Notes: generated by a model from the sequence alone, not told the origin. Shown: positions 1-62,891, numbered from the stretch's first letter. The stretch: DNA of 62,891 nucleotides from Candidatus Omnitrophota bacterium (GCA_049517335.1 JBEKSD010000007.1:1-62891); one strand, 5' to 3'. Made by a program: numbers and translations.

Positions 1-584
1 ATCCTTTTAGTCATATCTATGCCAATGCCTGGAGCCCAAGCACCAGGACTGGAAGTAGCGCCATTTAAATCTGCACCTAGTTTATTCGGGTCAAGATGCT
101 GGTATTTACCTGTTGGAACTTTAAGTTGGAACATACCATCTATATCTGGGAGCCAGCCTTTTTCTTCTATGGCACAATAACGAGCAAGCAAATAGCTGTC
201 TCCTAAACCAGCATCGTGGGCGCTTAAGCCTCCCTGCTTGATATAATTCTCTTGGTTAGTAATTTGACCGGCAATCTCGAGTTTTTCTGTAATGCCGTAT
301 TTTAAAAGCAATACTTCCTGATATTGATATGCCTTATCACCGCTTGGCAAAGTTTTATAATCACCTTTTGAATCAAATGAACCTCTTGTCATATTATAAA
401 AGAAAAAAGGCTGCAGCGAAAACTTATTTTTACCGCAGAGAGGTGCAGTCCAGGTAGTAATCGGGCCGGCAGAAGACGGATTCCACTCTTCCGGAGTTAG
501 AGATACCTCTTCTGCGAAGGCGTTTGTTCTTATAGCGACAAGTGCGAAATATATGAAAAACAAAAGAAAAGCCTTGCGTAGCAT
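1..584 (-). CDS. Outer-membrane beta-barrel 'transporter' (MetA/phenol-degradation-like), 3'-truncated by window edge
   Basis: Not in ORF track. Read manually from ATG at 584: MLRKAFLLFFIYFALVAIRTNAFAEEV (signal peptide) ...LKYGITEKLEI...GLGDSYLLARY...QLKVPTGKY, open to the window end. YG.T..LE, G.GD and .PTG motifs typify this family. Confidence 0.6.
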   Translation of the reverse strand, partial: MLRKAFLLFFIYFALVAIRTNAFAEEVSLTPEEWNPSSAGPITTWTAPLCGKNKFSLQPFFFYNMTRGSFDSKGDYKTLPSGDKAYQYQEVLLLKYGITEKLEIAGQITNQENYIKQGGLSAHDAGLGDSYLLARYCAIEEKGWLPDIDGMFQLKVPTGKYQHLDPNKLGADLNGATSSPGAWAPGIGIDMTKR

Positions 585-601
585 AATACTACTCCATTGG
601 C

Positions 602-1495
602 TTAGTTCTGAAAAGCTTGTTTTAAAACCTTAAGGTTGTCTTTCATTATATTGATATAGGCATCATAGTCATCCGGCCCGGTTACTGCGGGATCAAGAAC
701 GTATACTTTTGCGCCTGTTTCCTTAGCTATAGCTTCTATTGCAGCGGCTGGATACTGTGGCTCGCTAAACAATGCCGGAATACCGTTCTTTTTAATAAGC
801 TCAATGGTATCGGCAAGTTCTTTTGCGCTGGGCTCGCTCCCTGGCTCCCTTTCTACTACAGCCGCGATTGTTAAGCCAAATTCCTGGGCAAAATAAGGGA
901 ATGCCTCATGAAACGTTATAATTGATCTACCCTTATAAGGAGCTAATGCTGAATGCATCTTCTGACGTAGCGCTTCAAGCTTTACTACATAATTAGCCGT
1001 ATTTTTTACATAGAGTTCTTTGTGGCTAGGGTCAAGTTCTCCCATTGCCTTACCTAAATTTTTTACCTGGATTATCGCATTAGAAATACTCACCCATAGA
1101 TGCGGGTTATCTCCTTCATTCCCCTCCCCTTTGATTAAAGATATTCCTTCAGATAGCTGTATTATTTTCAAATTGGGATGCCGCGCTATAATTTTATCCA
1201 AGAACGACTCCATCCCTGCACCATTGGCCACAAAGACCTGCGCGTCAGTAAGCTTCTTCATATCATTAGTAGTAACTGTATAATCATGTAAACATCCAGT
1301 GAGCGGTGGGGTAAGGTTCTGAACTGAAATACCGGGAACATCTTTTGTGACATTTTTCGCCATAATATAAACCGGATAGAATGAAGCGACTACCTTGATA
1401 TCTTTAGCCTCAGCGACAGCAGCGCCGATAGAAATAAAAGAACAAACCATAAAGAAAATAGATAAAATGAACGCGGGAATACGATGTCTAAACAT
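602..1495 (-). CDS. znuA: Metal (Zn/Mn) ABC transporter substrate-binding protein, ZnuA/TroA family
   Basis: Signal peptide; CLHDY, NPHLWVS, TFHEAF and LDP metal-ligand motifs. Confidence 0.85.
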   Translation of the reverse strand: MFRHRIPAFILSIFFMVCSFISIGAAVAEAKDIKVVASFYPVYIMAKNVTKDVPGISVQNLTPPLTGCLHDYTVTTNDMKKLTDAQVFVANGAGMESFLDKIIARHPNLKIIQLSEGISLIKGEGNEGDNPHLWVSISNAIIQVKNLGKAMGELDPSHKELYVKNTANYVVKLEALRQKMHSALAPYKGRSIITFHEAFPYFAQEFGLTIAAVVEREPGSEPSAKELADTIELIKKNGIPALFSEPQYPAAAIEAIAKETGAKVYVLDPAVTGPDDYDAYINIMKDNLKVLKQAFQN

Positions 1496-1525
1496 ATTCT
1501 CTCCTTTTTAAGCTACAAAATTATC

Positions 1526-1819
1526 TTATGATATTTTGAAAACTAAAAAAGGGGGTGCGCGGGAAAATTGGGTAGCGAAACGAGGTACTGCTGGTAGAGT
1601 AAAAAAAGGTAAGCAGCAAAAATAGAAGAATGCGAAAAAAATCAATAACGACATAACAGAAGAAACAAAAACAGTATTATTATGCAACCAAAGGCAAATC
1701 GGGCATTCATGCCCATCATCTCCATCATGATGCAATCCGTGAGAAAGCGGGTGTAATATCACTATTCCAAGAAAAACAGCAAAAACAACCAGCAATAAAA
1801 ACGATGCTTTATTTCTCAT
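1526..1819 (-). CDS. DUF2946-like small membrane/leader peptide (His-rich, CxxC, C-terminal RAPP)
   Basis: Start moved to ATG 1819, overlapping the zur stop (ATGA). TM helix, HPLSHGLHHDGDDGHECPIC, SRAPP near the C-terminus. Confidence 0.7.
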   Translation of the reverse strand: MRNKASFLLLVVFAVFLGIVILHPLSHGLHHDGDDGHECPICLWLHNNTVFVSSVMSLLIFFAFFYFCCLPFFTLPAVPRFATQFSRAPPFLVFKIS

Positions 1820-2232
1820 TTGCACTTTGAACACAATCCTTCTATTTGCAATTGATGTGACTCTATCTTTGCATTAAGCTTATTTTCGATAAACCGTGAA
1901 ACACCTTTAAAATTACAAAAATCGACTTCTTCCACCTTCTTGCATTTACGGCACGTAAAATGGTGATGATGTTCGTACGGATGGGCGCAAAGCATATAAC
2001 GCAATTGACGATCTTCTGACAAAGACCGAATTAAAATGCCGGCTTTGGAAAGCTCATCTAATATTCGATAAACTGTAGGTAATCCCAAGGTAGGGAGTTT
2101 ATTTTTTAATTTCTTATAAACTTCGTATGGCCCCATGCACACACCACTATCCTCAAATAGACTGATAGCGGCCTTACGCCTCGGAGTTATTTTTAGTCTA
2201 TTATCCTTTAATGTTTGCAAATGAGATTCCAT
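1816..2232 (-). CDS. zur: Fur-family repressor, probably Zur
   Basis: ITPRRKA, GLPTVYRIL, HHHHFTCRKC and C-terminal GLCSKC; heads a znuA operon. Confidence 0.85.
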   Translation of the reverse strand: MESHLQTLKDNRLKITPRRKAAISLFEDSGVCMGPYEVYKKLKNKLPTLGLPTVYRILDELSKAGILIRSLSEDRQLRYMLCAHPYEHHHHFTCRKCKKVEEVDFCNFKGVSRFIENKLNAKIESHQLQIEGLCSKCK

Positions 2233-2244
2233 GCCTTACTCCAT

Positions 2245-2265
2245 AAATAGAAATCATTTCTATTT
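2245..2265. promoter_or_regulatory. Zur/Fur operator (perfect 10-1-10 palindrome)
   Basis: AAATAGAAAT-C-ATTTCTATTT just upstream of the zur RBS. It matches the B. subtilis Zur box AAATCGTAATNATTACGATTT at 16 of 20 positions. TTGACA (-35) on the minus strand at 2285-2290. Confidence 0.85.
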
Positions 2266-2290
2266 GTATCACAGGCTAAGTTTTTGTCAA

Positions 2291-2371
2291 GAGGTATTCT
2301 CTGAAAGGACCCAGAAATATTCCACAAGGGGGAAGACTCTCTAGACACAGCTATGGGGAAATTTGTGAGGT
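2291..2371 (+). repeat. Dispersed island repeat, copy 1
   Basis: 2315-2371 matches 5805-5860 at 52 of 57 columns. 2291-2319 (gaggtattc..aggac.ccagaaata) matches 5679-5715 and 5856-5893. Confidence 0.9.
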
Positions 2372-2452
2372 GACTCCCTTAAGAGGAACGGCGGGCGGGG
2401 TTATACTCGAGAAAAGGCGAACGGTCCCAAGCATTAATCTCCTCAGCGGAAA

Positions 2453-3424
2453 CTAGTTGCCTGTACCCGATTTTCCAACTTGTAGAGAACGAGGATTAGA
2501 CACGGACTCGTAATTCACACCCGCGATGTGTTCGTTCTGGATAGCTTGCTGCAGGACGGACAGGACGTCTTGGCACTGAAACAACACCTTGCGCTTCTGC
2601 CCCAGGGACATGGCCAAGGATCGAACGTTCGTGTTTTCGCGAGAGAGAACAAGGATACGGCCCCTGACCTCGCTGAACCGGGCGTAGTCCGAAGTTGCCG
2701 CTTCAAGATCGGGATCACTGTGAAGTTTTGGGAGCGAGGCCAAACCACCCAGATCCTTGCGGACCTGCTGATCCTCCTTGGCCATCAGTGCTTCCAACTC
2801 GTCCATTTTCTTATCGCTTTCTTCCGCGATATGCGGCGCAAGCAGAGTCTGTATGCGTAACGCTGCGGTCTGGGCGCCGAAAGCAAGCAGCGCCACATTT
2901 CCGGCCTCCGGGGATCCGGCGCTCTTCGCCACGAGCCTAGAGAGGACGGTGTCCATTTCCTTGAGCGCGTCAGCGGCCGGGCCAAAGGCCAAACTGTAAG
3001 CTTTGATGTTGGTGTTCTTGACTGCCAGACCCAGCAGGTCGTTGTCGATGTGTTGGAGGTCAGTAAAAACCTTGGAGAATTGCGCAAGACGGGCTTTTTC
3101 GCCCTGGGTTCCGCCAGCCACCAGGAGTTCCCCTAGTTCCTTGCGTTCCCGCTCCACCTCCGCCGTGGCTGCACGTGCCTGGTCTGCGAAAGTCTGTGAG
3201 TCTTGATCGGTGATTGCCAAGACCGCGCTCTTCTCAGCTTCTGAGGCTGAGGCCAGCGTTAAGCGCATCCGAGCTACCAAGTCTAGCCGCTTGGCCTTGA
3301 AAGCGAGTTGCTCGGCGGGGCTCTGCTCTGTTTTAAAATGCAGCACTACGAGCATAACCACGAGCAAAATCACCGCCCCGGTGGCCATCCACAGAAATTC
3401 CTTGATGCCGGGCTTGATTGTCAC
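2453..3424 (-). CDS. Membrane-anchored MCP four-helix-bundle-like sensor domain protein without a signalling domain; GC-rich
   Basis: GTG start with AAGGAG RBS. One N-terminal TM, then two helical repeats (ASEAEKSAVLA; LLAPHIAEESD..MDELE). Visibly higher GC than its flanks. Confidence 0.6.
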   Translation of the reverse strand: MTIKPGIKEFLWMATGAVILLVVMLVVLHFKTEQSPAEQLAFKAKRLDLVARMRLTLASASEAEKSAVLAITDQDSQTFADQARAATAEVERERKELGELLVAGGTQGEKARLAQFSKVFTDLQHIDNDLLGLAVKNTNIKAYSLAFGPAADALKEMDTVLSRLVAKSAGSPEAGNVALLAFGAQTAALRIQTLLAPHIAEESDKKMDELEALMAKEDQQVRKDLGGLASLPKLHSDPDLEAATSDYARFSEVRGRILVLSRENTNVRSLAMSLGQKRKVLFQCQDVLSVLQQAIQNEHIAGVNYESVSNPRSLQVGKSGTGN

Positions 3425-3442
3425 GATACGATCTCCTTATCT

Positions 3443-3508
3443 TTAGCAACCAAACTCCAATTTTTCTACAGCCTTATCTACATGCTCATCCGTTAGGTAA
3501 TAGTGCCT
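3443..3508 (-). pseudogene. Possible remnant of a tyrosine-recombinase C-terminus
   Basis: Reads RHYYLTDEHVDKAVEKLEFGC*, resembling the RY.HL..EH...AV..L tail of phage integrases. Short, with no upstream ORF. Confidence 0.3.
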
Positions 3509-3665
3509 CTACAAGATGAAGTAATCTTATCTAATGTCCCTTTCCCGTATCACTACGGGAAAGTATCTCTTATTTATATAGGTGTATTATAGCCTTAATA
3601 GTAGGTTATGGCAAGAAATTTTCGAGCTCAGAGATAGTATCCCTCGGTTATTTTCGGTGTCCAAG

Positions 3666-3778
3666 CGGACAAAATGGGCGAAATTGTGTCCGTTTTGTCC
3701 GGTCATTTTTGACCAGAAATTCTCTAACTTGTTGCTGCATTAGAAGATATGGATGTCCGCCTCTCTTGACCCGGACAT
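3666..3778. repeat. Cluster of TGTCCG/CGGACA hexamers forming inverted repeats
   Basis: cggacaaaa (3666-3674) / ttttgtccg (3693-3701); atgtccg (3753-3759) / cggacat (3772-3778); five hexamer copies in ~115 bp. Confidence 0.6.
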
Positions 3779-3789
3779 TGGTAAAATAT

Positions 3790-4572
3790 TTACTTTTTTG
3801 CCGAAACCTTTATGCTCGCAACCGCCTTATTAATTCCGTCTCTCTCTAAATCTGTCATGTTTTCAACAAGATCACTGATAACCTTATCTGTTCCTATATA
3901 ATCGGTAAGTGACACAGAATCTTCTCTTATAACAGTCACCTCTCTAAACCCTGCTTTTTTTATTTTATTAAGATAATCTTCTTTGTGTAATGCACCGGCA
4001 ATACAACCAGCATGCAACTCTGGTGATTTTAAAACCGAATCTGGTAAATCTGCAAGAAGTACCATATCAGAAACCATAAGCCGGCCACGAGGCTTTAATA
4101 CTCTAAATGCCTCATCAAACACTTTTTGCTTATCTTCCGAAAGATTGATAACGCAATTACTGATAATGCAGTCGGCTATACTGCTATCCAAGGGGAGGTT
4201 TTCAATTTCACCTAATTTAAACTCAACATTTTTAAAACCGGTCTTTTTAGCATTGGCCCTTGCTTTATTAATCATATCCTCTGTCATATCTATTCCAATT
4301 ACTTTACCTTTATTCCCCACTCTTTTTGCGGTAAGAAATACATCTATACCACCCCCACAACCTAGGTCAATAACCGTCTCCCCTTCTTTCAATGAGGCAA
4401 GTGCAACGGGATTTCCACAACCTAACCCCATATTGGCTTCCGAAGGAATAGAATTTAAATCATCTCTGGAATAACCAACCTTTTCTGAAACATCAGTGTT
4501 CTTAGAACCGCAGCAACAGCTCTTTTTCTTCTTGGCGATATCGCCATATACCGTTTTTACGAAGCCCTTCAT
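3790..4572 (-). CDS. arsM: Arsenite S-adenosylmethionine methyltransferase
   Basis: SCCCG, MGLGCGNP, IDLGCGGG (SAM binding), IISNCVINL and GCIAGAL motifs. Confidence 0.85.
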   Translation of the reverse strand: MKGFVKTVYGDIAKKKKSCCCGSKNTDVSEKVGYSRDDLNSIPSEANMGLGCGNPVALASLKEGETVIDLGCGGGIDVFLTAKRVGNKGKVIGIDMTEDMINKARANAKKTGFKNVEFKLGEIENLPLDSSIADCIISNCVINLSEDKQKVFDEAFRVLKPRGRLMVSDMVLLADLPDSVLKSPELHAGCIAGALHKEDYLNKIKKAGFREVTVIREDSVSLTDYIGTDKVISDLVENMTDLERDGINKAVASIKVSAKK

Positions 4573-4590
4573 ATCAGCTACCTTTCTTTA

Positions 4591-4911
4591 CTAGAACGTC
4601 ACCACTTTATCGCTCTCCTTGACTATTTCATACATGTCCTTCATCGTATTGATCGGGCAGATTTCCGTGCCTTCCTGATTACGGAACTTGATGCACGTTC
4701 CACATGCGAGAATTTTACCGCCCGACTTTAAGAACTTTTCTGCTTGCTCAACTGTGTTAAACTTTTCAGTGCTTATTTTCTGGTACTCAACGCCTTTACC
4801 GGTCAAAAAGACCTTCACTTCATCCTTCTGTCCAAGACAGAAATTGGCATACCTAAGTGCATTCCAGCAGGTTTCCGCATCGTTACTCGAAATAATCACC
4901 CCTATTTTCAT
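4591..4911 (-). CDS. DsrE/DsrF-like family protein
   Basis: VKVFLTGKGVE, ILACGTC, ESDKVVTF. Confidence 0.8.
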   Translation of the reverse strand: MKIGVIISSNDAETCWNALRYANFCLGQKDEVKVFLTGKGVEYQKISTEKFNTVEQAEKFLKSGGKILACGTCIKFRNQEGTEICPINTMKDMYEIVKESDKVVTF

Positions 4912-4925
4912 TTGCGCCCCCTTAC

Positions 4926-5291
4926 TTAATGACAGCCGTGCTGTGCGCAGGCATTCTCTACGGTTATTTCTTCGAGCTCTCCTGACTTGAATTTCTTGAT
5001 TATCTCAGCCACGGTTTCGCCGGCTGCCCGGTAGGCTTTAACATTGGCTTCATTTAATTTCTGCACTGCCCTCATTCCCATGCCTTGGCAAACAACCGCA
5101 TCAATAGATGATGTACCCAATACACCTATCGGATGACACATGCCATGAGAATGATGGGCATTGGTATTGTCAACGATCTTAAAAGTTTCTTTCTCTGTGT
5201 CATAAATAGTAAAGTATGGAGCACTTCCGAAATGCCCATAGACCTTAGCATTAAAACCTTCCTTATTTTCCGTGGGTATACATATTCTCAT
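4926..5291 (-). CDS. NifB/NifX (dinitrogenase FeMo-co biosynthesis) family protein
   Basis: VYGHFGSAPYF, HGMCHP, GMGMRA, C-terminal CAQHGCH. Confidence 0.85.
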   Translation of the reverse strand: MRICIPTENKEGFNAKVYGHFGSAPYFTIYDTEKETFKIVDNTNAHHSHGMCHPIGVLGTSSIDAVVCQGMGMRAVQKLNEANVKAYRAAGETVAEIIKKFKSGELEEITVENACAQHGCH

Positions 5292-5310
5292 TTTAGAACT
5301 CCTTTCTTAG

Positions 5311-5607
5311 TTATTTTACCTTTTTGACTATACCGCCTTCTATTTTTAACGCCTTGGCGTGCAATAAAACGTCCGCAATCTTCTTGTGGGCAGAATTAAT
5401 AATGTTTCCGAAGGTCTGCCGGGAAATATTCATTTTCTTGGCTGCGTCTTCCTGATAGAAACCATCAAAATCCGCAAGCCTAATTGCCTCTAATTCATCC
5501 AAAGTAAGATTTATTTCTTCCAGCATATCTACAGGTATACCTCGGGGTTTGAAGTAATTCGTATCCGGGCTACACCTTATTCTTCTACATCTACACGGCC
5601 TAGACAT
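5311..5607 (-). CDS. DUF134 HTH regulator
   Basis: MSRPCRCRRI, FKPRG, ELEAIRLAD, QEDAAKKMNISRQTF. Confidence 0.9.
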   Translation of the reverse strand: MSRPCRCRRIRCSPDTNYFKPRGIPVDMLEEINLTLDELEAIRLADFDGFYQEDAAKKMNISRQTFGNIINSAHKKIADVLLHAKALKIEGGIVKKVK

Positions 5608-5621
5608 ATACTTTCCTTTTA

Positions 5622-5667
5622 ATTATTGGCATATGCTAATAATAAAACAAAATACGGTTTTTGTCAA
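5622..5667 (-). promoter_or_regulatory. Sigma70 promoter with overlapping palindromic operator
   Basis: TTGACA (5667-5662), 17 bp, TATTAT (5644-5639). The 22-bp palindrome attattggcatatgctaataat (5622-5643, one mismatched pair) covers the -10 and start site. Confidence 0.75.
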
Positions 5668-5678
5668 GAATTTTAAAT

Positions 5679-5917
5679 GGGTATTCCCCGTGAGGACGGG
5701 CAGAAATACGGCGCGATAGACCGCGAAAGGCTAAAGATAAGATCAAATGCTAGTCCCGGCTGGGTGGGATGATAAAGCATTATTATTGGGGGTGATTTTC
5801 AAATAAATATTGCACAAGGGGAAGACTCTCTAGACACAGCTATTGGTAAATTTGAGAGGTATTCCCGATAAGGACGCCCAGAAATACGGCGCGGCAGAAA
5901 GACTCTCTATATACAGG
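5679..5917 (+). repeat. Dispersed island repeat, copies 2-3
   Basis: 5679-5715 and 5856-5893 are near-identical 37-38-mers. 5805-5860 matches 2315-2371. A further aagactctcta core lies at 5899-5909. Confidence 0.9.
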
Positions 5918-5953
5918 TAGATTAAACACGGCTGTTTCATTTTTTTGTTGACC

Positions 5954-6136
5954 CTACACGAGTTTATCCAAAAGCTGCATTGCTTTATCAAGCTCCCTTA
6001 GCGCATCATCAATAAAATATTCAGGAATCCGTTCCCTCTTGCCTGCTTTTAATTCTGCCATCAATTCCAGCGTAGTTTTAGGGTATTGCAGTCTATCTTT
6101 AATCTTAGCGATTATTTCTGCCTTGCTCATCTTCAT
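5954..6136 (-). CDS. Small hypothetical protein (60 aa)
   Basis: AAGGAGG RBS before ATG 6136, preferred over the track start 6169. Confidence 0.6.
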   Translation of the reverse strand: MKMSKAEIIAKIKDRLQYPKTTLELMAELKAGKRERIPEYFIDDALRELDKAMQLLDKLV

Positions 6137-6285
6137 ATAACTGCCTCCTTTTAAGGATGTATAGGCCATAACATCTGAAGGATTGCAAGGTATTTCTTAG
6201 AGGCTACCCGGGCTTATTTTCCTCTTTCATTTAACTTGATATCTCTTGAAACTCCTCGATTTTTAAAACTTCCTTCACTTAAGAA

Positions 6286-7989
6286 TTATCCCCGCCTCAT
6301 CCAACCATAGTAACCATAAGGAACCAAGGCTCCCTCAGCAGGCATAGCTGCGGCTCTTTTCATTCGCTCTTCCATAGTCAATACTTCTCCTGTCCTTTGT
6401 TTCTTTAGCGTTTCGTCTCCAGCAAAACCAAACGAAAATTCTACAATAGGCTGGCTGCATACCTCCACGACCATCTGAACCGCGTCCGGACCATCATCAT
6501 ATTTGCCTTTCGGAAAATACCTGAACTGGTCAAGAAGCGTCTGAAGGAACCTGTTGAAGATAAGGGTACCGTTTTTGATCAACGGATGCATAGACTGTAT
6601 CCGCTCCCTCTTATTCAAGGTGTTTTTGATCGGAATAATCTCCGTTTTATACAGGCCTTCCTGTTTTACGCGCTTTTCCAGGTCCTGAACCATGAGACTC
6701 TGGAAGTAATTCGCCTCGCCGGCGAATTTCTTTACCTTATATCTCTTACAATACGCCAGGATATCATTTACCGTATCATTCGGCGTTCTGCGCTTGATAT
6801 CGGCTTCGATTATATAGATTGTTCCGTCCCTTCTATCCCGCGCCGCTATGATAATCGCCGAATAGTCTCCCCTATTAGTGGATTCTCCCATAGCGGGATC
6901 GCATGCGCCCATAATATCAGCATTATCGCCCAGCCACTGCAACAGTTCTTCCGTAGAGCGGTACATATCGTTATAGTAACGAAATTCCGCGGGATTATAG
7001 AGGCTCCATTCGGAACTGACCGGCTCGTTCTGCTTCTCGGAGTCGAAGCTGCCCTCAAGCTCTGACTCGCGCATAACCATGAGCGAGTAATAGTCCTCCT
7101 TTTCTTCCCATAGGACCTTCGTTCCTTCGAGCATAGCGTCTTTGTTGGCAAGATAAAATGCAAGAGCAGCCTCCTTACCCATTACGCCATTGTACTGCTC
7201 TCTGTTATTGAATATGAGCTTCCACTGCTGCCAGAGATCTGTTCTTACAGCCCATTCGATCACGGATTTGTATTTACGCTTCTCCCATCCGGGCATGGCG
7301 TTTTCATCGATGAGCTTGGCCAGAAGCGAGTCGTAATGCTGTATTGTCCCTATAACCACGACGTTGGTCTTTGCAGAACCAGCCTTTAGGACGGCTTTCG
7401 TGAACCAGTCAAAGAGCTTCTGTCTTGAATCCTCAGACTGGGTATTTTCGTCATTCTCGATATCATCTACTATAATCGTGGACGGGCGCATGGCTTTATT
7501 GCGGCGCCCGCGGATTTTTTGTCCCGCGCCGAGCGCCGTAACCTTAACGCCGTTACGGGTCATGATCTCGCTTCTTGTCCAACGCTCCGGCTTAGGCTTT
7601 TGGCCTATTTCACAGACATCGGGAAAGCCCGCTATCAACCTCTCGTTATTCTCGAGTTCGTTCTTGATATGCGCAAGCATGGTATCCGCCTGATCGCCTG
7701 TATCCGATAAGAGCAGGATATAGCTATCCTTCTTATAGCAGATACACCAGAGCGGATAAATCATGCCGGCTATGGAGCTTTTGGCACTCCCCCTGGGCGA
7801 TGCGATCGCTAGCCGGCCTGCGCCTTTTGCCGCGATATCGTCAAGCATTGCGTAGAGCTCATCGTGAAATGAGCACGACTTCTCCTTCAGGTAGTGCGGA
7901 AAGTAGAGCTGCGCAAACACCCTTACAGACTTCTCTCCCGCCTCCCGGCGGATACGTTCCTCTTCGCTAAACAAGTTATTGTTCTTCAT
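6286..7989 (-). CDS. terL: Phage terminase large subunit
   Basis: Walker A ASPRGSAKS, Walker B IIVDDIEND, nuclease GACDPA and YDDGPDA. Confidence 0.85.
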   Translation of the reverse strand: MKNNNLFSEEERIRREAGEKSVRVFAQLYFPHYLKEKSCSFHDELYAMLDDIAAKGAGRLAIASPRGSAKSSIAGMIYPLWCICYKKDSYILLLSDTGDQADTMLAHIKNELENNERLIAGFPDVCEIGQKPKPERWTRSEIMTRNGVKVTALGAGQKIRGRRNKAMRPSTIIVDDIENDENTQSEDSRQKLFDWFTKAVLKAGSAKTNVVVIGTIQHYDSLLAKLIDENAMPGWEKRKYKSVIEWAVRTDLWQQWKLIFNNREQYNGVMGKEAALAFYLANKDAMLEGTKVLWEEKEDYYSLMVMRESELEGSFDSEKQNEPVSSEWSLYNPAEFRYYNDMYRSTEELLQWLGDNADIMGACDPAMGESTNRGDYSAIIIAARDRRDGTIYIIEADIKRRTPNDTVNDILAYCKRYKVKKFAGEANYFQSLMVQDLEKRVKQEGLYKTEIIPIKNTLNKRERIQSMHPLIKNGTLIFNRFLQTLLDQFRYFPKGKYDDGPDAVQMVVEVCSQPIVEFSFGFAGDETLKKQRTGEVLTMEERMKRAAAMPAEGALVPYGYYGWMRRG

Positions 7990-8665
7990 GGTTATTTTCC
8001 TCCTTATTGTTGGAATCGCCGTCTTTAGCTTTATTTAAGTCAGCTATCTCTTCGCTTATTTCCGCTTTTTCTATACGCTGCAACAAGAGCTTGATACCCT
8101 CTTCTGTCTTAAGGTCTAACGTGTTGGTCTCTCTGGCCACTCTTTCTATCTCTTGAAGGTCATTTTTTAACTGCTCATATGTTTTACTATCACCTCCCTC
8201 GCTATGATGGTAGATATCGCTAATCAGCTCCTGTGGCTTTTGGGGCAAGTATCCCACTGATTGCATTTTTTCCACAAACTCCTTTAAAACGCGCCAGGCC
8301 AAAAACTCCGCCTGAGCTTTTTCTCCGATAGTCGCATCCGGGCTGCGCGCAAGGCGCATGAGGTAGCTATGATGCACCATGGCCTTTTGAGACATATTTG
8401 CTAGAACGCGCTTACTCTGTTTAATATCCAGAGTTAAGGCGTTTCGGTCATCTATCTCCTCTAAATCTCGCCTTACGGTCCTATCGGTTATCTTAAGAAA
8501 CTGTGCGATCTGCGCATGCTGCATGCATCCTTCGCTGTCAAGAAACTCTACGCACGACTGCCTTACTTCCTTGGGTAATGTTTTAGGATTCAAGGTGCCG
8601 TCTTTAATCTGCTGGATAAGAGAAAGAATCGGCTGCTCATCATGGTCATGGTTATCGTCAGGCAT
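7976..8665 (-). CDS. HTH protein, candidate terminase small subunit
   Basis: AQIAQFLKITDRTVRRDLEEI HTH; overlaps both the methylase gene and terL. Confidence 0.5.
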   Translation of the reverse strand: MPDDNHDHDEQPILSLIQQIKDGTLNPKTLPKEVRQSCVEFLDSEGCMQHAQIAQFLKITDRTVRRDLEEIDDRNALTLDIKQSKRVLANMSQKAMVHHSYLMRLARSPDATIGEKAQAEFLAWRVLKEFVEKMQSVGYLPQKPQELISDIYHHSEGGDSKTYEQLKNDLQEIERVARETNTLDLKTEEGIKLLLQRIEKAEISEEIADLNKAKDGDSNNKEENNHEEQ

Positions 8666-9929
8666 GGATACCCTCCTTGAGATATTTGGTTTTTAGCTCT
8701 TCCGAAACTTTATCTACCCCCGCAAAAGCGATATAGCGTTTGACAATCGCATCGCAATACTTGGGTTCGATTTCCATTCCATGACAACATCTGCCTAAAC
8801 TTTCTGCTGCTATCAAGGTTGAACCACTGCCGAGGAATCCGTCAAACACAACGTCGCCTCTTGTTGAGCTGTTCCGGATAGCCCTAGCGGGAATTTCAAC
8901 GCTCTTTTGGGTGGGGTGAATCAGATCTGCGGCTTTATCGCGGTCTATCTCCCATAAATTGCTTTCATTTGTGGGGCCATACCATTTATGCGGAGCATTC
9001 TTAAGCCAGGAGTAAAGACAAAACTCAGTCTGCTGGTTAAAATCCCCGTATGAAATGGCAAAAGTCGGTTTAGCCCAAGTAATTACCGTTGACACGTGGA
9101 ATCCAAGTTCTTTTAGGACCTGGTGGACAAAATAAAACTTAGCATGCCCGTTCCATATGTACGCTGATGCGCCATCTTTTAGAAAGCGTCTTATATTTTT
9201 TAAAACGCTTCCAATCCATTGCTCATATTCCTTCTCATTAAGATCATCCTTGTACAATTTTTCCCAGCGTTTGGATTTTTTAGGCCTAGATTCAAGGTCA
9301 GGTCGATTTTGCGCTAAATAGAAACAGCCGTACGGAGGATCAATATGCACAAGGTCGATTGTTTCGTTCTGCATCAAGATGTCCAGATCGCTTTCGCATG
9401 CCGCATCTGCGCACATAATGCGATGCGCCCCAAGCGCAATCACATCGCCTCGCTTGGTAATCGGCTTATCTATCGAATCAACTACATTCTCAAAGTCAAA
9501 ATCATCCGGGTCTTTTTGCACGCCATACTGATCCAATAGGTGTGATATATCCGAGTTTAAGAAACCGGTAATAGTGACGTCAAAATCAGGCACGCGGGCC
9601 AACTCCTCCAGGAGTACGCTTAATTTCTGCTCGTCCCAATCTCCGGCGATCTTATTCAAGGCAATGTTACAGGCCTTTTCCTTTTCCGGTGAAAAGTCAA
9701 CTATTACAGCCTCAACGCCCAAAATGCCGCGCTCGCGCAGCACCTTAATTCTCTGATGACCCGAAATAATATGCATGCTGCGTTTGTTGACGACGATCGG
9801 CTCGATAAAGCCGAATTCGTCAATGCTGCGGGCGAGTTTTTGGTATTCCGGGTCAGTCGGCTTCAAATCCTTGCGGGGATTGTACGGAGCTTCACAATAG
9901 TCTTTAAGCATGATAATCTGAATATCCAT
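8658..9929 (-). CDS. ParB-N-terminal domain fused to N6A/N4C DNA methyltransferase (phage type)
   Basis: YNPRKDL and IISGHQR (ParB); IDPPYG (motif IV); FDGFLGSGST (motif I). Confidence 0.9.
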   Translation of the reverse strand: MDIQIIMLKDYCEAPYNPRKDLKPTDPEYQKLARSIDEFGFIEPIVVNKRSMHIISGHQRIKVLRERGILGVEAVIVDFSPEKEKACNIALNKIAGDWDEQKLSVLLEELARVPDFDVTITGFLNSDISHLLDQYGVQKDPDDFDFENVVDSIDKPITKRGDVIALGAHRIMCADAACESDLDILMQNETIDLVHIDPPYGCFYLAQNRPDLESRPKKSKRWEKLYKDDLNEKEYEQWIGSVLKNIRRFLKDGASAYIWNGHAKFYFVHQVLKELGFHVSTVITWAKPTFAISYGDFNQQTEFCLYSWLKNAPHKWYGPTNESNLWEIDRDKAADLIHPTQKSVEIPARAIRNSSTRGDVVFDGFLGSGSTLIAAESLGRCCHGMEIEPKYCDAIVKRYIAFAGVDKVSEELKTKYLKEGIHA

Positions 9930-10105
9930 AATTTTCTCCCTTCGCGTTTATTTTCAATAAGTTAAGAAAATAAACATACTTTTTGGTTTAACCGCTTGCA
10001 TAGTAGCTAACTGTCTTGAGATGTCTTACAACAGATGTCCATATAGCCAGCCCTCCCAGTTAAAAGTTGGATATCCCTACCAATAATCCTCTGTACATCT
10101 AGCGT

Positions 10106-10204
10106 TTAGTGAACTGCCGTCTTTAAAACATCTATGCTATTACCCTGATAGAACGCAATATCCTCGTTCTTATAACGAGCATTATTAGAATTCTTAAAAT
10201 CAAC
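10106..10204 (-). pseudogene. Possible DNA-methyltransferase N-terminal fragment
   Basis: Reads VDFKNSNNARYKNEDIAFYQGNSIDVLKTAVH*, similar to the 'Y.GD..EVLK' start of beta-class methylases. No intact start. Confidence 0.25.
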
Positions 10205-10314
10205 ACATCATTTCCTTTCTTTTCTAGGTTCTAACCAATGAAAGCATATCGAATGTTGACAAGATTAAGGATTTATAGCAGAATAGGCGTAGGTTAGAAG
10301 AGACGGAGAATAGA

Positions 10315-11265
10315 ATGACTAAAAATAGCCTTTCTTTCTTTAAAGGTAGGAGGGGGAAGGATTTTAAGAAAAGGTGGCCTCCCAGGCTTAAGCTTTTATT
10401 GGTCTCCCAAGCCTTGGAGGTTACCAAAAAGGAATTGTCAAAATACCCCCGCATCAAACATTATCTTTTTGTCATTACGCCTTACGGATACGCTAAATCC
10501 CCCGAAAAAAAATTAGAGATGATTAAAGGACAGAAGGAAATTGTTGAGAAACGCTATGCAGACTTGATAAATAAACTTTCCAGAAAAGTTGCGGATAGGT
10601 ATATTGGGTGGGATTTCCTAAAATTAGGCTTCAAAGGAAACTGGAGCATGCATCATCGGAAAGATTCTATAAAGCATATAGCAAAGGAATTGGTTAGTGA
10701 AGAAATTAAGATTTTGCGCGGAGAAAAAAGGCAAGACAGGGACATCTATAACGATATAAAAAATAAAAAAAAGCCAAAATATAAGATTGATATAGATTCA
10801 GAGGAACGAAACCAAGCTACCGTAAGGACACCAGATGTAGCTACAGACATTGAAGCCCTTGATAATAGGCTAATATATCAGGAATTAACCGCTGGGTTAT
10901 CGGAAAAAGAAAAAGACACCTTAAACACAGGGGAAACTGGAAAAGATTTTTATGCACTAGTCGCAAAAATAAAAGAAAAGCAAAGCAGACAAATAGAACA
11001 ACTTAGTAAAGAAAGAGGAATCTCTAAAACAGCTAAAACAGAAACCGCCAAGCCCCCTCTATCAAAAGGCATATCTCCCGAAGAGTGTTGCAGTATTATT
11101 AACAACCTCGGTACAGACTGGTTTAAGGGTATGCTCCGGGAGGGATTTGAAAAAATACTGCAACTTAAACCTCCATTATTAAAAAAATCCAAAATTTCTA
11201 CGGCATACCTTTACCTTATCCTGGTTTTAGGTTTACCTATCTTAATAAGGTGGCCAAAAATTTAG
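10315..11265 (+). CDS. Hypothetical basic protein, possibly sigma-factor-like
   Basis: 316-aa ORF with RBS and upstream TTGACA-17-CAGAAT (10256-10284). DIEALDNRLIYQELTAGLSEKEK recalls the entry into sigma region 4. Confidence 0.55.
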   Translation: MTKNSLSFFKGRRGKDFKKRWPPRLKLLLVSQALEVTKKELSKYPRIKHYLFVITPYGYAKSPEKKLEMIKGQKEIVEKRYADLINKLSRKVADRYIGWDFLKLGFKGNWSMHHRKDSIKHIAKELVSEEIKILRGEKRQDRDIYNDIKNKKKPKYKIDIDSEERNQATVRTPDVATDIEALDNRLIYQELTAGLSEKEKDTLNTGETGKDFYALVAKIKEKQSRQIEQLSKERGISKTAKTETAKPPLSKGISPEECCSIINNLGTDWFKGMLREGFEKILQLKPPLLKKSKISTAYLYLILVLGLPILIRWPKI

Positions 11266-11732
11266 ATATTAAGCCTGAAAAGCTAAAAGTTTTCTTTGAC
11301 AAAATAAAATTTCCCTATATCTATCCCCTTCCAAATATAAGGCAAGATAAAAAGAAACTTTACCTTATAGACGAAGACAAATTGGATGTCTATCTTCCCT
11401 ATCCAACCATTCAGGCTTATTTTTACATGGAAAAAAATTACAAAACCTGGAGAAAGGAATTAGGCTGCGGTTTTACAAGGGCGAGGGCATCCCATTTTAT
11501 GGAAAGAAAGATAAAAAGAATGAGGGTTCCATATTACTATTTTGATTTGGTTGAACCCAAGGATGAATGTGTTTCTTATGTTCTTGATAAGAAAAGCCAT
11601 CCTCTAACGGACTTACCAAAAGGAACGGAAATGTTGGAAAATTATTATAGAAATTACAGATGGCCTCCTTTAACCCATAAGCAACTAGTAAAAGCACTAA
11701 AAATCAGATTCTCGTTACAATTAAAGCTATAA
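11250..11732 (+). CDS. Hypothetical protein
   Basis: 160-aa ORF, GTG start, overlapping the upstream ORF by 16 nt. Confidence 0.55.
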   Translation: MAKNLDIKPEKLKVFFDKIKFPYIYPLPNIRQDKKKLYLIDEDKLDVYLPYPTIQAYFYMEKNYKTWRKELGCGFTRARASHFMERKIKRMRVPYYYFDLVEPKDECVSYVLDKKSHPLTDLPKGTEMLENYYRNYRWPPLTHKQLVKALKIRFSLQLKL

Positions 11733-11745
11733 TCTTCATGTTTAA

Positions 11746-11774
11746 AAAGTACCCAAAATATTGTGGGTAACTTT
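11746..11774. terminator. Probable bidirectional terminator between convergent genes
   Basis: aaagtaccca ... tgggtaacttt imperfect inverted repeat. Confidence 0.45.
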
Positions 11775-11783
11775 ATTCAAATA

Positions 11784-14198
11784 TTAGGATGCAAAAACCG
11801 CTGTTGACGTTCCTCCCTCAGACTCTTCGGCAATTAGGACATGCTGCATAGAGTCCTTCAAGTCTTCATGGTGTGTAATCAAAAAAATCTGCCGAAATTG
11901 TCCCGATAGATTATTGAGAGCTTTTAGAATGTTTTCCTTGCGACCTGCATCCTGACTTCCAAATATTTCATCCAGTGCGATAAAATTAATCCCTGTCCTA
12001 CTATTCTGTTCACTGATAATTTGTGAAATAGCAATACGTAGGCACAAATTCACTAGATCCTGTTCCCCACCTGAGAATCTCTTCACCGGGAAGCTTTCAG
12101 TGCCATCATAGACAAAAACATTGTATTCCTCATCAAGGTCAATGGCTGGATATCGACCATCTGTGGTGCCAGCTACAAGTTGACTCGTCCGAGCAATAAG
12201 CATGGGCCTTATTCTGCTTGCTAAATTTTGCCGGAACTTATCCATAAGTTCATCCAAAACGGTTAGCTTTTTCGCATCACTATCAGCCGCTTTCCATTTT
12301 TTCTGAATTTCCTTCTGGCTCTTAAGAGCTTCTTCTTTTTGGATAATCTGAGCCTGCATCAACTCGATTTGATGTATTATATCATTAATAGCAATCTCCT
12401 GCCTGTGAGCTTTGTCTTGTATGCTATCATAATTCTTCTCGGCGGCAGCTAATTCTATATCACTGAATCCGATGCTTTTTTGCTCTTTTTCTTTTAACGT
12501 TTTTTCCTTATTAAGTTCTGCTGCTTGTTCATCGAGTGTTTTGATTTCTTTTATAAGAATCGAGATTCTTGCTGTTTTTGTCCGTAATTCCATAATTTGC
12601 TCGTGAATCTTCAATAGTTCCTTATTTTTCTTTTTTAATTCTTCGTACCGAGTTTCTGAAAATTGCAAGTTACCGATTTCGGTAATTCGCGCCTTTTTCT
12701 TCTTGACACTTTCGGTAAGCGCTAAAAGGCGTTTTTCTTTCACATCAAGTTCGCTCTTGATACCCGATTCCTTTTTTTCATCTTCACGAAGCTCTTCCAG
12801 CCGGGCTTCAATATCTTCTACGCGGTTCTCCGTACCATCTACCTTTATCTTCAGTTCCTTACTTTCGGCACTCATATCCTTGATGCTCTGCTGCTTTTTT
12901 GTAATTTCCTTACTAAAATGCTCTAATATGCTTTCGTAATTAGCTCCCAGGTCCTGTGAACATTCAGAGCACTTGCTATTAGGACCAAGCTTTTTAATAT
13001 TCTCCTTTTTTTCTTCTAATTGAGCAATAGAATCACGACAGGCCTCGATTTTTACGGATAATGTATTGAGATCTTTGGATATACGTTTGAAGATAGAACT
13101 TTCATTTTTCAATTCAAGCTGTAATTTTTCCTTCTTCGCCACCAATCCTCTATAACTGGATAAACTATCAATTAATAGCTTTCTTTCTTGAACAACCTCA
13201 GCTTGGTCATCCAACCGCTCGTTGAGATCTTTCTCTAGATTTTTCTTTTCCTCATACAGGCTCCTCATCGCTTCAAGTTTTTCCAATGTTTCCTTGGCAG
13301 AAAAATATTCGGCATCCTTAGGCCCTATTTTGACTAGCTCCTTTTTTTTAGTTTGGAGCTCATCGAGCTCTTCCGTGTATTTTTTTATTTGTTCTGACTT
13401 TCCTTGAATCTCTTTCTCAAAGCGTATAATACTAGTATGGATCTGCTGAAAGCCTTTCCTTTTGGATTCCAATTCCTGTTTTTTAGCCTTGGCGGACTTA
13501 AGCTCGATCTTAATACTTTCAAACTTTTTCTCGTTCGTTACCTGTTGCTCAACCGTCGCACTCTTTTTCTTTGAAAGTTCGTCTATTTCTCCGATAATCG
13601 CAGTTTCATCCATTATCATCTCTTTAAGGCTCTCGGCCATCTGTTGTTTAATACGACGGTTCTGCCTTATTTCCTTAAGCGCTAAATCAATCAGATCGAT
13701 CCTCAGTAAGCGCCGTATTATCTGCTGTCGTTCGGCCGGATTTTGGGAAGTCAACAGATCTAATTCTTTTTGCCGTGCAAACACGGACGCGAAAAATGTT
13801 GCACGATCCATTCCGAAAAGTTTTGAAATATAAGCGTTAACACCATCTTCCCGTTCTGCGACTGCCTGCTCTTTACCATTTTTATAAACAAATGCCTGGG
13901 CTATAGCCCGCTTACCCTGCAGTCGCCTAACAACTTTATAAGTGTCTCCTGCCATTTCAAATTCAAGCGTCACTTCGCAGTTTGCATCAATGTCAGCTCC
14001 CTGTGTCCTTACTCCTTCTTTATCGGTTCTTCCCGTTAACGCATATGTTCCATAAAGCGCCCATCCCACGGCTTCAAGAATGGTCGACTTACCCGATCCA
14101 TTCTCTCCGATAATACCGATAAGCCCTGCAGGAAGATCTGTAAGGTCAAGCTGTTTGAATCTGCGAAAATTAGTTAGAGTAAGGCGCCGAATTATCAC
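11784..14198 (-). CDS. sbcC: SbcC/Rad50-like SMC ATPase
   Basis: GENGSGKST, long coiled coil with central CSEC zinc hook, FSGGE, IALDE, ITHH. GTG start overlaps the sbcD stop. Confidence 0.9.
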   Translation of the reverse strand: MIIRRLTLTNFRRFKQLDLTDLPAGLIGIIGENGSGKSTILEAVGWALYGTYALTGRTDKEGVRTQGADIDANCEVTLEFEMAGDTYKVVRRLQGKRAIAQAFVYKNGKEQAVAEREDGVNAYISKLFGMDRATFFASVFARQKELDLLTSQNPAERQQIIRRLLRIDLIDLALKEIRQNRRIKQQMAESLKEMIMDETAIIGEIDELSKKKSATVEQQVTNEKKFESIKIELKSAKAKKQELESKRKGFQQIHTSIIRFEKEIQGKSEQIKKYTEELDELQTKKKELVKIGPKDAEYFSAKETLEKLEAMRSLYEEKKNLEKDLNERLDDQAEVVQERKLLIDSLSSYRGLVAKKEKLQLELKNESSIFKRISKDLNTLSVKIEACRDSIAQLEEKKENIKKLGPNSKCSECSQDLGANYESILEHFSKEITKKQQSIKDMSAESKELKIKVDGTENRVEDIEARLEELREDEKKESGIKSELDVKEKRLLALTESVKKKKARITEIGNLQFSETRYEELKKKNKELLKIHEQIMELRTKTARISILIKEIKTLDEQAAELNKEKTLKEKEQKSIGFSDIELAAAEKNYDSIQDKAHRQEIAINDIIHQIELMQAQIIQKEEALKSQKEIQKKWKAADSDAKKLTVLDELMDKFRQNLASRIRPMLIARTSQLVAGTTDGRYPAIDLDEEYNVFVYDGTESFPVKRFSGGEQDLVNLCLRIAISQIISEQNSRTGINFIALDEIFGSQDAGRKENILKALNNLSGQFRQIFLITHHEDLKDSMQHVLIAEESEGGTSTAVFAS

Positions 14199-15334
14199 GA
14201 TTGTTCCTTTTCTTGGGCCTGGTTAATATAGCGCGTTCCAAGATTGACAAGCTCCTTTTTATCATTATCTGACATTTTAATATCTGCTAAAAATCGTTCG
14301 AATTCAAGCGGAAGAGCATCTATGGCTTTATCAACTATGACATCACCGTCTTTTTCCTGCACTAATTCCGGGTGAATATCAACGTGGAAGGCTTCAACAA
14401 ACAGCTCGCGTATACGCTTAAGATCCAACTGGACATAAGTTGACCTCGTCAGATTTTCCAGTTTTAACTGTATTATCCTTCCATCAATCTTGTTTTTAGT
14501 CTTTAATTCGCTTATCATATCTAGGACTTCGGAGGCATCTTTACCGGCGCAATTTACCGGCCCCAACCTTAACATCTCCCGAACTTCTATCGGAATAAAT
14601 TCCGCTTTATGCTCAGCTAAATCAGCAAAAACTATGCCTTTAGGATAGCCTATTTCACGAAAACTGAATCTTTCCGTAGAGCCGCTATAGTAAGCATTAG
14701 GAATGTTCTTAATTTCTAGAAAGCGATGCCAATGCCCAAGAGAGACATAATCGAAGTCCTTAAACCTGAGAAATACTTTCCCGGGAATGATCAGTTCGTT
14801 AAATTCCCCCATCTTATAAACGTCATCTAAGGTTATGCCGGCATGAAGGCCTAAAATGTTAAATTTGGCCTTTGAATCCAATTTTACTTTTTCAAGTTCC
14901 GCGCAAAGCTCTGCATCAGAGGAAGTATGGGGTACAATATGGATGGCGGCATCCCCGATTCTTATTTTCTCATATTGTTTTTTGTAAACCGGATATATGT
15001 TCGGAAGTATTGTCAGCGCTTCAAAAATTGACCCAGAGGAAGCAACTCGAGGAGTTGAGTGATTTCCAGAAATAAGGATGGTGGGAATCCCGGCAGTTGA
15101 TAGTCGTTGTAACTCGGATAGGGCAATATGAATAGCCCGGTTGCTTGGGCGAGGACTATCGAAAAGATCCCCAGCATGTATTACAAGATCAGGCTTTTTC
15201 TTCAGAATAAAATCTATGGCTTGTTTAAAAGCCGCGTTTACGTCTAGCTCTCGCTGATTAATTCCTGATACTGCGTCAATCTTTGAATATTCGCCATAGC
15301 CGAGATGCGTATCAGAAAAGTGAATTAGCTTCAT
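14195..15334 (-). CDS. sbcD: SbcD/Mre11 metallophosphoesterase nuclease
   Basis: HFSDTHLG, HAGDLFD, SGNHS, LGHWH. ATG at 15334. Confidence 0.9.
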   Translation of the reverse strand: MKLIHFSDTHLGYGEYSKIDAVSGINQRELDVNAAFKQAIDFILKKKPDLVIHAGDLFDSPRPSNRAIHIALSELQRLSTAGIPTILISGNHSTPRVASSGSIFEALTILPNIYPVYKKQYEKIRIGDAAIHIVPHTSSDAELCAELEKVKLDSKAKFNILGLHAGITLDDVYKMGEFNELIIPGKVFLRFKDFDYVSLGHWHRFLEIKNIPNAYYSGSTERFSFREIGYPKGIVFADLAEHKAEFIPIEVREMLRLGPVNCAGKDASEVLDMISELKTKNKIDGRIIQLKLENLTRSTYVQLDLKRIRELFVEAFHVDIHPELVQEKDGDVIVDKAIDALPLEFERFLADIKMSDNDKKELVNLGTRYINQAQEKEQS

Positions 15335-15413
15335 AAACAAATAATTCTATTTGTGGATAAACAATAATGCGCGCTCCGAGTCTAAAAATAACTCCAATTT
15401 TTAACGGGATAAT

Positions 15414-16271
15414 TTAATTGCCATTTTTTGCTATACATTTTCCGAAAGAATTAATATTATTCTTCGCTATTCTGCAAACTTTTTTATTAATATCTATCCC
15501 TATATATTGACGACCTATCTGTATAGAAGCTATTGCAGTTGTTCCAGAACCCATAAAAGGATCAAGCACTATATCCCCTTTTTTTGTAAATAGCTTGATA
15601 AACCACTTTGGCAAATTGATAGGGAATGTAGCACTATGATTCCTATATGCACATTCAGTTGCTAAATGTAATACATTAGTCGGATATACTTTTCTTCTCC
15701 CAACCCAATTTGATACTTTTCTTCCAAAGCCACTTTTGGATTTTGAACTTATTCTTTTGCCATCGTCTTCACTCATGTTTTTAAGCCTAGTCTCTGCCCA
15801 CTTTCCTATCGGAACCTTCACTGCATCTTGGTACATTTTAAATTTCTTTCTTTTGTTAAACTGCAAACATCTTTCCCATGCATCCCTCAAACGATTAGGC
15901 CATTTTCCGGGGAAACTATTCTTTTTATGCCATATAAATTCTTCTGTCCATAACCATCCCTGTTTTTTCATTCCAGATATTAAATCAATAACATACGTAT
16001 GACGCTCTCCATTGACTACTTTCTCTTTGATATTCAAGACTAAAGTGCCTGTGGACTTTAAAACCCTAAAACACTCAGCCATTCTCGGCAATAACCATTC
16101 TGCATATTGGTCTGGATGGATTCCTCCGTAATCATCTTTACGGCTATCTGCATAAGGAGGTGATGTGACTATTAAATCGATACAATTATCTGGTAAGTCA
16201 CTTAAAACATCAAGACAATCACCATAAGCTATTTTATTTACACTTTCTCTTAATCGACCTTTAATCTTCAT
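15414..16271 (-). CDS. Beta-class N4C/N6A DNA methyltransferase
   Basis: IVTSPPY (motif IV) N-terminal; HSATFP; DPFMGSGTT (motif I) C-terminal. Confidence 0.9.
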   Translation of the reverse strand: MKIKGRLRESVNKIAYGDCLDVLSDLPDNCIDLIVTSPPYADSRKDDYGGIHPDQYAEWLLPRMAECFRVLKSTGTLVLNIKEKVVNGERHTYVIDLISGMKKQGWLWTEEFIWHKKNSFPGKWPNRLRDAWERCLQFNKRKKFKMYQDAVKVPIGKWAETRLKNMSEDDGKRISSKSKSGFGRKVSNWVGRRKVYPTNVLHLATECAYRNHSATFPINLPKWFIKLFTKKGDIVLDPFMGSGTTAIASIQIGRQYIGIDINKKVCRIAKNNINSFGKCIAKNGN

Positions 16272-16278
16272 ATTTGAG

Positions 16279-16287
16279 AGTATAGCA
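16279..16287 (-). promoter_or_regulatory. Extended -10 promoter giving a probably leaderless methyltransferase mRNA
   Basis: TGcTATACT, then 7 nt, then ATG; no SD sequence. Confidence 0.6.
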
Positions 16288-16312
16288 AATTATAGTTCCT
16301 TGGTCCAGCAAT

Positions 16313-17299
16313 TTAATTAGTAATCCAGTGAGGAGACTTCAAATAAAAACACAATACTTCTTGCGTACTTTCCCATACCTTTTTGTTCTTATAAATATTA
16401 ACAAATGGATCCCTGATTATTTTTAGGTTTTCAATATTAAATTCTTTCCTGCCGCTATGTGGTAATAAATATAAATAATACTGCTCGCGAAGAAACTTTG
16501 CTTTTTCTATTTCATTGCGCGTCCAGTTGAATTTATGCTCAAGTGCTGCAACCGCCTTAACTTCAATATATCTTTCTAAGGACGAGCTTTCATCAAAGCT
16601 AATTATATCGTAACCAGCAGATACATCTTTTGGGGATATATATTTGATTTTCTTAACTAAAGCTGGAAATTTAGCCAATCTCTTTCTTTCATATTTAAGT
16701 ACTTCTAATTCGGCAACCCTACCTATTTCTTCATCGGCCTTTTTGTTTTTCAAAAACTCTTCTAGTGTAATTTTTCTTTTATTTTTTATCAGTGTAGGTT
16801 TTTGATATTCATTTAAAAGAATGTAGTTTTTCTGGTCTAGAGATAATTTAATAATTCCTAGCTCCATAAGGAAATTTCTCGGGCCGCTAGATTTATATCT
16901 CTGAGATGGTGCCGGCTTGAATGAATACTCTCCATCCTTTAATTTAAAATTTGCCAAGAAATCGTAGAGGGATTTACAAACTAATAATTTCTTATTTAAT
17001 ATGATGTTAATTAAGAATTCTTTTATCTTCTGCTCTGGATTATTGATATCTTTTATCTTTAACAATAAAATTTTAAAACTCGGTAATAACTGGATATTAC
17101 CTTGATTATTAAAAATTAACCCAAGGTCTCTTAAGAAATCTACGGTTTCTTTAAAATACACGGACTTAGTTAAGAATCGTTTTCGCAGGAACTCTTCGTT
17201 CAAAAGAGACGAAGCATTGATGATTTCGCAAATAATGAATATCTGCTTCAAGGAAATCTTTTCAAAAGATATTTTATCTTTTATTAAATAATCTTTCAT
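16313..17299 (-). CDS. DUF3883 (NOV_C) PD-(D/E)xK nuclease with N-terminal domain
   Basis: IGRVAELEVLKYE...AGYDIISF...YIEVKA...TRNE...YYLYLL. Start uncertain (17299, 17308 or 17362). Confidence 0.85.
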   Translation of the reverse strand: MKDYLIKDKISFEKISLKQIFIICEIINASSLLNEEFLRKRFLTKSVYFKETVDFLRDLGLIFNNQGNIQLLPSFKILLLKIKDINNPEQKIKEFLINIILNKKLLVCKSLYDFLANFKLKDGEYSFKPAPSQRYKSSGPRNFLMELGIIKLSLDQKNYILLNEYQKPTLIKNKRKITLEEFLKNKKADEEIGRVAELEVLKYERKRLAKFPALVKKIKYISPKDVSAGYDIISFDESSSLERYIEVKAVAALEHKFNWTRNEIEKAKFLREQYYLYLLPHSGRKEFNIENLKIIRDPFVNIYKNKKVWESTQEVLCFYLKSPHWITN

Positions 17300-19187
17300 A
17301 GGCAGCATTTTCTTCATCCCCTTCAAACATATCCAATGAATAAATACCATAATCTTGTTCAATAATTTCGTGCATTCTTACGGCTTTTCTGTCTAAATTA
17401 TCCTTTATATCTTGATCAATAGTATTTTCATACTGTAGGAAATAGTAGTTTGCAACGTTTACTTCGGAACCGCCAACTCTGTGTATTCTATCCAGCGATT
17501 GTAAATATTGCGCACAATTATAAGACAAATCATAGTAAATGGCATGAAGACACGTTTGATGCAAAGATATCGATTCAGCACAAGCAGCAGGATTAAGAAT
17601 TAAAACATCCAGCCCACTTTTAATATCTTTAAATTTATTGATTATCTTTTCTCTTGTCATTGCTTCCCGTATAGAAGTTTGTTCTGTTGGAGTGTCTCCA
17701 TATATCAACTCACAATTAAACCCTTTTTGAGTTAAATACTTTTTTATAAATTTCAACGTATTAACAAAGTTAGCCCAAATAATAACTTTTTTATCTTTTA
17801 AAAATATTTTTTTTATCAAGCGGCCTAAGAAAATTAACTTCTCGGGTTTCTCAAGCCTATCATAATTATAAATGACATTACGTAAGTCTTTATCCTCCTT
17901 CACTAGGTCTTCTGTATACCCATCTATACAGTTTATCAATAATTTTACATAAGAAGCACATTGCCTAAGTCTCATAATTCGGCCCCTTCTTAACTTTAAT
18001 ACTAAATCTATATTCTTTAAATAATCCTCCTTAGAATAGTTTATGATTTTTCTTTCAATTGCATCATATATCATCCTTTCGTTCTGATTCATTTTAATTA
18101 CAAAAGGATTGTGAAACTTCGGGCGTTTTAGGCCAAGATCGGATTTTCTTACTCTATAAAACAAAACTCCAATTTCTTCCTTAAGGATATCCTTTACTGA
18201 AGAATCATTATGTGTGTCTTCAAGCAATTTTATTCTGGTTTTAATTGTAGGAGTTAATGGATTGAGTTTATCATATAGAAAATCAAACATATTAAAAATA
18301 TCTGTATAACTTCTGGGCATAGGCGTTCCCGTTAAAATACATTTATATTTCGCATATCGAGATAAGGTTAAAATAGCACTTGCCCAGCTTCCTCCTAGCT
18401 GTTTAATATAATGAGCCTCATCTATAACGAAAAAAATATTAGTACCCTTAGTATTGAAGAACTCTCTTACTTCAATGCGGTCGTTAGAAAGTGTTTGGAA
18501 AGTTGTCAAATACAATTCACTCCTTTCCGAATGATCACTAAAGTAATCATTTTTTCTAATTAGATGGTGGCCTCCAGCAAAAATTTTGAATTTTGGTGTT
18601 CTTCCTAGAGTAGATTCAAATTCTTTCTTCCATGGACCAAAGCACGATGTAGGTCCAACCACAAATAAAGTATTAACCTTCCCCTCCAATTTAAGTTTTT
18701 CATATACTGTTAAAATCACCGATGTTTTACCACTGCCTGGAACTGAAAAATTTGCCCCGCTTTCTAATAAATAAAGATGGAAAGCTGCTTTAAGTTGGTG
18801 GGGTTTTAATTTTCTAGGAATGCTTTTCTTGGCAAACTCATAGAACTTATCTAACGCTTCCTTATCAAATTTTCCATCTTTAAATTCTTGGGCAAGTTTC
18901 CTTTTTGTATTAAATTCTGCAATTTCATTAACTAACCTAGAGTAATATTTTCTACAGATAGAAGATAATTGATAATCAATACTTTCCTCTTTGAAATAAC
19001 CGGTTATTTTGAGTAGTATTGAGTCGACCTCCTTAACTTCTTGCTGGAATGAACCATCTTGAGGATTATTTTTGAAACCAAAGAAAGTCAGTTGACTAAT
19101 GTGCTCGGGTTTTAAATTTAACTTAACGCCAGACAAGATTAAAGTATTGTTTAATATATCTATACTGAGTGGCTTGCTACTATTCAT
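17274..19187 (-). CDS. SNF2/SWI2-family SF2 helicase
   Basis: NFSVPGSGKT, IDEAHYIK, LTGTP, AESISL, QSLDRIHRVG. ATGA overlap with the upstream gene. Confidence 0.9.
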   Translation of the reverse strand: MNSSKPLSIDILNNTLILSGVKLNLKPEHISQLTFFGFKNNPQDGSFQQEVKEVDSILLKITGYFKEESIDYQLSSICRKYYSRLVNEIAEFNTKRKLAQEFKDGKFDKEALDKFYEFAKKSIPRKLKPHQLKAAFHLYLLESGANFSVPGSGKTSVILTVYEKLKLEGKVNTLFVVGPTSCFGPWKKEFESTLGRTPKFKIFAGGHHLIRKNDYFSDHSERSELYLTTFQTLSNDRIEVREFFNTKGTNIFFVIDEAHYIKQLGGSWASAILTLSRYAKYKCILTGTPMPRSYTDIFNMFDFLYDKLNPLTPTIKTRIKLLEDTHNDSSVKDILKEEIGVLFYRVRKSDLGLKRPKFHNPFVIKMNQNERMIYDAIERKIINYSKEDYLKNIDLVLKLRRGRIMRLRQCASYVKLLINCIDGYTEDLVKEDKDLRNVIYNYDRLEKPEKLIFLGRLIKKIFLKDKKVIIWANFVNTLKFIKKYLTQKGFNCELIYGDTPTEQTSIREAMTREKIINKFKDIKSGLDVLILNPAACAESISLHQTCLHAIYYDLSYNCAQYLQSLDRIHRVGGSEVNVANYYFLQYENTIDQDIKDNLDRKAVRMHEIIEQDYGIYSLDMFEGDEENAAYERLFNKR

Positions 19188-20599
19188 TTTTTCTTTTTCT
19201 TTGTAAAATCAGAGGCTTCTTTTTCTATATGGTAAAACTCAGACTCAATCTCTTGAGCACGTTTTTTAATCTCTCTAGCTAAATCCATTGCTCTTGAAAA
19301 CTGAGATAACGGAACTGCCTCGGGATCCATTGCATCATGATTGAGTTTTTTTAATGCTGATTCCAATAATTCTAAGGGGGTTTCTCTCTCTTCCTTGTTT
19401 TCTTGAAGAAAAGCGGCTTTTTTAACTTGGTTAACAATTTGTGATTTGTATTTTGTACACCATAACTTATCAATCATACTTACGTCATATTCGTTCCCAT
19501 CTTTGTCACGACACTCTTCCTTTGGTAAATGAACCTTGACTTCAATCAGTTTAAGGATTTCTTTCTTTGCATCTTCATTGCTTAACCAACTAGGAAGTCT
19601 TCTCATTACCTGATGCACTTTTGACAAACTAGGTATTCCATCAATCTGCCTTAGTCGAATTATTTTAAAGGCCACTGATTCAATTTTGCCTACCTCGTTT
19701 TCTGTAACCCCTAGAATTAACCTTTGTTTCGGGTCTTCTAGTTTTTTAAAAACTGAGTTGTAATAATCGTAGAACGCTTGCCATCTTCCTTCGGGATCAC
19801 CCAATCCCGATGAAACAGTACCATAGAGTTCTTGCCTATCCAACATATCGAGATACCTATCGATACATTCTAATGGCTTAAGATAATCATCTCTATATTT
19901 TCTCACTGCCTTTTCAAAAGTTTTTTTATCAAGTCCTGAAAAAACAGGATCGTCTCTCAATTGCTCATCTATCGACATTCCTAAGGCCATTTTCCTTTTT
20001 ATTGATAATGCGCGATCAAAAGCATAATATTCAGCCTTACCATCACTCTGAAGCTGATACCTATTTTCAATTTGCTCTATTTCTAACAAGGTTGGAGGTC
20101 CACCCTCATCCTTCTTTCCAGGTAAAATTACAACTTTCATGTTTAAAAATCGAGTGTCGTGGCTATCTTCCCAAAGCTTTTCTAAAACCATTTTTCTACG
20201 ATTTCCATTGATAAGAAATCCGTCACAAGTAATAATCGCAGGTTCTCGTTGCTCTTCATGCTTGATAGATTGTGTCAATTCTTCGGTTTTTTCTTTATCT
20301 TTTTCTTCAAGAAATTTTCTAAGCATTTTCTGCGCCTCTTCAGATTTCTCATCTAATACTCCACAATTCCTTTCATAATTCAATACATCAGAGCTAATGC
20401 GACCATTGTCTTTTCTGTAGCGAAGAATCTCAAAGGGAACCAAATAAACATCTCGTTCAATGCCATGCTTCCGTTCATTCCTAAAATCTATAACCGTCCT
20501 TGCAGGCTTTGGGCCCTTTGTTTTTCTTTTTTCTATTTCATCTGTAAAATCATCAATAATTTCTCTAACTACAGGCTTTGTTAACTTTCCCATTTTCAT
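19184..20599 (-). CDS. ParB/Srx-like N-terminal domain protein
   Basis: YRKDNGRI and ITCDGFLINGNRRKMVL resemble the ParB GxxR motif; GAGGAGG RBS. Confidence 0.65.
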   Translation of the reverse strand: MKMGKLTKPVVREIIDDFTDEIEKRKTKGPKPARTVIDFRNERKHGIERDVYLVPFEILRYRKDNGRISSDVLNYERNCGVLDEKSEEAQKMLRKFLEEKDKEKTEELTQSIKHEEQREPAIITCDGFLINGNRRKMVLEKLWEDSHDTRFLNMKVVILPGKKDEGGPPTLLEIEQIENRYQLQSDGKAEYYAFDRALSIKRKMALGMSIDEQLRDDPVFSGLDKKTFEKAVRKYRDDYLKPLECIDRYLDMLDRQELYGTVSSGLGDPEGRWQAFYDYYNSVFKKLEDPKQRLILGVTENEVGKIESVAFKIIRLRQIDGIPSLSKVHQVMRRLPSWLSNEDAKKEILKLIEVKVHLPKEECRDKDGNEYDVSMIDKLWCTKYKSQIVNQVKKAAFLQENKEERETPLELLESALKKLNHDAMDPEAVPLSQFSRAMDLAREIKKRAQEIESEFYHIEKEASDFTKKKKK

Positions 20600-20619
20600 C
20601 CTCCTCTTTGCGCAGTAAT

Positions 20620-20661
20620 AAAAAAGGGCAATCTATGAACTTAAATAGAATTGTCCTTTTT
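20620..20661 (-). terminator. Intrinsic-terminator-like hairpin immediately upstream of the ParB-like gene
   Basis: Minus strand GGACAATTCTAT-loop-ATAGATTGCCC followed by TTTTTT. Confidence 0.55.
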
Positions 20662-20768
20662 AGGATATCTTCACCGCCATATCTTTATGAAAATTAATTT
20701 TTACATTAGCGCATTCTTTTTCGTATGGATTATGAGAGTTATTATTTTTGGGCTCATAATTACTTACG

Positions 20769-20797
20769 ATTATACAACTTTTGGCTCTATTTAACAA
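20769..20797 (-). promoter_or_regulatory. Sigma70 promoter for the defence-like cluster
   Basis: TTGTTA (20797-20792), 17 bp, TATAAT (20774-20769). Confidence 0.65.
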
Positions 20798-20870
20798 CTG
20801 AAAGTTCCCTCTCTATTTCCCTTGATATCTCTCTAATTGTATGGCCATATGTGTCCTGAGGAGGCCAAAA

Positions 20871-21311
20871 ATGAATGGAATAATGGTGCTTAAAAACGCA
20901 CCCATTGAAGAGCTTCTCGGGCGATACAAAGAGCTTTATGGTGATAACGCTGCCGGAACTCATAGACTCTATCTCTGGCGAAAAATAGCTTATAGGCTAC
21001 AAGAGCGCGAGCAAGGTACTCTATCGACCAAAGCTAAGGTTCGGCTTAAGACGCTTATTGAAGAGTATGATCCTATCAATAATAAAGCCCTTAGGCCTGA
21101 TAAGCCATCTTGTCTACCGGTTATCGCTAAAGATAAACGGCTGCCCATTCCAGGAACCGTAATCACTAAGGAATACAAGGACACGAAGTACCAGGTAAAG
21201 GTGCTGGAGAAAGGTTTTGAGTATACCGGCAAAATATATAAAACGCTATCCGCCATTGCTAAAGAGATAACCGGAGCGCATTGGAATGGGTATCTGTTTT
21301 TTAATCTGTAG
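20871..21311 (+). CDS. DUF2924 domain protein
   Basis: GAGGAGG RBS before ATG 20871. LWRKIAYRLQE, PGTVITKEY, YKTLSAIAKEITGAHWNGYLFF. Confidence 0.9.
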   Translation: MNGIMVLKNAPIEELLGRYKELYGDNAAGTHRLYLWRKIAYRLQEREQGTLSTKAKVRLKTLIEEYDPINNKALRPDKPSCLPVIAKDKRLPIPGTVITKEYKDTKYQVKVLEKGFEYTGKIYKTLSAIAKEITGAHWNGYLFFNL

Positions 21312-21319
21312 GAGGTCTG

Positions 21320-22909
21320 ATGGAAACACAAGAAAAGAAGACGATTAACTGCGCCATTTATACGCGCGTTTCAACTACTGAAGGGCTAGAGCAGGAATTT
21401 ACCTCACTCGATAACCAACGCGAATCCGCGGAAAGCTACATCCAAAGCCAAAAATCTGAAGGCTGGGTAGCATTGCCTGAACGCTACGATGACCCAGGCT
21501 ATACGGGAGCAAATACGGAGCGACCTGCCTTGCAAAAACTTATGGCTGATATCAAAGAAGGTAAAATTAACTGTGTAGTAGTATATAAAGTAGATCGGCT
21601 ATCGCGATCGCTCCTTGATTTCAGTAAGCTTTTGGAGTCCTTTGAGCAAAATAACGTAACCTTCGTTTCAATAACGCAGCATTTCAACACTAATGCCTCT
21701 ATGGGGCGCTTGACCTTAAACATCCTTCTCTCCTTCGCCCAGTTTGAGCGGGAGATCATTAGTGAACGCACACGCGATAAAATGGCCGCTTCCAAAAAAA
21801 GAGGCAAGTGGGTCGGCGGCAAGCCTCCTTTAGGCTACGATATAGATAAAGTAAACAAAAAGCTGGTTATAAACCCAAAGGAAGCCGAACTGGTAAAGGA
21901 GATATTCGATCTCTACCTTGAGAAAAAGTCTTTGCTTTCAGTGGCTATAGCGCTTAATGAAAGGAGCTATGTAACAAAAAGTCGCAAAACTCTTAAAGGC
22001 AGGGAATATGGTGGTGTAAAGTTTAAAAACACAAGCATTCAGTCAATAGTTAAGAATCCATTCTATATCGGCAAGGTCGGTCATGCAGGAGTACTTTATC
22101 AAGGTGAGCAAGAACGTATAATATCCGACGATGTATTCCAAAAGGCTCAAGAAATACTGGCCAATAATCGCCTGGAACGCAAGGTCGCCGGCGTAGTCAC
22201 AAGCATTGGCTTACTGAATAGCATCCTGCGCTGCAAAGCCTGCGACAGCACCATGTACTACATATACAGCAGAAAAGGTACTAATAAGTACCACTACTAC
22301 CTTTGTATGAATGCTCAGAAACGAGGCTACAAGAGCTGCCCTACGCGTCTTATATCGGCACAATTAATCGAGGATAAGTTTATGGAGTTTTTAAGAACCA
22401 TATCTAAAGACCCAAGGATTGAAGCTAAGGCCTGGGAAGCATTAACTCTGGAAGAAAAGATACCTATACTTAGATCTATCGCCAAGGTTGCGTATTACGA
22501 TGCAATTAACGGAACCCTTGAAATATTGCTCTGTAATGCCAATAAGAGCCATCAGTTCGCGTTAAAACTGTCTGAGTTAAAGCATACACCCTTCTATCGC
22601 CAACAGGCCAAAATAAGCCAAGAACCACCTATACGCCAGAACTTAATCCTAGCTCATCAAATAAACCAAGTGGCATACGAAAGAAAGTGTGGCCTAAAAG
22701 AAATAGCTAGCTGGATCGGCATAACTCACGCGAGAATCTGCCACATCACAAACATGCTCCTTATATCACCACGAATCCAGGAAGAGATACTCCTCTCTGA
22801 TAATAAGGCACTCTCCAACATCCCTGAATACAAGCTGCGCGACATAACCAAAGAATTAGACTGGAATAAGCAACAAGAAATCTGGAATAACCTCCTCAAA
22901 TCCCAATAA
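21320..22909 (+). CDS. Large serine recombinase (resolvase + recombinase + zinc-ribbon domains)
   Basis: IYTRVST catalytic Ser, YKVDRLSRS, FAQFEREIISER, CKAC...C...C zinc ribbon. Confidence 0.92.
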   Translation: METQEKKTINCAIYTRVSTTEGLEQEFTSLDNQRESAESYIQSQKSEGWVALPERYDDPGYTGANTERPALQKLMADIKEGKINCVVVYKVDRLSRSLLDFSKLLESFEQNNVTFVSITQHFNTNASMGRLTLNILLSFAQFEREIISERTRDKMAASKKRGKWVGGKPPLGYDIDKVNKKLVINPKEAELVKEIFDLYLEKKSLLSVAIALNERSYVTKSRKTLKGREYGGVKFKNTSIQSIVKNPFYIGKVGHAGVLYQGEQERIISDDVFQKAQEILANNRLERKVAGVVTSIGLLNSILRCKACDSTMYYIYSRKGTNKYHYYLCMNAQKRGYKSCPTRLISAQLIEDKFMEFLRTISKDPRIEAKAWEALTLEEKIPILRSIAKVAYYDAINGTLEILLCNANKSHQFALKLSELKHTPFYRQQAKISQEPPIRQNLILAHQINQVAYERKCGLKEIASWIGITHARICHITNMLLISPRIQEEILLSDNKALSNIPEYKLRDITKELDWNKQQEIWNNLLKSQ

Positions 22910-23259
22910 AACTAACCCACCATTAAGCCTTTACTAGAGATAAATTCAGCCAAATATCCGCCAAACCCTAGTAAATGGTTATTTTGCTTGATGAAAACTA
23001 GCAAATTATCGTAAAAATACCATTTACTACACGCGTCCTAAAATAAGCCGAATCAGAGATAAAACTCGCTATTTTGGAGATTAGTTGGCTTGTTCTGCAA
23101 AAATTTTACATGCTAGAAGAGATGGGTGTTCAAAATTAGCGTCATCGTCGGAAAACAATGCCCTAACTCTTTGAAACGTAAAGAGAAAGAAAAAGCTCTA
23201 ATCAGCTAAACTAATCAGAGCTTTATGCCTCTCTCCTTTTGGAACGAGAGAGAACTTAT

Positions 23260-23337
23260 TGGTGTCCCCAACCGGATTCGAACCGGTGTCGAGAGCTTGA
23301 AAAGCTCTTGTCCTAGGCCAGGCTAGACGATGGGGAC
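23260..23337 (-). tRNA. tRNA-Glu(TTC)
   Basis: GTCCCCA acceptor stem, AGAGC-TT-TTC-AA-GCTCT anticodon arm, GGTTCGAATCC, CCA encoded. Confidence 0.97.
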
Positions 23338-23342
23338 AAATA

Positions 23343-25775
23343 TTATTCCGTTTCCTCTGCAATAACCGGGGCAACGCAGGCCACATGATCCTTATCCTGC
23401 AACTTTATCAGACGCACACCCTGTGCAGAACGGCCAGTTTCACGTATATCTTTTACAGCGCAGCGTAAAAATGCGCCGTTTTGCGTTATGACCATCAACT
23501 CATCGGTATCGGTTACGGACTTTATATTGACCACCTGGCCGTTCTTATCCGTAACCTTAATGTTAATTACCCCTTTGCCGCCGCGGCTGGTTAGGCGGTA
23601 CTCATCAACCGTAGTGCGTTTGGCAAAACCAAGCTCAGTAACGGTTAAAATAGCCGCATCTTTTTTAAGCACGATCATATCCACAACTTCGTCTTTCTTG
23701 CCTAACGATATACCCCGCACCCCCGACGCCTGCCTGCCCATGTCGCGCACTTTGGTTTCAGTAAACCTTATGGCCTTACCCTGACGGGTCCCGATAAAAA
23801 GCTCCTCTTTGCCGTCGGTCATTTCAACCCCGATTAATTCATCATCTTTATCAAGGGTGATCCCGATAATCCCGCCCTTACGCGGGTTGCCGTAAGCATC
23901 AAGCTTGGTTTTCTTGATTTTGCCCTCTTTCGTCGCCATAACCAAATATTTATCAGGAGAGAATTCCTTCACCGGTATAGTAGAACTAATCTTTGAAGAA
24001 GGATCGACCTGGATTAAATTTACGATGGCTTTACCTTTTGACTGACGCGAGGCTTGCGGTATCTCGTAAACTTTCAACCAGTGCACCTGCCCTTTATCGG
24101 TAAAGATCAGCAGGTAGTCTTTGGTTGAAGCTACGAACAGATGCTCAATGAAATCTTCTTCTTTTAATTCCGCTCCAGTCACGCCTTTACCGCCGCGTTT
24201 TTGTTTACGATACGAGCTGACTGGAAGACGCTTAATGTATCCGCCATGGCTGATGGTTACAACCACATCCTCCTCGGCAATTAAATCTTCAACTTCCAAT
24301 TCTTCAGCTTCGCCTACCAAGTCGGTCCTGCGCTCATCGCCGTATTTCTTCTTTAGGTTTTCCAGCTCTTCTTTAATAATGGCCTCTACTTTTTTCTCGG
24401 AGGCTAAAATTGCCCGGCAGATTTCAATTTTCTTTAAAAGCTCAACGTATTCAGCATCAATTTTGTCGCGTTCAAGCGCGGTCAGGCGCTGCAGTTGCAT
24501 TTCAAGGATCGCCTGCGATTGGATCTCCGAAAGTTCAAACTCTTTCATTAAACGCTCTTTGGCGTGTTCCGTATTCTTGGAAGTCTTGATCACCTTGATT
24601 ATCTGGTCAATAAATTTAAGCGCAATCTTCAAGCCTTCCAGAATATGCGCCCTTTTTAAAGCTTTGTCTAATTCAAACTGTGTCCTGCGTTTGATAATAA
24701 TCTTGCGGTGTGCGATGTAAGCCTCGAGGATCTGGCGTAAAGTCAAAACTTTGGGCCTGTTTTCAACCAGCGCCAATAAAATAATACCAAAGGTGGTTTC
24801 CAACTGGGTATGCTTAAAAAGCTGATTTAGGATAATTTGCGCTTCGGTATCGCGTTTAAGTTCCACGACAATGCGCATACCGTCCTTATCAGACTCATCA
24901 CGGATATCGGATATCCCTTCGATCTTCTTATCGTCCACCAGCGCTGCGATAGCCTCAATTAAGCCCGACTTCTGCACCTGATAGGGAATCTCGGTAACCA
25001 CTATTAAATCTTTCCCGTTTTTCTGGTGTTCAACTGTCGCCCTTGCGCGCACCGTGAGCTTGCCGCGACCGGTATTATAAGCGTCTTTAATCCCGCTCTT
25101 TCCACAGATGACTCCGCCCGTCGGGAAATCCGGCCCCTTGATAAAACGCATCAGGTCTTTAATCTCAGCTTCGGGGTGGTCTAATAAATAAATTATCGCA
25201 TCCGCTACTTCATTTAAATTATGCGGCGGGATATTGGTAGCCATGCCTACGGCAATGCCGCTTGAGCCGTTGACTAAAAGGTTTGGGAGTGTAGCCGGTA
25301 ACAAAAGCGGCTCTTTTAAAGAAGCGTCAAAATTCGGCCCGAAGTTTACGGTATCCTTGTCTATATCGAAAAGCATTTCATCGGAAACCGCGGCCAGCCG
25401 GGCCTCGGTATAACGCATGGCTGCTGCCGCATCCCCGTCAACAGAACCGAAGTTTCCCTGCCCGTCCACAAGAGGATAACGTAGGGAAAAATCCTGGGCC
25501 ATTCTTACCAAGGTGTCGTAAACCGCAATATCCCCATGCGGGTGGTACTTACCCAGGACCTCGCCAACGATACGGGCGCATTTCTTGTAGGGCTTGGAAT
25601 GGTCAAGGTTGAGCTCCTGCATGGCATAAAGGATCCTGCGGTGCACCGGCTTTAAGCCATCGCGCACATCGGGAAGCGCCCTGCCCACAATTACGCTCAT
25701 CGCGTAATTAAGATAAGCGTCTTGTACTTCGTCCTCGATATAAACCGGGATTATTTTTTCGTTTCTGGTATACAT
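23343..25775 (-). CDS. gyrA: DNA gyrase subunit A
   Basis: YHPHGD, AAMRYTE, GyrA-box QKRGGKG. Confidence 0.98.
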
Positions 25776-26569
25776 TCTTGTGCTTTCTTATAAAACCCTA
25801 TAAAAACGAGTGACCAAAGCGGTATTATCAACAGCCTGATTAGTATATTATAAAAAATACTTATAAAATTTATCGCCATTTTATCGGTAACAACAAAAGC
25901 TATAATGATCAACGGTATTATAAAAACGAAAGCTGCAAGAAACAACAGACCTACATCGGCAACAAAAGCAGTTACGTAATTGCGTACCAGCTGGAAGCTG
26001 CGTTTCAGGGCCTTTATCGGGCCTGCTTCTTCAACCACGCAGAGCGTCCCGTAAAGCGCCCACCTGATAGAAAAATAAACCACACCTGAGACAGCTGCAA
26101 CCATGGAGGCACAAATAAGCAGGACTGTCAAAACCCTGTTAATCTGCCAGAAAATACGCCCAGCAAAAATCGAGAGCGTTACCCCGCATAAAATTATCGC
26201 GCTTAAGACTAACAGCATTATAATAGCTGCGCCAAGGTAAGATAAAAGGTACTTACCGCTGCCTTTAAAGCTTGCGCTAAAATTACACTGCTGCCCGTCG
26301 GAAATTTTCTTTGCAATATTAATTATCACCACCGACCCCCAGCAGCTCAAAATAATATTCACCAAACCCATTAGGGTTTGCCTTAAATCAGGCTTATTAG
26401 TACGCGTCATACCCATCTCAATCAAAGCCAGCAGAAGAATAGGTAGATAGATAACCAGATACGGACCAATAAAACTTTGCAAATTCTTAAAACAGAGGCT
26501 CCACCCTTCTTTAAAGATAGCTACAGGGTGCAACACTTTTTTCTCGTCTTCCGGAATTATAGTCTGCAT
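25751..26569 (-). CDS. Hypothetical polytopic membrane protein between gyrB and gyrA
   Basis: 272 aa, about 6 hydrophobic segments, starts 1 nt after the gyrB stop. Confidence 0.75.
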
Positions 26570-26570
26570 A

Positions 26571-29290
<2,720 letters not shown>

Positions 29291-29294
29291 ACGT

Positions 29295-30386
29295 TTAACT
29301 CAGGCGCATCGGCAATACTATATAAACATAGCCGTTAATCCTGATAACGCCTGGCTTCTCGCTGTCCGATAATTCAAACTCAATGTTTTCCTCGGACACA
29401 TTCTTTAAAACATCAATTAAATAGTTCGGATTAAACCCTATCGCCAACTCTTTACCCTGATATTCAACCACTACTTCCTCCCGGGATTCGCCTACGTCGG
29501 GAGTGGACTTAGAAACCACCAGTTTATTTTTAAAAACCTCTAATTTTACCGCCTGATAATCCGGGGTGGACAAAAGTGAAGCCCTCCTTACGGCCAGTAA
29601 AAATTGCGCCCGGTTTATTTTCATTTTGGCATTGGAGGCCGGCGGGATGACCTGACGGTAATCAGGAAATTCCCCTTCAATAAGACGTGAAATAATCACT
29701 ACTGTGCCTAAATCAAACAAAACCTGATTATTCCCTAAAATCAAAGAAGCATCCCCTTCATCTTTTAAATTCCGGTTTAACTCATGAATGGTTTTTATTG
29801 GAATAATAATATTAACCTCTTTCTCTGTATCGTGCCCAAGTTTTCTTTCAATAATTGCCAGGCGCTTACCGTCCGTTGCCACTAAAGTTAAATTAGTTTT
29901 GTTAATTTTAAAGAGGATACCGTTTAAAATATAGCGTGTTTCATCAAAAGAAACCGCAAAAGAAGTCAAGGCTAACATTTGTTGCAGCGCGCCCTGGTCA
30001 AATTTAATAACCTCCCTATCTTTAAATTCAGGTAGCTTCGGAAATTCCTCCCGGGCAAGCCCCATAATTTTAAATTCACAGGTATCAGTGTTAATATGAA
30101 CCTGATTATTCTTTTTTGTGATGATATCCACGTTTTCCGATGGTAATTCTTTAATAATATCACTAAACCTTTTGGCTGGAATGGTTATAGCGCCTACTTC
30201 CAGGGTTTCCACAGGTATTACACAACTTATTCCCACATCCAAATCAGTAGCTGTCAAGCGTAAATTCCCCTGTTGGGCCTCCAATAAAATATTAGATAAT
30301 ATAGGTAAAGCTGCTTTTGTAGTAATGACATTTTGCACTGTTTGGATTCCATTTAATAATATATCTTTTTCTACTTTTAATTTCAT
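29295..30386 (-). CDS. dnaN: DNA polymerase III beta clamp
   Basis: PILSNILL, ATDGKRLA, FPDY, VLPMR. Confidence 0.97.
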   Translation of the reverse strand: MKLKVEKDILLNGIQTVQNVITTKAALPILSNILLEAQQGNLRLTATDLDVGISCVIPVETLEVGAITIPAKRFSDIIKELPSENVDIITKKNNQVHINTDTCEFKIMGLAREEFPKLPEFKDREVIKFDQGALQQMLALTSFAVSFDETRYILNGILFKINKTNLTLVATDGKRLAIIERKLGHDTEKEVNIIIPIKTIHELNRNLKDEGDASLILGNNQVLFDLGTVVIISRLIEGEFPDYRQVIPPASNAKMKINRAQFLLAVRRASLLSTPDYQAVKLEVFKNKLVVSKSTPDVGESREEVVVEYQGKELAIGFNPNYLIDVLKNVSEENIEFELSDSEKPGVIRINGYVYIVLPMRLS

Positions 30387-30522
30387 TCCTCTCTCCTTTT
30401 ACTATTAGTATTAATTATTAAAATCTTAGTAGTAATATTGTTTTTACTTTTCTGTGTATAAACCACTAACCCCAATATAATCCTTAAGTTATAACTTTTA
30501 TTATCTTTGAATAAACCTCGAT
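30387..30522. other. oriC part 1 (dnaA-dnaN intergenic, probable unwinding element)
   Basis: DnaA-box-like tgtgtataa at 30453-30461 next to an AT-rich tract with TAGTAGTAATA (DnaA-trio-like). Confidence 0.6.
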
Positions 30523-31851
30523 TTAATGTTGGATAATCTGTATAACTCTATCCACCCTTTCTTTTAATGTAATATTTTTATTTAATTCCCCCTTAATCTT
30601 ATTATAAGAATGTAAAACAGTTGTATGATCTTTCCCTCCAAAAAACTCTCCAATTTCCGGCAAAGAAAGATCGGTCAACTCTCTACTTAGATACATTGCT
30701 ATCTGGCGTGGGACAACAACAGTCTTATTTCTACGCCTATTTTTTAAATCCCCTAGGCTCATACCAAATTCTTCAGCCACACAGCGCTGGATAAAATCTA
30801 CCGTAATTAACTTTTTTGGCTCCCTAAGTAGGTCTTTTAACACCTCTTTAGTTAAACTTAAAGTAATCGGCTCCTCTTCCAGTAATGAATAAGCTATTGT
30901 CCGGATTAAAGCACCCTCCAATTCGCGTATATTAGTTTTAATGAGGTTGGCAATAAACGTAATAACATCGTCCGGTACCGTTACTGGCTCGCGCTCAATT
31001 TTCTTTTTTAATATCGCTACCCGCGTCTCAAAATCCGGTGGCTGGATATCAATAGTCAGACCCCAGCCAAATCGGGAAACAAGCCTTTCCTGTAAATTGG
31101 TGATTTCTTTCGGCGGCCGGTCCGAAGAGAGAACGATTTGTTTGTGCGCGTCATAAAGGGCGTTAAAAGTGTTAAAAAATTCTTCCTGCGTGGAGTCTCT
31201 GCCGGCGAAAAAATGGATGTCATCAATAACCAACAAATCAATATTGCGGTATTTCTGCCGGAACGCGCCTGTTGTATGGTGCTGGATACCGTGGATTAAT
31301 TCATTGGTAAAGCTTTCCGAAGGCAGATACGCCACTTTTACGTTTTCAGATTTATTCCGGATATGGTGGCAAATAGCCTGAATTAAGTGCGTTTTCCCCA
31401 AACCCACCCCTCCGTAAATAAAGAGCGGATTATAAGCTTTTGCCGGGGATTCGGCAACAGCCAAAGCATAAGCGTGGGCATGGCGGTTTGACGGCCCGAC
31501 AATAAAATTTTCAAATGTATAACGGGGGTTAAGGTTAAAACTACCGTAGGACTCTTTGGTTTTTATTAGTTCAGGGTTAATTATTGTTTTGCCGGATATG
31601 CCCGGTACCCCGGCAGTGATGTAAAGTTTTAATTGTTCGTTTGAGGCCGCCCTTAATGTTTCTTCAATGAGCCGGCTGTAATTTTTCTCAACCCATTCCT
31701 TAAAGAAGGTATCAGGAGCTTCAAGGCAAAGCTCCCCCCTTTCCGCCGGCTTGATTTTAAGCGGCAGGATCCAGGTTTCAAAAACCGTTGCTCCCAGTTT
31801 ATCTTTCAGGGTGTTTTGGGCTGCAGCCCAAGCCTGGGTAAGATTATCCAT
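30523..31851 (-). CDS. dnaA: Chromosomal replication initiator DnaA
   Basis: Start set at ATG 31851 (MDNLTQAW). [26 protein letters not shown]. Confidence 0.97.
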
Positions 31852-32097
31852 ATACAGAATTAACAGTTTATCCACATCTTGTATAAATCTGTGGAAAAAA
31901 TCAATATCAATTTTACCAGAGAATAAAGATAATACGGACCAAAAAGTTAAGCTCCAGTTATTATACAAGAATTTATTACGGCGTCAATAAAAAAGAAAAG
32001 ATATAAACAGGGAGAACACTTTTTGTTGACTAAATACGTCTTTATGTTATAATTTACAAACATTCCTAAAAACCGTTAATTCGGGGAGCAATAAGTA
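31852..32097. other. oriC part 2 (upstream of dnaA) with divergent promoters
   Basis: TTATCCACA 31868-31876 and tgtggaaaa 31890-31898. TTGACG-16-TATAAT (minus) and TTGACT-16-TATAAT (plus). Gene strand bias flips here. Confidence 0.75.
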
Positions 32098-32235
32098 ATG
32101 AAGAAAAATCTCAAGACGCCCACAAACATCGTCGGGAAAAAGAAGCACGGATTCCGACGTAGGATGGCCAGTAAGAACGGCAGGCAGGTCTTAAAACGCC
32201 GTCGCCATAAGGGCCGCAAAAAAATCTGCGTTTGA
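32098..32235 (+). CDS. rpmH: 50S ribosomal protein L34
   Basis: Not in ORF track. [45 protein letters not shown]. Confidence 0.92.
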
Positions 32236-32450
32236 TGTTACAACAAATTTTTATTAACCTGATTAAAATTTATCAGGTAACCTTAAGGCTGGTTTTACCC
32301 AAATCATGCCGCTTTAGCCCCAGCTGTTCGGATTATGCTATTGCCGCTTTAAGCAAATACGGTGTATTTCATGGTGGGTTTAAAGCAGCAGTCAGGCTCT
32401 GTCGTTGCCACCCGTTTTCCGGCAAGTCAGGGTATGACCCTTTAGAATAA
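32235..32450 (+). CDS. yidD: Membrane protein insertion efficiency factor
   Basis: CRFSPSCSDY, RLCRCHPF, GYDP. Confidence 0.93.
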   Translation: MLQQIFINLIKIYQVTLRLVLPKSCRFSPSCSDYAIAALSKYGVFHGGFKAAVRLCRCHPFSGKSGYDPLE

Positions 32451-32468
32451 GCTTACTTAGGAGAATTT

Positions 32469-33989
32469 ATGGAAAAGCGCCTCGTTATAACCATTGCTTT
32501 ATGTATTTTAGTGCTTTTAGCCTGGTCTTCTTTCGTTTCTAAGACACAACCAGTTGCTAATACTAATGTTACAACAAAAGTAATCCAACAACCGCTTGCT
32601 GTTCAACAGCTGGCAAAAGAAACCTCCCGCCCTGTTGAAACTTCCCTGTCTCAACTCCATCAAAAAATTGTATTGCCGGATGAAGAGATTGACTTTTTAG
32701 AAAACGATGCGGCAATAAATAAAGTATTATTTAAAGAGCGCAAAGATTATACTTTTCTACTGAAGGATTCTTTTTTTATAGATGATCAAAACCTGCAGTT
32801 TAAAACAGAAAATTCCGGGCCAAACTTTATTACTTTTGTTTATAGGGATGCCGGGAAGCGGATTAGAAAACATTTTGATTTTTCTAAATCTAAATACACC
32901 ATAGAGTTACAAATTAAAATAGAGAATATCTCCAATATCCCCCTTAAAATATCGTTTCCAATTATTTTAGGGACCCAAGATTTTTCTTCTACGAATAAAT
33001 TCGCGCAATATGAAGGCATGGTTGTGGCCACTAAAGAACAGGTTAAGCACTTGACATCCCGGAAAGATCTGAATTTCCCGGATATAAACTTTTTGGCCTT
33101 GCGCGACAGATATTTTTGTTTGATTGTTAAGCCGGATTCTGAAAGATATTTTGGCTTTAGTAAAAAAAGTAATGTCCAAACTGCTGAAATTGGGATAGTT
33201 ACTCCAGACTGGACAATTCCTGCAGGTGGGGAGATAATTGAGAATTTTAAAATTTATTTAGGCCCCCAAGACCTGCGCAGTATCAGCTCAGTCAATCCTA
33301 ATTGGGCGGCAGTTATTAATTACGGCACTTTTGATTTTATTTCACAAGTACTTTTACAGCTGCTTGAGTTTATATTTCGTATCCTGCACAACTGGGGCTG
33401 GACCTTGGTCGTATTTAGCCTGGTAATTTACCTGTTGCTTTATCCCCTGACCTTAAAGCAAATGCGCTCTATGAAAGAGATGCAAGCGTTGCAGCCAAAA
33501 ATTGAAGCTTTACGCCAAACTCACAAAGACAATCCTCAGAAACTCAATAAAGAGATAATGGAGCTGTATCGGGAACACAAAGTAAATCCTTTAGGTGGTT
33601 GCCTGCCGCTTCTGCTTCAGATGCCGATTTTCTTCGCCTTATATCAGGTGTTAATGCGCTCGGTGGCTTTGAGAGGAGCTAACTTCTTGTGGATTAAGGA
33701 TTTATCTGAACCAGACCGGCTTTTTCTCCTGCCTTTCACCTTACCGGTTTTAGGGAATGAGCTAAATATTTTACCTATTTTAATGACTATTGGAATGTTT
33801 ATCCAGCAAAAATTTTCTATGGCTAAAGCTGTTGGAGAAGCTGCAGAGCAACAAAAGATTATGTTGATTGTAATGCCGCTTATGTTCGGGCTTATTTTTT
33901 ACCGCATGCCCTCAGGATTGGTGCTGTATTGGTTTATAAATAGCAGCTTAATGTTGCTCAGTCAGATTAAAGCGAGTAGAGCAAAATGA
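32469..33989 (+). CDS. yidC: Membrane protein insertase YidC
   Basis: NWGWTLV, YPLTLKQMRSM, GGCLPLLLQMP, GLVLYW. Confidence 0.96.
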   Translation: MEKRLVITIALCILVLLAWSSFVSKTQPVANTNVTTKVIQQPLAVQQLAKETSRPVETSLSQLHQKIVLPDEEIDFLENDAAINKVLFKERKDYTFLLKDSFFIDDQNLQFKTENSGPNFITFVYRDAGKRIRKHFDFSKSKYTIELQIKIENISNIPLKISFPIILGTQDFSSTNKFAQYEGMVVATKEQVKHLTSRKDLNFPDINFLALRDRYFCLIVKPDSERYFGFSKKSNVQTAEIGIVTPDWTIPAGGEIIENFKIYLGPQDLRSISSVNPNWAAVINYGTFDFISQVLLQLLEFIFRILHNWGWTLVVFSLVIYLLLYPLTLKQMRSMKEMQALQPKIEALRQTHKDNPQKLNKEIMELYREHKVNPLGGCLPLLLQMPIFFALYQVLMRSVALRGANFLWIKDLSEPDRLFLLPFTLPVLGNELNILPILMTIGMFIQQKFSMAKAVGEAAEQQKIMLIVMPLMFGLIFYRMPSGLVLYWFINSSLMLLSQIKASRAK

Positions 33990-34186
33990 CACCTAAAATT
34001 AGCATAGAAGTAGAAGGCAAGACGGTCGCAGAGGCAATAAAAAAAGCGCTTAAGGAGTTAAAAGTCCCGCGCGATAAAGTGAAAATTGAAGTGCTTTCCG
34101 AGGAGGAAAAAGGTTTATTTGGAATGGAAGGAGCAAAACCAGCTAAAATCCGCGTAAGCACCATTAAAAGTAAAGATAATACTTGA
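33986..34186 (+). CDS. Stand-alone Jag N-terminal domain protein
   Basis: IEVEGKTVAEAIKKALKEL...KGLFG...AKIRV; stops after 66 aa with no KH or R3H domain. Confidence 0.85.
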   Translation: MTPKISIEVEGKTVAEAIKKALKELKVPRDKVKIEVLSEEEKGLFGMEGAKPAKIRVSTIKSKDNT

Positions 34187-34231
34187 CAAATTGCCATATT
34201 TTAAGATAATAAATTATAATCGTTTTTGGAA

Positions 34232-34247
34232 TGTTCCACGTAGCACA
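34232..34247. promoter_or_regulatory. parS-like site upstream of parA
   Basis: TGTTCCACGTAGCACA, two mismatches from TGTTCCACGTGGAACA, downstream of TTGACA at 34183. Confidence 0.65.
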
Positions 34248-34269
34248 ATTCATAAGTTATTAATTTACA

Positions 34270-35061
34270 ATGGGTAAGATAGTTACAATTTGTAACCAGA
34301 AGGGCGGCACTGGCAAAACTACGTCGGCAATCAATATCGCGGTTTATTTGGCTTTAGCTGGCAAGAAAGTTGTATTAATAGACCTTGATCCTCAAGCCAA
34401 TGCCACAAGCGGCATAGGCATTAATAAACATCAAATTACCAAAAGTACCTACCATATCCTTCTTGAAGAAGCAGAATTAAAAGAATTATTACAGCCATCG
34501 GCAATTCCAAATCTATGGGTAGCTCCATCCAATCTGGATTTAACCGGAGCAGAAGTAGAACTGGTGGGAGTACTCGGCCGTGAATACAGATTAAAACGGG
34601 CGCTGCAAAAAGAAAAGGATAATTTTGATTTCATGATTATTGATTCTCCTCCGTCATTAGGCCTTTTAACTATCAATGGTCTTTGCGCTGCCGACTCGGT
34701 AATTATTCCCGTGCAATGCGAATTTTACGCGTTGGAAGGCTTAACGCAACTATCTAATACTGTTAGGCTTGTGAAAGATAATTTGAATCCGAATTTAGTA
34801 ATTGAAGGCGTGCTTTTAACCATGGCTGATTACCGCACCAACCTTACAAAAGAGGTCATTGATGAAGCGAGGAATTATTTTAAAGAAAAAGTTTATCAAA
34901 CAGTAATTCCGCGCAACATCCGGCTTACTGAGTCTCCCAGTTACGGCAAACCAATCGCGTTATATGATAAGGAATCTTTGGGCGCGCAAAAATATGAAGA
35001 ATTATCCAGAGAAATTTTAGGCCTGGCTATCAAATCAACTTCAATTAAAGGAGAGGCATAA
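34270..35061 (+). CDS. parA: ParA/Soj ATPase
   Basis: NQKGGTGKTT, DLDPQAN, DSPPSLG. Confidence 0.96.
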   Translation: MGKIVTICNQKGGTGKTTSAINIAVYLALAGKKVVLIDLDPQANATSGIGINKHQITKSTYHILLEEAELKELLQPSAIPNLWVAPSNLDLTGAEVELVGVLGREYRLKRALQKEKDNFDFMIIDSPPSLGLLTINGLCAADSVIIPVQCEFYALEGLTQLSNTVRLVKDNLNPNLVIEGVLLTMADYRTNLTKEVIDEARNYFKEKVYQTVIPRNIRLTESPSYGKPIALYDKESLGAQKYEELSREILGLAIKSTSIKGEA

Positions 35062-35927
35062 TGGAAAGAAGAGCTTTAGGCAAGGGAATCAGCGCTTTAA
35101 TTCCTGAGAAGGAAATAACTGAAAGCGGGCAGAAAAAAGTAGAGATACTTTTTGTTCAATCTGATACCATCAAGCCCAATCCTTTTCAACCCCGCGAAGA
35201 TTTTGATACCCAGAGCATTGAAGAGCTGGCCATGTCTATTAAAGAAAAAGGGGTGATTCAGCCGCTTCTGGTGCGCCGTAAAGGCAATGACTTTGAGCTG
35301 ATTGCTGGCGAACGAAGGTTGCGTGCTTGCAACTCATTGGGATTAAAGGAGATACCGATTATTATCAAGGAAGTTGAGGATAAGGATTCATTGGAGCTTG
35401 CATTAATTGAAAATATTCAAAGAGAGAGTTTGAACCCGATAGAAGAAGCGCACGCGTTTCAGCACCTGATTGATAAATTTCAGGTAACGCAGGAGAAAAT
35501 CAGTGAGGTTTTAGGTAAAGGCAGGACGACTATTACGAATACCTTGCGTCTCCTAAGCCTGCCGCATGAAATCCAGCAGGAATTAAAGCAGGGCAGGATT
35601 TCTTTCGGCCACGGCAGGGCCTTGCTTGAAATAGATGACCATAACCAGCAGCGAAGGCTTGTGCAGGAAATAATTTCAAAAGGCCTCTCAGTAAGGGAAT
35701 TGGAAAGTTTGATTAAGGTGCAGCGGCCAAAAATGCCCAAACGCAGGATAGGCGCTTCCACGCGCGACCCGCATGTTGCGGTTCTTGAGGAAGAAATGCA
35801 GCACCTTTTAGCAACTAAGGTGAGGGTGAGCAAAAGAAAAAAGCGCGGGCACATTTTAATTGAATTCTACTCGGAAGATGAACTAGAGAGGCTGATGAAT
35901 ATATTTAGAGGAGGCAGAAAGCAATGA
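35061..35927 (+). CDS. parB: ParB/Spo0J
   Basis: RALGKG, QPR, IAGERRLRA, HTH. Confidence 0.96.
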   Translation: MERRALGKGISALIPEKEITESGQKKVEILFVQSDTIKPNPFQPREDFDTQSIEELAMSIKEKGVIQPLLVRRKGNDFELIAGERRLRACNSLGLKEIPIIIKEVEDKDSLELALIENIQRESLNPIEEAHAFQHLIDKFQVTQEKISEVLGKGRTTITNTLRLLSLPHEIQQELKQGRISFGHGRALLEIDDHNQQRRLVQEIISKGLSVRELESLIKVQRPKMPKRRIGASTRDPHVAVLEEEMQHLLATKVRVSKRKKRGHILIEFYSEDELERLMNIFRGGRKQ

Positions 35928-36427
35928 ATCAGGCGGCATTAGTTTTAATTAAACCCGATGGCCTGAAGAAATCGTTAACAGGCAATATTCTGACGCGGCT
36001 GTCGGAAACAAAACTTGAGATTGTCGCGGCAAAAATGATCCGCGTGACCAAAGAGTTGGCGGAAGAGCATTATAAGCACCTTAAGGACAAACCGTTTTTT
36101 AACGATTTAATAAAATATATTCAGGGCGAACTGCATGACCGTAAAAAGGTCATGGCCCTCATTTACTGGGGGAAGGATGCGATAAAAAAATGTCGTGAAC
36201 TGGCAGGCGCAACCAACCCGGAAGAAGCTGAGCCTACTTCCATTAGGGGCTCATACGGCCGCATCACCACTTCCGGGGTTTATGAAAATGTCATCCACGT
36301 CTCTTCCGACGAAAAAGATGCGGAAAGAGAGATTAAGCTCTGGTTTGACCCGGATGAAATTATCGTTACTCTGTATCCGGTTAAGGAAAAAATAGAAAAA
36401 GAGTTATCCAGAAAGGTTTGGGCGTAG
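35924..36427 (+). CDS. ndk: Nucleoside-diphosphate kinase
   Basis: LIKPDG, GATNP, ENVIHVS. Confidence 0.92.
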   Translation: MNQAALVLIKPDGLKKSLTGNILTRLSETKLEIVAAKMIRVTKELAEEHYKHLKDKPFFNDLIKYIQGELHDRKKVMALIYWGKDAIKKCRELAGATNPEEAEPTSIRGSYGRITTSGVYENVIHVSSDEKDAEREIKLWFDPDEIIVTLYPVKEKIEKELSRKVWA

Positions 36428-36430
36428 GCT

Positions 36431-37258
36431 ATGGTTAAGAGTATGACCGGTTTCGGCAGCAAAGAAGCGCAATTAGCGCCGTTTGGCAAGGTGAGCGTTG
36501 AATTAAGAAGCACGAACCATAAATTCTTAGAAAGCGTGTTTCATCTGCCCGAAGGATTCCTTTCTCTGGAAGACAGGATAAAAAAAGAAATTGAAACCAG
36601 GCTCAAGAGGGGCAGGGTTACCTGCGCCATTAATATATCCGGCTCAAAAGACTCCCGGGTTTTTATCAATAGAGGGCTTTTAAAAAAATATATTGCGGGC
36701 TTAAAGAGCATAAAAAAAGAATTCGGCATAAGAGAAGAGTTCAGTGTTAATACCCTGATACATTTGCCGGGAATTTTATCGTTGGAAGAAAATAATATCC
36801 CCGCTTCTAGCATTTGGCCGCGCCTTAAAATTTTACTTAACGCAGCCTTAGATGAATTGGTTAAAATGCGCGCGAAAGAAGGCCGTGCCTTGTTCGGTTT
36901 TTTTAAGAATAAAGCTGACAGCCTTGATAAAGGCCTTAAAGCGGTGAGGGCGAGCTTTAAGACAGCAGCAGCAAAAAAAGTAAAACAGCTGACTTGCGCT
37001 GAGGAACGCTCTGCGTTTCTAAAGGATGCGGATATAACCGAAGAGATGGAGCGTTTAACTTTCCACGTGCGGAATTTTAAGAGCAAACTCTCTAAAAATA
37101 TCCCGGTAGGTAAAGAGCTTGATTTTATCGCTCAGGAAATGCAGCGCGAAGCCAACACCATGGCGGCTAAGTCTTTTGACGCGGGCGTTTCCGCGAAAGT
37201 AGTGCAGATGAAGAGCCAGATTGAAAAGATACGGGAACAGGTGCAGAACATAGAGTGA
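36431..37258 (+). CDS. YicC/YloC family endoribonuclease
   Basis: KSMTGFG, GKELDFIAQEMQREANT, IREQVQNIE. Confidence 0.92.
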   Translation: MVKSMTGFGSKEAQLAPFGKVSVELRSTNHKFLESVFHLPEGFLSLEDRIKKEIETRLKRGRVTCAINISGSKDSRVFINRGLLKKYIAGLKSIKKEFGIREEFSVNTLIHLPGILSLEENNIPASSIWPRLKILLNAALDELVKMRAKEGRALFGFFKNKADSLDKGLKAVRASFKTAAAKKVKQLTCAEERSAFLKDADITEEMERLTFHVRNFKSKLSKNIPVGKELDFIAQEMQREANTMAAKSFDAGVSAKVVQMKSQIEKIREQVQNIE

Positions 37259-37863
37259 AAAGCATTGCGCAAAATAAGGGCAAGGTAATTGTTATTTCCG
37301 GGCCTTCAGGTTCCGGGAAAACTACCCTGCGCGACTACCTGCTAAAAGACAGGAAAACTCAAAAGCTCTTTGTAAAATCGGTTTCTTTTACCACCCGGAA
37401 GATGCGCACTGGGGAACGGGAAGGAAGGGACTATTTCTATATTTCAGAGCCCGAGTTTAAACGTAAATTACGCGCAGGAAAAATCCTTGAATGGACGCAC
37501 TATCTGGGTTATTATTACGCCACGTCAGGCGATTTTGTCGCCGGGGAGCTACGCAAAGGCAAAAATATCCTTTTATGTCTTGATTTAAAAGGGGCGCGGA
37601 AAATCAGGAAATTATTTCCGGCAAGTTCGGTTACGATTTTTATCAAGCCACCGTCTATAAAAGAATTAAAGAAACGTATCGAGCAGCGCTGCAGGAAAAC
37701 TTGCGCAAATGAGACCGGCAGGCGTTTAGAACTGGCAGAAACAGAGCTATTAGCTGCTTCAAAGTATGACTATGTGATAGTGAATAAGAATTTTAAAGGA
37801 GCATTAGAGAGGCTGCGGAAAATTATATCAAAGGAAATTATGGTTAATAAAGGAGCGAGGTAA
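37255..37863 (+). CDS. gmk: Guanylate kinase
   Basis: SGPSGSGKTT, TTRKMR, GRDY. Confidence 0.95.
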   Translation: MKSIAQNKGKVIVISGPSGSGKTTLRDYLLKDRKTQKLFVKSVSFTTRKMRTGEREGRDYFYISEPEFKRKLRAGKILEWTHYLGYYYATSGDFVAGELRKGKNILLCLDLKGARKIRKLFPASSVTIFIKPPSIKELKKRIEQRCRKTCANETGRRLELAETELLAASKYDYVIVNKNFKGALERLRKIISKEIMVNKGAR

Positions 37864-37866
37864 ATT

Positions 37867-38076
37867 ATGGCTTACGTCGGAAGAGAGAAACTGCTTGATA
37901 AAAGCTGTAATTCAATTTATAAGCTGGTGATTTTATCCGCGAAAAGGGCGCTTGAGATTGCCGAAGGCCAGCCCAAGCTTGTGGATATGCCTGCTGCCAC
38001 AAAGCCTTCAACAGTAGCGCTTAATGAAATCGCCGAAGGCAAGATTGAATGCAGGAAGACAAAAACTAAGGAATAA
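37867..38076 (+). CDS. rpoZ: RNA polymerase omega subunit
   Basis: SIYKLVILSAKRA, KPSTVALNEI; follows gmk. Confidence 0.9.
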   Translation: MAYVGREKLLDKSCNSIYKLVILSAKRALEIAEGQPKLVDMPAATKPSTVALNEIAEGKIECRKTKTKE

Positions 38077-38081
38077 ATCAG

Positions 38082-38621
38082 GTGGCAGAGAAGAATATAA
38101 TCCTGGGGGTTACGGCTAGTATTGCCATTTATAAAGCCTGCGATATTGTACGTAAGCTTACCGGCGAAGGGTTTAAGCTTTCTGTGGTAATGACGCAAGA
38201 ATCCACCGAGCTTATCCGGCCGATAGTCTTTCAAAGCCTGTCAGGCAATAAAGTTTATCAAGGTATGTTTGAGGCGCCCGACGCGTGGGAGATTGAGCAT
38301 ATTTCATTGGCGGATAAAGCTGATTTGGTTTTGGTTGCACCCGCTACCGCCAATATTATCGCTAAGGTTGCCTCCGGCATCAGTGATGATTTACTGACTT
38401 GCGTCATCGCGGCGACAAAGTCCCCTGTTTTATTCGCTCCGGCAATGAATGAGAATATGTATAAAAACAAGATCACGCAGGGAAACATTAAGAAGCTGGA
38501 GTCATTCGGGTATAAGTTTGTCGGGCCGGCTGAAGGTAGGCTTGCCTGCGGCAGGAGCGGTTTAGGCTGCTTGGCCAGCGTCGAAGAAATTGTCCGGGTA
38601 GTAAAAAGTACTGTGAAATAA
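38082..38621 (+). CDS. coaC: Phosphopantothenoylcysteine decarboxylase (CoaC domain only)
   Basis: GVTASIAIYKA, APATAN, PAMNENM, LACG; ends before any CoaB domain. Confidence 0.88.
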   Translation: MAEKNIILGVTASIAIYKACDIVRKLTGEGFKLSVVMTQESTELIRPIVFQSLSGNKVYQGMFEAPDAWEIEHISLADKADLVLVAPATANIIAKVASGISDDLLTCVIAATKSPVLFAPAMNENMYKNKITQGNIKKLESFGYKFVGPAEGRLACGRSGLGCLASVEEIVRVVKSTVK

Positions 38622-38626
38622 ATTAC

Positions 38627-38701
38627 GGCGTGGTAGCCAAGTGGCAAGGCAGCGGTCTGCAAAACCGCTATTCACCGGTTCGAATCCGGTCCACGCCTCC
38701 A
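38627..38701 (+). tRNA. tRNA-Cys(GCA)
   Basis: GCGGT-CT-GCA-AA-ACCGC anticodon arm; CCA encoded. Confidence 0.96.
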
Positions 38702-38716
38702 CTTTTGTGATAATAA

Positions 38717-38799
38717 GGGCAAGTGGTGGAATGGCATACACGAAGGACTTAAAATCCTTTGGCCGTAAGGTCGTGAGGGTTCAACTCCCTCCTTGCCCA
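38717..38799 (+). tRNA. tRNA-Leu(TAA)
   Basis: AAGGA-CT-TAA-AA-TCCTT anticodon arm; long variable arm. Confidence 0.95.
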
Positions 38800-38824
38800 G
38801 TAAACATAATTAAGTAATAGATAC

Positions 38825-38898
38825 GGGCTCATAGCTCAGTTGGTTAGAGCGTTGCGTTGACATCGCAAAGGTCTGAGGTCCGAGTCCTCATGGGCCCA
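38825..38898 (+). tRNA. tRNA-Val(GAC)
   Basis: TTGCG-TT-GAC-AT-CGCAA anticodon arm; T-loop reads TCCGAGT. Confidence 0.92.
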
Positions 38899-38994
38899 TT
38901 AAAATTTTGCGACAAGCAAAATTTTAATGACACTAAAGCGAGCGTTAAACGCCCCGGCAAGGGGTGTAGTGAGCGTAGTGCCACAAAGGTGATT

Positions 38995-40716
38995 ATGGAT
39001 ATTAATATTCTACGACATTCATGTTCGCATGTTTTGGCTCAAGCCGTAAAGGAATTATGGCCTGAGGCCAAGCTTGGCATCGGCCCGGCAATAGAAGACG
39101 GCTTTTATTATGATTTTGAGAAGAAGGAGCCGTTTTCCGACGAGGATTTATCTTCTATTGAAAAGAAGATGCAGGAGATTATCAGGAAGAATGAGCCGTT
39201 TATCCGGGAAGAATTAATTAGAGCGGATGCACTTGAACTTTTTAAAAAGTTAAACGAACCATACAAACAGGAATTAATTAAAGCGCTATCCGACTCAGAG
39301 GCGATTTCTATTTATAAAACGGGAAACAGCTTTATTGATTTATGCCGCGGCCCGCATGTAAAATCGAGCGGGGAGATTAAGGCTTTTAAATTACTTTCAG
39401 TTGCCGGAGCATATTGGCACGGCATTGAAACCAACCCCATGCTTCAAAGGATCTACGGGACCTGTTTTGAAACGCAGAAAGAATTAGACGCTCACCTAAA
39501 GAACCTTGAAGAAGCAAAGAAAAGGGACCACAGGAAACTGGGGCCGCAATTAGAGCTCTTTGACATATATCATGAGATTGCCGGAGCAGGGCTTGTTTTT
39601 TATCATCCCAAAGGAGCGCTTCTTAGAAAGATAATTGAGGATTATGAGAAAGAAGAACACTTGAGGCGGGGTTACCAGATCGTTACCACGCCGCATATTA
39701 TGGATTCTCTTCTTTGGAAAACAAGCGGGCATTATGATTATTACAAAGAGAATATGTACATATTGGACATCGAAGGTAAAGAATTCGTGCTAAAACCGAT
39801 GAACTGCCCAGGGCATATTCTGATTTATAAATCAAAGACCAGAAGCTACAAAGACCTTCCTATCAGGTATTTTGAGTTAGGCACAGTTTATCGCCATGAA
39901 AAGGCAGGCGTCTTGCATGGGCTATTACGCGTGCGGGGATTTACTCAGGACGATGCCCACATATTTTGTCTTCCGGAGCAGCTCAAAGATGAGATAAAGT
40001 CGGTTATTGATTTTGTTTTTGATACGATGAAAACGTTTGGCTTTGAGGATGTCAGTATTGAATTAAGTACACGGCCGGAAAAGTCAATTGGCTCGGATGA
40101 AGACTGGCAGAAGGCCACAGCCGCGCTTGAAGAATCATTAAAAGAAAAAGGTCTTAAATACGATGTTAATCCCGGGGACGGGGCTTTTTACGGCCCTAAG
40201 ATTGACATAAAATTAAAAGATGCTTTGAAAAGATCATGGCAGTGCGCCACAATACAATGCGATTTCTCTTTGCCAAAAAGGTTCAATCTTTCTTATGTTG
40301 ATTCCGATGGTAAAGAGAAACAGCCAATAATGCTGCACAGGGTATTATTGGGAAGCGTGGAGCGTTTTATCGGCGCGCTCATCGAGCATTATAATGGAGA
40401 ACTGCCATTATGGCTGGCTCCGGTACAGGTTTTAATCATACCCATTAAAGACACAGTGCGCGAATATGCCTTGAAAGTTACAAAGGAGCTTCAATCGCAG
40501 GGTGTGCGGGTTGAGATTGATAATCGCAATGAAACTTTGGATAAGAGAATAAGAAATGCAGAGCTCGAGAAAATCCCTTATACGTTAATTATCGGAGAAC
40601 GCGAAGCAAAAGCAGAAAGCGTTGCGGTCAGGATTAAGGGTAAAGGTGATTCCGGCGTAAAGTTACTGGCGGAATTTGTAAAGGGAATAAAGGGAAGGAT
40701 AATAGAAAAACAATAG
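38995..40716 (+). CDS. thrS: Threonyl-tRNA synthetase (no N-terminal TGS domain)
   Basis: Start reset to ATG 38995 because the track start overlaps tRNA-Val. LRHSCSH, DLCRGPH, KPMNCPGH. Confidence 0.96.
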   Translation: MDINILRHSCSHVLAQAVKELWPEAKLGIGPAIEDGFYYDFEKKEPFSDEDLSSIEKKMQEIIRKNEPFIREELIRADALELFKKLNEPYKQELIKALSDSEAISIYKTGNSFIDLCRGPHVKSSGEIKAFKLLSVAGAYWHGIETNPMLQRIYGTCFETQKELDAHLKNLEEAKKRDHRKLGPQLELFDIYHEIAGAGLVFYHPKGALLRKIIEDYEKEEHLRRGYQIVTTPHIMDSLLWKTSGHYDYYKENMYILDIEGKEFVLKPMNCPGHILIYKSKTRSYKDLPIRYFELGTVYRHEKAGVLHGLLRVRGFTQDDAHIFCLPEQLKDEIKSVIDFVFDTMKTFGFEDVSIELSTRPEKSIGSDEDWQKATAALEESLKEKGLKYDVNPGDGAFYGPKIDIKLKDALKRSWQCATIQCDFSLPKRFNLSYVDSDGKEKQPIMLHRVLLGSVERFIGALIEHYNGELPLWLAPVQVLIIPIKDTVREYALKVTKELQSQGVRVEIDNRNETLDKRIRNAELEKIPYTLIIGEREAKAESVAVRIKGKGDSGVKLLAEFVKGIKGRIIEKQ

Positions 40717-40776
40717 CCTATCGTATACGGGGAAACGGTTAACGGCATGCGGTAAGCAAAATCAGGGAGGTGTGCT

Positions 40777-41283
40777 ATAAAAAAGTTTATCAGAGTCAAT
40801 GACAGGATTCGCGTTCCGCAGGTCCGCCTTATCGGGCCCGACGGAGGCCAATTGGGGGTGGTTACAATTCAAAAGGCACTTGAGCTGGCCAATCAGCATG
40901 AACTGGATTTAGTTGAAGTTGCCGCAAACGCTGCTCCCCCGGTATGCAGGATTATTGATTTCAGTAAATTTAAGTATGATCAGGAAAAAAAAGAACGCGA
41001 AGCAAAGAAGCACCAAAAACAGACCAAACTAAAAGAGATCCGCCTCAAGCCCAATATCGACAACCATGATTATGCGACGAAGGTCAGGCAGGCAGCTACG
41101 TTCCTGAAAAAACAGGACAAAGTTAAGGTTAACATGTTTTTCAGGGGTAGGCAAATGGAACATCTGGATTTGGGCCGGAAGGTTCTGGATAGATTTATAA
41201 CCGATACGCAGACTGAGGGACAGCTGGAAAAACCGCCGGTTTTAGAAGGTAAAATCATGTCTTTCGTAATCGGCCCAAAATAA
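40777..41283 (+). CDS. infC: Translation initiation factor IF-3, non-canonical ATA start
   Basis: GGAGG at 40766-40770, then ATA at 40777, in frame: (M)KKFIRVNDRIRVPQVRLI. Confidence 0.92.
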   Translation: MKKFIRVNDRIRVPQVRLIGPDGGQLGVVTIQKALELANQHELDLVEVAANAAPPVCRIIDFSKFKYDQEKKEREAKKHQKQTKLKEIRLKPNIDNHDYATKVRQAATFLKKQDKVKVNMFFRGRQMEHLDLGRKVLDRFITDTQTEGQLEKPPVLEGKIMSFVIGPK

Positions 41284-41309
41284 TAAGTATTAATAAGGAG
41301 CAGGAATCC

Positions 41310-41510
41310 ATGGCCAAGTTAAAAACAAAAAAAGGGGTTGCAAAAAGGTTCAAGCTTACTAAAAGTAAGAAAATTAAATATCAGGCTTGCGGAAAATCGC
41401 ACCTGGGCACGAATAAAAAAACAAAAAGGCTGCGGAAATTACGCAAGTCGCATTATATTCACAAGAGAAAAGAAAAGGCATTTATTAAAAGTATGCTACC
41501 GTATGGTTAA
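41310..41510 (+). CDS. rpmI: 50S ribosomal protein L35
   Basis: MAKLKTKKGVAKRFK. Confidence 0.95.
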   Translation: MAKLKTKKGVAKRFKLTKSKKIKYQACGKSHLGTNKKTKRLRKLRKSHYIHKRKEKAFIKSMLPYG

Positions 41511-41527
41511 AAAGGAGTGCAGTAAAA

Positions 41528-41875
41528 ATGGCAAAAATCAAACATAGCGCGGCAACGCGAAGAAGAAAAAAGAGAGTATTAAAGAAAGCAAAGGGGTTTT
41601 TTGGCGACAGGAGTAAGCAATTTCAGCAGGCGCGCCGCGCGCTAATGCATGCGCTTGTTTATTCCTACCGCGACAGGCGTAACAAAAAAAGGGTGTTCCG
41701 TGCCCTTTGGATTACGCGTATTAATGCCGCCTGCCGTCAGGAAGGCATTACCTATAGCGTGTTCATGAATGGTTTAAAGAAGGCCAAGGTTGCCATAGAC
41801 AGGAAGATGCTTGCGGAGCTGGCTGTAAATGACGCGCCGGCTTTTAAAAAGTTAGTGCAGTTAGTTAAGAAATAA
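41528..41875 (+). CDS. rplT: 50S ribosomal protein L20
   Basis: AKGFFG, YRDRR, LWITRINAA. Confidence 0.97.
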   Translation: MAKIKHSAATRRRKKRVLKKAKGFFGDRSKQFQQARRALMHALVYSYRDRRNKKRVFRALWITRINAACRQEGITYSVFMNGLKKAKVAIDRKMLAELAVNDAPAFKKLVQLVKK

Positions 41876-41896
41876 TTAACGCCTATAAGCAAACAC

Positions 41897-42910
41897 ATGG
41901 ATATTGAGCAAATTAAAACGCAGATAGAAAGGGAACTTGCGAATATCGGCTCTCTGCAGGCGCTGGAAGAATTTCGCCTGAAATACCTTTCCAGAAAAGG
42001 CTTGATAGCTCAGCTTACGGGGAATATCCCTGCCTTAGCGCCTCAGGAACGCGCTTCTTTCGGCCAGCAGGTTAATGCTTTAAAACAAAAGGTACTGGCT
42101 CTGGTTGAAGAAAAAGAAAGGACTTTAACCCCGGTTCAGGGCCTGAAAAATGAGCTCATCCCAGACATCAGTATGCCCGGCATAGCAAGCGAGCTTGGCC
42201 AGCTGCATCCAATCACCCAAATCATCAATCAGGTCTGCGGTATATTTAACCGTATGGGTTTTGTGGTTATGGAAGGCCCGGAAATTGAAACGGAATTTAA
42301 TAATTTTACCGGGCTGAATATCCCGTTAGAGCATCCTTCGCGCGATGCCTTTGATACATTTTACCTAACAGGCTATAACAAGCTACTTTTACGCAGCCAC
42401 ACTTCTCCTGTCCAGGTGCGCTCAATGAAAAACCGTAAGGCGCCACTTGCGATAGTGGTTCCGGGCAGGGTATACCGTCCGGATGCAGTGGATGCCAGCC
42501 ATTTGTTTATGTTTCATCAGGTTGAAGGGTTTATTGTTGATACGAATATAACTTTCGCGCATTTAAAAGGAGTGTTAGAGTTTTTTGCCAAAGAGATTTT
42601 CGGCAAAGATATAAAGATGCGCTTCAGGCCTCATTTTTTTCCTTTTACCGAGCCTTCCGCTGAGGTGGATATTTCCTGCATTATCTGTAAGGGCAAGGGC
42701 TGCTCTGTTTGCGGCAGGAAAGGCTGGCTTGAGATACTCGGCTCAGGCATGATTCATCCCAATGTCTTTAAGCACGTGGGAATTGACCATAAAAAATATA
42801 CCGGTTTTGCTTTTGGCATGGGCATTGAGAGGATTGCCATGCTTAAATACGGGATTAATGATATCCGCTTATTTTTTGAGAACGACTTAAGGTTTTTAAA
42901 ACAATTCTAA
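41897..42910 (+). CDS. pheS: Phenylalanyl-tRNA synthetase alpha subunit
   Basis: HPSRD, LRSHTSPVQ, FPFTEPS, GFAFGMG. Confidence 0.97.
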   Translation: MDIEQIKTQIERELANIGSLQALEEFRLKYLSRKGLIAQLTGNIPALAPQERASFGQQVNALKQKVLALVEEKERTLTPVQGLKNELIPDISMPGIASELGQLHPITQIINQVCGIFNRMGFVVMEGPEIETEFNNFTGLNIPLEHPSRDAFDTFYLTGYNKLLLRSHTSPVQVRSMKNRKAPLAIVVPGRVYRPDAVDASHLFMFHQVEGFIVDTNITFAHLKGVLEFFAKEIFGKDIKMRFRPHFFPFTEPSAEVDISCIICKGKGCSVCGRKGWLEILGSGMIHPNVFKHVGIDHKKYTGFAFGMGIERIAMLKYGINDIRLFFENDLRFLKQF

Positions 42911-44938
42911 ATGAAAGTTACCTATAATTGGTTAAAAGAATTCGTTGCCATTAAGATTCCGCCGCAAAAGCTTAGCCATAAACTTACCATGGCCGGGCTT
43001 GAGGTTGTTTCTTTAGAGGAAAAAGAAGGGGATTTTATTTTTGAGATTGAGGTTACCTCTAACCGCCCGGATTGGTTGAGCGTAAAAGGTATTGCCAGGG
43101 AAGTAGCGGCGATTATGGGTTTAAGGCTTAAGGCGCAAAGCTTAGCGGCTAAGTGTAAGACCAGGGATAATTCCAAAGAAAAATTAAATATAAAAATACA
43201 AGATAAAAAAGACTGCCCTTTATATTCCGCTAAAATAATTAAAGATGTAAAAGTGGGCCCCTCGCCGGAATGGTTGAGGAAAAGATTGGAGCTCGTCGGC
43301 TGCCGTAGCGTCAATAATATCGTGGACATCACCAATTACGTTTTATTTGAAACCGGGCAACCCCTGCATGCTTTTGATCTGGATAAAATAAGCGGGGAAA
43401 CTATCTTTGTGCGCAGGGCCAGGGAAGGTGAGCGTTTGGTTACTATTGATGCGCAAGAGAAAAAATTGAATCGGGAAATCTTGGTTATTGCGGATAAGGA
43501 AAAAGTATTGGCTTTGGCAGGGCTAATGGGCGGCAAGGATAGCGAAGTAACCGGCTCAACTAAGAATATCCTTCTTGAGGCAGCGGTATTTGACCCTGTT
43601 TTGATACGCCGCAGCAGAAAGAGCGTATCTCTTGATAGCGATTCGTCGTACCGTTTTGAAAGAGGAATAAACGCTAAAGGGCTAGAGCCGTCTTCATTGC
43701 GCGCAAGCAATTTAATTGAAGAACTGGCAGGCGGAAAAACCGTTTTACTAAAAAGCTCAAAATACGTTTTCTTTAAAGGCAAGACAATTGCTCTTGATCT
43801 GAATAAAGTTTCCAGAGTATTGGGGCAGAATGTCCCCCAGCCTAAGATAAAACAGATTTTGCAGCTTCTGGATTTTAAGCTAAAGACAGGCGCAGACAGC
43901 AAGATAATTGTTACAGTGCCGTCATTCAGGCGGGATATTCTTTTGGAAGAAGACCTTATTGAAGAGGTTGCCCGTATTTATGGCTTTGAACTGATTAAGG
44001 AAAATCTGCCCGCAGTTAAACCGCAGGTTACCCTTGATAAAACAAGAGAGATAGTCTCCGTTATCAAAGATATTCTCATTGGCTTAGGGTTCTCTGAAGC
44101 GATAAGCTATAGCCTGATTGACCGACAGCTTTTAAAGAATTTTAATATAGATGATTCCTTGTGCGTTGAGGTGCTTAATCCTTTAAGCAGGGAGCAGGAA
44201 GTGCTCCGGCCGACATTGATCCCGAATTTAAGCCGTGTAGTTTCATATAACCTGAACCAAAAGCAGGATTATCTGAATATTTTTGAGGCGGCCAAGAGGT
44301 TTGTCAAAGGCCCGGACAGCCCCAGAGAAGAGTTAATGTTGGCTTTGGCAGTGTGCGGCAGAAAACCCATGCTTCTTAACCACGGACTGGTCAAGGATGA
44401 TGCAGGGATTTTGAATTTGAAGGGTGCATTAGAGACAATCTTCAGGAAATTAGGCATTCAGGAATATTCTTTTGAGAATAAAGAAGGGAAAGTTTCCGTC
44501 TCAGTCAACGGCGAAAATATCGGGTCGCTTGCGCAGTTAGACAGAAGCGCCTTAGAGAAATTAGATATAAAAAATAAAGCAGTCTTTGCTGCGGAGATAT
44601 CGCTTGAAAAGCTCATCCCGCATGTTAATGCGGAGAAAAAATTTGAGTCTCTCCCCAGATACCCTGCGATTAGCCGCGATATCAGCTTTGTTTTGAAGGA
44701 AGATATCCTGATAAGGGATATAATTAATTGCATAGGGGATAAAGGTGGGGTATTGCTGCGTAAAATAGAAGTTGCGGACTATTATCAGGGTAAACAGATT
44801 CCTTCAGGGTACCGGGGCCTGACACTTTCATGTCTTTACCGCTCTGACGAACGGACGTTAACCGAGTCAGAAGTTAATCCCGTACACTCGGAAGTTTTGG
44901 CTACGCTGGTTTCGCGTTTTGGCGTCAAAACCCGCTAA
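42911..44938 (+). CDS. pheT: Phenylalanyl-tRNA synthetase beta subunit (short form, no OB-fold B2 insert)
   Basis: MKVTYNWL, TSNRPD, RFERG, EEVARIYG; 675 aa. Confidence 0.95.
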   Translation: MKVTYNWLKEFVAIKIPPQKLSHKLTMAGLEVVSLEEKEGDFIFEIEVTSNRPDWLSVKGIAREVAAIMGLRLKAQSLAAKCKTRDNSKEKLNIKIQDKKDCPLYSAKIIKDVKVGPSPEWLRKRLELVGCRSVNNIVDITNYVLFETGQPLHAFDLDKISGETIFVRRAREGERLVTIDAQEKKLNREILVIADKEKVLALAGLMGGKDSEVTGSTKNILLEAAVFDPVLIRRSRKSVSLDSDSSYRFERGINAKGLEPSSLRASNLIEELAGGKTVLLKSSKYVFFKGKTIALDLNKVSRVLGQNVPQPKIKQILQLLDFKLKTGADSKIIVTVPSFRRDILLEEDLIEEVARIYGFELIKENLPAVKPQVTLDKTREIVSVIKDILIGLGFSEAISYSLIDRQLLKNFNIDDSLCVEVLNPLSREQEVLRPTLIPNLSRVVSYNLNQKQDYLNIFEAAKRFVKGPDSPREELMLALAVCGRKPMLLNHGLVKDDAGILNLKGALETIFRKLGIQEYSFENKEGKVSVSVNGENIGSLAQLDRSALEKLDIKNKAVFAAEISLEKLIPHVNAEKKFESLPRYPAISRDISFVLKEDILIRDIINCIGDKGGVLLRKIEVADYYQGKQIPSGYRGLTLSCLYRSDERTLTESEVNPVHSEVLATLVSRFGVKTR

Positions 44939-44982
44939 AAATGTGCTATACTTTTCTTACGAGGAAAAGAGACGTTTTTAAA

Positions 44983-45136
44983 TATCCCTGCGGTGCGCGT
45001 TGGATAAGCTGATAATTGTTGAACCAACACCAACAATAAGGGAGCCCGCGATTCTTTAGGTACCTCGGTACTTAAGATAGGGCACCCACTTAGAAGCGAA
45101 TGGTTCAAAATATCGTTCCAACGGCACTCGCGGGGT
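44983..45136 (+). ncRNA. ssrS: 6S RNA
   Basis: Closing stem tccctgcggtgc-gcgttgga / tccaacg-gcactcgcggggt; inner tgaacca / tggttca pairing around a central bubble; follows pheT. Ends approximate. Confidence 0.85.
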
Positions 45137-45155
45137 TTTTTATATTGAGGTCATA

Positions 45156-46499
45156 ATGGATTTGTTTAAAGAAGAGGGTAGCAATAATTTAAAAGACTCG
45201 CCCCTGGCAATGCGCATGCGGCCGCAGTCTCTGGATGAATTCATCGGGCAGGAGCATATCTTGGGTAAGGGTAAACTCCTGCGCCGGGCCATTGAAGCTG
45301 ACCGGATCAGTTCAGCTATTCTTTTCGGTCCGCCCGGGGTAGGAAAGACTTCTTTAGCCGGCTGCATTGCCGTAATGACAAAATCATATTTTTCTCCCAT
45401 TAACGCCACTACTTCCAACGTTGAAGAACTAAGGAAGATTATCGCCTCCGCCAAGCTTAAGAAAAACAATACGAACCGCAAAACCATACTTTTTATTGAC
45501 GAAATCCACCGTTTTAATAAAACCCAGCAGGATGTCTTATTGCCCGATATAGAAGAAGGAAATCCTGTTTTAATCGGAGCAACCGTGCATAATCCGTATT
45601 TTTCCATTGCCTCTCCTCTTCTTTCGCGTTCCCTTGTCTGCGAGCTGAAAGCCTTAAAAGAAAAAGACATCGCGCAGATTTTGGATGCGGCGCTTAAAGA
45701 TAAAACGAGGGGTTTCGGAAATTTAAAAGTTAAAGTATCGCCGCCTGCTTTAAGTTTTTTGAGCAAGACCTGCGAAGGAGATGCGCGCAGGGCGTTGAAT
45801 GCGCTAGAAGTAGGAGTCCTTACTACGCCTAAAGATAAAGATGGTTTTATTAATTTTGACCTCAATGTCGCAGAAGAGTCTATCCAGAAGAAAGCGGTTG
45901 TCTATGACCACGACGAAGACGCGCATTATGATACAGCTTCCGCTTTCATAAAATCCATGCGCGGCTCAGACCCCGACGCGGCTTTATATTGGCTGGCAAA
46001 GATGCTTTATGCCGGAGAAGACGTGCGTTTTATTGCGCGCAGGATTTGCATATTGGCCGCAGAGGACGTGGGGAATGCCGATCCGTTGGCTTTGGTGTTG
46101 GCGAATGCGGCACTGGCGGTCTGCGAATTTGTAGGCATGCCTGAAGCAAGAATCCCGCTTGCGCAAGCGGTAGTTTATGTTTCCTGCGCGCCAAAATCCA
46201 ACGCCAGCTATCTGGCGATTGAAAAGGCATATAAAGATATTGAAAGCGGCAGGGTGCAGGAAGTCCCCGACCACCTTAAAGACACGCATTATAAGGGCGC
46301 GGAAGCCTTGGGCCATGGGAAAGGCTATAAGTATGCCCATGATTACCCGGGTGGCTTTGTTAAGCAAAAATACCTGCCTAAAAAAGTCCGGTACTATGAA
46401 CCGACGGGTATAGGCTATGAGGCAAAGATTAAAGAACGTATGGAGAAATTAGCCGCCGGTAGCGGGAAAGGGAAAAGCGATAAACAAAGGAGCCTTTAG
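45156..46499 (+). CDS. rarA: Replication-associated recombination protein A (RarA/MgsA)
   Basis: PLAMRMRP, GPPGVGKT, DEIHRFNK, KSMRGSDPDAA. Confidence 0.96.
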   Translation: MDLFKEEGSNNLKDSPLAMRMRPQSLDEFIGQEHILGKGKLLRRAIEADRISSAILFGPPGVGKTSLAGCIAVMTKSYFSPINATTSNVEELRKIIASAKLKKNNTNRKTILFIDEIHRFNKTQQDVLLPDIEEGNPVLIGATVHNPYFSIASPLLSRSLVCELKALKEKDIAQILDAALKDKTRGFGNLKVKVSPPALSFLSKTCEGDARRALNALEVGVLTTPKDKDGFINFDLNVAEESIQKKAVVYDHDEDAHYDTASAFIKSMRGSDPDAALYWLAKMLYAGEDVRFIARRICILAAEDVGNADPLALVLANAALAVCEFVGMPEARIPLAQAVVYVSCAPKSNASYLAIEKAYKDIESGRVQEVPDHLKDTHYKGAEALGHGKGYKYAHDYPGGFVKQKYLPKKVRYYEPTGIGYEAKIKERMEKLAAGSGKGKSDKQRSL

Positions 46500-46505
46500 A
46501 TTAAT

Positions 46506-49500
46506 ATGCAGAATATGACGGTAATAATGTATGCGGTATTTTTTACGGGGGTAGCTTTGGTTATTTATGCTCTCATTGGCATGGCTTTACCTGAAGCGGA
46601 GAAGAAAACAAAGAATAAAAAAGCACCCCAGCCTTACGCAGGAGGGGATCTTTCCAAAGAGGCAGGGCAAGATCAGGATGAGCGGATAGCAGCTTTGCAA
46701 AAAGAACTGGAGCAGGCAAAATACGAATATGCCGCGCTGCAAGAGAGGTTTAATTCCGTCGGAAGCACAGAAGAGAAGTTAAAGGAAGAAATTCAGCGCA
46801 GAGAAGAGTGGCTTAAGAAGTCCGAGGAGATGCTGGATAAAGTTAAAGCAGAAAATACCGAGTTAAGAAATAAGTTCAACCTACGGGAGGAGAACTCACA
46901 GGATGAGTTCAGCAAGAGCATAGACTTAACCAGGCAACTGCAGGAAGCTAACCTTAAGATTCAGGAATTAGACAGCGCCCTAAAAGGGCAATCCGACACA
47001 ATTGAAACGCAGAAACACCAGATAGAAAAATACATACAGGAGATTAAGGAACAGAAAGACAGTATCCATGCTTTTAAAAAACGGGAGCAGGAAAGTGAAT
47101 GGATACCAAAGGCGGAATTTAACAAATTAAATGAGGAATATACGGAATTGGAAAAGGAAATTGAGGCCGATGAAGAGAAACTGCGTTCGCTTGTTGAGGA
47201 ACTCATTGACTTAAAGGGTAAATTGGTGACTGGGATTAGGGTGCATGATTTAGAAGCCCCGGCCACGGAAGTAGCGGTGCTTCAGGAATCAGCCGTTCCT
47301 GTGGAGCAGCCTACGGAGCAAATAAAAGAAGAGATAAAAGAAAAAGAAGAAATAAAGGAAGAGGTACAGGAAGAAAAAAAAGACAAGACGGAAAAAAAAG
47401 AGCCAGTAGCTATCCCCGAGCCCAAATTCGCCCTTGATAAAACCCGTAATATAGGAATTATAGCGCATATTGACGCAGGTAAAACTACGCTTTCGGAAAG
47501 AATTCTTTTTTATACTGGGAAGTCGCATAAAATCGGGGAGGTACATGAAGGCAAAGCGACTATGGACTGGATGAAGCAGGAGCAGGAAAGAGGAATTACC
47601 ATTACCGCAGCTGCCACCACTTGTTTTTGGAAAGGTCACAAGATTAATCTTATTGACACCCCGGGGCACGTTGATTTTACGGTTGAAGTTGAGCGCAGCT
47701 TGCGTGTCTTAGACGGAGCGGTAGCGGTTTTCTGCGCCGTGGGTGGAGTTGAACCGCAGTCGGAGACGGTGTGGCACCAGTCTGATAAATACAATGTGCC
47801 TAAAATAGCTTTTATAAATAAGATGGACCGCACGGGCGCGGATTTCTTCGGGGTGTTAAAAGGCATTGAAGACCAGCTTGGCGGGCACACCATACCTTTA
47901 GAGATTCCGATCGGAGCAGAAGATCAGTTTAAAGGGGTAGTAGACTTATTGGAAATGAAGGCGTATTTTTACGAGGACGAATCTCAGGGTAAAGAATACC
48001 GGGTTGAAGATATTCCGCAGGATTTAATGAAAAGTGCCAAGCTCTATAGAAAGACATTAATTGAAAAGGCGGCCGCCTTTGACGAAGGGTTAACTAAAAA
48101 ATACCTTGAAGCCCCGGATTCCATTACTATCGAAGAATTAATTAAAGCAATACGCAGCGGGACAATCGCGAATAAGGCTGTTCCTGTTTTGTGCGGGGCG
48201 GCATTTAAGAATAAAGGAGTGCAAAAGCTACTGGACGCGGTTACTTTATTCCTGCCTTCCCCCAAAGATCTCCCGCTTGTAAAAGGGCATTCTCCGGACG
48301 ATGCGGAAAATGAGATCACCCGCAGTGCCGATTATAATGAGCCTCTGGCTGCGCTTGCTTTTAAGGTCCAGTCCGACCCGCATATGGGTAAACTCGTTTA
48401 TGCTCGGGTTTACTCGGGCGTGCTTTCCACAGGTACCTATATTTTAAATGCCACGAGAAATAAGAAAGAGAGAGTAGGCAGGATTGTACAGATGCACGCG
48501 AATCAACGCGAGAATATTGAATACGCTTATGCCGGGGATATCGTTGCGGTGGTCGGGCTTGGAGATACGATTACAGGGCATACCTTGTGTGATCCGGATA
48601 ACCCGGTCCTGCTTGAAGCCATAGAATTCCCGACACCGGTAGTTTCTTTGAGTATTACGCCAAAGACCCGTTCAGATCAGGATAAGTTAGGCAAAGCGCT
48701 TGCGCGGCTTAGCGATGAGGACCCGACCTTTCTGGTTAGTTCCGACGAAGAGACCAAAGAAACCCTTTTAGCCGGAATGGGAGAACTGCATTTGGAAATT
48801 ATCGTAGCCAGGCTAAAAGAAGAGTTTGGCGTTGAAGCTGTCGTGGGTCAGCCTAAGGTTGCATTTCGCGAAACGATTTTACAGGCAGCAGGCGGAGAGA
48901 ATAAATATGTTAAGCAAAGCGGCGGCCGCGGACAATATGGCCATGTAGTTTTGGAAGTTTCTCCGGTTCAGGCCGGAACAGGATTCCAGTTCGTAAACAG
49001 CATTAAGGGAGGGGCAATCCCGCAGTCATTTATACCGGCAATTGAAAAAGGCGTAATTGAGACATTGGCTAAAGGCGTTTTTGCCGGCTATCCGATAGTG
49101 GATATTAAGGTAAATGTAACCGACGGTTCATACCACGAAGTTGATTCTTCGGAGCTTGCTTTTAAGATCGCCGGGAGTATGGCATTCAAGGAGGCGTTTT
49201 TAAAAGCCCAGCCGGTTTTACTTGAACCAAGCATGTCATTAGAGGTAACAACGCCGGAGGAATATGTAAACGGGGCAGTAAGTTTTATCTGTTCGCATCG
49301 CGGGAAAATCCTGAATATTGATATGAAGGGCAAACAAAAAGTGGTTTCTGCGCAAGCGCCTTTGTCGGAGATGTTCGGCTATGTTACGGCATTCCGTTCT
49401 TTAAGCAGCGGCAGGGCGAATGCGGTGATGGAGTTTGATAAATACGTGCAGGTGCCGCAGGAAATCGCCCAGAAAATCTGCGAAGAACGCAAGAAAAAAG

Positions 49501-49517
49501 CCGAAGAAGAAAGATAG
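46506..49517 (+). CDS. fusA: Elongation factor G fused to N-terminal TM helix and coiled coil
   Basis: Uninterrupted 1003-aa ORF. EF-G begins near residue 310 ([40 protein letters not shown]). Confidence 0.93.
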
Positions 49518-49567
49518 CTTTAAGTTTTTAGCTTGTGGTAGGGTATAAACTGTGATAAAATTTTTAT

Positions 49568-50221
49568 ATGATTATTACTGAGAAAAAATCGTTAGAGCAG
49601 ATTTTGAAAGCGCTTGGTGGTTATACCAAGATTTTCTTGGTTGGCTGCGGGGAATGCGCCACGACCTGTAAGACAGGTGGTGAGGTAGAAATGGAGCAGT
49701 TAAAATTACAGCTTCAGGAGCACGGCAAGAATGTAGTTGGAATGTGCGTACCGTCTGCCCCATGCGTTGCCGCAAAAGTAAAAACCGAATTAGCCAAGAA
49801 TATGAAATCGCTGCGGGAAGCCGAAGCGATTTTAGTCTTAGCCTGCGGTTTAGGGACGCAGTCCGTCAAAGATAACGAGCGTTTAGGCCTGGAAGTAATT
49901 CCTGCGCTGAATACTATGTTTGGCGCAGTAATGGACTCGCAAGGTAATTTCGCCGAGAAATGTTCCTTATGTGGAGAATGTGTTTTGGATGTAACAGGCG
50001 CGATATGCCCGGTTACTTTATGCGCTAAAGGACTTTTGAACGGTCCCTGCGGAGGAATGAATAAAGGTAAATGCGAAGTGGATAAAGAAAAAGACTGCGC
50101 CTGGGTTTTAATTTACAAAGAATTAGAGAAAAAGAATAAGTTAGGTTCTTTAAAAGAAATTCGTCAGCCGAAGGACCATAAAAAGTCATTAAGGCCGCGT
50201 AAATTAATAATGGCACAGTAG
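49568..50221 (+). CDS. Methylenetetrahydrofolate reductase C-terminal-domain (MetV-like) Fe-S/Zn protein
   Basis: GCGECATTC, ACGLG, CSLCGEC, CPVTLCAKGLLNGPCGG. Confidence 0.88.
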   Translation: MIITEKKSLEQILKALGGYTKIFLVGCGECATTCKTGGEVEMEQLKLQLQEHGKNVVGMCVPSAPCVAAKVKTELAKNMKSLREAEAILVLACGLGTQSVKDNERLGLEVIPALNTMFGAVMDSQGNFAEKCSLCGECVLDVTGAICPVTLCAKGLLNGPCGGMNKGKCEVDKEKDCAWVLIYKELEKKNKLGSLKEIRQPKDHKKSLRPRKLIMAQ

Positions 50222-50223
50222 AC

Positions 50224-50664
50224 ATGGAACAGCCGCTTCCTTATAGCGCAAAAGTAATGGATCATTTTTCCCATCCCAGAAATGTAGGGGAAATTCATGA
50301 TGCCAGCGGTATAGGTACCGTTGGCAACCCGATCTGCGGGGACGTAATGAAAATGTTTTTAAAAATAGAGAAGAATGTCATTGTGGATGTTAAGTTTAAG
50401 ACATTTGGATGCGGAGCCGCTATAGCCACGAGTTCAATGGTTACGGAGATGGTCAAAGGCAAGAGCATTGAGGAAGCTTTGAAGATTTCCAATAAAGCGG
50501 TTGCTGAAGCGTTGGGAGGCCTGCCTCCGGTTAAAATGCATTGTTCCGTCTTAGCTGAAGATGCCCTGCGCTCGGCGCTAAAAGATTATTACCGCAAGCA
50601 GGGGATGAGCGTTCCTTTTGAAGATAAACCGCACACCCATGATGAGCATGGAAAGAGCGGATAG
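50224..50664 (+). CDS. iscU: Fe-S cluster scaffold NifU/IscU
   Basis: GNPICGD, TFGCGAA, KMHCS. Confidence 0.93.
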   Translation: MEQPLPYSAKVMDHFSHPRNVGEIHDASGIGTVGNPICGDVMKMFLKIEKNVIVDVKFKTFGCGAAIATSSMVTEMVKGKSIEEALKISNKAVAEALGGLPPVKMHCSVLAEDALRSALKDYYRKQGMSVPFEDKPHTHDEHGKSG

Positions 50665-50677
50665 TTAGGTATAAGCC

Positions 50678-51223
50678 ATGTTGACAAAGCAAGCTATACG
50701 TAGTAAAATCCTTTTAGAGTTAGAAAATCAGGAGGAGGAAAGCCGGAAGCGAAAAAGTTCTATAATAAAAAATAAACTTTTCAGGACCAAGGTTTTTAGA
50801 AAAGCAAAAATTGTAATGTTTTACATCGCGTTTAAGGGCGAGGTAGAAACAGAAGAGATGATAAAAGAAGCTTTAAATCTAGGTAAGATAGTCACTGTGC
50901 CAGTTTGTAAGCCACATAAATTAGCATTAGAGCCGTGTATTTTAGATAACCACGCAAATTTAAAACGGGGCCCTTACGGAGTAAAAGAGCCGGTGGAGGA
51001 AAGATGCCTCCCTTTATCCGCGCTCCAGCTCGTAATCGTTCCGGGGATTGCCTTTGACAAAAAAGGCAACCGTCTCGGCCGGGGCAAGGGTTATTATGAC
51101 CGCTTACTCCAGAAACTACCCAGGACAATACAATCTATCGGCTTGGCATTTGACTTTCAAATCCTCTCATCTGTTCCATCCCACGCCCACGACGTAGCAG
51201 TCGGCAGGGTAATTTTTAACTAA
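50678..51223 (+). CDS. ygfA: 5-formyltetrahydrofolate cyclo-ligase
   Basis: VPGIAFD..GNRLGRGKGYYDR. Confidence 0.94.
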   Translation: MLTKQAIRSKILLELENQEEESRKRKSSIIKNKLFRTKVFRKAKIVMFYIAFKGEVETEEMIKEALNLGKIVTVPVCKPHKLALEPCILDNHANLKRGPYGVKEPVEERCLPLSALQLVIVPGIAFDKKGNRLGRGKGYYDRLLQKLPRTIQSIGLAFDFQILSSVPSHAHDVAVGRVIFN

Positions 51224-51277
51224 TCTTTTAATTTTTAAAAAATTCATCCTGCAGTAGCATAAAGAAGGGAGTTTAAG

Positions 51278-52834
51278 ATGTTGTTGAATATATTTATTTT
51301 ATTTGCCGCTAGTGTTATTGCGGCAGTCAGCGGTTACCTTTTGAGGAAACACCTCGCTGAAAAAAAGATTCAGGATGCCGAAACGCAGGCGGGGGTAATT
51401 TTAGAACAGGCGAGGAAAGAGCTTCAGGATAAAAGGCGCGAAGCCGAGCTTGAAGCCAAGGATCTTTTATACAGGATGCGGCAGGATTTTGAGCGGGAGA
51501 CTAAAGACCGCCGGGTGGAAATAACGAACTTAGAAAGAAGACTTGCGCAAAAAGAGGAAAATATTGACCGCCGCCTCAACTTACTGGAGCAGAAAGAAAA
51601 AGATATAGAACTTAAGCACGAAAACGTGAAGAAGCAGGAGGATGCCTTAAAAGTAAAAGACACCCAGTTGCTTTCTTTAATTGCCGAAGAGAAGGAGAGA
51701 TTACAGAAGATTTCTTCTTTGTCTGCGGAGGAAGCAAAACAGATTTTATTAAGCCGGCTCAGCGAAGAATTGAATAATGAGAAAGCCGTGCTCATTAAAA
51801 AGCATGAAGAGGAATTACGCGCTGTTATGGATAAAAAGGCAAGGGAGGTAATGAGCCTGGCGATACAAAGATGCGCTGCGGAACATACAGTAGAAACAAC
51901 GGTAAGCGTGGTAACGTTGCCTAACGATGAAATGAAGGGTAGGGTTATCGGCAGGGAAGGCCGCAATATCCGCGCCCTTGAAATGGCAACGGGAGTGGAC
52001 GTTATCATTGACGATACCCCTGAGGCGGTAACTTTGTCGGCATTTGACACGGTGCGCAGGGAAATCGCCCGTTTAAGCCTTGAAAAGTTGATTGCCGATG
52101 GTAGGATCCATCCGGGCCGCATTGAAGAAGTGGTTGAGAAAACTAAAAAAGATATGGATGATAAAATTAAAGAAGAAGGGGAGCGTGCAGCATTTGAGGC
52201 CGGCGTGAACGGCCTACACCCCGAATTGATAAAGCTTTTAGGGCGGTTAAAATACCGCACCAGTTTTGGCCAGAATGCCCTGCAGCACTCTAAAGAGGTG
52301 TCTTTTCTTTTAGGCGTTATGGCCTCTGAAATCGGCCTTGATTTTAAGCTTGGTCGCAGGATCGGTCTGCTCCATGATATCGGCAAGGCGGTTGATCATC
52401 AGGTTGAAGGGACCCATGCGAAACTGGGGGCAGATTTAGCCAAGAAATTTAATGAATCAACGGAAGTAATCCATGCTATTGAAGCCCACCACGAAGAAAC
52501 GCAACCGCAGAGTTTGTATGCGGTTTTGGCAGTTGCCGCCGACGCTATAAGCGCTGCCCGGCCGGGCGCACGCAGAGAGACCTTAGAGACATATGTTAAG
52601 AGGCTGGAAAGCCTGGAATCAATTGCCAACGTCTTTAAAGGGGTGGAGAAGTCTTTTGCTATTCAGGCCGGCCGAGAAATACGGGTAATTGTACAGCCGG
52701 AAAAGATTTCCGATGCGGACGCCATTAATCTGGCCCGGGAAATCCGCAAGAAAATTGAGGAAGGTATGGAATATCCGGGGCAGATAAAAGTTACCGTGAT
52801 CAGGGAGACAAGGTCAATTGAATACGCAAAGTAG
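51278..52834 (+). CDS. rny: Ribonuclease Y
   Basis: N-terminal TM, coiled coil, KH (IGREGRN), HD (LLHDIGK). Confidence 0.97.
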
Positions 52835-52846
52835 CCTATAAATAAT

Positions 52847-53632
52847 ATGCATATACTTTTTATCGGTGATATTGTCGGCTCACCGGGCAGGGAAGCGATT
52901 AAAATGCTACTGCCTGAGTTAAAAAAAGAACATTCTTTGGGTTTTGTGGTCGCTAACGCCGAGAATGTTGCCGGTGGTTCGGGGATTACCCTGAAAACCG
53001 CACAGGACCTTTTTACTTCAGGTCTTGACGTATTGACATCCGGAGACCATATCTGGAAGAGGAGCGAAATTTTTGAATTACTAAGTAAAGAAGAGAGGAT
53101 TTTGCGTCCGCTTAATTTTCCTATTGGTGCACCGGGAAAAGGAAGCGCGGTTTTTAAAACAAATTCTGGCAAAAAGATAGGCGTAATAAATGTGAACGGC
53201 AGGGTTTTTATGGAACCGCTGGATTGCCCGTTCAAAACCTCATCTTCCGCAGCAGAAGAACTCTCCAAAGAAACAAATATTATTATAGTGGATATGCACG
53301 CCGAAGCCACATCTGAAAAGGTCGCCTTAGGCTGGTATCTAGACGGAAAAGTTTCTGCGGTTTTAGGAACCCATACCCATATACAGACCGCCGATGAAAG
53401 AATCTTGCCCCAAGGCACGGCTTATATCAGTGACGCGGGGATGACCGGACCGTATGATTCGGTAATCGGCAGGCGGACAGAGGACGTCTTGCAGAGATTC
53501 CTTACCCTTATTCCGACAAGATTTGAAGTTGCGCAAGGTAATATCCAGTTGCACGGGGTAATTTTAGACATAGATGAGAAAACAGGCAAGGCAAAGTCAA
53601 TTGAAAGAATACAGAAGAAATTAAATGCTTAA
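52847..53632 (+). CDS. ymdB: YmdB/TIGR00282 metallophosphoesterase
   Basis: IGDIVG, NAEN, SGDH, DMHAEATSEK, GTHTH. Confidence 0.94.
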   Translation: MHILFIGDIVGSPGREAIKMLLPELKKEHSLGFVVANAENVAGGSGITLKTAQDLFTSGLDVLTSGDHIWKRSEIFELLSKEERILRPLNFPIGAPGKGSAVFKTNSGKKIGVINVNGRVFMEPLDCPFKTSSSAAEELSKETNIIIVDMHAEATSEKVALGWYLDGKVSAVLGTHTHIQTADERILPQGTAYISDAGMTGPYDSVIGRRTEDVLQRFLTLIPTRFEVAQGNIQLHGVILDIDEKTGKAKSIERIQKKLNA

Positions 53633-55361
53633 AAAGTATTACTTTGTTACCGGAATTTTACTATTATTCATCGTTTGTAATTTGTGCATTGGGTTTCTTA
53701 ATTTTTCTTTTGCGCAGGGTGATGATTTAGAATTTAACATTGATCTTAATTCTCCCACTGTTTCGCTACCGGCTATTTATAAGCCCAATGTGGATTTAAG
53801 CGGCAGGGGAGTTTACAGCCCGGGCTGGCCGCAGAGTTTAAGTTCAAAAGAAGTAGTGGAAATCTGGCAGAAGGACATAGGTTTCTCCGGTTTCTATCGC
53901 ATACAATATAATTTATGGGAAATTAACGAACTGGCAAAGAATAAAGATGAGCAGAAAAAGCTTTTGGAAAATTATGATAATGTTATTAAGAGTATAAGCG
54001 ATTCCGGCGCAGTTGTGATTTTGGATATCTTTGGCACACCCGCGGGCATGGGCAGGGTTTTGGATAAAAAAAGCGCTCCGGTGGATTTAGACGCGTTTAA
54101 GAAGTTGATTAAGGATACGGTTCGCGAGTTAAGCTGCAATAAAAAATATAATATATGGTATGAAGTTTGGAATGCTCCTGATTTGGATGATTTTTTCTTA
54201 GGCCGGCAGCAGGAGTATTTCAATCTCTACCGTACAGTTGCGCAAGCCGTAAAAGAACTGAAGCAGGAGACCAACATAAATATCCCGGTAGGCGGACCTT
54301 CGGTAAGCTGGTGGTTCAAGTCGCTGGAACCGAATACTATCCTTACGCCGGAGAGAAGTTTGATTTACGGGTTAATCCGTTATTGTTATTCGTACCAGCT
54401 CCCGCTTGATTTTATCAGCTGGCACGGCTATTCAACTGACCCCATGGCTGAACAAGAAAGTACGCTTTACCATAAATATACCGTATCCCTCATACGTGAC
54501 TGGCTTACCTATTTTCGCTTTGAGAGCAATACTCCGATAATTATTGATGAATGGAATTTTGACCGGGATACGAATATCTTGCCAGAGCGTCATGAGCATG
54601 CGTATATCGCGGCAAGTTACATACCCGCCCGCATCAACGGCATGCTTGACTCTGGGATTGATAATCAAGTTTATTTTTCGCTTCAGGATTTTGAGAATAA
54701 GAAAGAAGCAATTGTAAGGAACGTGGGAGCCTTTGAAAATAAAGGCGAAGCCAAGGCGATTTATAATGTATTTCGTATGCTCGGTTCGTTAGGGAAAAAC
54801 ATGTTCGTTACCAAAACGGATGATGAATTCTGTAAGTTGCTCGCTACAAAGTCAGACGATACCATTACCCTGCTTATTTATAATTATATAGATCCCCAGG
54901 CAGCCCGCAACTATTTATCCAAGAACATCGTAAATTTAAGTGCATCCGAGAGGAAGATGCTGATTAATATCATTAAGACTGATAAACTTAATCAAATAAT
55001 CTCCGGCTCAATAGGCGTGTCTACGCTGCACCTGACAAAGAGGGTTGAGGAGCTCTTGGGTTCCGCGCTAGAGATAAGCGAAAAAACTAAAAAATGCTCA
55101 TCCGAAAGCCGCAATGTGAAAATAAATATTAAGAACCTGAAAGAAAATTATATCTATCAGCTTTATTCGGTTGACTCAAACTGCATAAAGAGCTGTGTCT
55201 TTTCTCCCCGGGAAGAAAAAGAAATTACAGCCGGCGATTACAGTGCTACGCTTGCAATAAGCCCTTACTCCGTTAATATGATTGTGCTTAAAGTTAAACC
55301 TAAAGAACCAGTTCCGGCTCCGGCGGCAACGGTACCGGTAAAAGAAGAGGAAAAGAAATAA
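53625..55361 (+). CDS. Secreted GH39-like glycoside hydrolase-fold protein
   Basis: Signal/TM helix; YEVWNAPD, VGGPS, DFISWHGY, IIIDEWN. Confidence 0.7.
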   Translation: MLKKYYFVTGILLLFIVCNLCIGFLNFSFAQGDDLEFNIDLNSPTVSLPAIYKPNVDLSGRGVYSPGWPQSLSSKEVVEIWQKDIGFSGFYRIQYNLWEINELAKNKDEQKKLLENYDNVIKSISDSGAVVILDIFGTPAGMGRVLDKKSAPVDLDAFKKLIKDTVRELSCNKKYNIWYEVWNAPDLDDFFLGRQQEYFNLYRTVAQAVKELKQETNINIPVGGPSVSWWFKSLEPNTILTPERSLIYGLIRYCYSYQLPLDFISWHGYSTDPMAEQESTLYHKYTVSLIRDWLTYFRFESNTPIIIDEWNFDRDTNILPERHEHAYIAASYIPARINGMLDSGIDNQVYFSLQDFENKKEAIVRNVGAFENKGEAKAIYNVFRMLGSLGKNMFVTKTDDEFCKLLATKSDDTITLLIYNYIDPQAARNYLSKNIVNLSASERKMLINIIKTDKLNQIISGSIGVSTLHLTKRVEELLGSALEISEKTKKCSSESRNVKINIKNLKENYIYQLYSVDSNCIKSCVFSPREEKEITAGDYSATLAISPYSVNMIVLKVKPKEPVPAPAATVPVKEEEKK

Positions 55362-56599
55362 TGCCCAATGAAGCGCTTGATACTAAGAGGCATATTTATA
55401 CCGTAGCCGAGATTACTCAGGATATCAAGTTGATTCTGGAAAATACTTTTGCGCAAGTCTGGGTTGAAGGCGAAGTTTCTAATTTCCGCCCGTCGCAGGC
55501 AGGGCATCTTTATTTTTCTCTAAAAGACAAAGACGCGCTTTTAAACGCGGTAATATTCGCTAGGGCAGCGCTGGAAACTAAATTTAAGCTGGAAGACGGA
55601 TTAAAGGTAATTTGCTATGGCAAGATTGATGTTTATCCTCCGCGCGGGCAATACCAGTTAATAATCGAAAAAATCGAGCCGAAAGGTATCGGTAGCCTCC
55701 AACTGGCTCTGGAGCAGTTAAAAAGAAAGTTGGAAAAAGAAGGGCTGTTCGCCGAGGATCATAAGAGACCCATACCTTACCTGCCATCAAGAATAGGGCT
55801 GGTAACTTCTATTTCGGGCGCGGCGATAAAAGATATTTTAAAGGTGTTAGAGAGAAGGTTCGGGGATATTCATGTAGTTATTAACCCGGTTCAGGTGCAG
55901 GGGGATACTGCTAAAGATGAAATCGCCTGCGCCATTGAGGAGTTCAATTGTTATAACGAGAACCTGCCTTTAGAAGAGCATATTGAGGTTCTGATTGTCG
56001 GTAGAGGCGGAGGGAGCATTGAAGACCTCTGGGCTTTTAATGAGGAAATTGTTGCCCGGGCCATTTACAATTCTGGCATTCCGGTAATTTCAGCAGTAGG
56101 GCATGAACGGGACTGGACGGTTGCGGATTTGGTTGCGGATATGCGCGCACCTACGCCGTCTTCTGCGGCAGAGTTGGTCGTACCTGAGAAAAAAGAACTG
56201 CGGGAGCAGATAGAGGTGCTGGTTGAAAGTCTGAATCTAAGCATGAATCACAGCATAGAATTATTGCGGCAGGATTTCTTTAGCACTCAGAAGAAATTAT
56301 CCCTGCTTAACCCAATAGCGCTGCTCAAGCAGTATAAAGAAAGGGTGCTGGATTTGGCGCGGCAGATTTTTGTGCGTACGGAACATTTCTTAAAATTACG
56401 CCGGGCAGGGTTTAATACTTTAATTGAAAAACTGGCATCCTTAAGCCCCTTGAATATTCTGGCGCGCGGCTACAGCATTACCTTTAAAATGCCGGGAGAA
56501 GAAATCATCAAAAGCACCCAAGGGTTAAAAACAGGGGATGCGATTAAGACACGTTTGCATAAGGGAGAAATCATAAGCAGGGTAACGGAGGTAAATTAA
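55361..56599 (+). CDS. xseA: Exodeoxyribonuclease VII large subunit
   Basis: WVEGEVSN, GHLYF, RGGGSIEDL, PTPS, RGYS. Confidence 0.96.
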   Translation: MPNEALDTKRHIYTVAEITQDIKLILENTFAQVWVEGEVSNFRPSQAGHLYFSLKDKDALLNAVIFARAALETKFKLEDGLKVICYGKIDVYPPRGQYQLIIEKIEPKGIGSLQLALEQLKRKLEKEGLFAEDHKRPIPYLPSRIGLVTSISGAAIKDILKVLERRFGDIHVVINPVQVQGDTAKDEIACAIEEFNCYNENLPLEEHIEVLIVGRGGGSIEDLWAFNEEIVARAIYNSGIPVISAVGHERDWTVADLVADMRAPTPSSAAELVVPEKKELREQIEVLVESLNLSMNHSIELLRQDFFSTQKKLSLLNPIALLKQYKERVLDLARQIFVRTEHFLKLRRAGFNTLIEKLASLSPLNILARGYSITFKMPGEEIIKSTQGLKTGDAIKTRLHKGEIISRVTEVN

Positions 56600-56601
56600 A
56601 A

Positions 56602-56838
56602 ATGGCTGAATTAAAATTCGAAGATGCATTAAAAAAACTGGAGAAGATTGTTGGACAGCTTGAGGGCGGCGAGCTCTCTCTGGATGAAGCGCTCAAGGTT
56701 TACGAAGAAGGGATTGAATTATCGCGCACCTGCGCGCAGCGGCTGGATAATGCCAAAAAAAAGATAGACATTCTGACTAAGAACAAGAAGGGCGAATTTG
56801 GCTTAAAACCCCTTAATGAATCCGAAGTAAAGGAATAA
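56602..56838 (+). CDS. xseB: Exodeoxyribonuclease VII small subunit
   Basis: FEDALKKLEKIV, LDEAL..YEEG. Confidence 0.94.
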   Translation: MAELKFEDALKKLEKIVGQLEGGELSLDEALKVYEEGIELSRTCAQRLDNAKKKIDILTKNKKGEFGLKPLNESEVKE

Positions 56839-58682
56839 TGTTAGAAAAAATCAATTCTCCCGCAGATTTACGGACTCTAAGCATAGAGCAATTGCCTGTT
56901 TTAGCCTCAGAGATACGTCAGAGGATAATTGAAGTGGTTTCAAAGACCGGCGGCCATCTGGCGTCTTCTTTGGGCGCAGTGGAATTGACCGTTGCACTGC
57001 ATTATTGCCTGAATACCCCGGAAGATAAAATCATCTTTGATGTAGGGCATCAGACTTATGCCCATAAGATATTGACTGGCAGGAACGGCTCATTTGATAG
57101 CTTAAGGCAATATCGGGGTTTAAGCGGATTCCCCTCCAAAGACGAATCCGTTTATGATCCCTTTACAACAGGGCACAGCTCAGACGCAGTGTCGCTTGCC
57201 TTAGGGCTGGCATGCGCGCGCGATTTAAGCCCGTTAAAGCATAATTTCAAGACAGTAGCGGTTATTGGCGACGGCTCTTTAAGCGGTGGGCTTTGTTTTG
57301 AGGGCCTGAATAACGCAGGCCATCTTAAGAAAGACATCCTTGTAGTTTTAAACACCAATGAATTAAGCATAGCTCCTAATACCGGGGCGATAAGTATTTA
57401 TTTGAATAAAATTATTTCCCTGCCGGTTTATAACCGTTTTAAAGATTCGCTTGAGAAGTTTGCGAATTCACGCCTGCCCAAAGGAAGCAGGATTTTAAAA
57501 CTGGTAAATAAATTTGAGGAGGGGTTAAAGAATTTATTCGTTCCCGGCATGCTCTTTGAAGAGCTGGGCTTTAGGTATTTTGGCCCGCTTGACGGCCACG
57601 ATCTCAATCTTTTAGTCAGGACATTAAAGAATATTTCGCTTATTAAAGGGCCTTTGCTTTTGCACGTGATTACTAAAAAAGGAAAAGGCTATCCTCCGGC
57701 TGAAAAGGACCCGGTACGTTTCCACGGCTTGGGCCCGTTTGATGCGCAAAGCGGGGACGCGGTTAAGGGTGCATCCGGAGAAACCTATACTAAAGTATTC
57801 AGCAATAAAATTATTGATTTAGCAAGACAAAATGAGAAAATAGTGGCAATAACCGCGGCTATGCCGGAAGGGACGGGGTTGGATAAATTCCGGGATGCTT
57901 TCCCGCAAAGATTCTTTGATGTCGGCATTGCCGAGCCTCACGCGGTTTCTTTTAGCGCAGGCCTTGCCAAGGCGGGGTTTAAGCCGGTAGTGGCAGTATA
58001 TTCAACATTTTTGCAAAGAGCATATGACCAGATTGTTGAGGATATCGCTTTGCAGGATTTACCGGTTGTTTTTTGCCTTGATCGCGCAGGGGTAGTCGGA
58101 GAAGACGGCGTTACCCATCAGGGTATTTTTGATATTGCTTATTTAAGAACCATTCCTAATTTAATAGTCATGGCGCCGAAAGATACTTTGGAACTAGAGA
58201 AGATGCTTGAATTTGCCTTTAAGTTAAATAAACCGGTGGCTTTAAGATACCCTAAAGGCATGGGTGAGCGGCTCAATTTAGAAGATTCCACAATAGAATT
58301 GGGTAAGTTTGAAATTTTAAAAGAAGGCGCGGGCTTTGTTGTGTTTGCCTTAGGGAGCATGGTTATGCCTGCTTATGAAGCGTTGAATTTATTGCAAAAA
58401 GAAGGCCTAAGCGGGACCTTGGTAAACGCGCGTTTTGTAAAGCCTTTAGACAACGATATGCTGCATACACTTTCAACTGGGAAAAAACGCATATTCAGCG
58501 TCGAGGAAGGAATAATTGACGCCGGGTTCGGCAGCGCCATCAGCGAGACAATAGGTATGCCGGTTACAAGAATAGGGCTGCCTTGCGAGTTTATTACCCA
58601 CGGGAAGAGAGAAATAATTTTGGATAAATACGGCCTGACTGCCGGAAAAATCGCAGCAAAAATAAAATCGGCTTATGCCTAA
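56838..58682 (+). CDS. dxs: 1-deoxy-D-xylulose-5-phosphate synthase
   Basis: GGHL, DVGHQ, GDGSL, DVGIAE, DGVTHQG. Confidence 0.96.
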   Translation: MLEKINSPADLRTLSIEQLPVLASEIRQRIIEVVSKTGGHLASSLGAVELTVALHYCLNTPEDKIIFDVGHQTYAHKILTGRNGSFDSLRQYRGLSGFPSKDESVYDPFTTGHSSDAVSLALGLACARDLSPLKHNFKTVAVIGDGSLSGGLCFEGLNNAGHLKKDILVVLNTNELSIAPNTGAISIYLNKIISLPVYNRFKDSLEKFANSRLPKGSRILKLVNKFEEGLKNLFVPGMLFEELGFRYFGPLDGHDLNLLVRTLKNISLIKGPLLLHVITKKGKGYPPAEKDPVRFHGLGPFDAQSGDAVKGASGETYTKVFSNKIIDLARQNEKIVAITAAMPEGTGLDKFRDAFPQRFFDVGIAEPHAVSFSAGLAKAGFKPVVAVYSTFLQRAYDQIVEDIALQDLPVVFCLDRAGVVGEDGVTHQGIFDIAYLRTIPNLIVMAPKDTLELEKMLEFAFKLNKPVALRYPKGMGERLNLEDSTIELGKFEILKEGAGFVVFALGSMVMPAYEALNLLQKEGLSGTLVNARFVKPLDNDMLHTLSTGKKRIFSVEEGIIDAGFGSAISETIGMPVTRIGLPCEFITHGKREIILDKYGLTAGKIAAKIKSAYA

Positions 58683-58884
58683 AATAACGATTAATCATGA
58701 AAAATGCAAAGGCTGTCTTCTTTGTGTTTCGGTCTGCCCCAAGGGTTCCATTAAACAAAAAGTAACTTTAAATAAGAGGGGGGTTAAGCCCGTTGAATTT
58801 AAGGAAGGTTCAGATTGCTTAGGTTGCTCCATGTGTGCGATAATCTGTCCTGATGTTTGCATAGAGGTATTTAGAGAAGAATGA
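58675..58884 (+). CDS. 4Fe-4S ferredoxin (delta subunit of oxidoreductase)
   Basis: CKGCLLCVSVCP and CLGCSMCAIICPD. Confidence 0.92.
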   Translation: MPKITINHEKCKGCLLCVSVCPKGSIKQKVTLNKRGVKPVEFKEGSDCLGCSMCAIICPDVCIEVFREE

Positions 58885-59930
58885 AGAAGATATTGATATC
58901 AGGAAATGAAGCAATTGCCGAAGGCGCGCTGCAGGCAGGGTGCACTTTTTATGCGGGGTACCCTATCACCCCGCAGAATGAATTAATCGCCTATTTTGCT
59001 AAAAACTTGTCCAGCCGCGGAGGGATTTTTATTCAGGCTGAATCGGAACTTGCGGCGATTAATATGGTTTACGGCGCCTCTGCCGCAGGGGTGCGGGCAA
59101 TGACTTCTTCTTCAAGCCCGGGTATAAGCCTGAAACAGGAAGGCATTTCCTATATTGCCGGAGCCGAGCTCCCAGCAGTAATTGTAAATATTATGCGCGG
59201 CGGACCGGGCCTGGGGAATATCTGGCCGGCGCAATCAGATTACTTCCAGAGCACGCGCGGCGGCGGGCACGGTGATTACCGCTGTATAGTTATTGCGCCC
59301 TCTTGCGTGCAGGAGGCGTATGATTCAATGTTCACGGCCTTTGATTTAGCTGATAAATACCGCATGCCGGTGATAATTTTAGGGGACGGTATGCTTGGGC
59401 AGGTTATGGAACCCTTAAAATTAACAAAATTTAAAATTAAAAATTATAAAAAACCCTGGGCCTTGACAGGCTGCAGGAATAGGGAACCGAATATCGCAAA
59501 ATCATTTTTCATGGCAGAAGGGGATTTGGAGCAGGCCAATATCAAATTACAGAAAAAATATAAAACGATCCAGGCGAAAGAAGAGCGCTTTGAAGATTTA
59601 TTCCTTGATGATGTAAAAATAGTGTTGGTTGCCTATGGCACGATGGCGCGCATTGTAAAAAGCGTTGTTAATAAATTAAGGAAGGGTGGCTTAAAAATCG
59701 GCTTAATCCGACCGATAACGCTCTGGCCTTTTCCGGAAAATATTTTTAAGCGATTAGCGGTAAAGAATAAACGGCTGGCATTTCTGGTGGTTGAGATGTC
59801 CTACGGCCAGATGCTGGAAGACGTAAAATTGGCGGTAAACGGAAAAGCCCGGGTAGAATTTTTAGGCCGTTCAGGCGGCGGCGTGCCGGGCGAAGAAGAA
59901 ATTATCAAAAAAATCAAGAGCCTGAAATAA
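58881..59930 (+). CDS. 2-oxoacid:ferredoxin oxidoreductase alpha subunit (VorB-like)
   Basis: AGYPITPQ, ESELAA, TSSSSPG. Confidence 0.92.
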   Translation: MKKILISGNEAIAEGALQAGCTFYAGYPITPQNELIAYFAKNLSSRGGIFIQAESELAAINMVYGASAAGVRAMTSSSSPGISLKQEGISYIAGAELPAVIVNIMRGGPGLGNIWPAQSDYFQSTRGGGHGDYRCIVIAPSCVQEAYDSMFTAFDLADKYRMPVIILGDGMLGQVMEPLKLTKFKIKNYKKPWALTGCRNREPNIAKSFFMAEGDLEQANIKLQKKYKTIQAKEERFEDLFLDDVKIVLVAYGTMARIVKSVVNKLRKGGLKIGLIRPITLWPFPENIFKRLAVKNKRLAFLVVEMSYGQMLEDVKLAVNGKARVEFLGRSGGGVPGEEEIIKKIKSLK

Positions 59931-60658
59931 TGAAAAAAATATTTTCTCACCCTCAATCGTTACGCGATACTTCAACGCATTATTGTCCGGGATGCGGCCA
60001 CGGCACAGTGCATAGGCTGATTGCCGAAATCGTTGATGAGTTGAATATTAGAGAAAAAGTGATCGGCATAGCTCCCGTTGGGTGCGCGGTTATAGCTTAT
60101 GATTACTGGAAGTTTGACTGTTCCGAAGCCGCCCACGGAAGGGCATTGGCAGTAGCCACGGCAATAAAAAGGGTACGGCCGCAGAACATCGTCTTTACTT
60201 ATCAGGGGGATGGGGATTTGGCTGCCATCGGAGGCAATGAGACAATTCATACCGCTAACCGGGGCGAAAATTTAACTGTGGTATTTATAAATAATGCGAT
60301 ATACGGAATGACCGGCGGGCAGATGGCTCCCACTACCCTTCTGGGTCAGAAGAGCGCAACTACGCCTTTAGGAAGAAGTGCTGCTTTACAGGGGTATCCT
60401 TTAAAAATATCTGAAATGCTAGGAAGTTTAAGGGGCGTAACATACATTGAGCGCACTTCTCTTGAATCGGTTCAGGGTATTCTTAAAACAAAAGTGGCAA
60501 TTAAGCAGGCATTTCTCAACCAGATTGAGAATAGGGGTTTCTCTTTGGTTGAAGTGCTTAGCCCGTGCCCGACTTATTGGGGCATGAGCCCACAGGAATC
60601 GCTTAAATGGATTAGGGAAGTAATGAGCAAAGAATTCCCTTTAGGCAGGATAAAGTAA
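59930..60658 (+). CDS. 2-oxoacid:ferredoxin oxidoreductase beta (TPP-binding) subunit
   Basis: YCPGCGH, GDGD...NNAIYGMTGGQ, SPCP. Confidence 0.93.
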   Translation: MKKIFSHPQSLRDTSTHYCPGCGHGTVHRLIAEIVDELNIREKVIGIAPVGCAVIAYDYWKFDCSEAAHGRALAVATAIKRVRPQNIVFTYQGDGDLAAIGGNETIHTANRGENLTVVFINNAIYGMTGGQMAPTTLLGQKSATTPLGRSAALQGYPLKISEMLGSLRGVTYIERTSLESVQGILKTKVAIKQAFLNQIENRGFSLVEVLSPCPTYWGMSPQESLKWIREVMSKEFPLGRIK

Positions 60659-60661
60659 CCA

Positions 60662-61198
60662 ATGACAGAACGCATAATTATTGCAGGCGCAGGCGGGCAG
60701 GGAATAATGCTGTTGGGTAAAATTTTAGCTACTGCCGCAATGGAGGACAGTAAATTCGTAACCTGGCTTCCTTCTTATGGCGCAGAGGTGCGCGGAGGGA
60801 CCGCTCATTGTTTGGTGGTTGTATCGGATGAAGAAATAGGCTCGCCTTATATCAAAGAAGCCGATACGCTTATCGTCCTGAACAGCCCGTCTCTACTAAA
60901 ATTTAAAAACAGGCTTAAGGATAAGGGGCTGCTTATTGCTAATAGCTCTTTGGTTAAAGCGGCGCCCGATAAGAGATTTACTATTTTAAGCTTCCCTTTT
61001 ACCGATATTGCCTCTAATTTAGGCAATATGAGAGTTGCAAATATGGCAGCATTGGGAGTTTACGCGCAGGCTGTAAAGATAGTTAGTATAGATAAAATTT
61101 TACGCGTTATTGAGCAAATTGCGCCTGCCGATAAAAAGAATTTAATAAAAATCAATCAGGATGCCCTGAAAAAAGGAATGAGGTTAGTTAATGGTTAA
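60662..61198 (+). CDS. 2-oxoacid:ferredoxin oxidoreductase gamma subunit
   Basis: AGAGGQG, SYGAEVRGG. Confidence 0.93.
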   Translation: MTERIIIAGAGGQGIMLLGKILATAAMEDSKFVTWLPSYGAEVRGGTAHCLVVVSDEEIGSPYIKEADTLIVLNSPSLLKFKNRLKDKGLLIANSSLVKAAPDKRFTILSFPFTDIASNLGNMRVANMAALGVYAQAVKIVSIDKILRVIEQIAPADKKNLIKINQDALKKGMRLVNG

Positions 61199-62486
61199 GG
61201 TTCGCTTCGCACCCAGCCCCACGGGTTATCTGCATATAGGAGGTGGACGCACTGCCTTATTTAACTGGCTTTTTGCCCGGTCTAAGGGCGGGAAGTTTGT
61301 TTTAAGGATTGAAGATACGGATCAGCTGAGGTCAAAAAAAGAATTTTTAGATGAAATCCTCTTTAGCCTGAAATGGCTGGGGTTTGACTGGGATGAGATT
61401 TATTATCAAAGCCAGAGATTTGACATTTACCGGGAATACGCGCAGAAATTACTCAAGGCAGGTTTTGCCTATATCGAAAAAAGCGAGAAGGGCGAGGCAA
61501 TAATTTTTAAAGTCACCCCGCAGAAAATTAAAATCCGGGATTTAATCCGCGGAGAGATTGAGTTTGATGCCCAGACTTTAAAAGACCAGGTCTTGATTAA
61601 ATCCGACGGAACACCCACCTATAATTTCGCCTGCGTGGTGGATGATACGGCTATGAATATCACTCATGTTATCAGGGGCGATGACCATATCTCTAACACG
61701 CCAAAACAGGTTCTTTTGTATAAGGCGCTTGATTTTACTCTGCCCGAGTTTGCACATTTACCTTTAATACTTGGTACAGAAGGAGGCAGACTCTCCAAAA
61801 GGACGGGGGCGACTGCCATAAGCGATTACCGCAAAATGGGGTATCTTGCGCCGGCACTAGTCAATTATTTGCTGCTTTTAAGCTGGTCGCCGGGCAAAAA
61901 CCGGGAGTTAATCAGTTTGAAAGAAGCTGTGGGGTTGTTTGATATAAAGAATGTAAATAAAACCGCCGCTACATTCAACCTGAAAAAATTACAATGGATA
62001 AATAACCAATATTTAAAAAACGAGGATCCGGAGAAACTGGCGGACGAATTAATCCCGCAATTAATTGAGAAAAATTACATTGATAAAGACAATTTTGATA
62101 GAAATTATGTGGTTTCTTTAGTAAAATTATTCCAGGCGAGATTAAATACTTTGGCGGATTTTCCCGAATGGGCGGATTTTTTCTTCCTCAAAGAGATAAT
62201 TATTGAGCCTGAGGCGCAGAAAAAATACCTCTCGCAGAATCTTTCAAAAGAATTTACTCTTTTTTTAAAACGGTTGGACACTTTGCAAAATTTTGATATT
62301 ACTGCAATTGAAACGGAATTCCGCAGCATGGTAGCTGAATTAGGCATAGAGGCAAAAGCGCTTATTCATCCTATCCGCGTTGCTTTAACCGGAAAAACCG
62401 TCGGCCCGGGTTTATTTGAGGTTATTTATTATTTAGGCAAAGAGCGGACTAAACAACGTTTAGACAAGTTTATAAAAAAGGAGTAA
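61191..62486 (+). CDS. gltX: Glutamyl-tRNA synthetase
   Basis: RFAPSPTG.LHIGG, RGDDH, LSKR. Confidence 0.96.
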   Translation: MVKVRFAPSPTGYLHIGGGRTALFNWLFARSKGGKFVLRIEDTDQLRSKKEFLDEILFSLKWLGFDWDEIYYQSQRFDIYREYAQKLLKAGFAYIEKSEKGEAIIFKVTPQKIKIRDLIRGEIEFDAQTLKDQVLIKSDGTPTYNFACVVDDTAMNITHVIRGDDHISNTPKQVLLYKALDFTLPEFAHLPLILGTEGGRLSKRTGATAISDYRKMGYLAPALVNYLLLLSWSPGKNRELISLKEAVGLFDIKNVNKTAATFNLKKLQWINNQYLKNEDPEKLADELIPQLIEKNYIDKDNFDRNYVVSLVKLFQARLNTLADFPEWADFFFLKEIIIEPEAQKKYLSQNLSKEFTLFLKRLDTLQNFDITAIETEFRSMVAELGIEAKALIHPIRVALTGKTVGPGLFEVIYYLGKERTKQRLDKFIKKE

Positions 62487-62488
62487 AA

Positions 62489-62680
62489 ATGCCCAAAAGA
62501 CTGATATTCAGCCTGCTGTTGATTTTGTTCCTTAGCGTAGTAATCTTATCCGGATGCAATACTGCAAAAGGCGCTGCCGAAGGCATTGGTTGTACAGCAA
62601 AAGGCGTAGCCAAAGATGCGCAAGGTTTAGGGGCAGGCATCATGGGTTTGGATGCATGGATGAAAAAAAATATGTGGTAA
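62489..62680 (+). CDS. Small lipoprotein (entericidin-like)
   Basis: Lipobox LSGC followed by NTAKG. Confidence 0.65.
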   Translation: MPKRLIFSLLLILFLSVVILSGCNTAKGAAEGIGCTAKGVAKDAQGLGAGIMGLDAWMKKNMW

Positions 62681-62891
62681 TGGGGAAAACAAACTTTCGT
62701 ATCCCGCTCTGCCTCATTCTAATCCTGATCATTGTCTTTGGGGCTTTTTATCCCTGCCTTAAGAATGGTTTTGTTAACTGGGATGATGATAAGTATTTAG
62801 GTGAAACTGCGGCTGCCCAGCCTTTCTCTCTGGCAGCCCTAAAAGATACCTTTACCTCCTTCTCTGTAGGCCACTACCAGCCTTTAACCAT
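62680..62891 (+). CDS. TMTC/GT-C-like membrane protein, N-terminus only (truncated by window edge)
   Basis: MGKTNFRIPL...GFVNWDDDKY...GHYQPLT; NWDD..Y and Y.PL motifs. Confidence 0.6.
   Translation, partial: MGKTNFRIPLCLILILIIVFGAFYPCLKNGFVNWDDDKYLGETAAAQPFSLAALKDTFTSFSVGHYQPLT

Follow-up and report, generated by a model that had tools for sequence, protein, structure and literature searches.

Known arrest peptides and the locus under study

To date, copper is the only metal for which sensing by arrest peptides has been demonstrated, in two systems, CruR and CutF. CruR (Bp2923) of Bordetella pertussis is the prototype of the DUF2946 family (PF11162; PMC9426467), and it arrests in vitro at a RAPP motif (PMC12992588) through blocked peptide-bond formation, as has been shown likewise for ApdA and ApdP (PMC10951233). 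HAPP is a documented variant of this arrest motif (PMC10987492), and RAPP itself is depleted in bacterial proteomes (PMC12992588). Small proteins carrying RAPP or RGPP have been surveyed upstream of genes for TonB receptors, YcnI, PCuAC, PepSY and thioredoxin (PMC12992588). In the CutF system, a stem-loop in a short intergenic region shields the next ribosome-binding site until the stalled ribosome melts it (10.1101/2025.02.05.636593), and not all relatives of CutF are copper-specific (PMC9973294).

Here we analyse a stretch of 62,891 nt from Candidatus Omnitrophota bacterium (GCA_049517335.1 JBEKSD010000007.1:1-62891), referred to as the window, which is contig C7 of a 1.45-Mb genome. An operon on its minus strand comprises, from 5' to 3', a promoter with an embedded palindrome, a Fur-family gene, a leader ORF of 97 codons, znuA and an outer-membrane protein gene. 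We consider it probable that the leader is a cis-acting, metal-sensing ribosome-arrest peptide of the CruR/CutF type, which would add a translational layer of control to that exerted by the Fur-family repressor. The features of the locus are as follows.

2245..2290, minus strand: promoter and operator, read from the sequence (-35 TTGACA at 2290-2285, -10-like TACAAA at 2268-2263)
1816..2232, minus strand: gene for a Fur-family metal-dependent repressor of 138 aa (PF01475, 85.7 bits)
1526..1819, minus strand: leader ORF, 97 aa plus stop (translation; homologues aligned)
1754..1801, minus strand: N-terminal hydrophobic helix, putative signal-anchor or export segment, residues 7-22 (hydropathy, AlphaFold2)
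1688..1753, minus strand: His/Asp-rich candidate metal site, residues 23-44, the most conserved block (CPIC codons at 1705-1694)
1562..1687, minus strand: hydrophobic spacer, residues 45-86, fixed in length and poorly conserved in sequence
1550..1561, minus strand: RAPP codons CGC GCA CCC CCT, residues 87-90, near-invariant in homologues
1526..1549, minus strand: variable tail FLVFKIS plus stop (stop at 1528-1526), conservation 0.36
1503..1552, minus strand: predicted mRNA hairpin (folding: MFE -14.6 kcal/mol, z = -2.8)
1541..1640, minus strand: C-rich, G-poor stretch, possible Rho loading site (C 27-38%, G 10-12%)
1493..1506, minus strand: znuA Shine-Dalgarno sequence AAGGAG (1506-1501) and ATG (1495-1493), from the sequence
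602..1495, minus strand: ZnuA-family substrate-binding protein, 297 aa (PF01297, 247.6 bits)
3..584, minus strand: outer-membrane protein gene, first 194 of 309 residues, running off the contig end

The start codon of the leader (from 1819) and the stop codon of fur overlap as ATGA, and 30 nt separate the leader stop from the znuA ATG.

As with cruR, a small ORF lies ahead of metal-uptake genes and encodes an export segment at its N-terminus, then CxxC, a spacer (45 residues in CruR, 44 in the window) and a RAPP close to the C-terminus. Sister loci in the clade of the window precede a TonB receptor gene, as cruR does, and the stall is expected to keep the downstream genes on in both cases. However, CruR is 145 rather than 97 residues in length, and the window leader falls below the Pfam threshold and has an extra conserved cluster of histidines (H23, H27, H30, H31 and H37). 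Whereas cruR homologues head their operons, the window leader comes second and overlaps the stop codon of fur. The 162-nt intergenic region and Rho-dependent termination of the cruR system contrast with 30 nt and a predicted ribosome-binding-site hairpin here, and the window further differs in its downstream gene, which encodes a ZnuA-type binding protein, and in its phylum, Omnitrophota.

CutF of Rhodobacter capsulatus (cutFOG; PMC9973294; 10.1101/2025.02.05.636593) also belongs among the DUF2946-like leaders: it combines an export signal and a Cys motif with prolines near the C-terminus on which the ribosome stalls. Its motifs are CxxxC and an EF-P-sensitive PPP, in contrast to the CxxC and RAPP of the window. 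In addition, copper switches CutF on and its target is a detoxifying oxidase, whereas the window leader would act on uptake proteins, probably with the opposite sign. Given the 30-nt intergenic region and the modelled hairpin, the likely mechanism in the window would resemble that of CutF rather than that of CruR.

Other arrest peptides, namely ApdA/ApdP, the RQH family and SecM (PMC7897499, PMC10987492, PMC10951233), share with the leader a C-terminal arrest motif, small size and an N-terminal localization signal, and HAPP variants occur both in the RQH family and in the clade of the window. However, these proteins monitor Sec or YidC and precede sec or yidC genes, whereas the neighbours in the window are metal-uptake genes and the conserved block is made up of His and Cys. 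Finally, the locus resembles classical repression of znuABC by Zur or Fur-type proteins in its Fur-family gene, in a palindrome of the Fur-box (7-1-7-like) kind over the -10 element, and in a ZnuA-family protein with three His ligands. It departs from that arrangement in that its regulator matches no Zur equivalog and its only perfect operator in the genome is at the regulator's own promoter, and in that one transcript carries the repressor gene ahead of the genes to be controlled, with the leader between them.

The leader peptide and its conservation

A preliminary description of this locus, made from the sequence alone, had recognized a transmembrane helix, the stretch HPLSHGLHHDGDDGHECPIC and a RAPP motif at codons 1561-1550, all of which hold up. 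The helix corresponds to residues 7-22 (Kyte-Doolittle 3.39; AlphaFold2 helix 4-28) and is preceded by R2 and K4. Translation confirms the His-rich stretch HPLSHGLHHDGDDGHECPIC as residues 23-42, ending in CPIC (residues 39-42), and it places RAPP near the C-terminus. The same description had counted eight codons between RAPP and the stop; seven residues (FLVFKIS) in fact follow, and the stop is the eighth codon after PP. Its approximate distance of 55 nt from RAPP to the znuA start is exact, being 55 nt from the last Pro codon to the ATG, and the product of the downstream gene, which it took for a substrate-binding protein, matches PF01297 at 247.6 bits.

The core of the candidate metal site, H37-x-C39-P-I-C42-L-W44, closes the His/Asp-rich block, and another hydrophobic stretch is found at about residues 50-73. 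In the AlphaFold2 model of the leader (mean pLDDT 75.6), helices 4-28 and 40-73 form a hairpin whose turn brings the His and Cys residues together, and the C-terminus is unstructured. The RAPP of the leader is more than a chance occurrence: although this tetrapeptide is found seven times in the crude proteome of the 1.45-Mb genome, where 2.2 occurrences are expected, six of the seven lie within a single ORF of 14,258 aa on another contig, and the seventh is that of the leader.

A search of 5.8 billion proteins yielded 41 relatives of 63-107 aa, the named ones of which come from metagenome-assembled genomes of Candidatus Omnitrophica. Seven residues are invariant in the alignment of these homologues (A1), namely H37, C39, C42, W44, A88, P89 and P90, while S86 and R87 are nearly so, R87 being replaced by His (HAPP) in eight close relatives. 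Across this and two further alignments (A2 and A3), C39 is strictly conserved, and C42 strictly or almost strictly. The frequency of the majority residue is 0.79 for the N-terminal helix, 0.85 for the His/Cys block, 0.47 for the spacer, 0.86 for the arrest block and 0.36 for the tail. The distance between CxxC and the arrest motif is 44 residues in the window leader, and the same gap separates CxxC from (R/H)APP in 43 of the 44 loci that could be parsed among 47 related loci. The tail beyond PP varies from 1 to 17 residues across loci, and most close relatives end one codon past PP; the window has one extra T in a T-run relative to most of these, which shifts its stop codon downstream.

This pattern extends to more distant sequences. 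A profile search of 1.8 billion representatives returned 56 proteins at E<1e-3, and relatives at 18-30% identity retain the same N-terminal helix, an H..H..CxxC arrangement and a hydrophobic spacer, followed by SRAPP, RSPP, RGPP or HAPP. In these distant relatives the arrest motif lies 1-10 residues from the C-terminus, the CxxC-to-motif spacing is 43-45 residues in 40 of 49, and H27, C39 and C42 are invariant or nearly so.

Relationship to the DUF2946 family

The best Pfam match of the leader is PF11162 (DUF2946), at 19.9 bits and E 0.0013, with residues 27-90 aligned to profile positions 52-117, such that the alignment runs from CxxC through RAPP; a search on the whole genome gives the leader 18.9 bits. 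Both scores are below the gathering threshold of 23.7 bits. The same family is matched at E<0.1 by 27 of the 41 clade members (best 1.3e-4), and in the ESM Atlas the leader falls closest, among named clusters, to 'putative DUF2946 family protein' (182 language-model features in common, score 0.94). NCBIfam offers no equivalog for the leader, the regulator or the binding protein. The leader thus has the CxxC, the C-proximal RAPP, the spacing of roughly 45 residues and the N-terminal hydrophobic segment of CruR-type proteins, and it lacks a score above the Pfam threshold and the first position in the operon. The PF11162 search that the preliminary description had proposed as a check yields this family as the best match, in line with the CruR-type architecture, but formal membership is not supported, with 19.9 bits against the required 23.7.

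We believe that the leader is best viewed as a DUF2946-like remote relative outside formal Pfam membership, and one that very probably works like the family. Because its Pfam score is sub-threshold and because none of 401 sampled Omnitrophota genomes has an above-threshold DUF2946 match, any homology to CruR appears remote and mostly motif-based, and convergence rather than homology is possible. As the leader ORF is present in 25 of these 401 genomes, the Pfam DUF2946 model overlooks entire clades of such leaders.

The Fur-family regulator, its operator and the candidate metal

A perfect palindrome of 21 bp, AAATAGAAAT-G-ATTTCTATTT, at positions 2265-2245 overlaps the -10 element of the fur promoter, and the palindrome AAATAGAAAT-(C/G)-ATTTCTATTT recurs at the equivalent position before fur in about 35 related loci. 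This recurrence gives good support to the view that the Fur-family protein represses its own promoter, and with it the operon, through the palindrome. A genome-wide search found no second perfect palindrome, and the next best site, with two mismatches, lies inside a gene; with no further operators in the genome, the regulon offers no clue to the metal.

The preliminary description had placed the operon under Zur. Control by a Fur-family protein through the palindrome is supported, but the identity of the regulator as Zur is not: the NCBIfam scores are 81.9 bits for Fur, 75.5 for PerR and 39.6 for Zur (NF008646, whose cut-off is 167 bits), all far below cut-off, and the closest solved structures are Fur proteins. 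A second, stronger-scoring Fur-family gene is located on contig C13. It is by context only that we infer a Zur-like regulator.

More information about the metal comes from the ZnuA-family protein. Its best NCBIfam match, at 152.9 bits and below cut-off, is the zinc-related AztC, and the His ligands of AdcA (PDB 7jj8) have their aligned counterparts in His70, His132 and His196. Asp268 also occupies a metal-ligand position. A set of three His ligands marks the zinc-type binding proteins of cluster A-I, in contrast to the Mn and Fe binders, which have Glu at the third position, although TroA-like proteins with the three-His set also bind other metals. Judging from this ligand pattern and from the context, zinc is our best guess for the metal that is taken up by this system.

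Genomic neighbourhood of related leaders

We surveyed the context of 47 related loci, mostly labelled Omnitrophota. In each of them the leader is followed at a distance of 12-90 nt by a metal-uptake cluster, beginning with its first envelope gene. The downstream genes are of several types, namely ZnuA; an OprB porin with ZnuA-ZnuC-ZnuB; a TonB receptor with ExbB, ExbD and TonB; and a DsbD_2-like membrane protein with ZnuACB, where TPR and unknown genes intervene between the two. No secA, secDF or yidC was found downstream of the leader in these loci, where the genes are those for ZnuA, OprB, TonB receptors and DsbD_2-like proteins.

A fur gene is immediately upstream of the leader, with the same overlap of stop and start codons, in 38 of the 47 loci including the window, and the nine loci without an upstream fur include truncated ones. 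Two loci that have no fur upstream (L006 and L037) carry GGAG at the normal distance ahead of the leader ATG. Since these fur-less loci have a ribosome-binding site of their own, it is suggested that translation of the leader is otherwise coupled to that of fur.

A predicted hairpin at the znuA ribosome-binding site

Folding predicts a stem in which CCUUUUU (1552-1546) pairs with AAAAAGG (1509-1503), which includes the first half of the znuA Shine-Dalgarno sequence. The 5' arm of this hairpin consists of the predicted A-site Pro codon, the Phe codon that follows it and the first U of the Leu codon. Its energy is -14.6 kcal/mol, with z ranging from -2.2 to -2.8 and 2 of 200 shuffled sequences folding as well, and a fold of 101 nt has this stem as its centroid. 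RNAalifold keeps the helix in 13-16 of 16 ZnuA-type loci; in its analyses of the 16 ZnuA-type and 8 TonB-receptor-type loci, both of which keep the helix, the number of compensatory pairs is zero. A first impression that the flanks carry compensatory changes was rejected, because the cross-type pairing test restricted to these flanks is weak (-2.97 vs -2.13 kcal/mol).

In loci of the ZnuA and TonB-receptor types, nearly all nucleotides that are predicted to pair with the Shine-Dalgarno sequence would be covered by the stalled ribosome. For this pairing, most of these loci use synonymous codons that rank in the best 2-10%, although the CCUCC:GGAGG core is partly automatic when Pro-Pro codons meet a Shine-Dalgarno sequence. 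The window itself has the Pro codons CCC CCU, with pairing no better than 26% of synonymous alternatives, and in loci of the OprB type, whose Pro codons are CCG or CCA, this pairing is absent. Furthermore, masking the footprint of the stalled ribosome in a 181-nt fold leaves the Shine-Dalgarno sequence paired: it finds a new partner in a U-rich stretch further upstream in the leader, and its probability of being unpaired falls from 0.25 to 0.14. Therefore, the proposed switch needs trailing ribosomes or folding kinetics to prevent this re-pairing.

Proposed mechanism

The reading of this ORF as an arrest leader is based on its architecture, the conservation of sensor and arrest motifs around a spacer of fixed length, the family signal, the genomic context, the rarity of RAPP and the predicted hairpin. 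Counting against it is the finding that many RAPP-containing proteins do not stall (PMC10987492). That ribosomes arrest here, that the peptide binds metal, which way the response runs and which metal is involved (zinc-type by context) are our inferences.

We envisage that the promoter is repressed by the Fur-family protein through the 21-bp palindrome, and that, once transcribed, the leader has its translation coupled to that of fur by the ATGA overlap. RAPP would then block peptide-bond formation while Pro89 (1555-1553) occupies the P site and Pro90 (1552-1550) the A site, a placement that is made by analogy with the CruR toeprint (PMC12992588). During this arrest the hydrophobic spacer (residues 50-73) would fill the exit tunnel and the His/Cys block would just have emerged. 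The latter is expected because, with Pro89 in the P site, C42 and H27 are 47 and 62 residues, respectively, from the peptidyl-transferase centre, and the ribosome exit tunnel spans about 30-40 residues. The stalled ribosome would unwind the 5' arm of the hairpin and thereby free the ribosome-binding site of znuA, such that znuA and probably the genes that follow are translated. Binding of metal to the emerged His/Cys site, or a membrane insertion that it modulates, might shorten the arrest, whereupon the hairpin would re-form and synthesis of the uptake proteins would fall. In this manner, the repressor and transporter genes could be expressed at different ratios from one mRNA. That metal relieves the stall and turns uptake off is the sign that we would expect from the logic of an uptake system and from CruR.

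A more specific version of this proposal, which we hold tentatively and consider somewhat doubtful, is that the leader is a nascent-chain zinc sensor in which a Cys2His2-like site (H27, H37, C39 and C42) binds Zn(II), and the resulting compaction or insertion pulls on the chain and releases the RAPP arrest. If so, the leader would be a natural counterpart of the zinc-finger force sensors that Nilsson and colleagues reportedly built with SecM in 2015. It would also extend control of the CruR/CutF type from copper to zinc, and the position of the leader would uncouple the expression of repressor and transporter after transcription.

Even if the leader does arrest ribosomes, the consequences for znuA could be conveyed differently. 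In CruR the demonstrated mechanism operates through Rho (PMC9426467), and a stall in the window might similarly shield a C-rich loading site, with release leading to termination before or within znuA. The genome encodes Rho, the last 100 nt of the leader (1640-1541) contain 27-38% C and only 10-12% G, and mapping placed the rut site of CruR in a region with a similar excess of C over G (PMC9426467); such a route would also explain the OprB-type loci in which the Pro codons and the Shine-Dalgarno sequence do not pair. However, the intergenic region is A/U-rich and only 30 nt long in the window, compared with 162 nt in Bordetella, and it measures 12-90 nt in all related loci. These short regions leave little untranslated RNA, and the C-rich stretch is inside a translated ORF. 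We therefore judge a leader that acts through Rho to be unlikely, while a CruR-like Rho component in the control of znuA is possible. The Rho route could act together with the hairpin. Both routes predict that the downstream genes stay on during the stall. Another reading has a response of the opposite sign, in which metal at an exported His/Cys loop prolongs the stall and the transporter is made only if the cell is starved and metal is present outside (an AND gate). CutF provides the model for such a response, as its stall responds to copper in the periplasm and requires the export signal (10.1101/2025.02.05.636593; PMC9973294), and an N-terminal anchor with R2 and K4 on its N side would place the His/Cys loop outside the cytoplasm. 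We nonetheless regard this sign as improbable, to about the same degree as the Rho-based leader, because RAPP, in contrast to the PPP of CutF, arrests intrinsically and resists EF-P (PMC12992588), and because the documented precedent for uptake is the CruR logic, in which metal turns uptake off (PMC9426467). In addition, at 47 residues from the P site, C42 would be barely beyond the tunnel and translocon, judging from the length of the tunnel.

There are also readings in which metal does not act through an arrest at all. The ORF might encode a stable two-helix membrane protein that binds metal or hands it over to the transporter, and in which RAPP has no regulatory role. In its favour are the AlphaFold2 helical hairpin (4-28 and 40-73; pLDDT 75.6) with His and Cys at its turn and the high conservation of the N-terminal helix and loop. 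This reading leaves unexplained why APP is invariant and keeps its distance from CxxC while the tail behind it varies freely, why the second helix is weakly conserved in sequence, why RAPP is depleted in the rest of the genome, and why the ORF stands strictly and directly before different kinds of uptake genes. Given as well that neither CruR nor CutF is detectable in vivo as a stable protein (PMC9426467, PMC9973294), we find it quite improbable. Far less probable still is a substrate that monitors Sec or YidC in the manner of ApdA, ApdP or SecM, and that reports membrane-insertion capacity without any metal input. The combination of RAPP and an N-terminal localization signal is indeed that of the RQH family (PMC10987492), but the downstream genes are all metal-uptake components, with no sec or yidC among them, and the most conserved block is the His/Cys cluster.

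Possible significance for nascent-chain metal sensing

A literature search, which was not exhaustive, found no paper linking a DUF2946-type leader to zinc, ZnuA or a Fur-family gene, and the supplements of PMC9973294 and PMC9426467 hold no entries for ZnuA, PF01297 or Omnitrophica. Judged by its sequence, what appears to be new in the present locus is a leader that is second in its operon, coupled to a repressor, equipped with an extended His/Cys set and located before ZnuA-type genes, in a phylum from which such leaders are undescribed. The clade ties the CruR/CutF design to a Fur-family repressor and ZnuA-type uptake, and it thus provides a test of nascent-chain sensing of other metals, probably zinc. 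It likewise constitutes a compact test of a translational switch layered on a classical repressor. We suggest that the ORF at 1526-1819 is better annotated as a regulatory leader than as a hypothetical membrane protein.

Additional features of the window and genome

A scan of the window for promoters and terminators revealed nothing beyond chance and missed the TTGACA/TACAAA promoter because of its weak -10 element, and the only Rfam match is a sub-threshold one to speF on the opposite strand. Among sequencing runs, the DNA occurs in peat metagenomes, and no RNA run is listed as containing it. The outer-membrane protein gene at the end of the operon is split between contigs C7 and C10: its homologue in locus L026 matches C7 at residues 1-193 and C10 at residues 197-309. 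On C10 the continuation of this gene is followed by DsbD_2-like, TPR and 190-aa genes. A paralogous znuA (71% identical), accompanied by neither fur nor a leader, lies together with znuC and znuB behind a transporter gene on contig C24.

Gene context of the leader operon

The gene for a 309-aa outer-membrane protein is interrupted by the contig end (window 1-584) and resumes on contig C10 of the same genome (C10:1-2398), which opens with the C-terminal third of the protein and then carries DsbD_2-like, TPR and 190-aa genes in that order. Therefore, the operon is reconstructed as fur-leader-znuA-omp-dsbD_2-TPR-unknown. No znuBC genes are present in the window portion of this operon or in its C10:1-2398 continuation.

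A second znuA gene, 71% identical to the first, is located outside the window with znuC and znuB (contig C24:514-3099), directly downstream of a transporter gene. This locus has neither a fur gene nor a leader, and it contains no copy of the 21-bp operator-like palindrome. Thus, the genome encodes one binding protein under putative leader control and, separately, a complete ZnuABC system that lacks a leader.

The genes upstream of the operon are as follows.

2453-3424, minus strand: 323-aa protein that has a single membrane helix at its N-terminus; the gene lies a short way upstream of the operon promoter
3790-5607, minus strand: run of small genes, comprising the next four entries
within this run, minus strand: SAM methyltransferase (PF13847) with a CCC motif at its N-terminus
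within this run, minus strand: DsrE-like protein
within this run, minus strand: dinitrogenase FeMo-cofactor-binding domain protein (PF02579)
within this run, minus strand: DUF134 protein

PF12729, the four-helix-bundle MCP sensor module, matches the 323-aa protein weakly and below threshold (23.2 bits). The small-gene run resembles a cluster for handling metalloids or metals that has no relation to the leader.

RAPP motifs and a hairpin within coding sequence

A giant gene, whose open reading frame is 14,258 aa long, occupies contig C4:21-42797 of the same genome, outside the window. Apart from that of the leader, every RAPP encoded in the genome resides in this frame, which holds six RAPP motifs and one RGPP. 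If RAPP stalls ribosomes in the host organism, its occurrences within the giant protein would have to be tolerated or dependent on context.

The leader coding region itself contains one additional feature.

1700-1715, minus strand: small GC hairpin of sequence GGGCA-UGAA-UGCCC, with a U-rich tract after it

This hairpin was picked out by a terminator scan, in which the regional count of such sites is within chance, and it coincides exactly with the G-H-E-C-P codons of the candidate metal site.

Variation among related leaders

The run of T residues after the Pro89-Pro90 codons (window 1546-1551) comprises six T in the window and in the related loci L011 and L013, and five in most close relatives (L012, L016, L022 and others). 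The sixth T shifts the stop codon from 1 codon to 7-13 codons past the two prolines. The change is a natural frameshift within the tail and carries no apparent cost.

We also examined the post-leader intergenic regions of the OprB-type loci, in which a porin gene follows the leader (L004, L005, L007, L030, L034 and L036). The Pro-Pro codons there are CCG or CCA and show no pairing with the downstream Shine-Dalgarno sequence. The sequence UUAACCGC occurs twice in this region, with one copy spanning the leader stop codon, and the copies are able to pair with AUGUGGUU at the porin start. This complementarity may represent a different RNA switch.

What the first reader, a model, noticed from the sequence alone, without database searches (positions are those of the whole stretch)
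11784..20599. Candidate undescribed defence system: ParB-like + SNF2 helicase + DUF3883 nuclease + methyltransferase, followed by SbcD-SbcC
Seen: six co-oriented genes inside an integrative element. ParB-like and SNF2 overlap by ATGA, SNF2 and DUF3883 overlap, and sbcD and sbcC overlap by GTGA. The first four genes are visibly AT-rich. Catalytic motifs look intact (helicase I/II/VI, GYDI..YIEVK nuclease, SPPY/FxGxG methylase). Known: SNF2 helicases, DUF3883 and methylases recur in DISARM, BREX and Zorya-type loci, and ParB/Srx folds act as NTPase switches. I do not recall this composition as a named system. Inference: a restriction-like complex in which the methylase marks self and a ParB-licensed translocase delivers the nuclease to unmarked DNA.
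Basis: partly seen in the sequence, partly recalled or inferred. Interest (0 to 1): 0.85.

Follow-up and report, generated by a model that had tools for sequence, protein, structure and literature searches.

The report
ParB-SNF2-nuclease-methylase candidate defence cassette
Four of the six genes form a tightly conserved, horizontally spread cassette (ParB-like protein, SNF2 motor, nuclease, DNA methylase) that looks like an unnamed restriction-like immune system found in more than 20 phyla, while the neighbouring SbcCD pair is a separate passenger.

Summary
Only the first four belong together. The cassette is A (471 aa, ParB-like), B (SNF2 ATPase), C (winged-helix + DUF3883/NOV_C nuclease) and D (SPPY-type, probably m4C, methylase). 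It recurs in 80 species-representative genomes across more than 20 phyla, usually with an ATGA overlap between A and B. Its GC content is below that of its flanks in 44 of 45 loci.

SbcD/SbcC accompany it in 0 of 80 loci. In the closest relative (80.7% nucleotide identity), homology stops just past the methylase stop codon, and a HEPN-TPR gene fills the SbcCD slot.

The methylase has been exchanged at least 7 times between two classes, m4C-type and Dam-like m6A. Distant Firmicutes relatives carry a C5 methylase. The nuclease is replaced by a PNP-family nucleosidase in Bacteroidota and apparently by a fused PLD-type domain in Lactiplantibacillus.

No defining component of DISARM, BREX, Hma, Zorya, Dpd, MADS or Menshen is present, and A matches no PADLOC model. 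I found no paper describing the cassette.

Best reading: an unnamed methylation-based defence system with a ParB-like/SNF2 core. Function is inferred, not shown.

The parts
19184..20599 (-). Gene A: 471-aa ParB/Srx-like protein (N-terminal ParB-type nucleotide-binding domain + HTH, helical C-terminal half). First gene of the cassette.
   Evidence: ORF. No family hit. AF2 pLDDT 86.5. Foldseek top hits are Spo0J 1vz0 and pNOB8 ParB. hhalign to an annotated ParB gives prob 98.7. Invariant D126-G-F-L-x-N-G-N-R-R135 and E175..N179-R-Y-Q-L-Q184. More than 1620 homologues at 55-82% identity.
17274..19187 (-). Gene B: 637-aa SNF2-family ATPase/dsDNA translocase; its start overlaps the stop of A by ATGA.
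   Evidence: Pfam SNF2-rel_dom 2.7e-15 and Helicase_C 2.8e-12. PDB relatives are ISWI, DDM1 and Sso Rad54-like. Motifs I, II, III, V and VI conserved in at least 53 of 56 family members. Adjacent to A in every related locus with room.
16313..17299 (-). Gene C: 328-aa protein (longest ORF reaches 17362) with N-terminal tandem winged-helix-like units and a C-terminal DUF3883/NOV_C PD-(D/E)xK nuclease.
   Evidence: Pfam NOV_C 2.4e-14. Called as 328 aa in the collection (P0121). Invariant D231, E246, K248. AF2 pLDDT 87.7. Weak Foldseek hits to winged-helix proteins, BpuJI/FokI recognition domains and Hjc/RecU/SwaI.
15414..16271 (-). Gene D: 285-aa beta-class DNA methyltransferase with an SPPY motif, probably N4-cytosine.
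   Evidence: Pfam N6_N4_Mtase 4.9e-48. Best solved relative is M.PvuII, an N4-cytosine MTase, at 4.8e-23. All 20 N6_N4-class methylases in cassette loci carry SPPY.
20600..20840 (-). Intergenic region upstream of A, the likely promoter region of the cassette. It separates A from the divergent DUF2924/recombinase genes.
   Evidence: Coordinates. One promoter-like match, TTGTTA-17-TATAAT, at 20797-20769. The scan as a whole is not above chance (32 found vs 30.2 expected), so this is only a pointer.
20841..22909 (+). DUF2924 protein and large serine recombinase: the integration module of the element that carries the cassette. Not a functional part of the cassette.
   Evidence: Pfam. Co-linear with the cassette at 80.7% nucleotide identity in L009, at a different chromosomal site.
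11784..15340 (-). SbcD (14195-15340) and SbcC (11784-14198): an adjacent but separate two-gene module. NOT part of the cassette.
   Evidence: Domains. Absent next to the cassette in 80 of 80 related loci. Homology with L009 ends at 15381. The close SbcD clade travels with an 804-aa SbcC in other island contexts.

Best explanation
Genes A-D (window 15414-20599) form a self-contained, horizontally transferred, methylation-based defence cassette of an unnamed type.

Shown: four co-evolving genes in fixed order; intact catalytic motifs; a ParB-type fold in A; an SNF2 translocase in B; a PD-(D/E)xK nuclease with winged-helix units in C; and a stand-alone methylase in D whose class is interchangeable.

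Inferred mechanism:
1. D marks host DNA at a short motif. The mark is m4C here, m6A in loci with a Dam-like methylase, and m5C in distant Firmicutes relatives.
2. A, a ParB-like nucleotide-gated DNA-binding protein, engages DNA and partners with B. The two genes are tightly juxtaposed: a 4-nt overlap here and in about 40% of related loci.
3. On DNA that lacks the mark, the A-B core recruits or activates the effector. The effector is C, which cuts DNA, in most loci. It is a PNP-family nucleosidase in Bacteroidota, and apparently a PLD-type nuclease fused to the helicase in Lactiplantibacillus.

SbcCD is an independent passenger in a neighbouring variable slot of the same integrative element.
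For: Conserved order:
- 80 loci fetched out of 136 confirmed matches in species-representative genomes, spanning more than 20 phyla.
- B follows A wherever the contig allows. 55 loci have all four ORFs intact.
- All five independently looked-up metagenomic or MAG contexts show the same four genes.

Tight A-B juxtaposition:
- The A-B junction is a 4-nt overlap in 31 of 76 loci, and most others lie within about +/-15 nt.

Horizontal transfer:
- Cassette GC is below flank GC in 44 of 45 loci, on average by 8.6 points.
- A is 55-82% identical across bacterial phyla, and MAGs labelled Asgard archaea also carry it.

Methylase swapping:
- 20 loci carry an SPPY N6_N4-class methylase and 35 a DPPY D12-class methylase.
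- The class changed at least 7-8 times on the A, B and C trees.
- The methylase is sometimes upstream or inverted.
- A C5 methylase accompanies the distant homologues in Streptococcus phage Javan191 and in a Lactiplantibacillus plasmid.

Effector swapping:
- 9 Bacteroidota loci lack C. They have instead a PNP_UDP_1 gene abutting A (Pfam 7e-25; PADLOC CBASS 'Effector PN-superfamily' 3e-19).
- The Lactiplantibacillus helicase has an N-terminal HxK...GSxN region.

Context:
- The 146 flanking genes include Type III R-M, DarG, AbiEi/AbiEii, NucC, ShosA, NsnA and PDC families.
- A MmeI-like R-M, HigBA and conjugation genes lie nearby.

Not phage-borne:
- 0 hits in 2.9 million viral contigs.
- No close hit in 50,697 phage or 72,556 plasmid records.

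Motif integrity across the family.
Against: - There is no experimental evidence of protection, of methylation or of an A-B-C complex.
- The defence-gene enrichment among neighbours is qualitative. I have no exact count and no matched background.
- Who reads the methylation mark is unknown. A, B and the methylases are highly conserved, and the divergence of the C N-terminus does not track the methylase. How one restriction module tolerates m4C, m6A and m5C marks is therefore unexplained.
- The PNP-family protein is closest in sequence to MTA/SAH nucleosidases. It could be a metabolic helper of the methylase rather than an effector.
- In Javan191 a separate BanI/DpnII-like REase lies next to the cassette, so that C5 methylase may belong to an ordinary Type II pair.
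- The literature and model libraries I could search are incomplete. PADLOC is from 2023, and I could not run DefenseFinder or query REBASE.
Confidence: 0.6

Rival explanations
1. An abortive-infection style sensor-effector system rather than a classical restriction complex. The ParB-like/SNF2 core senses foreign or unmodified DNA, or a phage process, and switches on a toxic effector that kills or arrests the cell. The effector would be an indiscriminate nuclease, or an ATP- or nucleotide-cleaving PNP enzyme.
For: - Effector exchange between NOV_C nuclease and PNP_UDP_1, which matches the CBASS purine-nucleosidase effector model.
- ParB-family proteins act as sensors in Menshen, SspE and GmrSD (PMC12065111).
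- The C N-terminus evolves fastest, at about 25% identity, as expected for an arms-race interface.
Against: - A methylase is present in every complete locus. That is the signature of self-marking and direct restriction, and is not needed for pure Abi systems.
- The PNP protein could equally be an SAH nucleosidase.
Confidence: 0.2
2. A mobile-element offensive or establishment module: a split version of the methylase-SNF2-ParB combinations seen in 'polyvalent proteins' of phages and conjugative elements. It would methylate and protect the element's own incoming DNA against host restriction, or attack rival elements.
For: - ParB, SWI2/SNF2 and DNA methylase domains are hubs of polyvalent proteins (PMC5512222).
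- The window copy and L009 sit in an integrative element next to a serine recombinase.
- L005 lies next to TrwC and a coupling protein.
- The distant relatives are on conjugative plasmids and a prophage.
Against: - Many copies lie between housekeeping genes with no mobility genes within 10 kb, for example L003 and L007.
- No copies among 2.9 million viral contigs.
- The genes are separate, lack the zincin peptidase typical of polyvalent proteins, and always include a nuclease or other effector.
- Neighbours include host defence genes.
Confidence: 0.1
3. A prophage replication/recombination module: SNF2 helicase, nuclease, methylase and SbcCD acting together on phage DNA, with all six genes forming one functional unit.
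For: - PHROG matches: B to phrog_62 DNA helicase (3e-64), D to phrog_67, SbcD to phrog_100 and SbcC to phrog_77.
- TerL and a ParB-methylase lie in the same element.
Against: - SbcCD are never linked to the cassette elsewhere (0 of 80).
- Homology with the nearest relative ends between D and SbcD.
- A and C have no PHROG match.
- The cassette is absent from viral collections.
- The element has no replication initiator, portal or capsid genes.
Confidence: 0.04

Closest known systems
Hma / BREX-related type 1 system (HmaA SNF2 helicase fused to DUF3883 nuclease, HmaB DUF1156 methylase, HmaC DUF499 ATPase; PMC11232893, PMC12839542)
   Same: It combines an SNF2-family motor, a DUF3883/NOV_C PD-(D/E)xK nuclease, a DNA methylase and a fourth nucleotide-binding protein. 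HmaA alone protects against T4 and needs both the helicase and the nuclease domains.
   Different: - Helicase and nuclease are separate genes here.
- The methylase is a small Type II-like enzyme (N6_N4 or D12), not DUF1156.
- The fourth protein is ParB-like, not a DUF499 P-loop ATPase.
- B matches the HmaA model only over the C-terminal lobe (1.8e-8), and C does not match it.
DISARM (DrmA, DrmB, DrmC plus DrmD SNF2 helicase and DrmMI or DrmMII methylase)
   Same: A multi-gene restriction-like system with an SNF2 helicase, whose conserved core is paired with methylases of different chemistry (m6A or m5C).
   Different: No DrmA/DUF1998 helicase, DrmB or PLD DrmC is present in the window. B matches DrmD models only in the C-terminal lobe (5e-12). 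The ParB-like component has no DISARM counterpart.
Type III (and Type ISP) restriction-modification
   Same: An ATP-dependent SF2 motor plus a PD-(D/E)xK nuclease, opposed by a beta-class methylase that marks self DNA.
   Different: - The motor is SNF2-family and separate from the nuclease.
- The methylase is a 285-aa stand-alone enzyme matching Type II models (MTase_II 2.5e-50) rather than a Mod subunit.
- There is an additional ParB-like subunit.
ParB-superfamily sensors in defence: Menshen NsnA, SspE, GmrSD/BrxU, DndB (PMC12065111)
   Same: A ParB/Srx-fold nucleotide-binding domain followed by a helical DNA-binding domain. It acts with an ATPase and a nuclease effector whose identity is polymorphic.
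   Different: - Those proteins belong to the DUF262/DGQHR branch.
- A matches no DUF262, DndB or NsnA model. By fold and sequence it is closer to canonical partition ParB.
- The partner ATPase is SNF2, not ABC.
- A methylase is present.
Methylase-SWI2/SNF2 dyads and DdrB-like ParB domains of phage and plasmid polyvalent proteins (PMC5512222)
   Same: The same three domain types (ParB superfamily, SNF2 ATPase, DNA methylase) recur together in conflict contexts. The Enterococcus A-like protein weakly matches ddrB-ParB (E 0.0022, below the Pfam cut-off).
   Different: Those are giant fused proteins of invading elements, with a zincin peptidase and no dedicated nuclease gene. Here there are four separate genes, mostly chromosomal and absent from viral collections.

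Membership tests
ParB/Srx superfamily (for protein A) | ParB-type N-terminal alpha/beta fold followed by an HTH | tested here: met
   AF2 model with pLDDT 86.5. The only Foldseek PDB hits with probability >=0.8 are Spo0J 1vz0 (E 3e-3, TM-target 0.46) and pNOB8 ParB-N. hhalign to a PGAP-annotated ParB/RepB/Spo0J protein gives prob 98.7, E 1.6e-16.
ParB/Srx superfamily (for protein A) | Conserved arginine-rich nucleotide-binding box (GxxRxxA-like) and ENxxR-like box | tested here: met
   Invariant G132-N-R-R135 and E178-N-R180 in 40 homologues. The box aligns with 'DGNRRFTAL' of the annotated ParB. Exact residue equivalence to Spo0J boxes II and III was judged by eye.
ParB/Srx superfamily (for protein A) | NTP (CTP/ATP/GTP) binding or hydrolysis and DNA clamping | not testable with these tools
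   Needs biochemistry.
ParB/Srx superfamily (for protein A) | Match to curated ParB family models (Pfam ParB_N, DUF262, DndB; NCBIfam parB) | tested here: not met
   No Pfam, NCBIfam, PHROG or PADLOC hit at E<=0.01. A is therefore a divergent, uncatalogued branch.
Hma / BREX-related type 1 | DUF499 ATPase (HmaC) and DUF1156 methylase (HmaB) next to the helicase-nuclease | tested here: not met
   None of the six genes or their flanking ORFs match these families.
Hma / BREX-related type 1 | HmaA-type SNF2 helicase with fused DUF3883 nuclease | tested here: not met
   Helicase and nuclease are separate ORFs. B matches the HmaA model only at residues 465-576 (1.8e-8), and C has no HmaA hit.
DISARM | DrmA helicase, DrmB (DUF1998) and DrmC (PLD) core | tested here: not met
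   There is only a weak DrmA hit to the generic helicase C-lobe of B (5e-6). No DUF1998 or PLD protein is found among the ORFs scanned, roughly 0.6-34 kb.
BREX | PglZ, BrxC and PglX | tested here: not met
   Absent from the cassette and its flanks. B gives only partial BrxHI/BrxHII matches (2e-12 and 1.3e-7).
Zorya type I | ZorA/ZorB membrane motor with ZorC and ZorD | tested here: not met
   B matches ZorD models over the helicase core only (6.9e-25, profile 472-895 of 1071). No ZorA, ZorB or ZorC is present.
Dpd (7-deazaguanine) system | DpdA/DpdB/DpdC modification genes with DpdD-K | tested here: not met
   Only a partial DpdE match of B (5e-17). No other Dpd protein is present.
MADS | Mad6, Mad7 and Mad8, mandatory in the authors' model (10.1101/2023.03.30.534895) | tested here: not met
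   The only mad hit is mad3 to the SMC head of SbcC (8.9e-26). There are no mad6-8 matches.
Menshen | NsnA (ParB-DUF262 + ParBDB), NsnB ABC ATPase, NsnC | tested here: not met
   A matches no NsnA model. No NsnB or NsnC is present.
Type III restriction-modification | Res subunit with fused helicase and nuclease; Mod subunit with an internal target-recognition domain | tested here: not met
   No REase_III or MTase_III model is listed for B, nor among the 25 best D matches shown. D matches Type II models best (2.5e-50). The nuclease is a separate gene.
PD-T4-1 (single-gene DUF3883 defence) | Full-length match to the single protein that constitutes the system | tested here: inconclusive
   C matches PD-T4-1 only over the nuclease domain (residues 188-304 vs profile 229-347 of 383; 3.3e-15). 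The N-terminal half differs, and C is embedded in a four-gene operon.
SbcCD / Mre11-Rad50 (for the two downstream genes) | Calcineurin-like phosphoesterase subunit plus an SMC-like ATPase with a coiled coil and Walker B/signature region, translationally coupled | tested here: met
   SbcD scores 90.4 bits on TIGR00619 (cut-off 77.65). SbcC passes the SMC_N and SbcC_Walker_B gathering scores but scores below the NCBIfam SbcC/Rad50 equivalog cut-offs. The two genes overlap by 4 nt.

The most novel reading that the evidence does not exclude
A ParB-type nucleotide-gated DNA clamp, coupled to an SNF2 motor, is the non-self DNA sensor of a previously unrecognised family of epigenetic immune systems. 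This conserved two-protein core would work with any of three DNA marks (m4C, m6A, m5C) and would drive interchangeable effectors: PD-(D/E)xK nuclease, PLD nuclease or PNP-family nucleosidase. The family would span more than 20 bacterial phyla, including CPR bacteria, with copies also in MAGs labelled Asgard archaea. It would be the first case of canonical-type ParB switch chemistry used for immunity.
Probability: 0.35. Interest if true: 0.85.

Novelty: new variant of a known kind. Interest (0 to 1): 0.7.

Why it matters
If confirmed, this adds a compact four-gene system to the small group of methylation-based, motor-driven defences (Type I/III R-M, DISARM, BREX, Hma, MADS).

It would also give the ParB nucleotide-switch fold, best known from chromosome segregation, a role at the core of an immune system.

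The same A-B core is paired with three methylation chemistries and at least two, probably three, effector types. That makes it a natural experiment on how self-marking, sensing and killing modules are wired together.

Distant relatives exist in cultivable Firmicutes: the Streptococcus equi prophage Javan191, a Lactiplantibacillus plantarum plasmid and Enterococcus plasmids. The question is therefore directly testable.

The small m4C-type methylase and the winged-helix nuclease may also be of interest as enzymes.

Tried and rejected
- Family libraries for A (Pfam, NCBIfam, PHROGs, PADLOC): nothing found.
- Profile search of A against PDB sequences: nothing found.
- Foldseek for C: only sub-threshold hits, used as a description of the architecture and not as homology.
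- Does the C N-terminal domain co-vary with the methylase, as a specificity subunit would? No. Methylase class changes number 7 on the C tree against 8 on the A tree. Partial correlations given A are about 0-0.2.
- att-type repeats at the two ends of the element: none of 11 nt or more. This is expected for a serine recombinase.
- Promoter/terminator scan: counts are at chance level, so it does not define the operon.
- Scan of IMG/VR viral contigs with the A profile: no relatives.
- Literature searches combining DUF3883, SNF2, ParB, methyltransferase and defence: only Hma, BREX-related, Dnd, Menshen, ARMADA and polyvalent-protein papers, none describing this cassette. One search was swamped by 'NOVC' Vibrio papers.
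- The N-terminal 330 residues of the Lactiplantibacillus SNF2 protein against PDB sequences: no hit. The PLD assignment therefore rests on the HxK...GSxN signature read in the sequence.
- All-six-genes-one-system reading: rejected on synteny.
- Membership of DISARM, BREX, Zorya, Dpd, MADS, Menshen or Type III: rejected, because defining components are absent.

Full report
**The observation**

| Gene | Coordinates | Length |
|---|---|---|
| A | 19184-20599 | 471 aa |
| B | 17274-19187 | 637 aa |
| C | 16313-17362 | called elsewhere as 328 aa, starting at 17299 |
| D | 15414-16271 | 285 aa |
| SbcD | 14195-15340 | 381 aa |
| SbcC | 11784-14198 | 804 aa |

- A/B and SbcD/SbcC each overlap by 4 nt, and B/C overlap.
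- Pfam assigns SNF2-rel_dom + Helicase_C to B, NOV_C (DUF3883) to C, N6_N4_Mtase to D, Metallophos to SbcD, and SMC_N/SbcC_Walker_B to SbcC.
- SbcD reaches the NCBIfam sbcd cut-off.
- GC falls to 0.30-0.37 over 15-21 kb, against 0.42-0.48 in the surrounding chromosome.

**Context**

The window spans the replication-origin region: dnaA, dnaN, gyrB, gyrA, then tRNA-Glu. The integrative element is inserted next to the tRNA and runs in this order:

1. large serine recombinase (21320-22909) and a DUF2924 gene;
2. the six genes;
3. two ORFs without any family match (10315-11732);
4. a ParB_N-methylase fusion, an HTH protein and a large terminase (6286-9929).

Host genes resume below about 5.6 kb. 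There are no portal or capsid genes, so this is a prophage remnant or a satellite-like island.

**Is protein A ParB-like?**

No curated library recognises A, and a profile search of PDB sequences found nothing.

- An AlphaFold2 model built on 40 homologues is confident (pLDDT 86.5). Its only meaningful Foldseek matches are Spo0J (1vz0) and the pNOB8 ParB N-domain.
- tblastn links residues 50-204 to plasmid genes annotated ParB/RepB/Spo0J. A profile comparison with one of them gives probability 98.7, aligning 'GFLINGNRRKMVL' with 'GILVDGNRRFTAL'.
- The motifs D126-GFLxNGNRR-135 and E175..ENRYQLQ-184 are invariant across homologues. They resemble the arginine box and the ENxxR box of ParB nucleotide-binding sites. 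That last equivalence is my reading, not a test.

**Which genes belong together?**

- A has more than 1620 homologues at 55-82% identity. They come from Omnitrophota, Planctomycetota, Nitrospirota and Chloroflexota, and from MAGs labelled Asgard archaea.
- Five contexts that I looked up individually all show A-SNF2-NOV_C-methylase.
- A scan of one genome per species returned 136 confirmed matches. I fetched 80 of them, which span more than 20 phyla.
- tblastn of the six window proteins against these loci shows B directly after A wherever the contig continues. C follows in most loci, and a methylase is present in every complete locus. SbcD/SbcC are present in none.
- 55 loci have all four ORFs intact.
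- The A-B junction is a 4-nt overlap in 31 of 76 cases.
- Helicase motifs I, II, III, V and VI are conserved in at least 53 of 56 B proteins.
- D231, E246 and K248 are invariant in C.
- Cassette GC is lower than flank GC in 44 of 45 loci.

The nearest relative is L009, from an Omnitrophota MAG.

- It shares 7.7 kb at 80.7% nucleotide identity with window 15381-23030. That segment covers the recombinase, DUF2924 and A-D.
- Homology ends 33 nt past the methylase stop codon.
- L009 sits at a different chromosomal site.
- In place of SbcCD it carries a HEPN_Swt1-TPR protein and a small PD-(D/E)xK protein.

SbcCD therefore occupy a variable cargo slot and are not part of the cassette. Their own close clade (61-88% identity across phyla, always paired with an 804-805-aa SbcC where the contig continues) lies in other island contexts, for example directly after BREX PglZ-BrxL.

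**Signatures of a restriction-like defence system**

Methylase exchange:
- The methylase is interchangeable between two unrelated classes. Twenty loci carry an N6_N4-class enzyme, always with SPPY. Thirty-five carry a D12-class enzyme, 34 of them with DPPY.
- The window enzyme's best solved relative is the N4-cytosine methylase M.PvuII. The D12 type is DpnM-like.
- On neighbour-joining trees of A, B and C the class changes 7-8 times, against about 17 expected at random.
- The methylase is sometimes upstream or inverted.

Effector exchange:
- Nine Bacteroidota loci lack C. They carry instead a 257-aa PNP_UDP_1 protein abutting A, which matches PADLOC's CBASS purine-nucleosidase effector and PDC-M60C.
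- Its nearest solved relatives are MTA/SAH nucleosidases. A role in removing the methylation by-product cannot be excluded.

Distant relatives extend the pattern:
- Streptococcus phage Javan191 encodes an A-like protein (probability 98.9), an SNF2 protein 33% identical to B and a NOV_C protein (probability 99.5). These lie beside a C5 methylase and a BanI/DpnII-like REase.
- A Lactiplantibacillus plantarum conjugative plasmid encodes dcm, a ParB-annotated A-like protein and an 862-aa SNF2 protein. The extra N-terminal region of that protein carries an HxK...GSxN signature typical of PLD-family nucleases. I read this signature in the sequence and did not confirm it with a profile.
- Enterococcus plasmids carry an A-like/SNF2 pair after a large unknown protein. 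In E. lactis this lies next to a Type I R-M system.

Neighbourhood:
- Among 146 genes immediately flanking 37 cassettes there are strong PADLOC matches to Type III R-M, DarG, AbiEi/AbiEii, NucC, ShosA, NsnA and PDC families.
- This is suggestive but not quantified against a background.

Inactivated copies and distribution:
- Several loci have an interrupted B, as is often seen for costly defence genes.
- The core clade is absent from 2.9 million viral contigs.
- It has no close relative in the phage or plasmid collections.

**Architecture of the parts**

- B is a bona fide SNF2 dsDNA translocase. Its closest solved relatives are ISWI, DDM1 and the Sulfolobus Rad54-like enzyme.
- The C model (pLDDT 87.7) shows two or three helix-helix-helix-hairpin units followed by the nuclease.
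- Foldseek hits for C are all sub-threshold, but they are of the expected kinds: winged-helix proteins, BpuJI/FokI recognition domains and Hjc/RecU/SwaI nucleases.
- The C N-terminus is the fastest-evolving part of the system (about 25% mean identity). The methylases are the most conserved (55-61%).
- C divergence does not track methylase divergence once A is accounted for. I therefore cannot name the component that reads the mark.

**Comparison with known systems**

- PADLOC (2023 models) gives no hit for A.
- It gives only partial helicase-lobe matches of B to ZorD, DpdE, DrmD, BrxH and HmaA.
- It gives nuclease-domain matches of C to PD-T4-1, PDC-S36 and TmtA, and Type II methylase matches for D.
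- The defining partners of DISARM, BREX, Hma/BREX-related type 1, Zorya, Dpd, MADS and Menshen are all absent from the cassette and its flanks.
- Hma (PMC11232893; BR type 1 in PMC12839542) is the nearest in domain content. DISARM is nearest in the habit of swapping methylase chemistry. Menshen, SspE and GmrSD provide the precedent for ParB-fold sensors (PMC12065111).
- A recent survey of ParB-CTPase-fold proteins notes many orphan, element-linked homologues but not this cassette (PMC12704722).
- The polyvalent-protein literature (PMC5512222) supplies the main non-defence rival.
- I found no paper describing the cassette. This is absence of evidence within an incomplete library.

**Verdict**

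A-D are a real, widespread, mobile four-gene cassette, best explained as an unnamed methylation-based defence system built on a ParB-like/SNF2 core. SbcCD are a separate passenger.

Function and mechanism are inferred from comparative genomics only. I put 0.6 on the defence and restriction-like reading, and about 0.2 on an abortive-infection wiring of the same parts. Small probabilities go to an element-establishment role or a phage replication role.

Noticed in passing
window 11784-15340: The SbcD/SbcC pair belongs to a tight clade (61-88% identity across Aminicenantes, Acidobacteriota and others; 379 aa + 804-805 aa). This clade sits in defence-island-like contexts elsewhere: directly after BREX PglZ-BrxL, near NERD/UvrD and UDG, and near SNF2, HNH-HIT, PIF1 and WYL genes. 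It may be a mobile module with its own role, possibly defence.
   Followed up: partly
window 10315-11732 (+ strand): Two overlapping ORFs (316 and 160 aa), convergent with SbcC, have no match in Pfam, NCBIfam, PHROGs or PADLOC.
   Followed up: partly
window 6286-9929: A large terminase, a 229-aa HTH protein and a ParB_N-N6_N4 methylase fusion form a phage-type packaging module. No portal, capsid or tail genes lie between it and the host genes. This suggests a prophage remnant or a satellite-like island.
   Followed up: partly
window 5680-5720 and 5858-5898: Two 41-nt direct repeats (83% identical, 178 nt apart) lie in the non-coding stretch at the left end of the element. Their meaning is unknown.
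   Followed up: no
L009 15355-18966: In the closest related element the slot occupied by SbcCD in the window holds a HEPN_Swt1-TPR protein (693 aa), a small PDDEXK_1 protein and an unknown 235-aa protein. The slot therefore behaves as a variable cargo hotspot.
   Followed up: partly
L062, L073, L074, L076, L078, L079, L082, L084, L086 (about 9170-9998): Bacteroidota versions of the cassette lack the DUF3883 gene. They have a conserved PNP_UDP_1 (MTA/SAH-nucleosidase-like) gene abutting the ParB-like gene. A Fic gene and an HNH gene follow the methylase in two of these loci.
   Followed up: partly
L096 (CP096858.1 45937-52714) and L089 (MK448700.1 1-6607): Cultivable-host relatives of the cassette exist. 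One is an L. plantarum conjugative plasmid: dcm, vsr, a ParB-annotated protein, a PLD-signature SNF2 protein and a 247-aa unknown. The other is the S. equi prophage Javan191: a BanI/DpnII-like REase, an A-like protein, SNF2, NOV_C and a C5 methylase.
   Followed up: partly
L090, L091 (Enterococcus plasmids): A three-gene set recurs on more than 50 Enterococcus plasmids: an 815-864-aa unknown protein with a sigma-70 region-4-like HTH, an A-like protein weakly matching ddrB-ParB, and an SNF2 helicase. In E. lactis it lies next to a Type I R-M system and an AAA_5 ATPase.
   Followed up: no
L026, L033, L034, L038, L063, L081, L085: In these loci the SNF2 gene is interrupted or separated from gene A by 0.15-2.7 kb. 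This suggests inactivated copies or insertions.
   Followed up: no
window 23260-31968: The element is inserted beside tRNA-Glu, immediately downstream of the gyrA-gyrB-dnaN-dnaA origin-region cluster. The cumulative GC skew turns near 31-33 kb.
   Followed up: no
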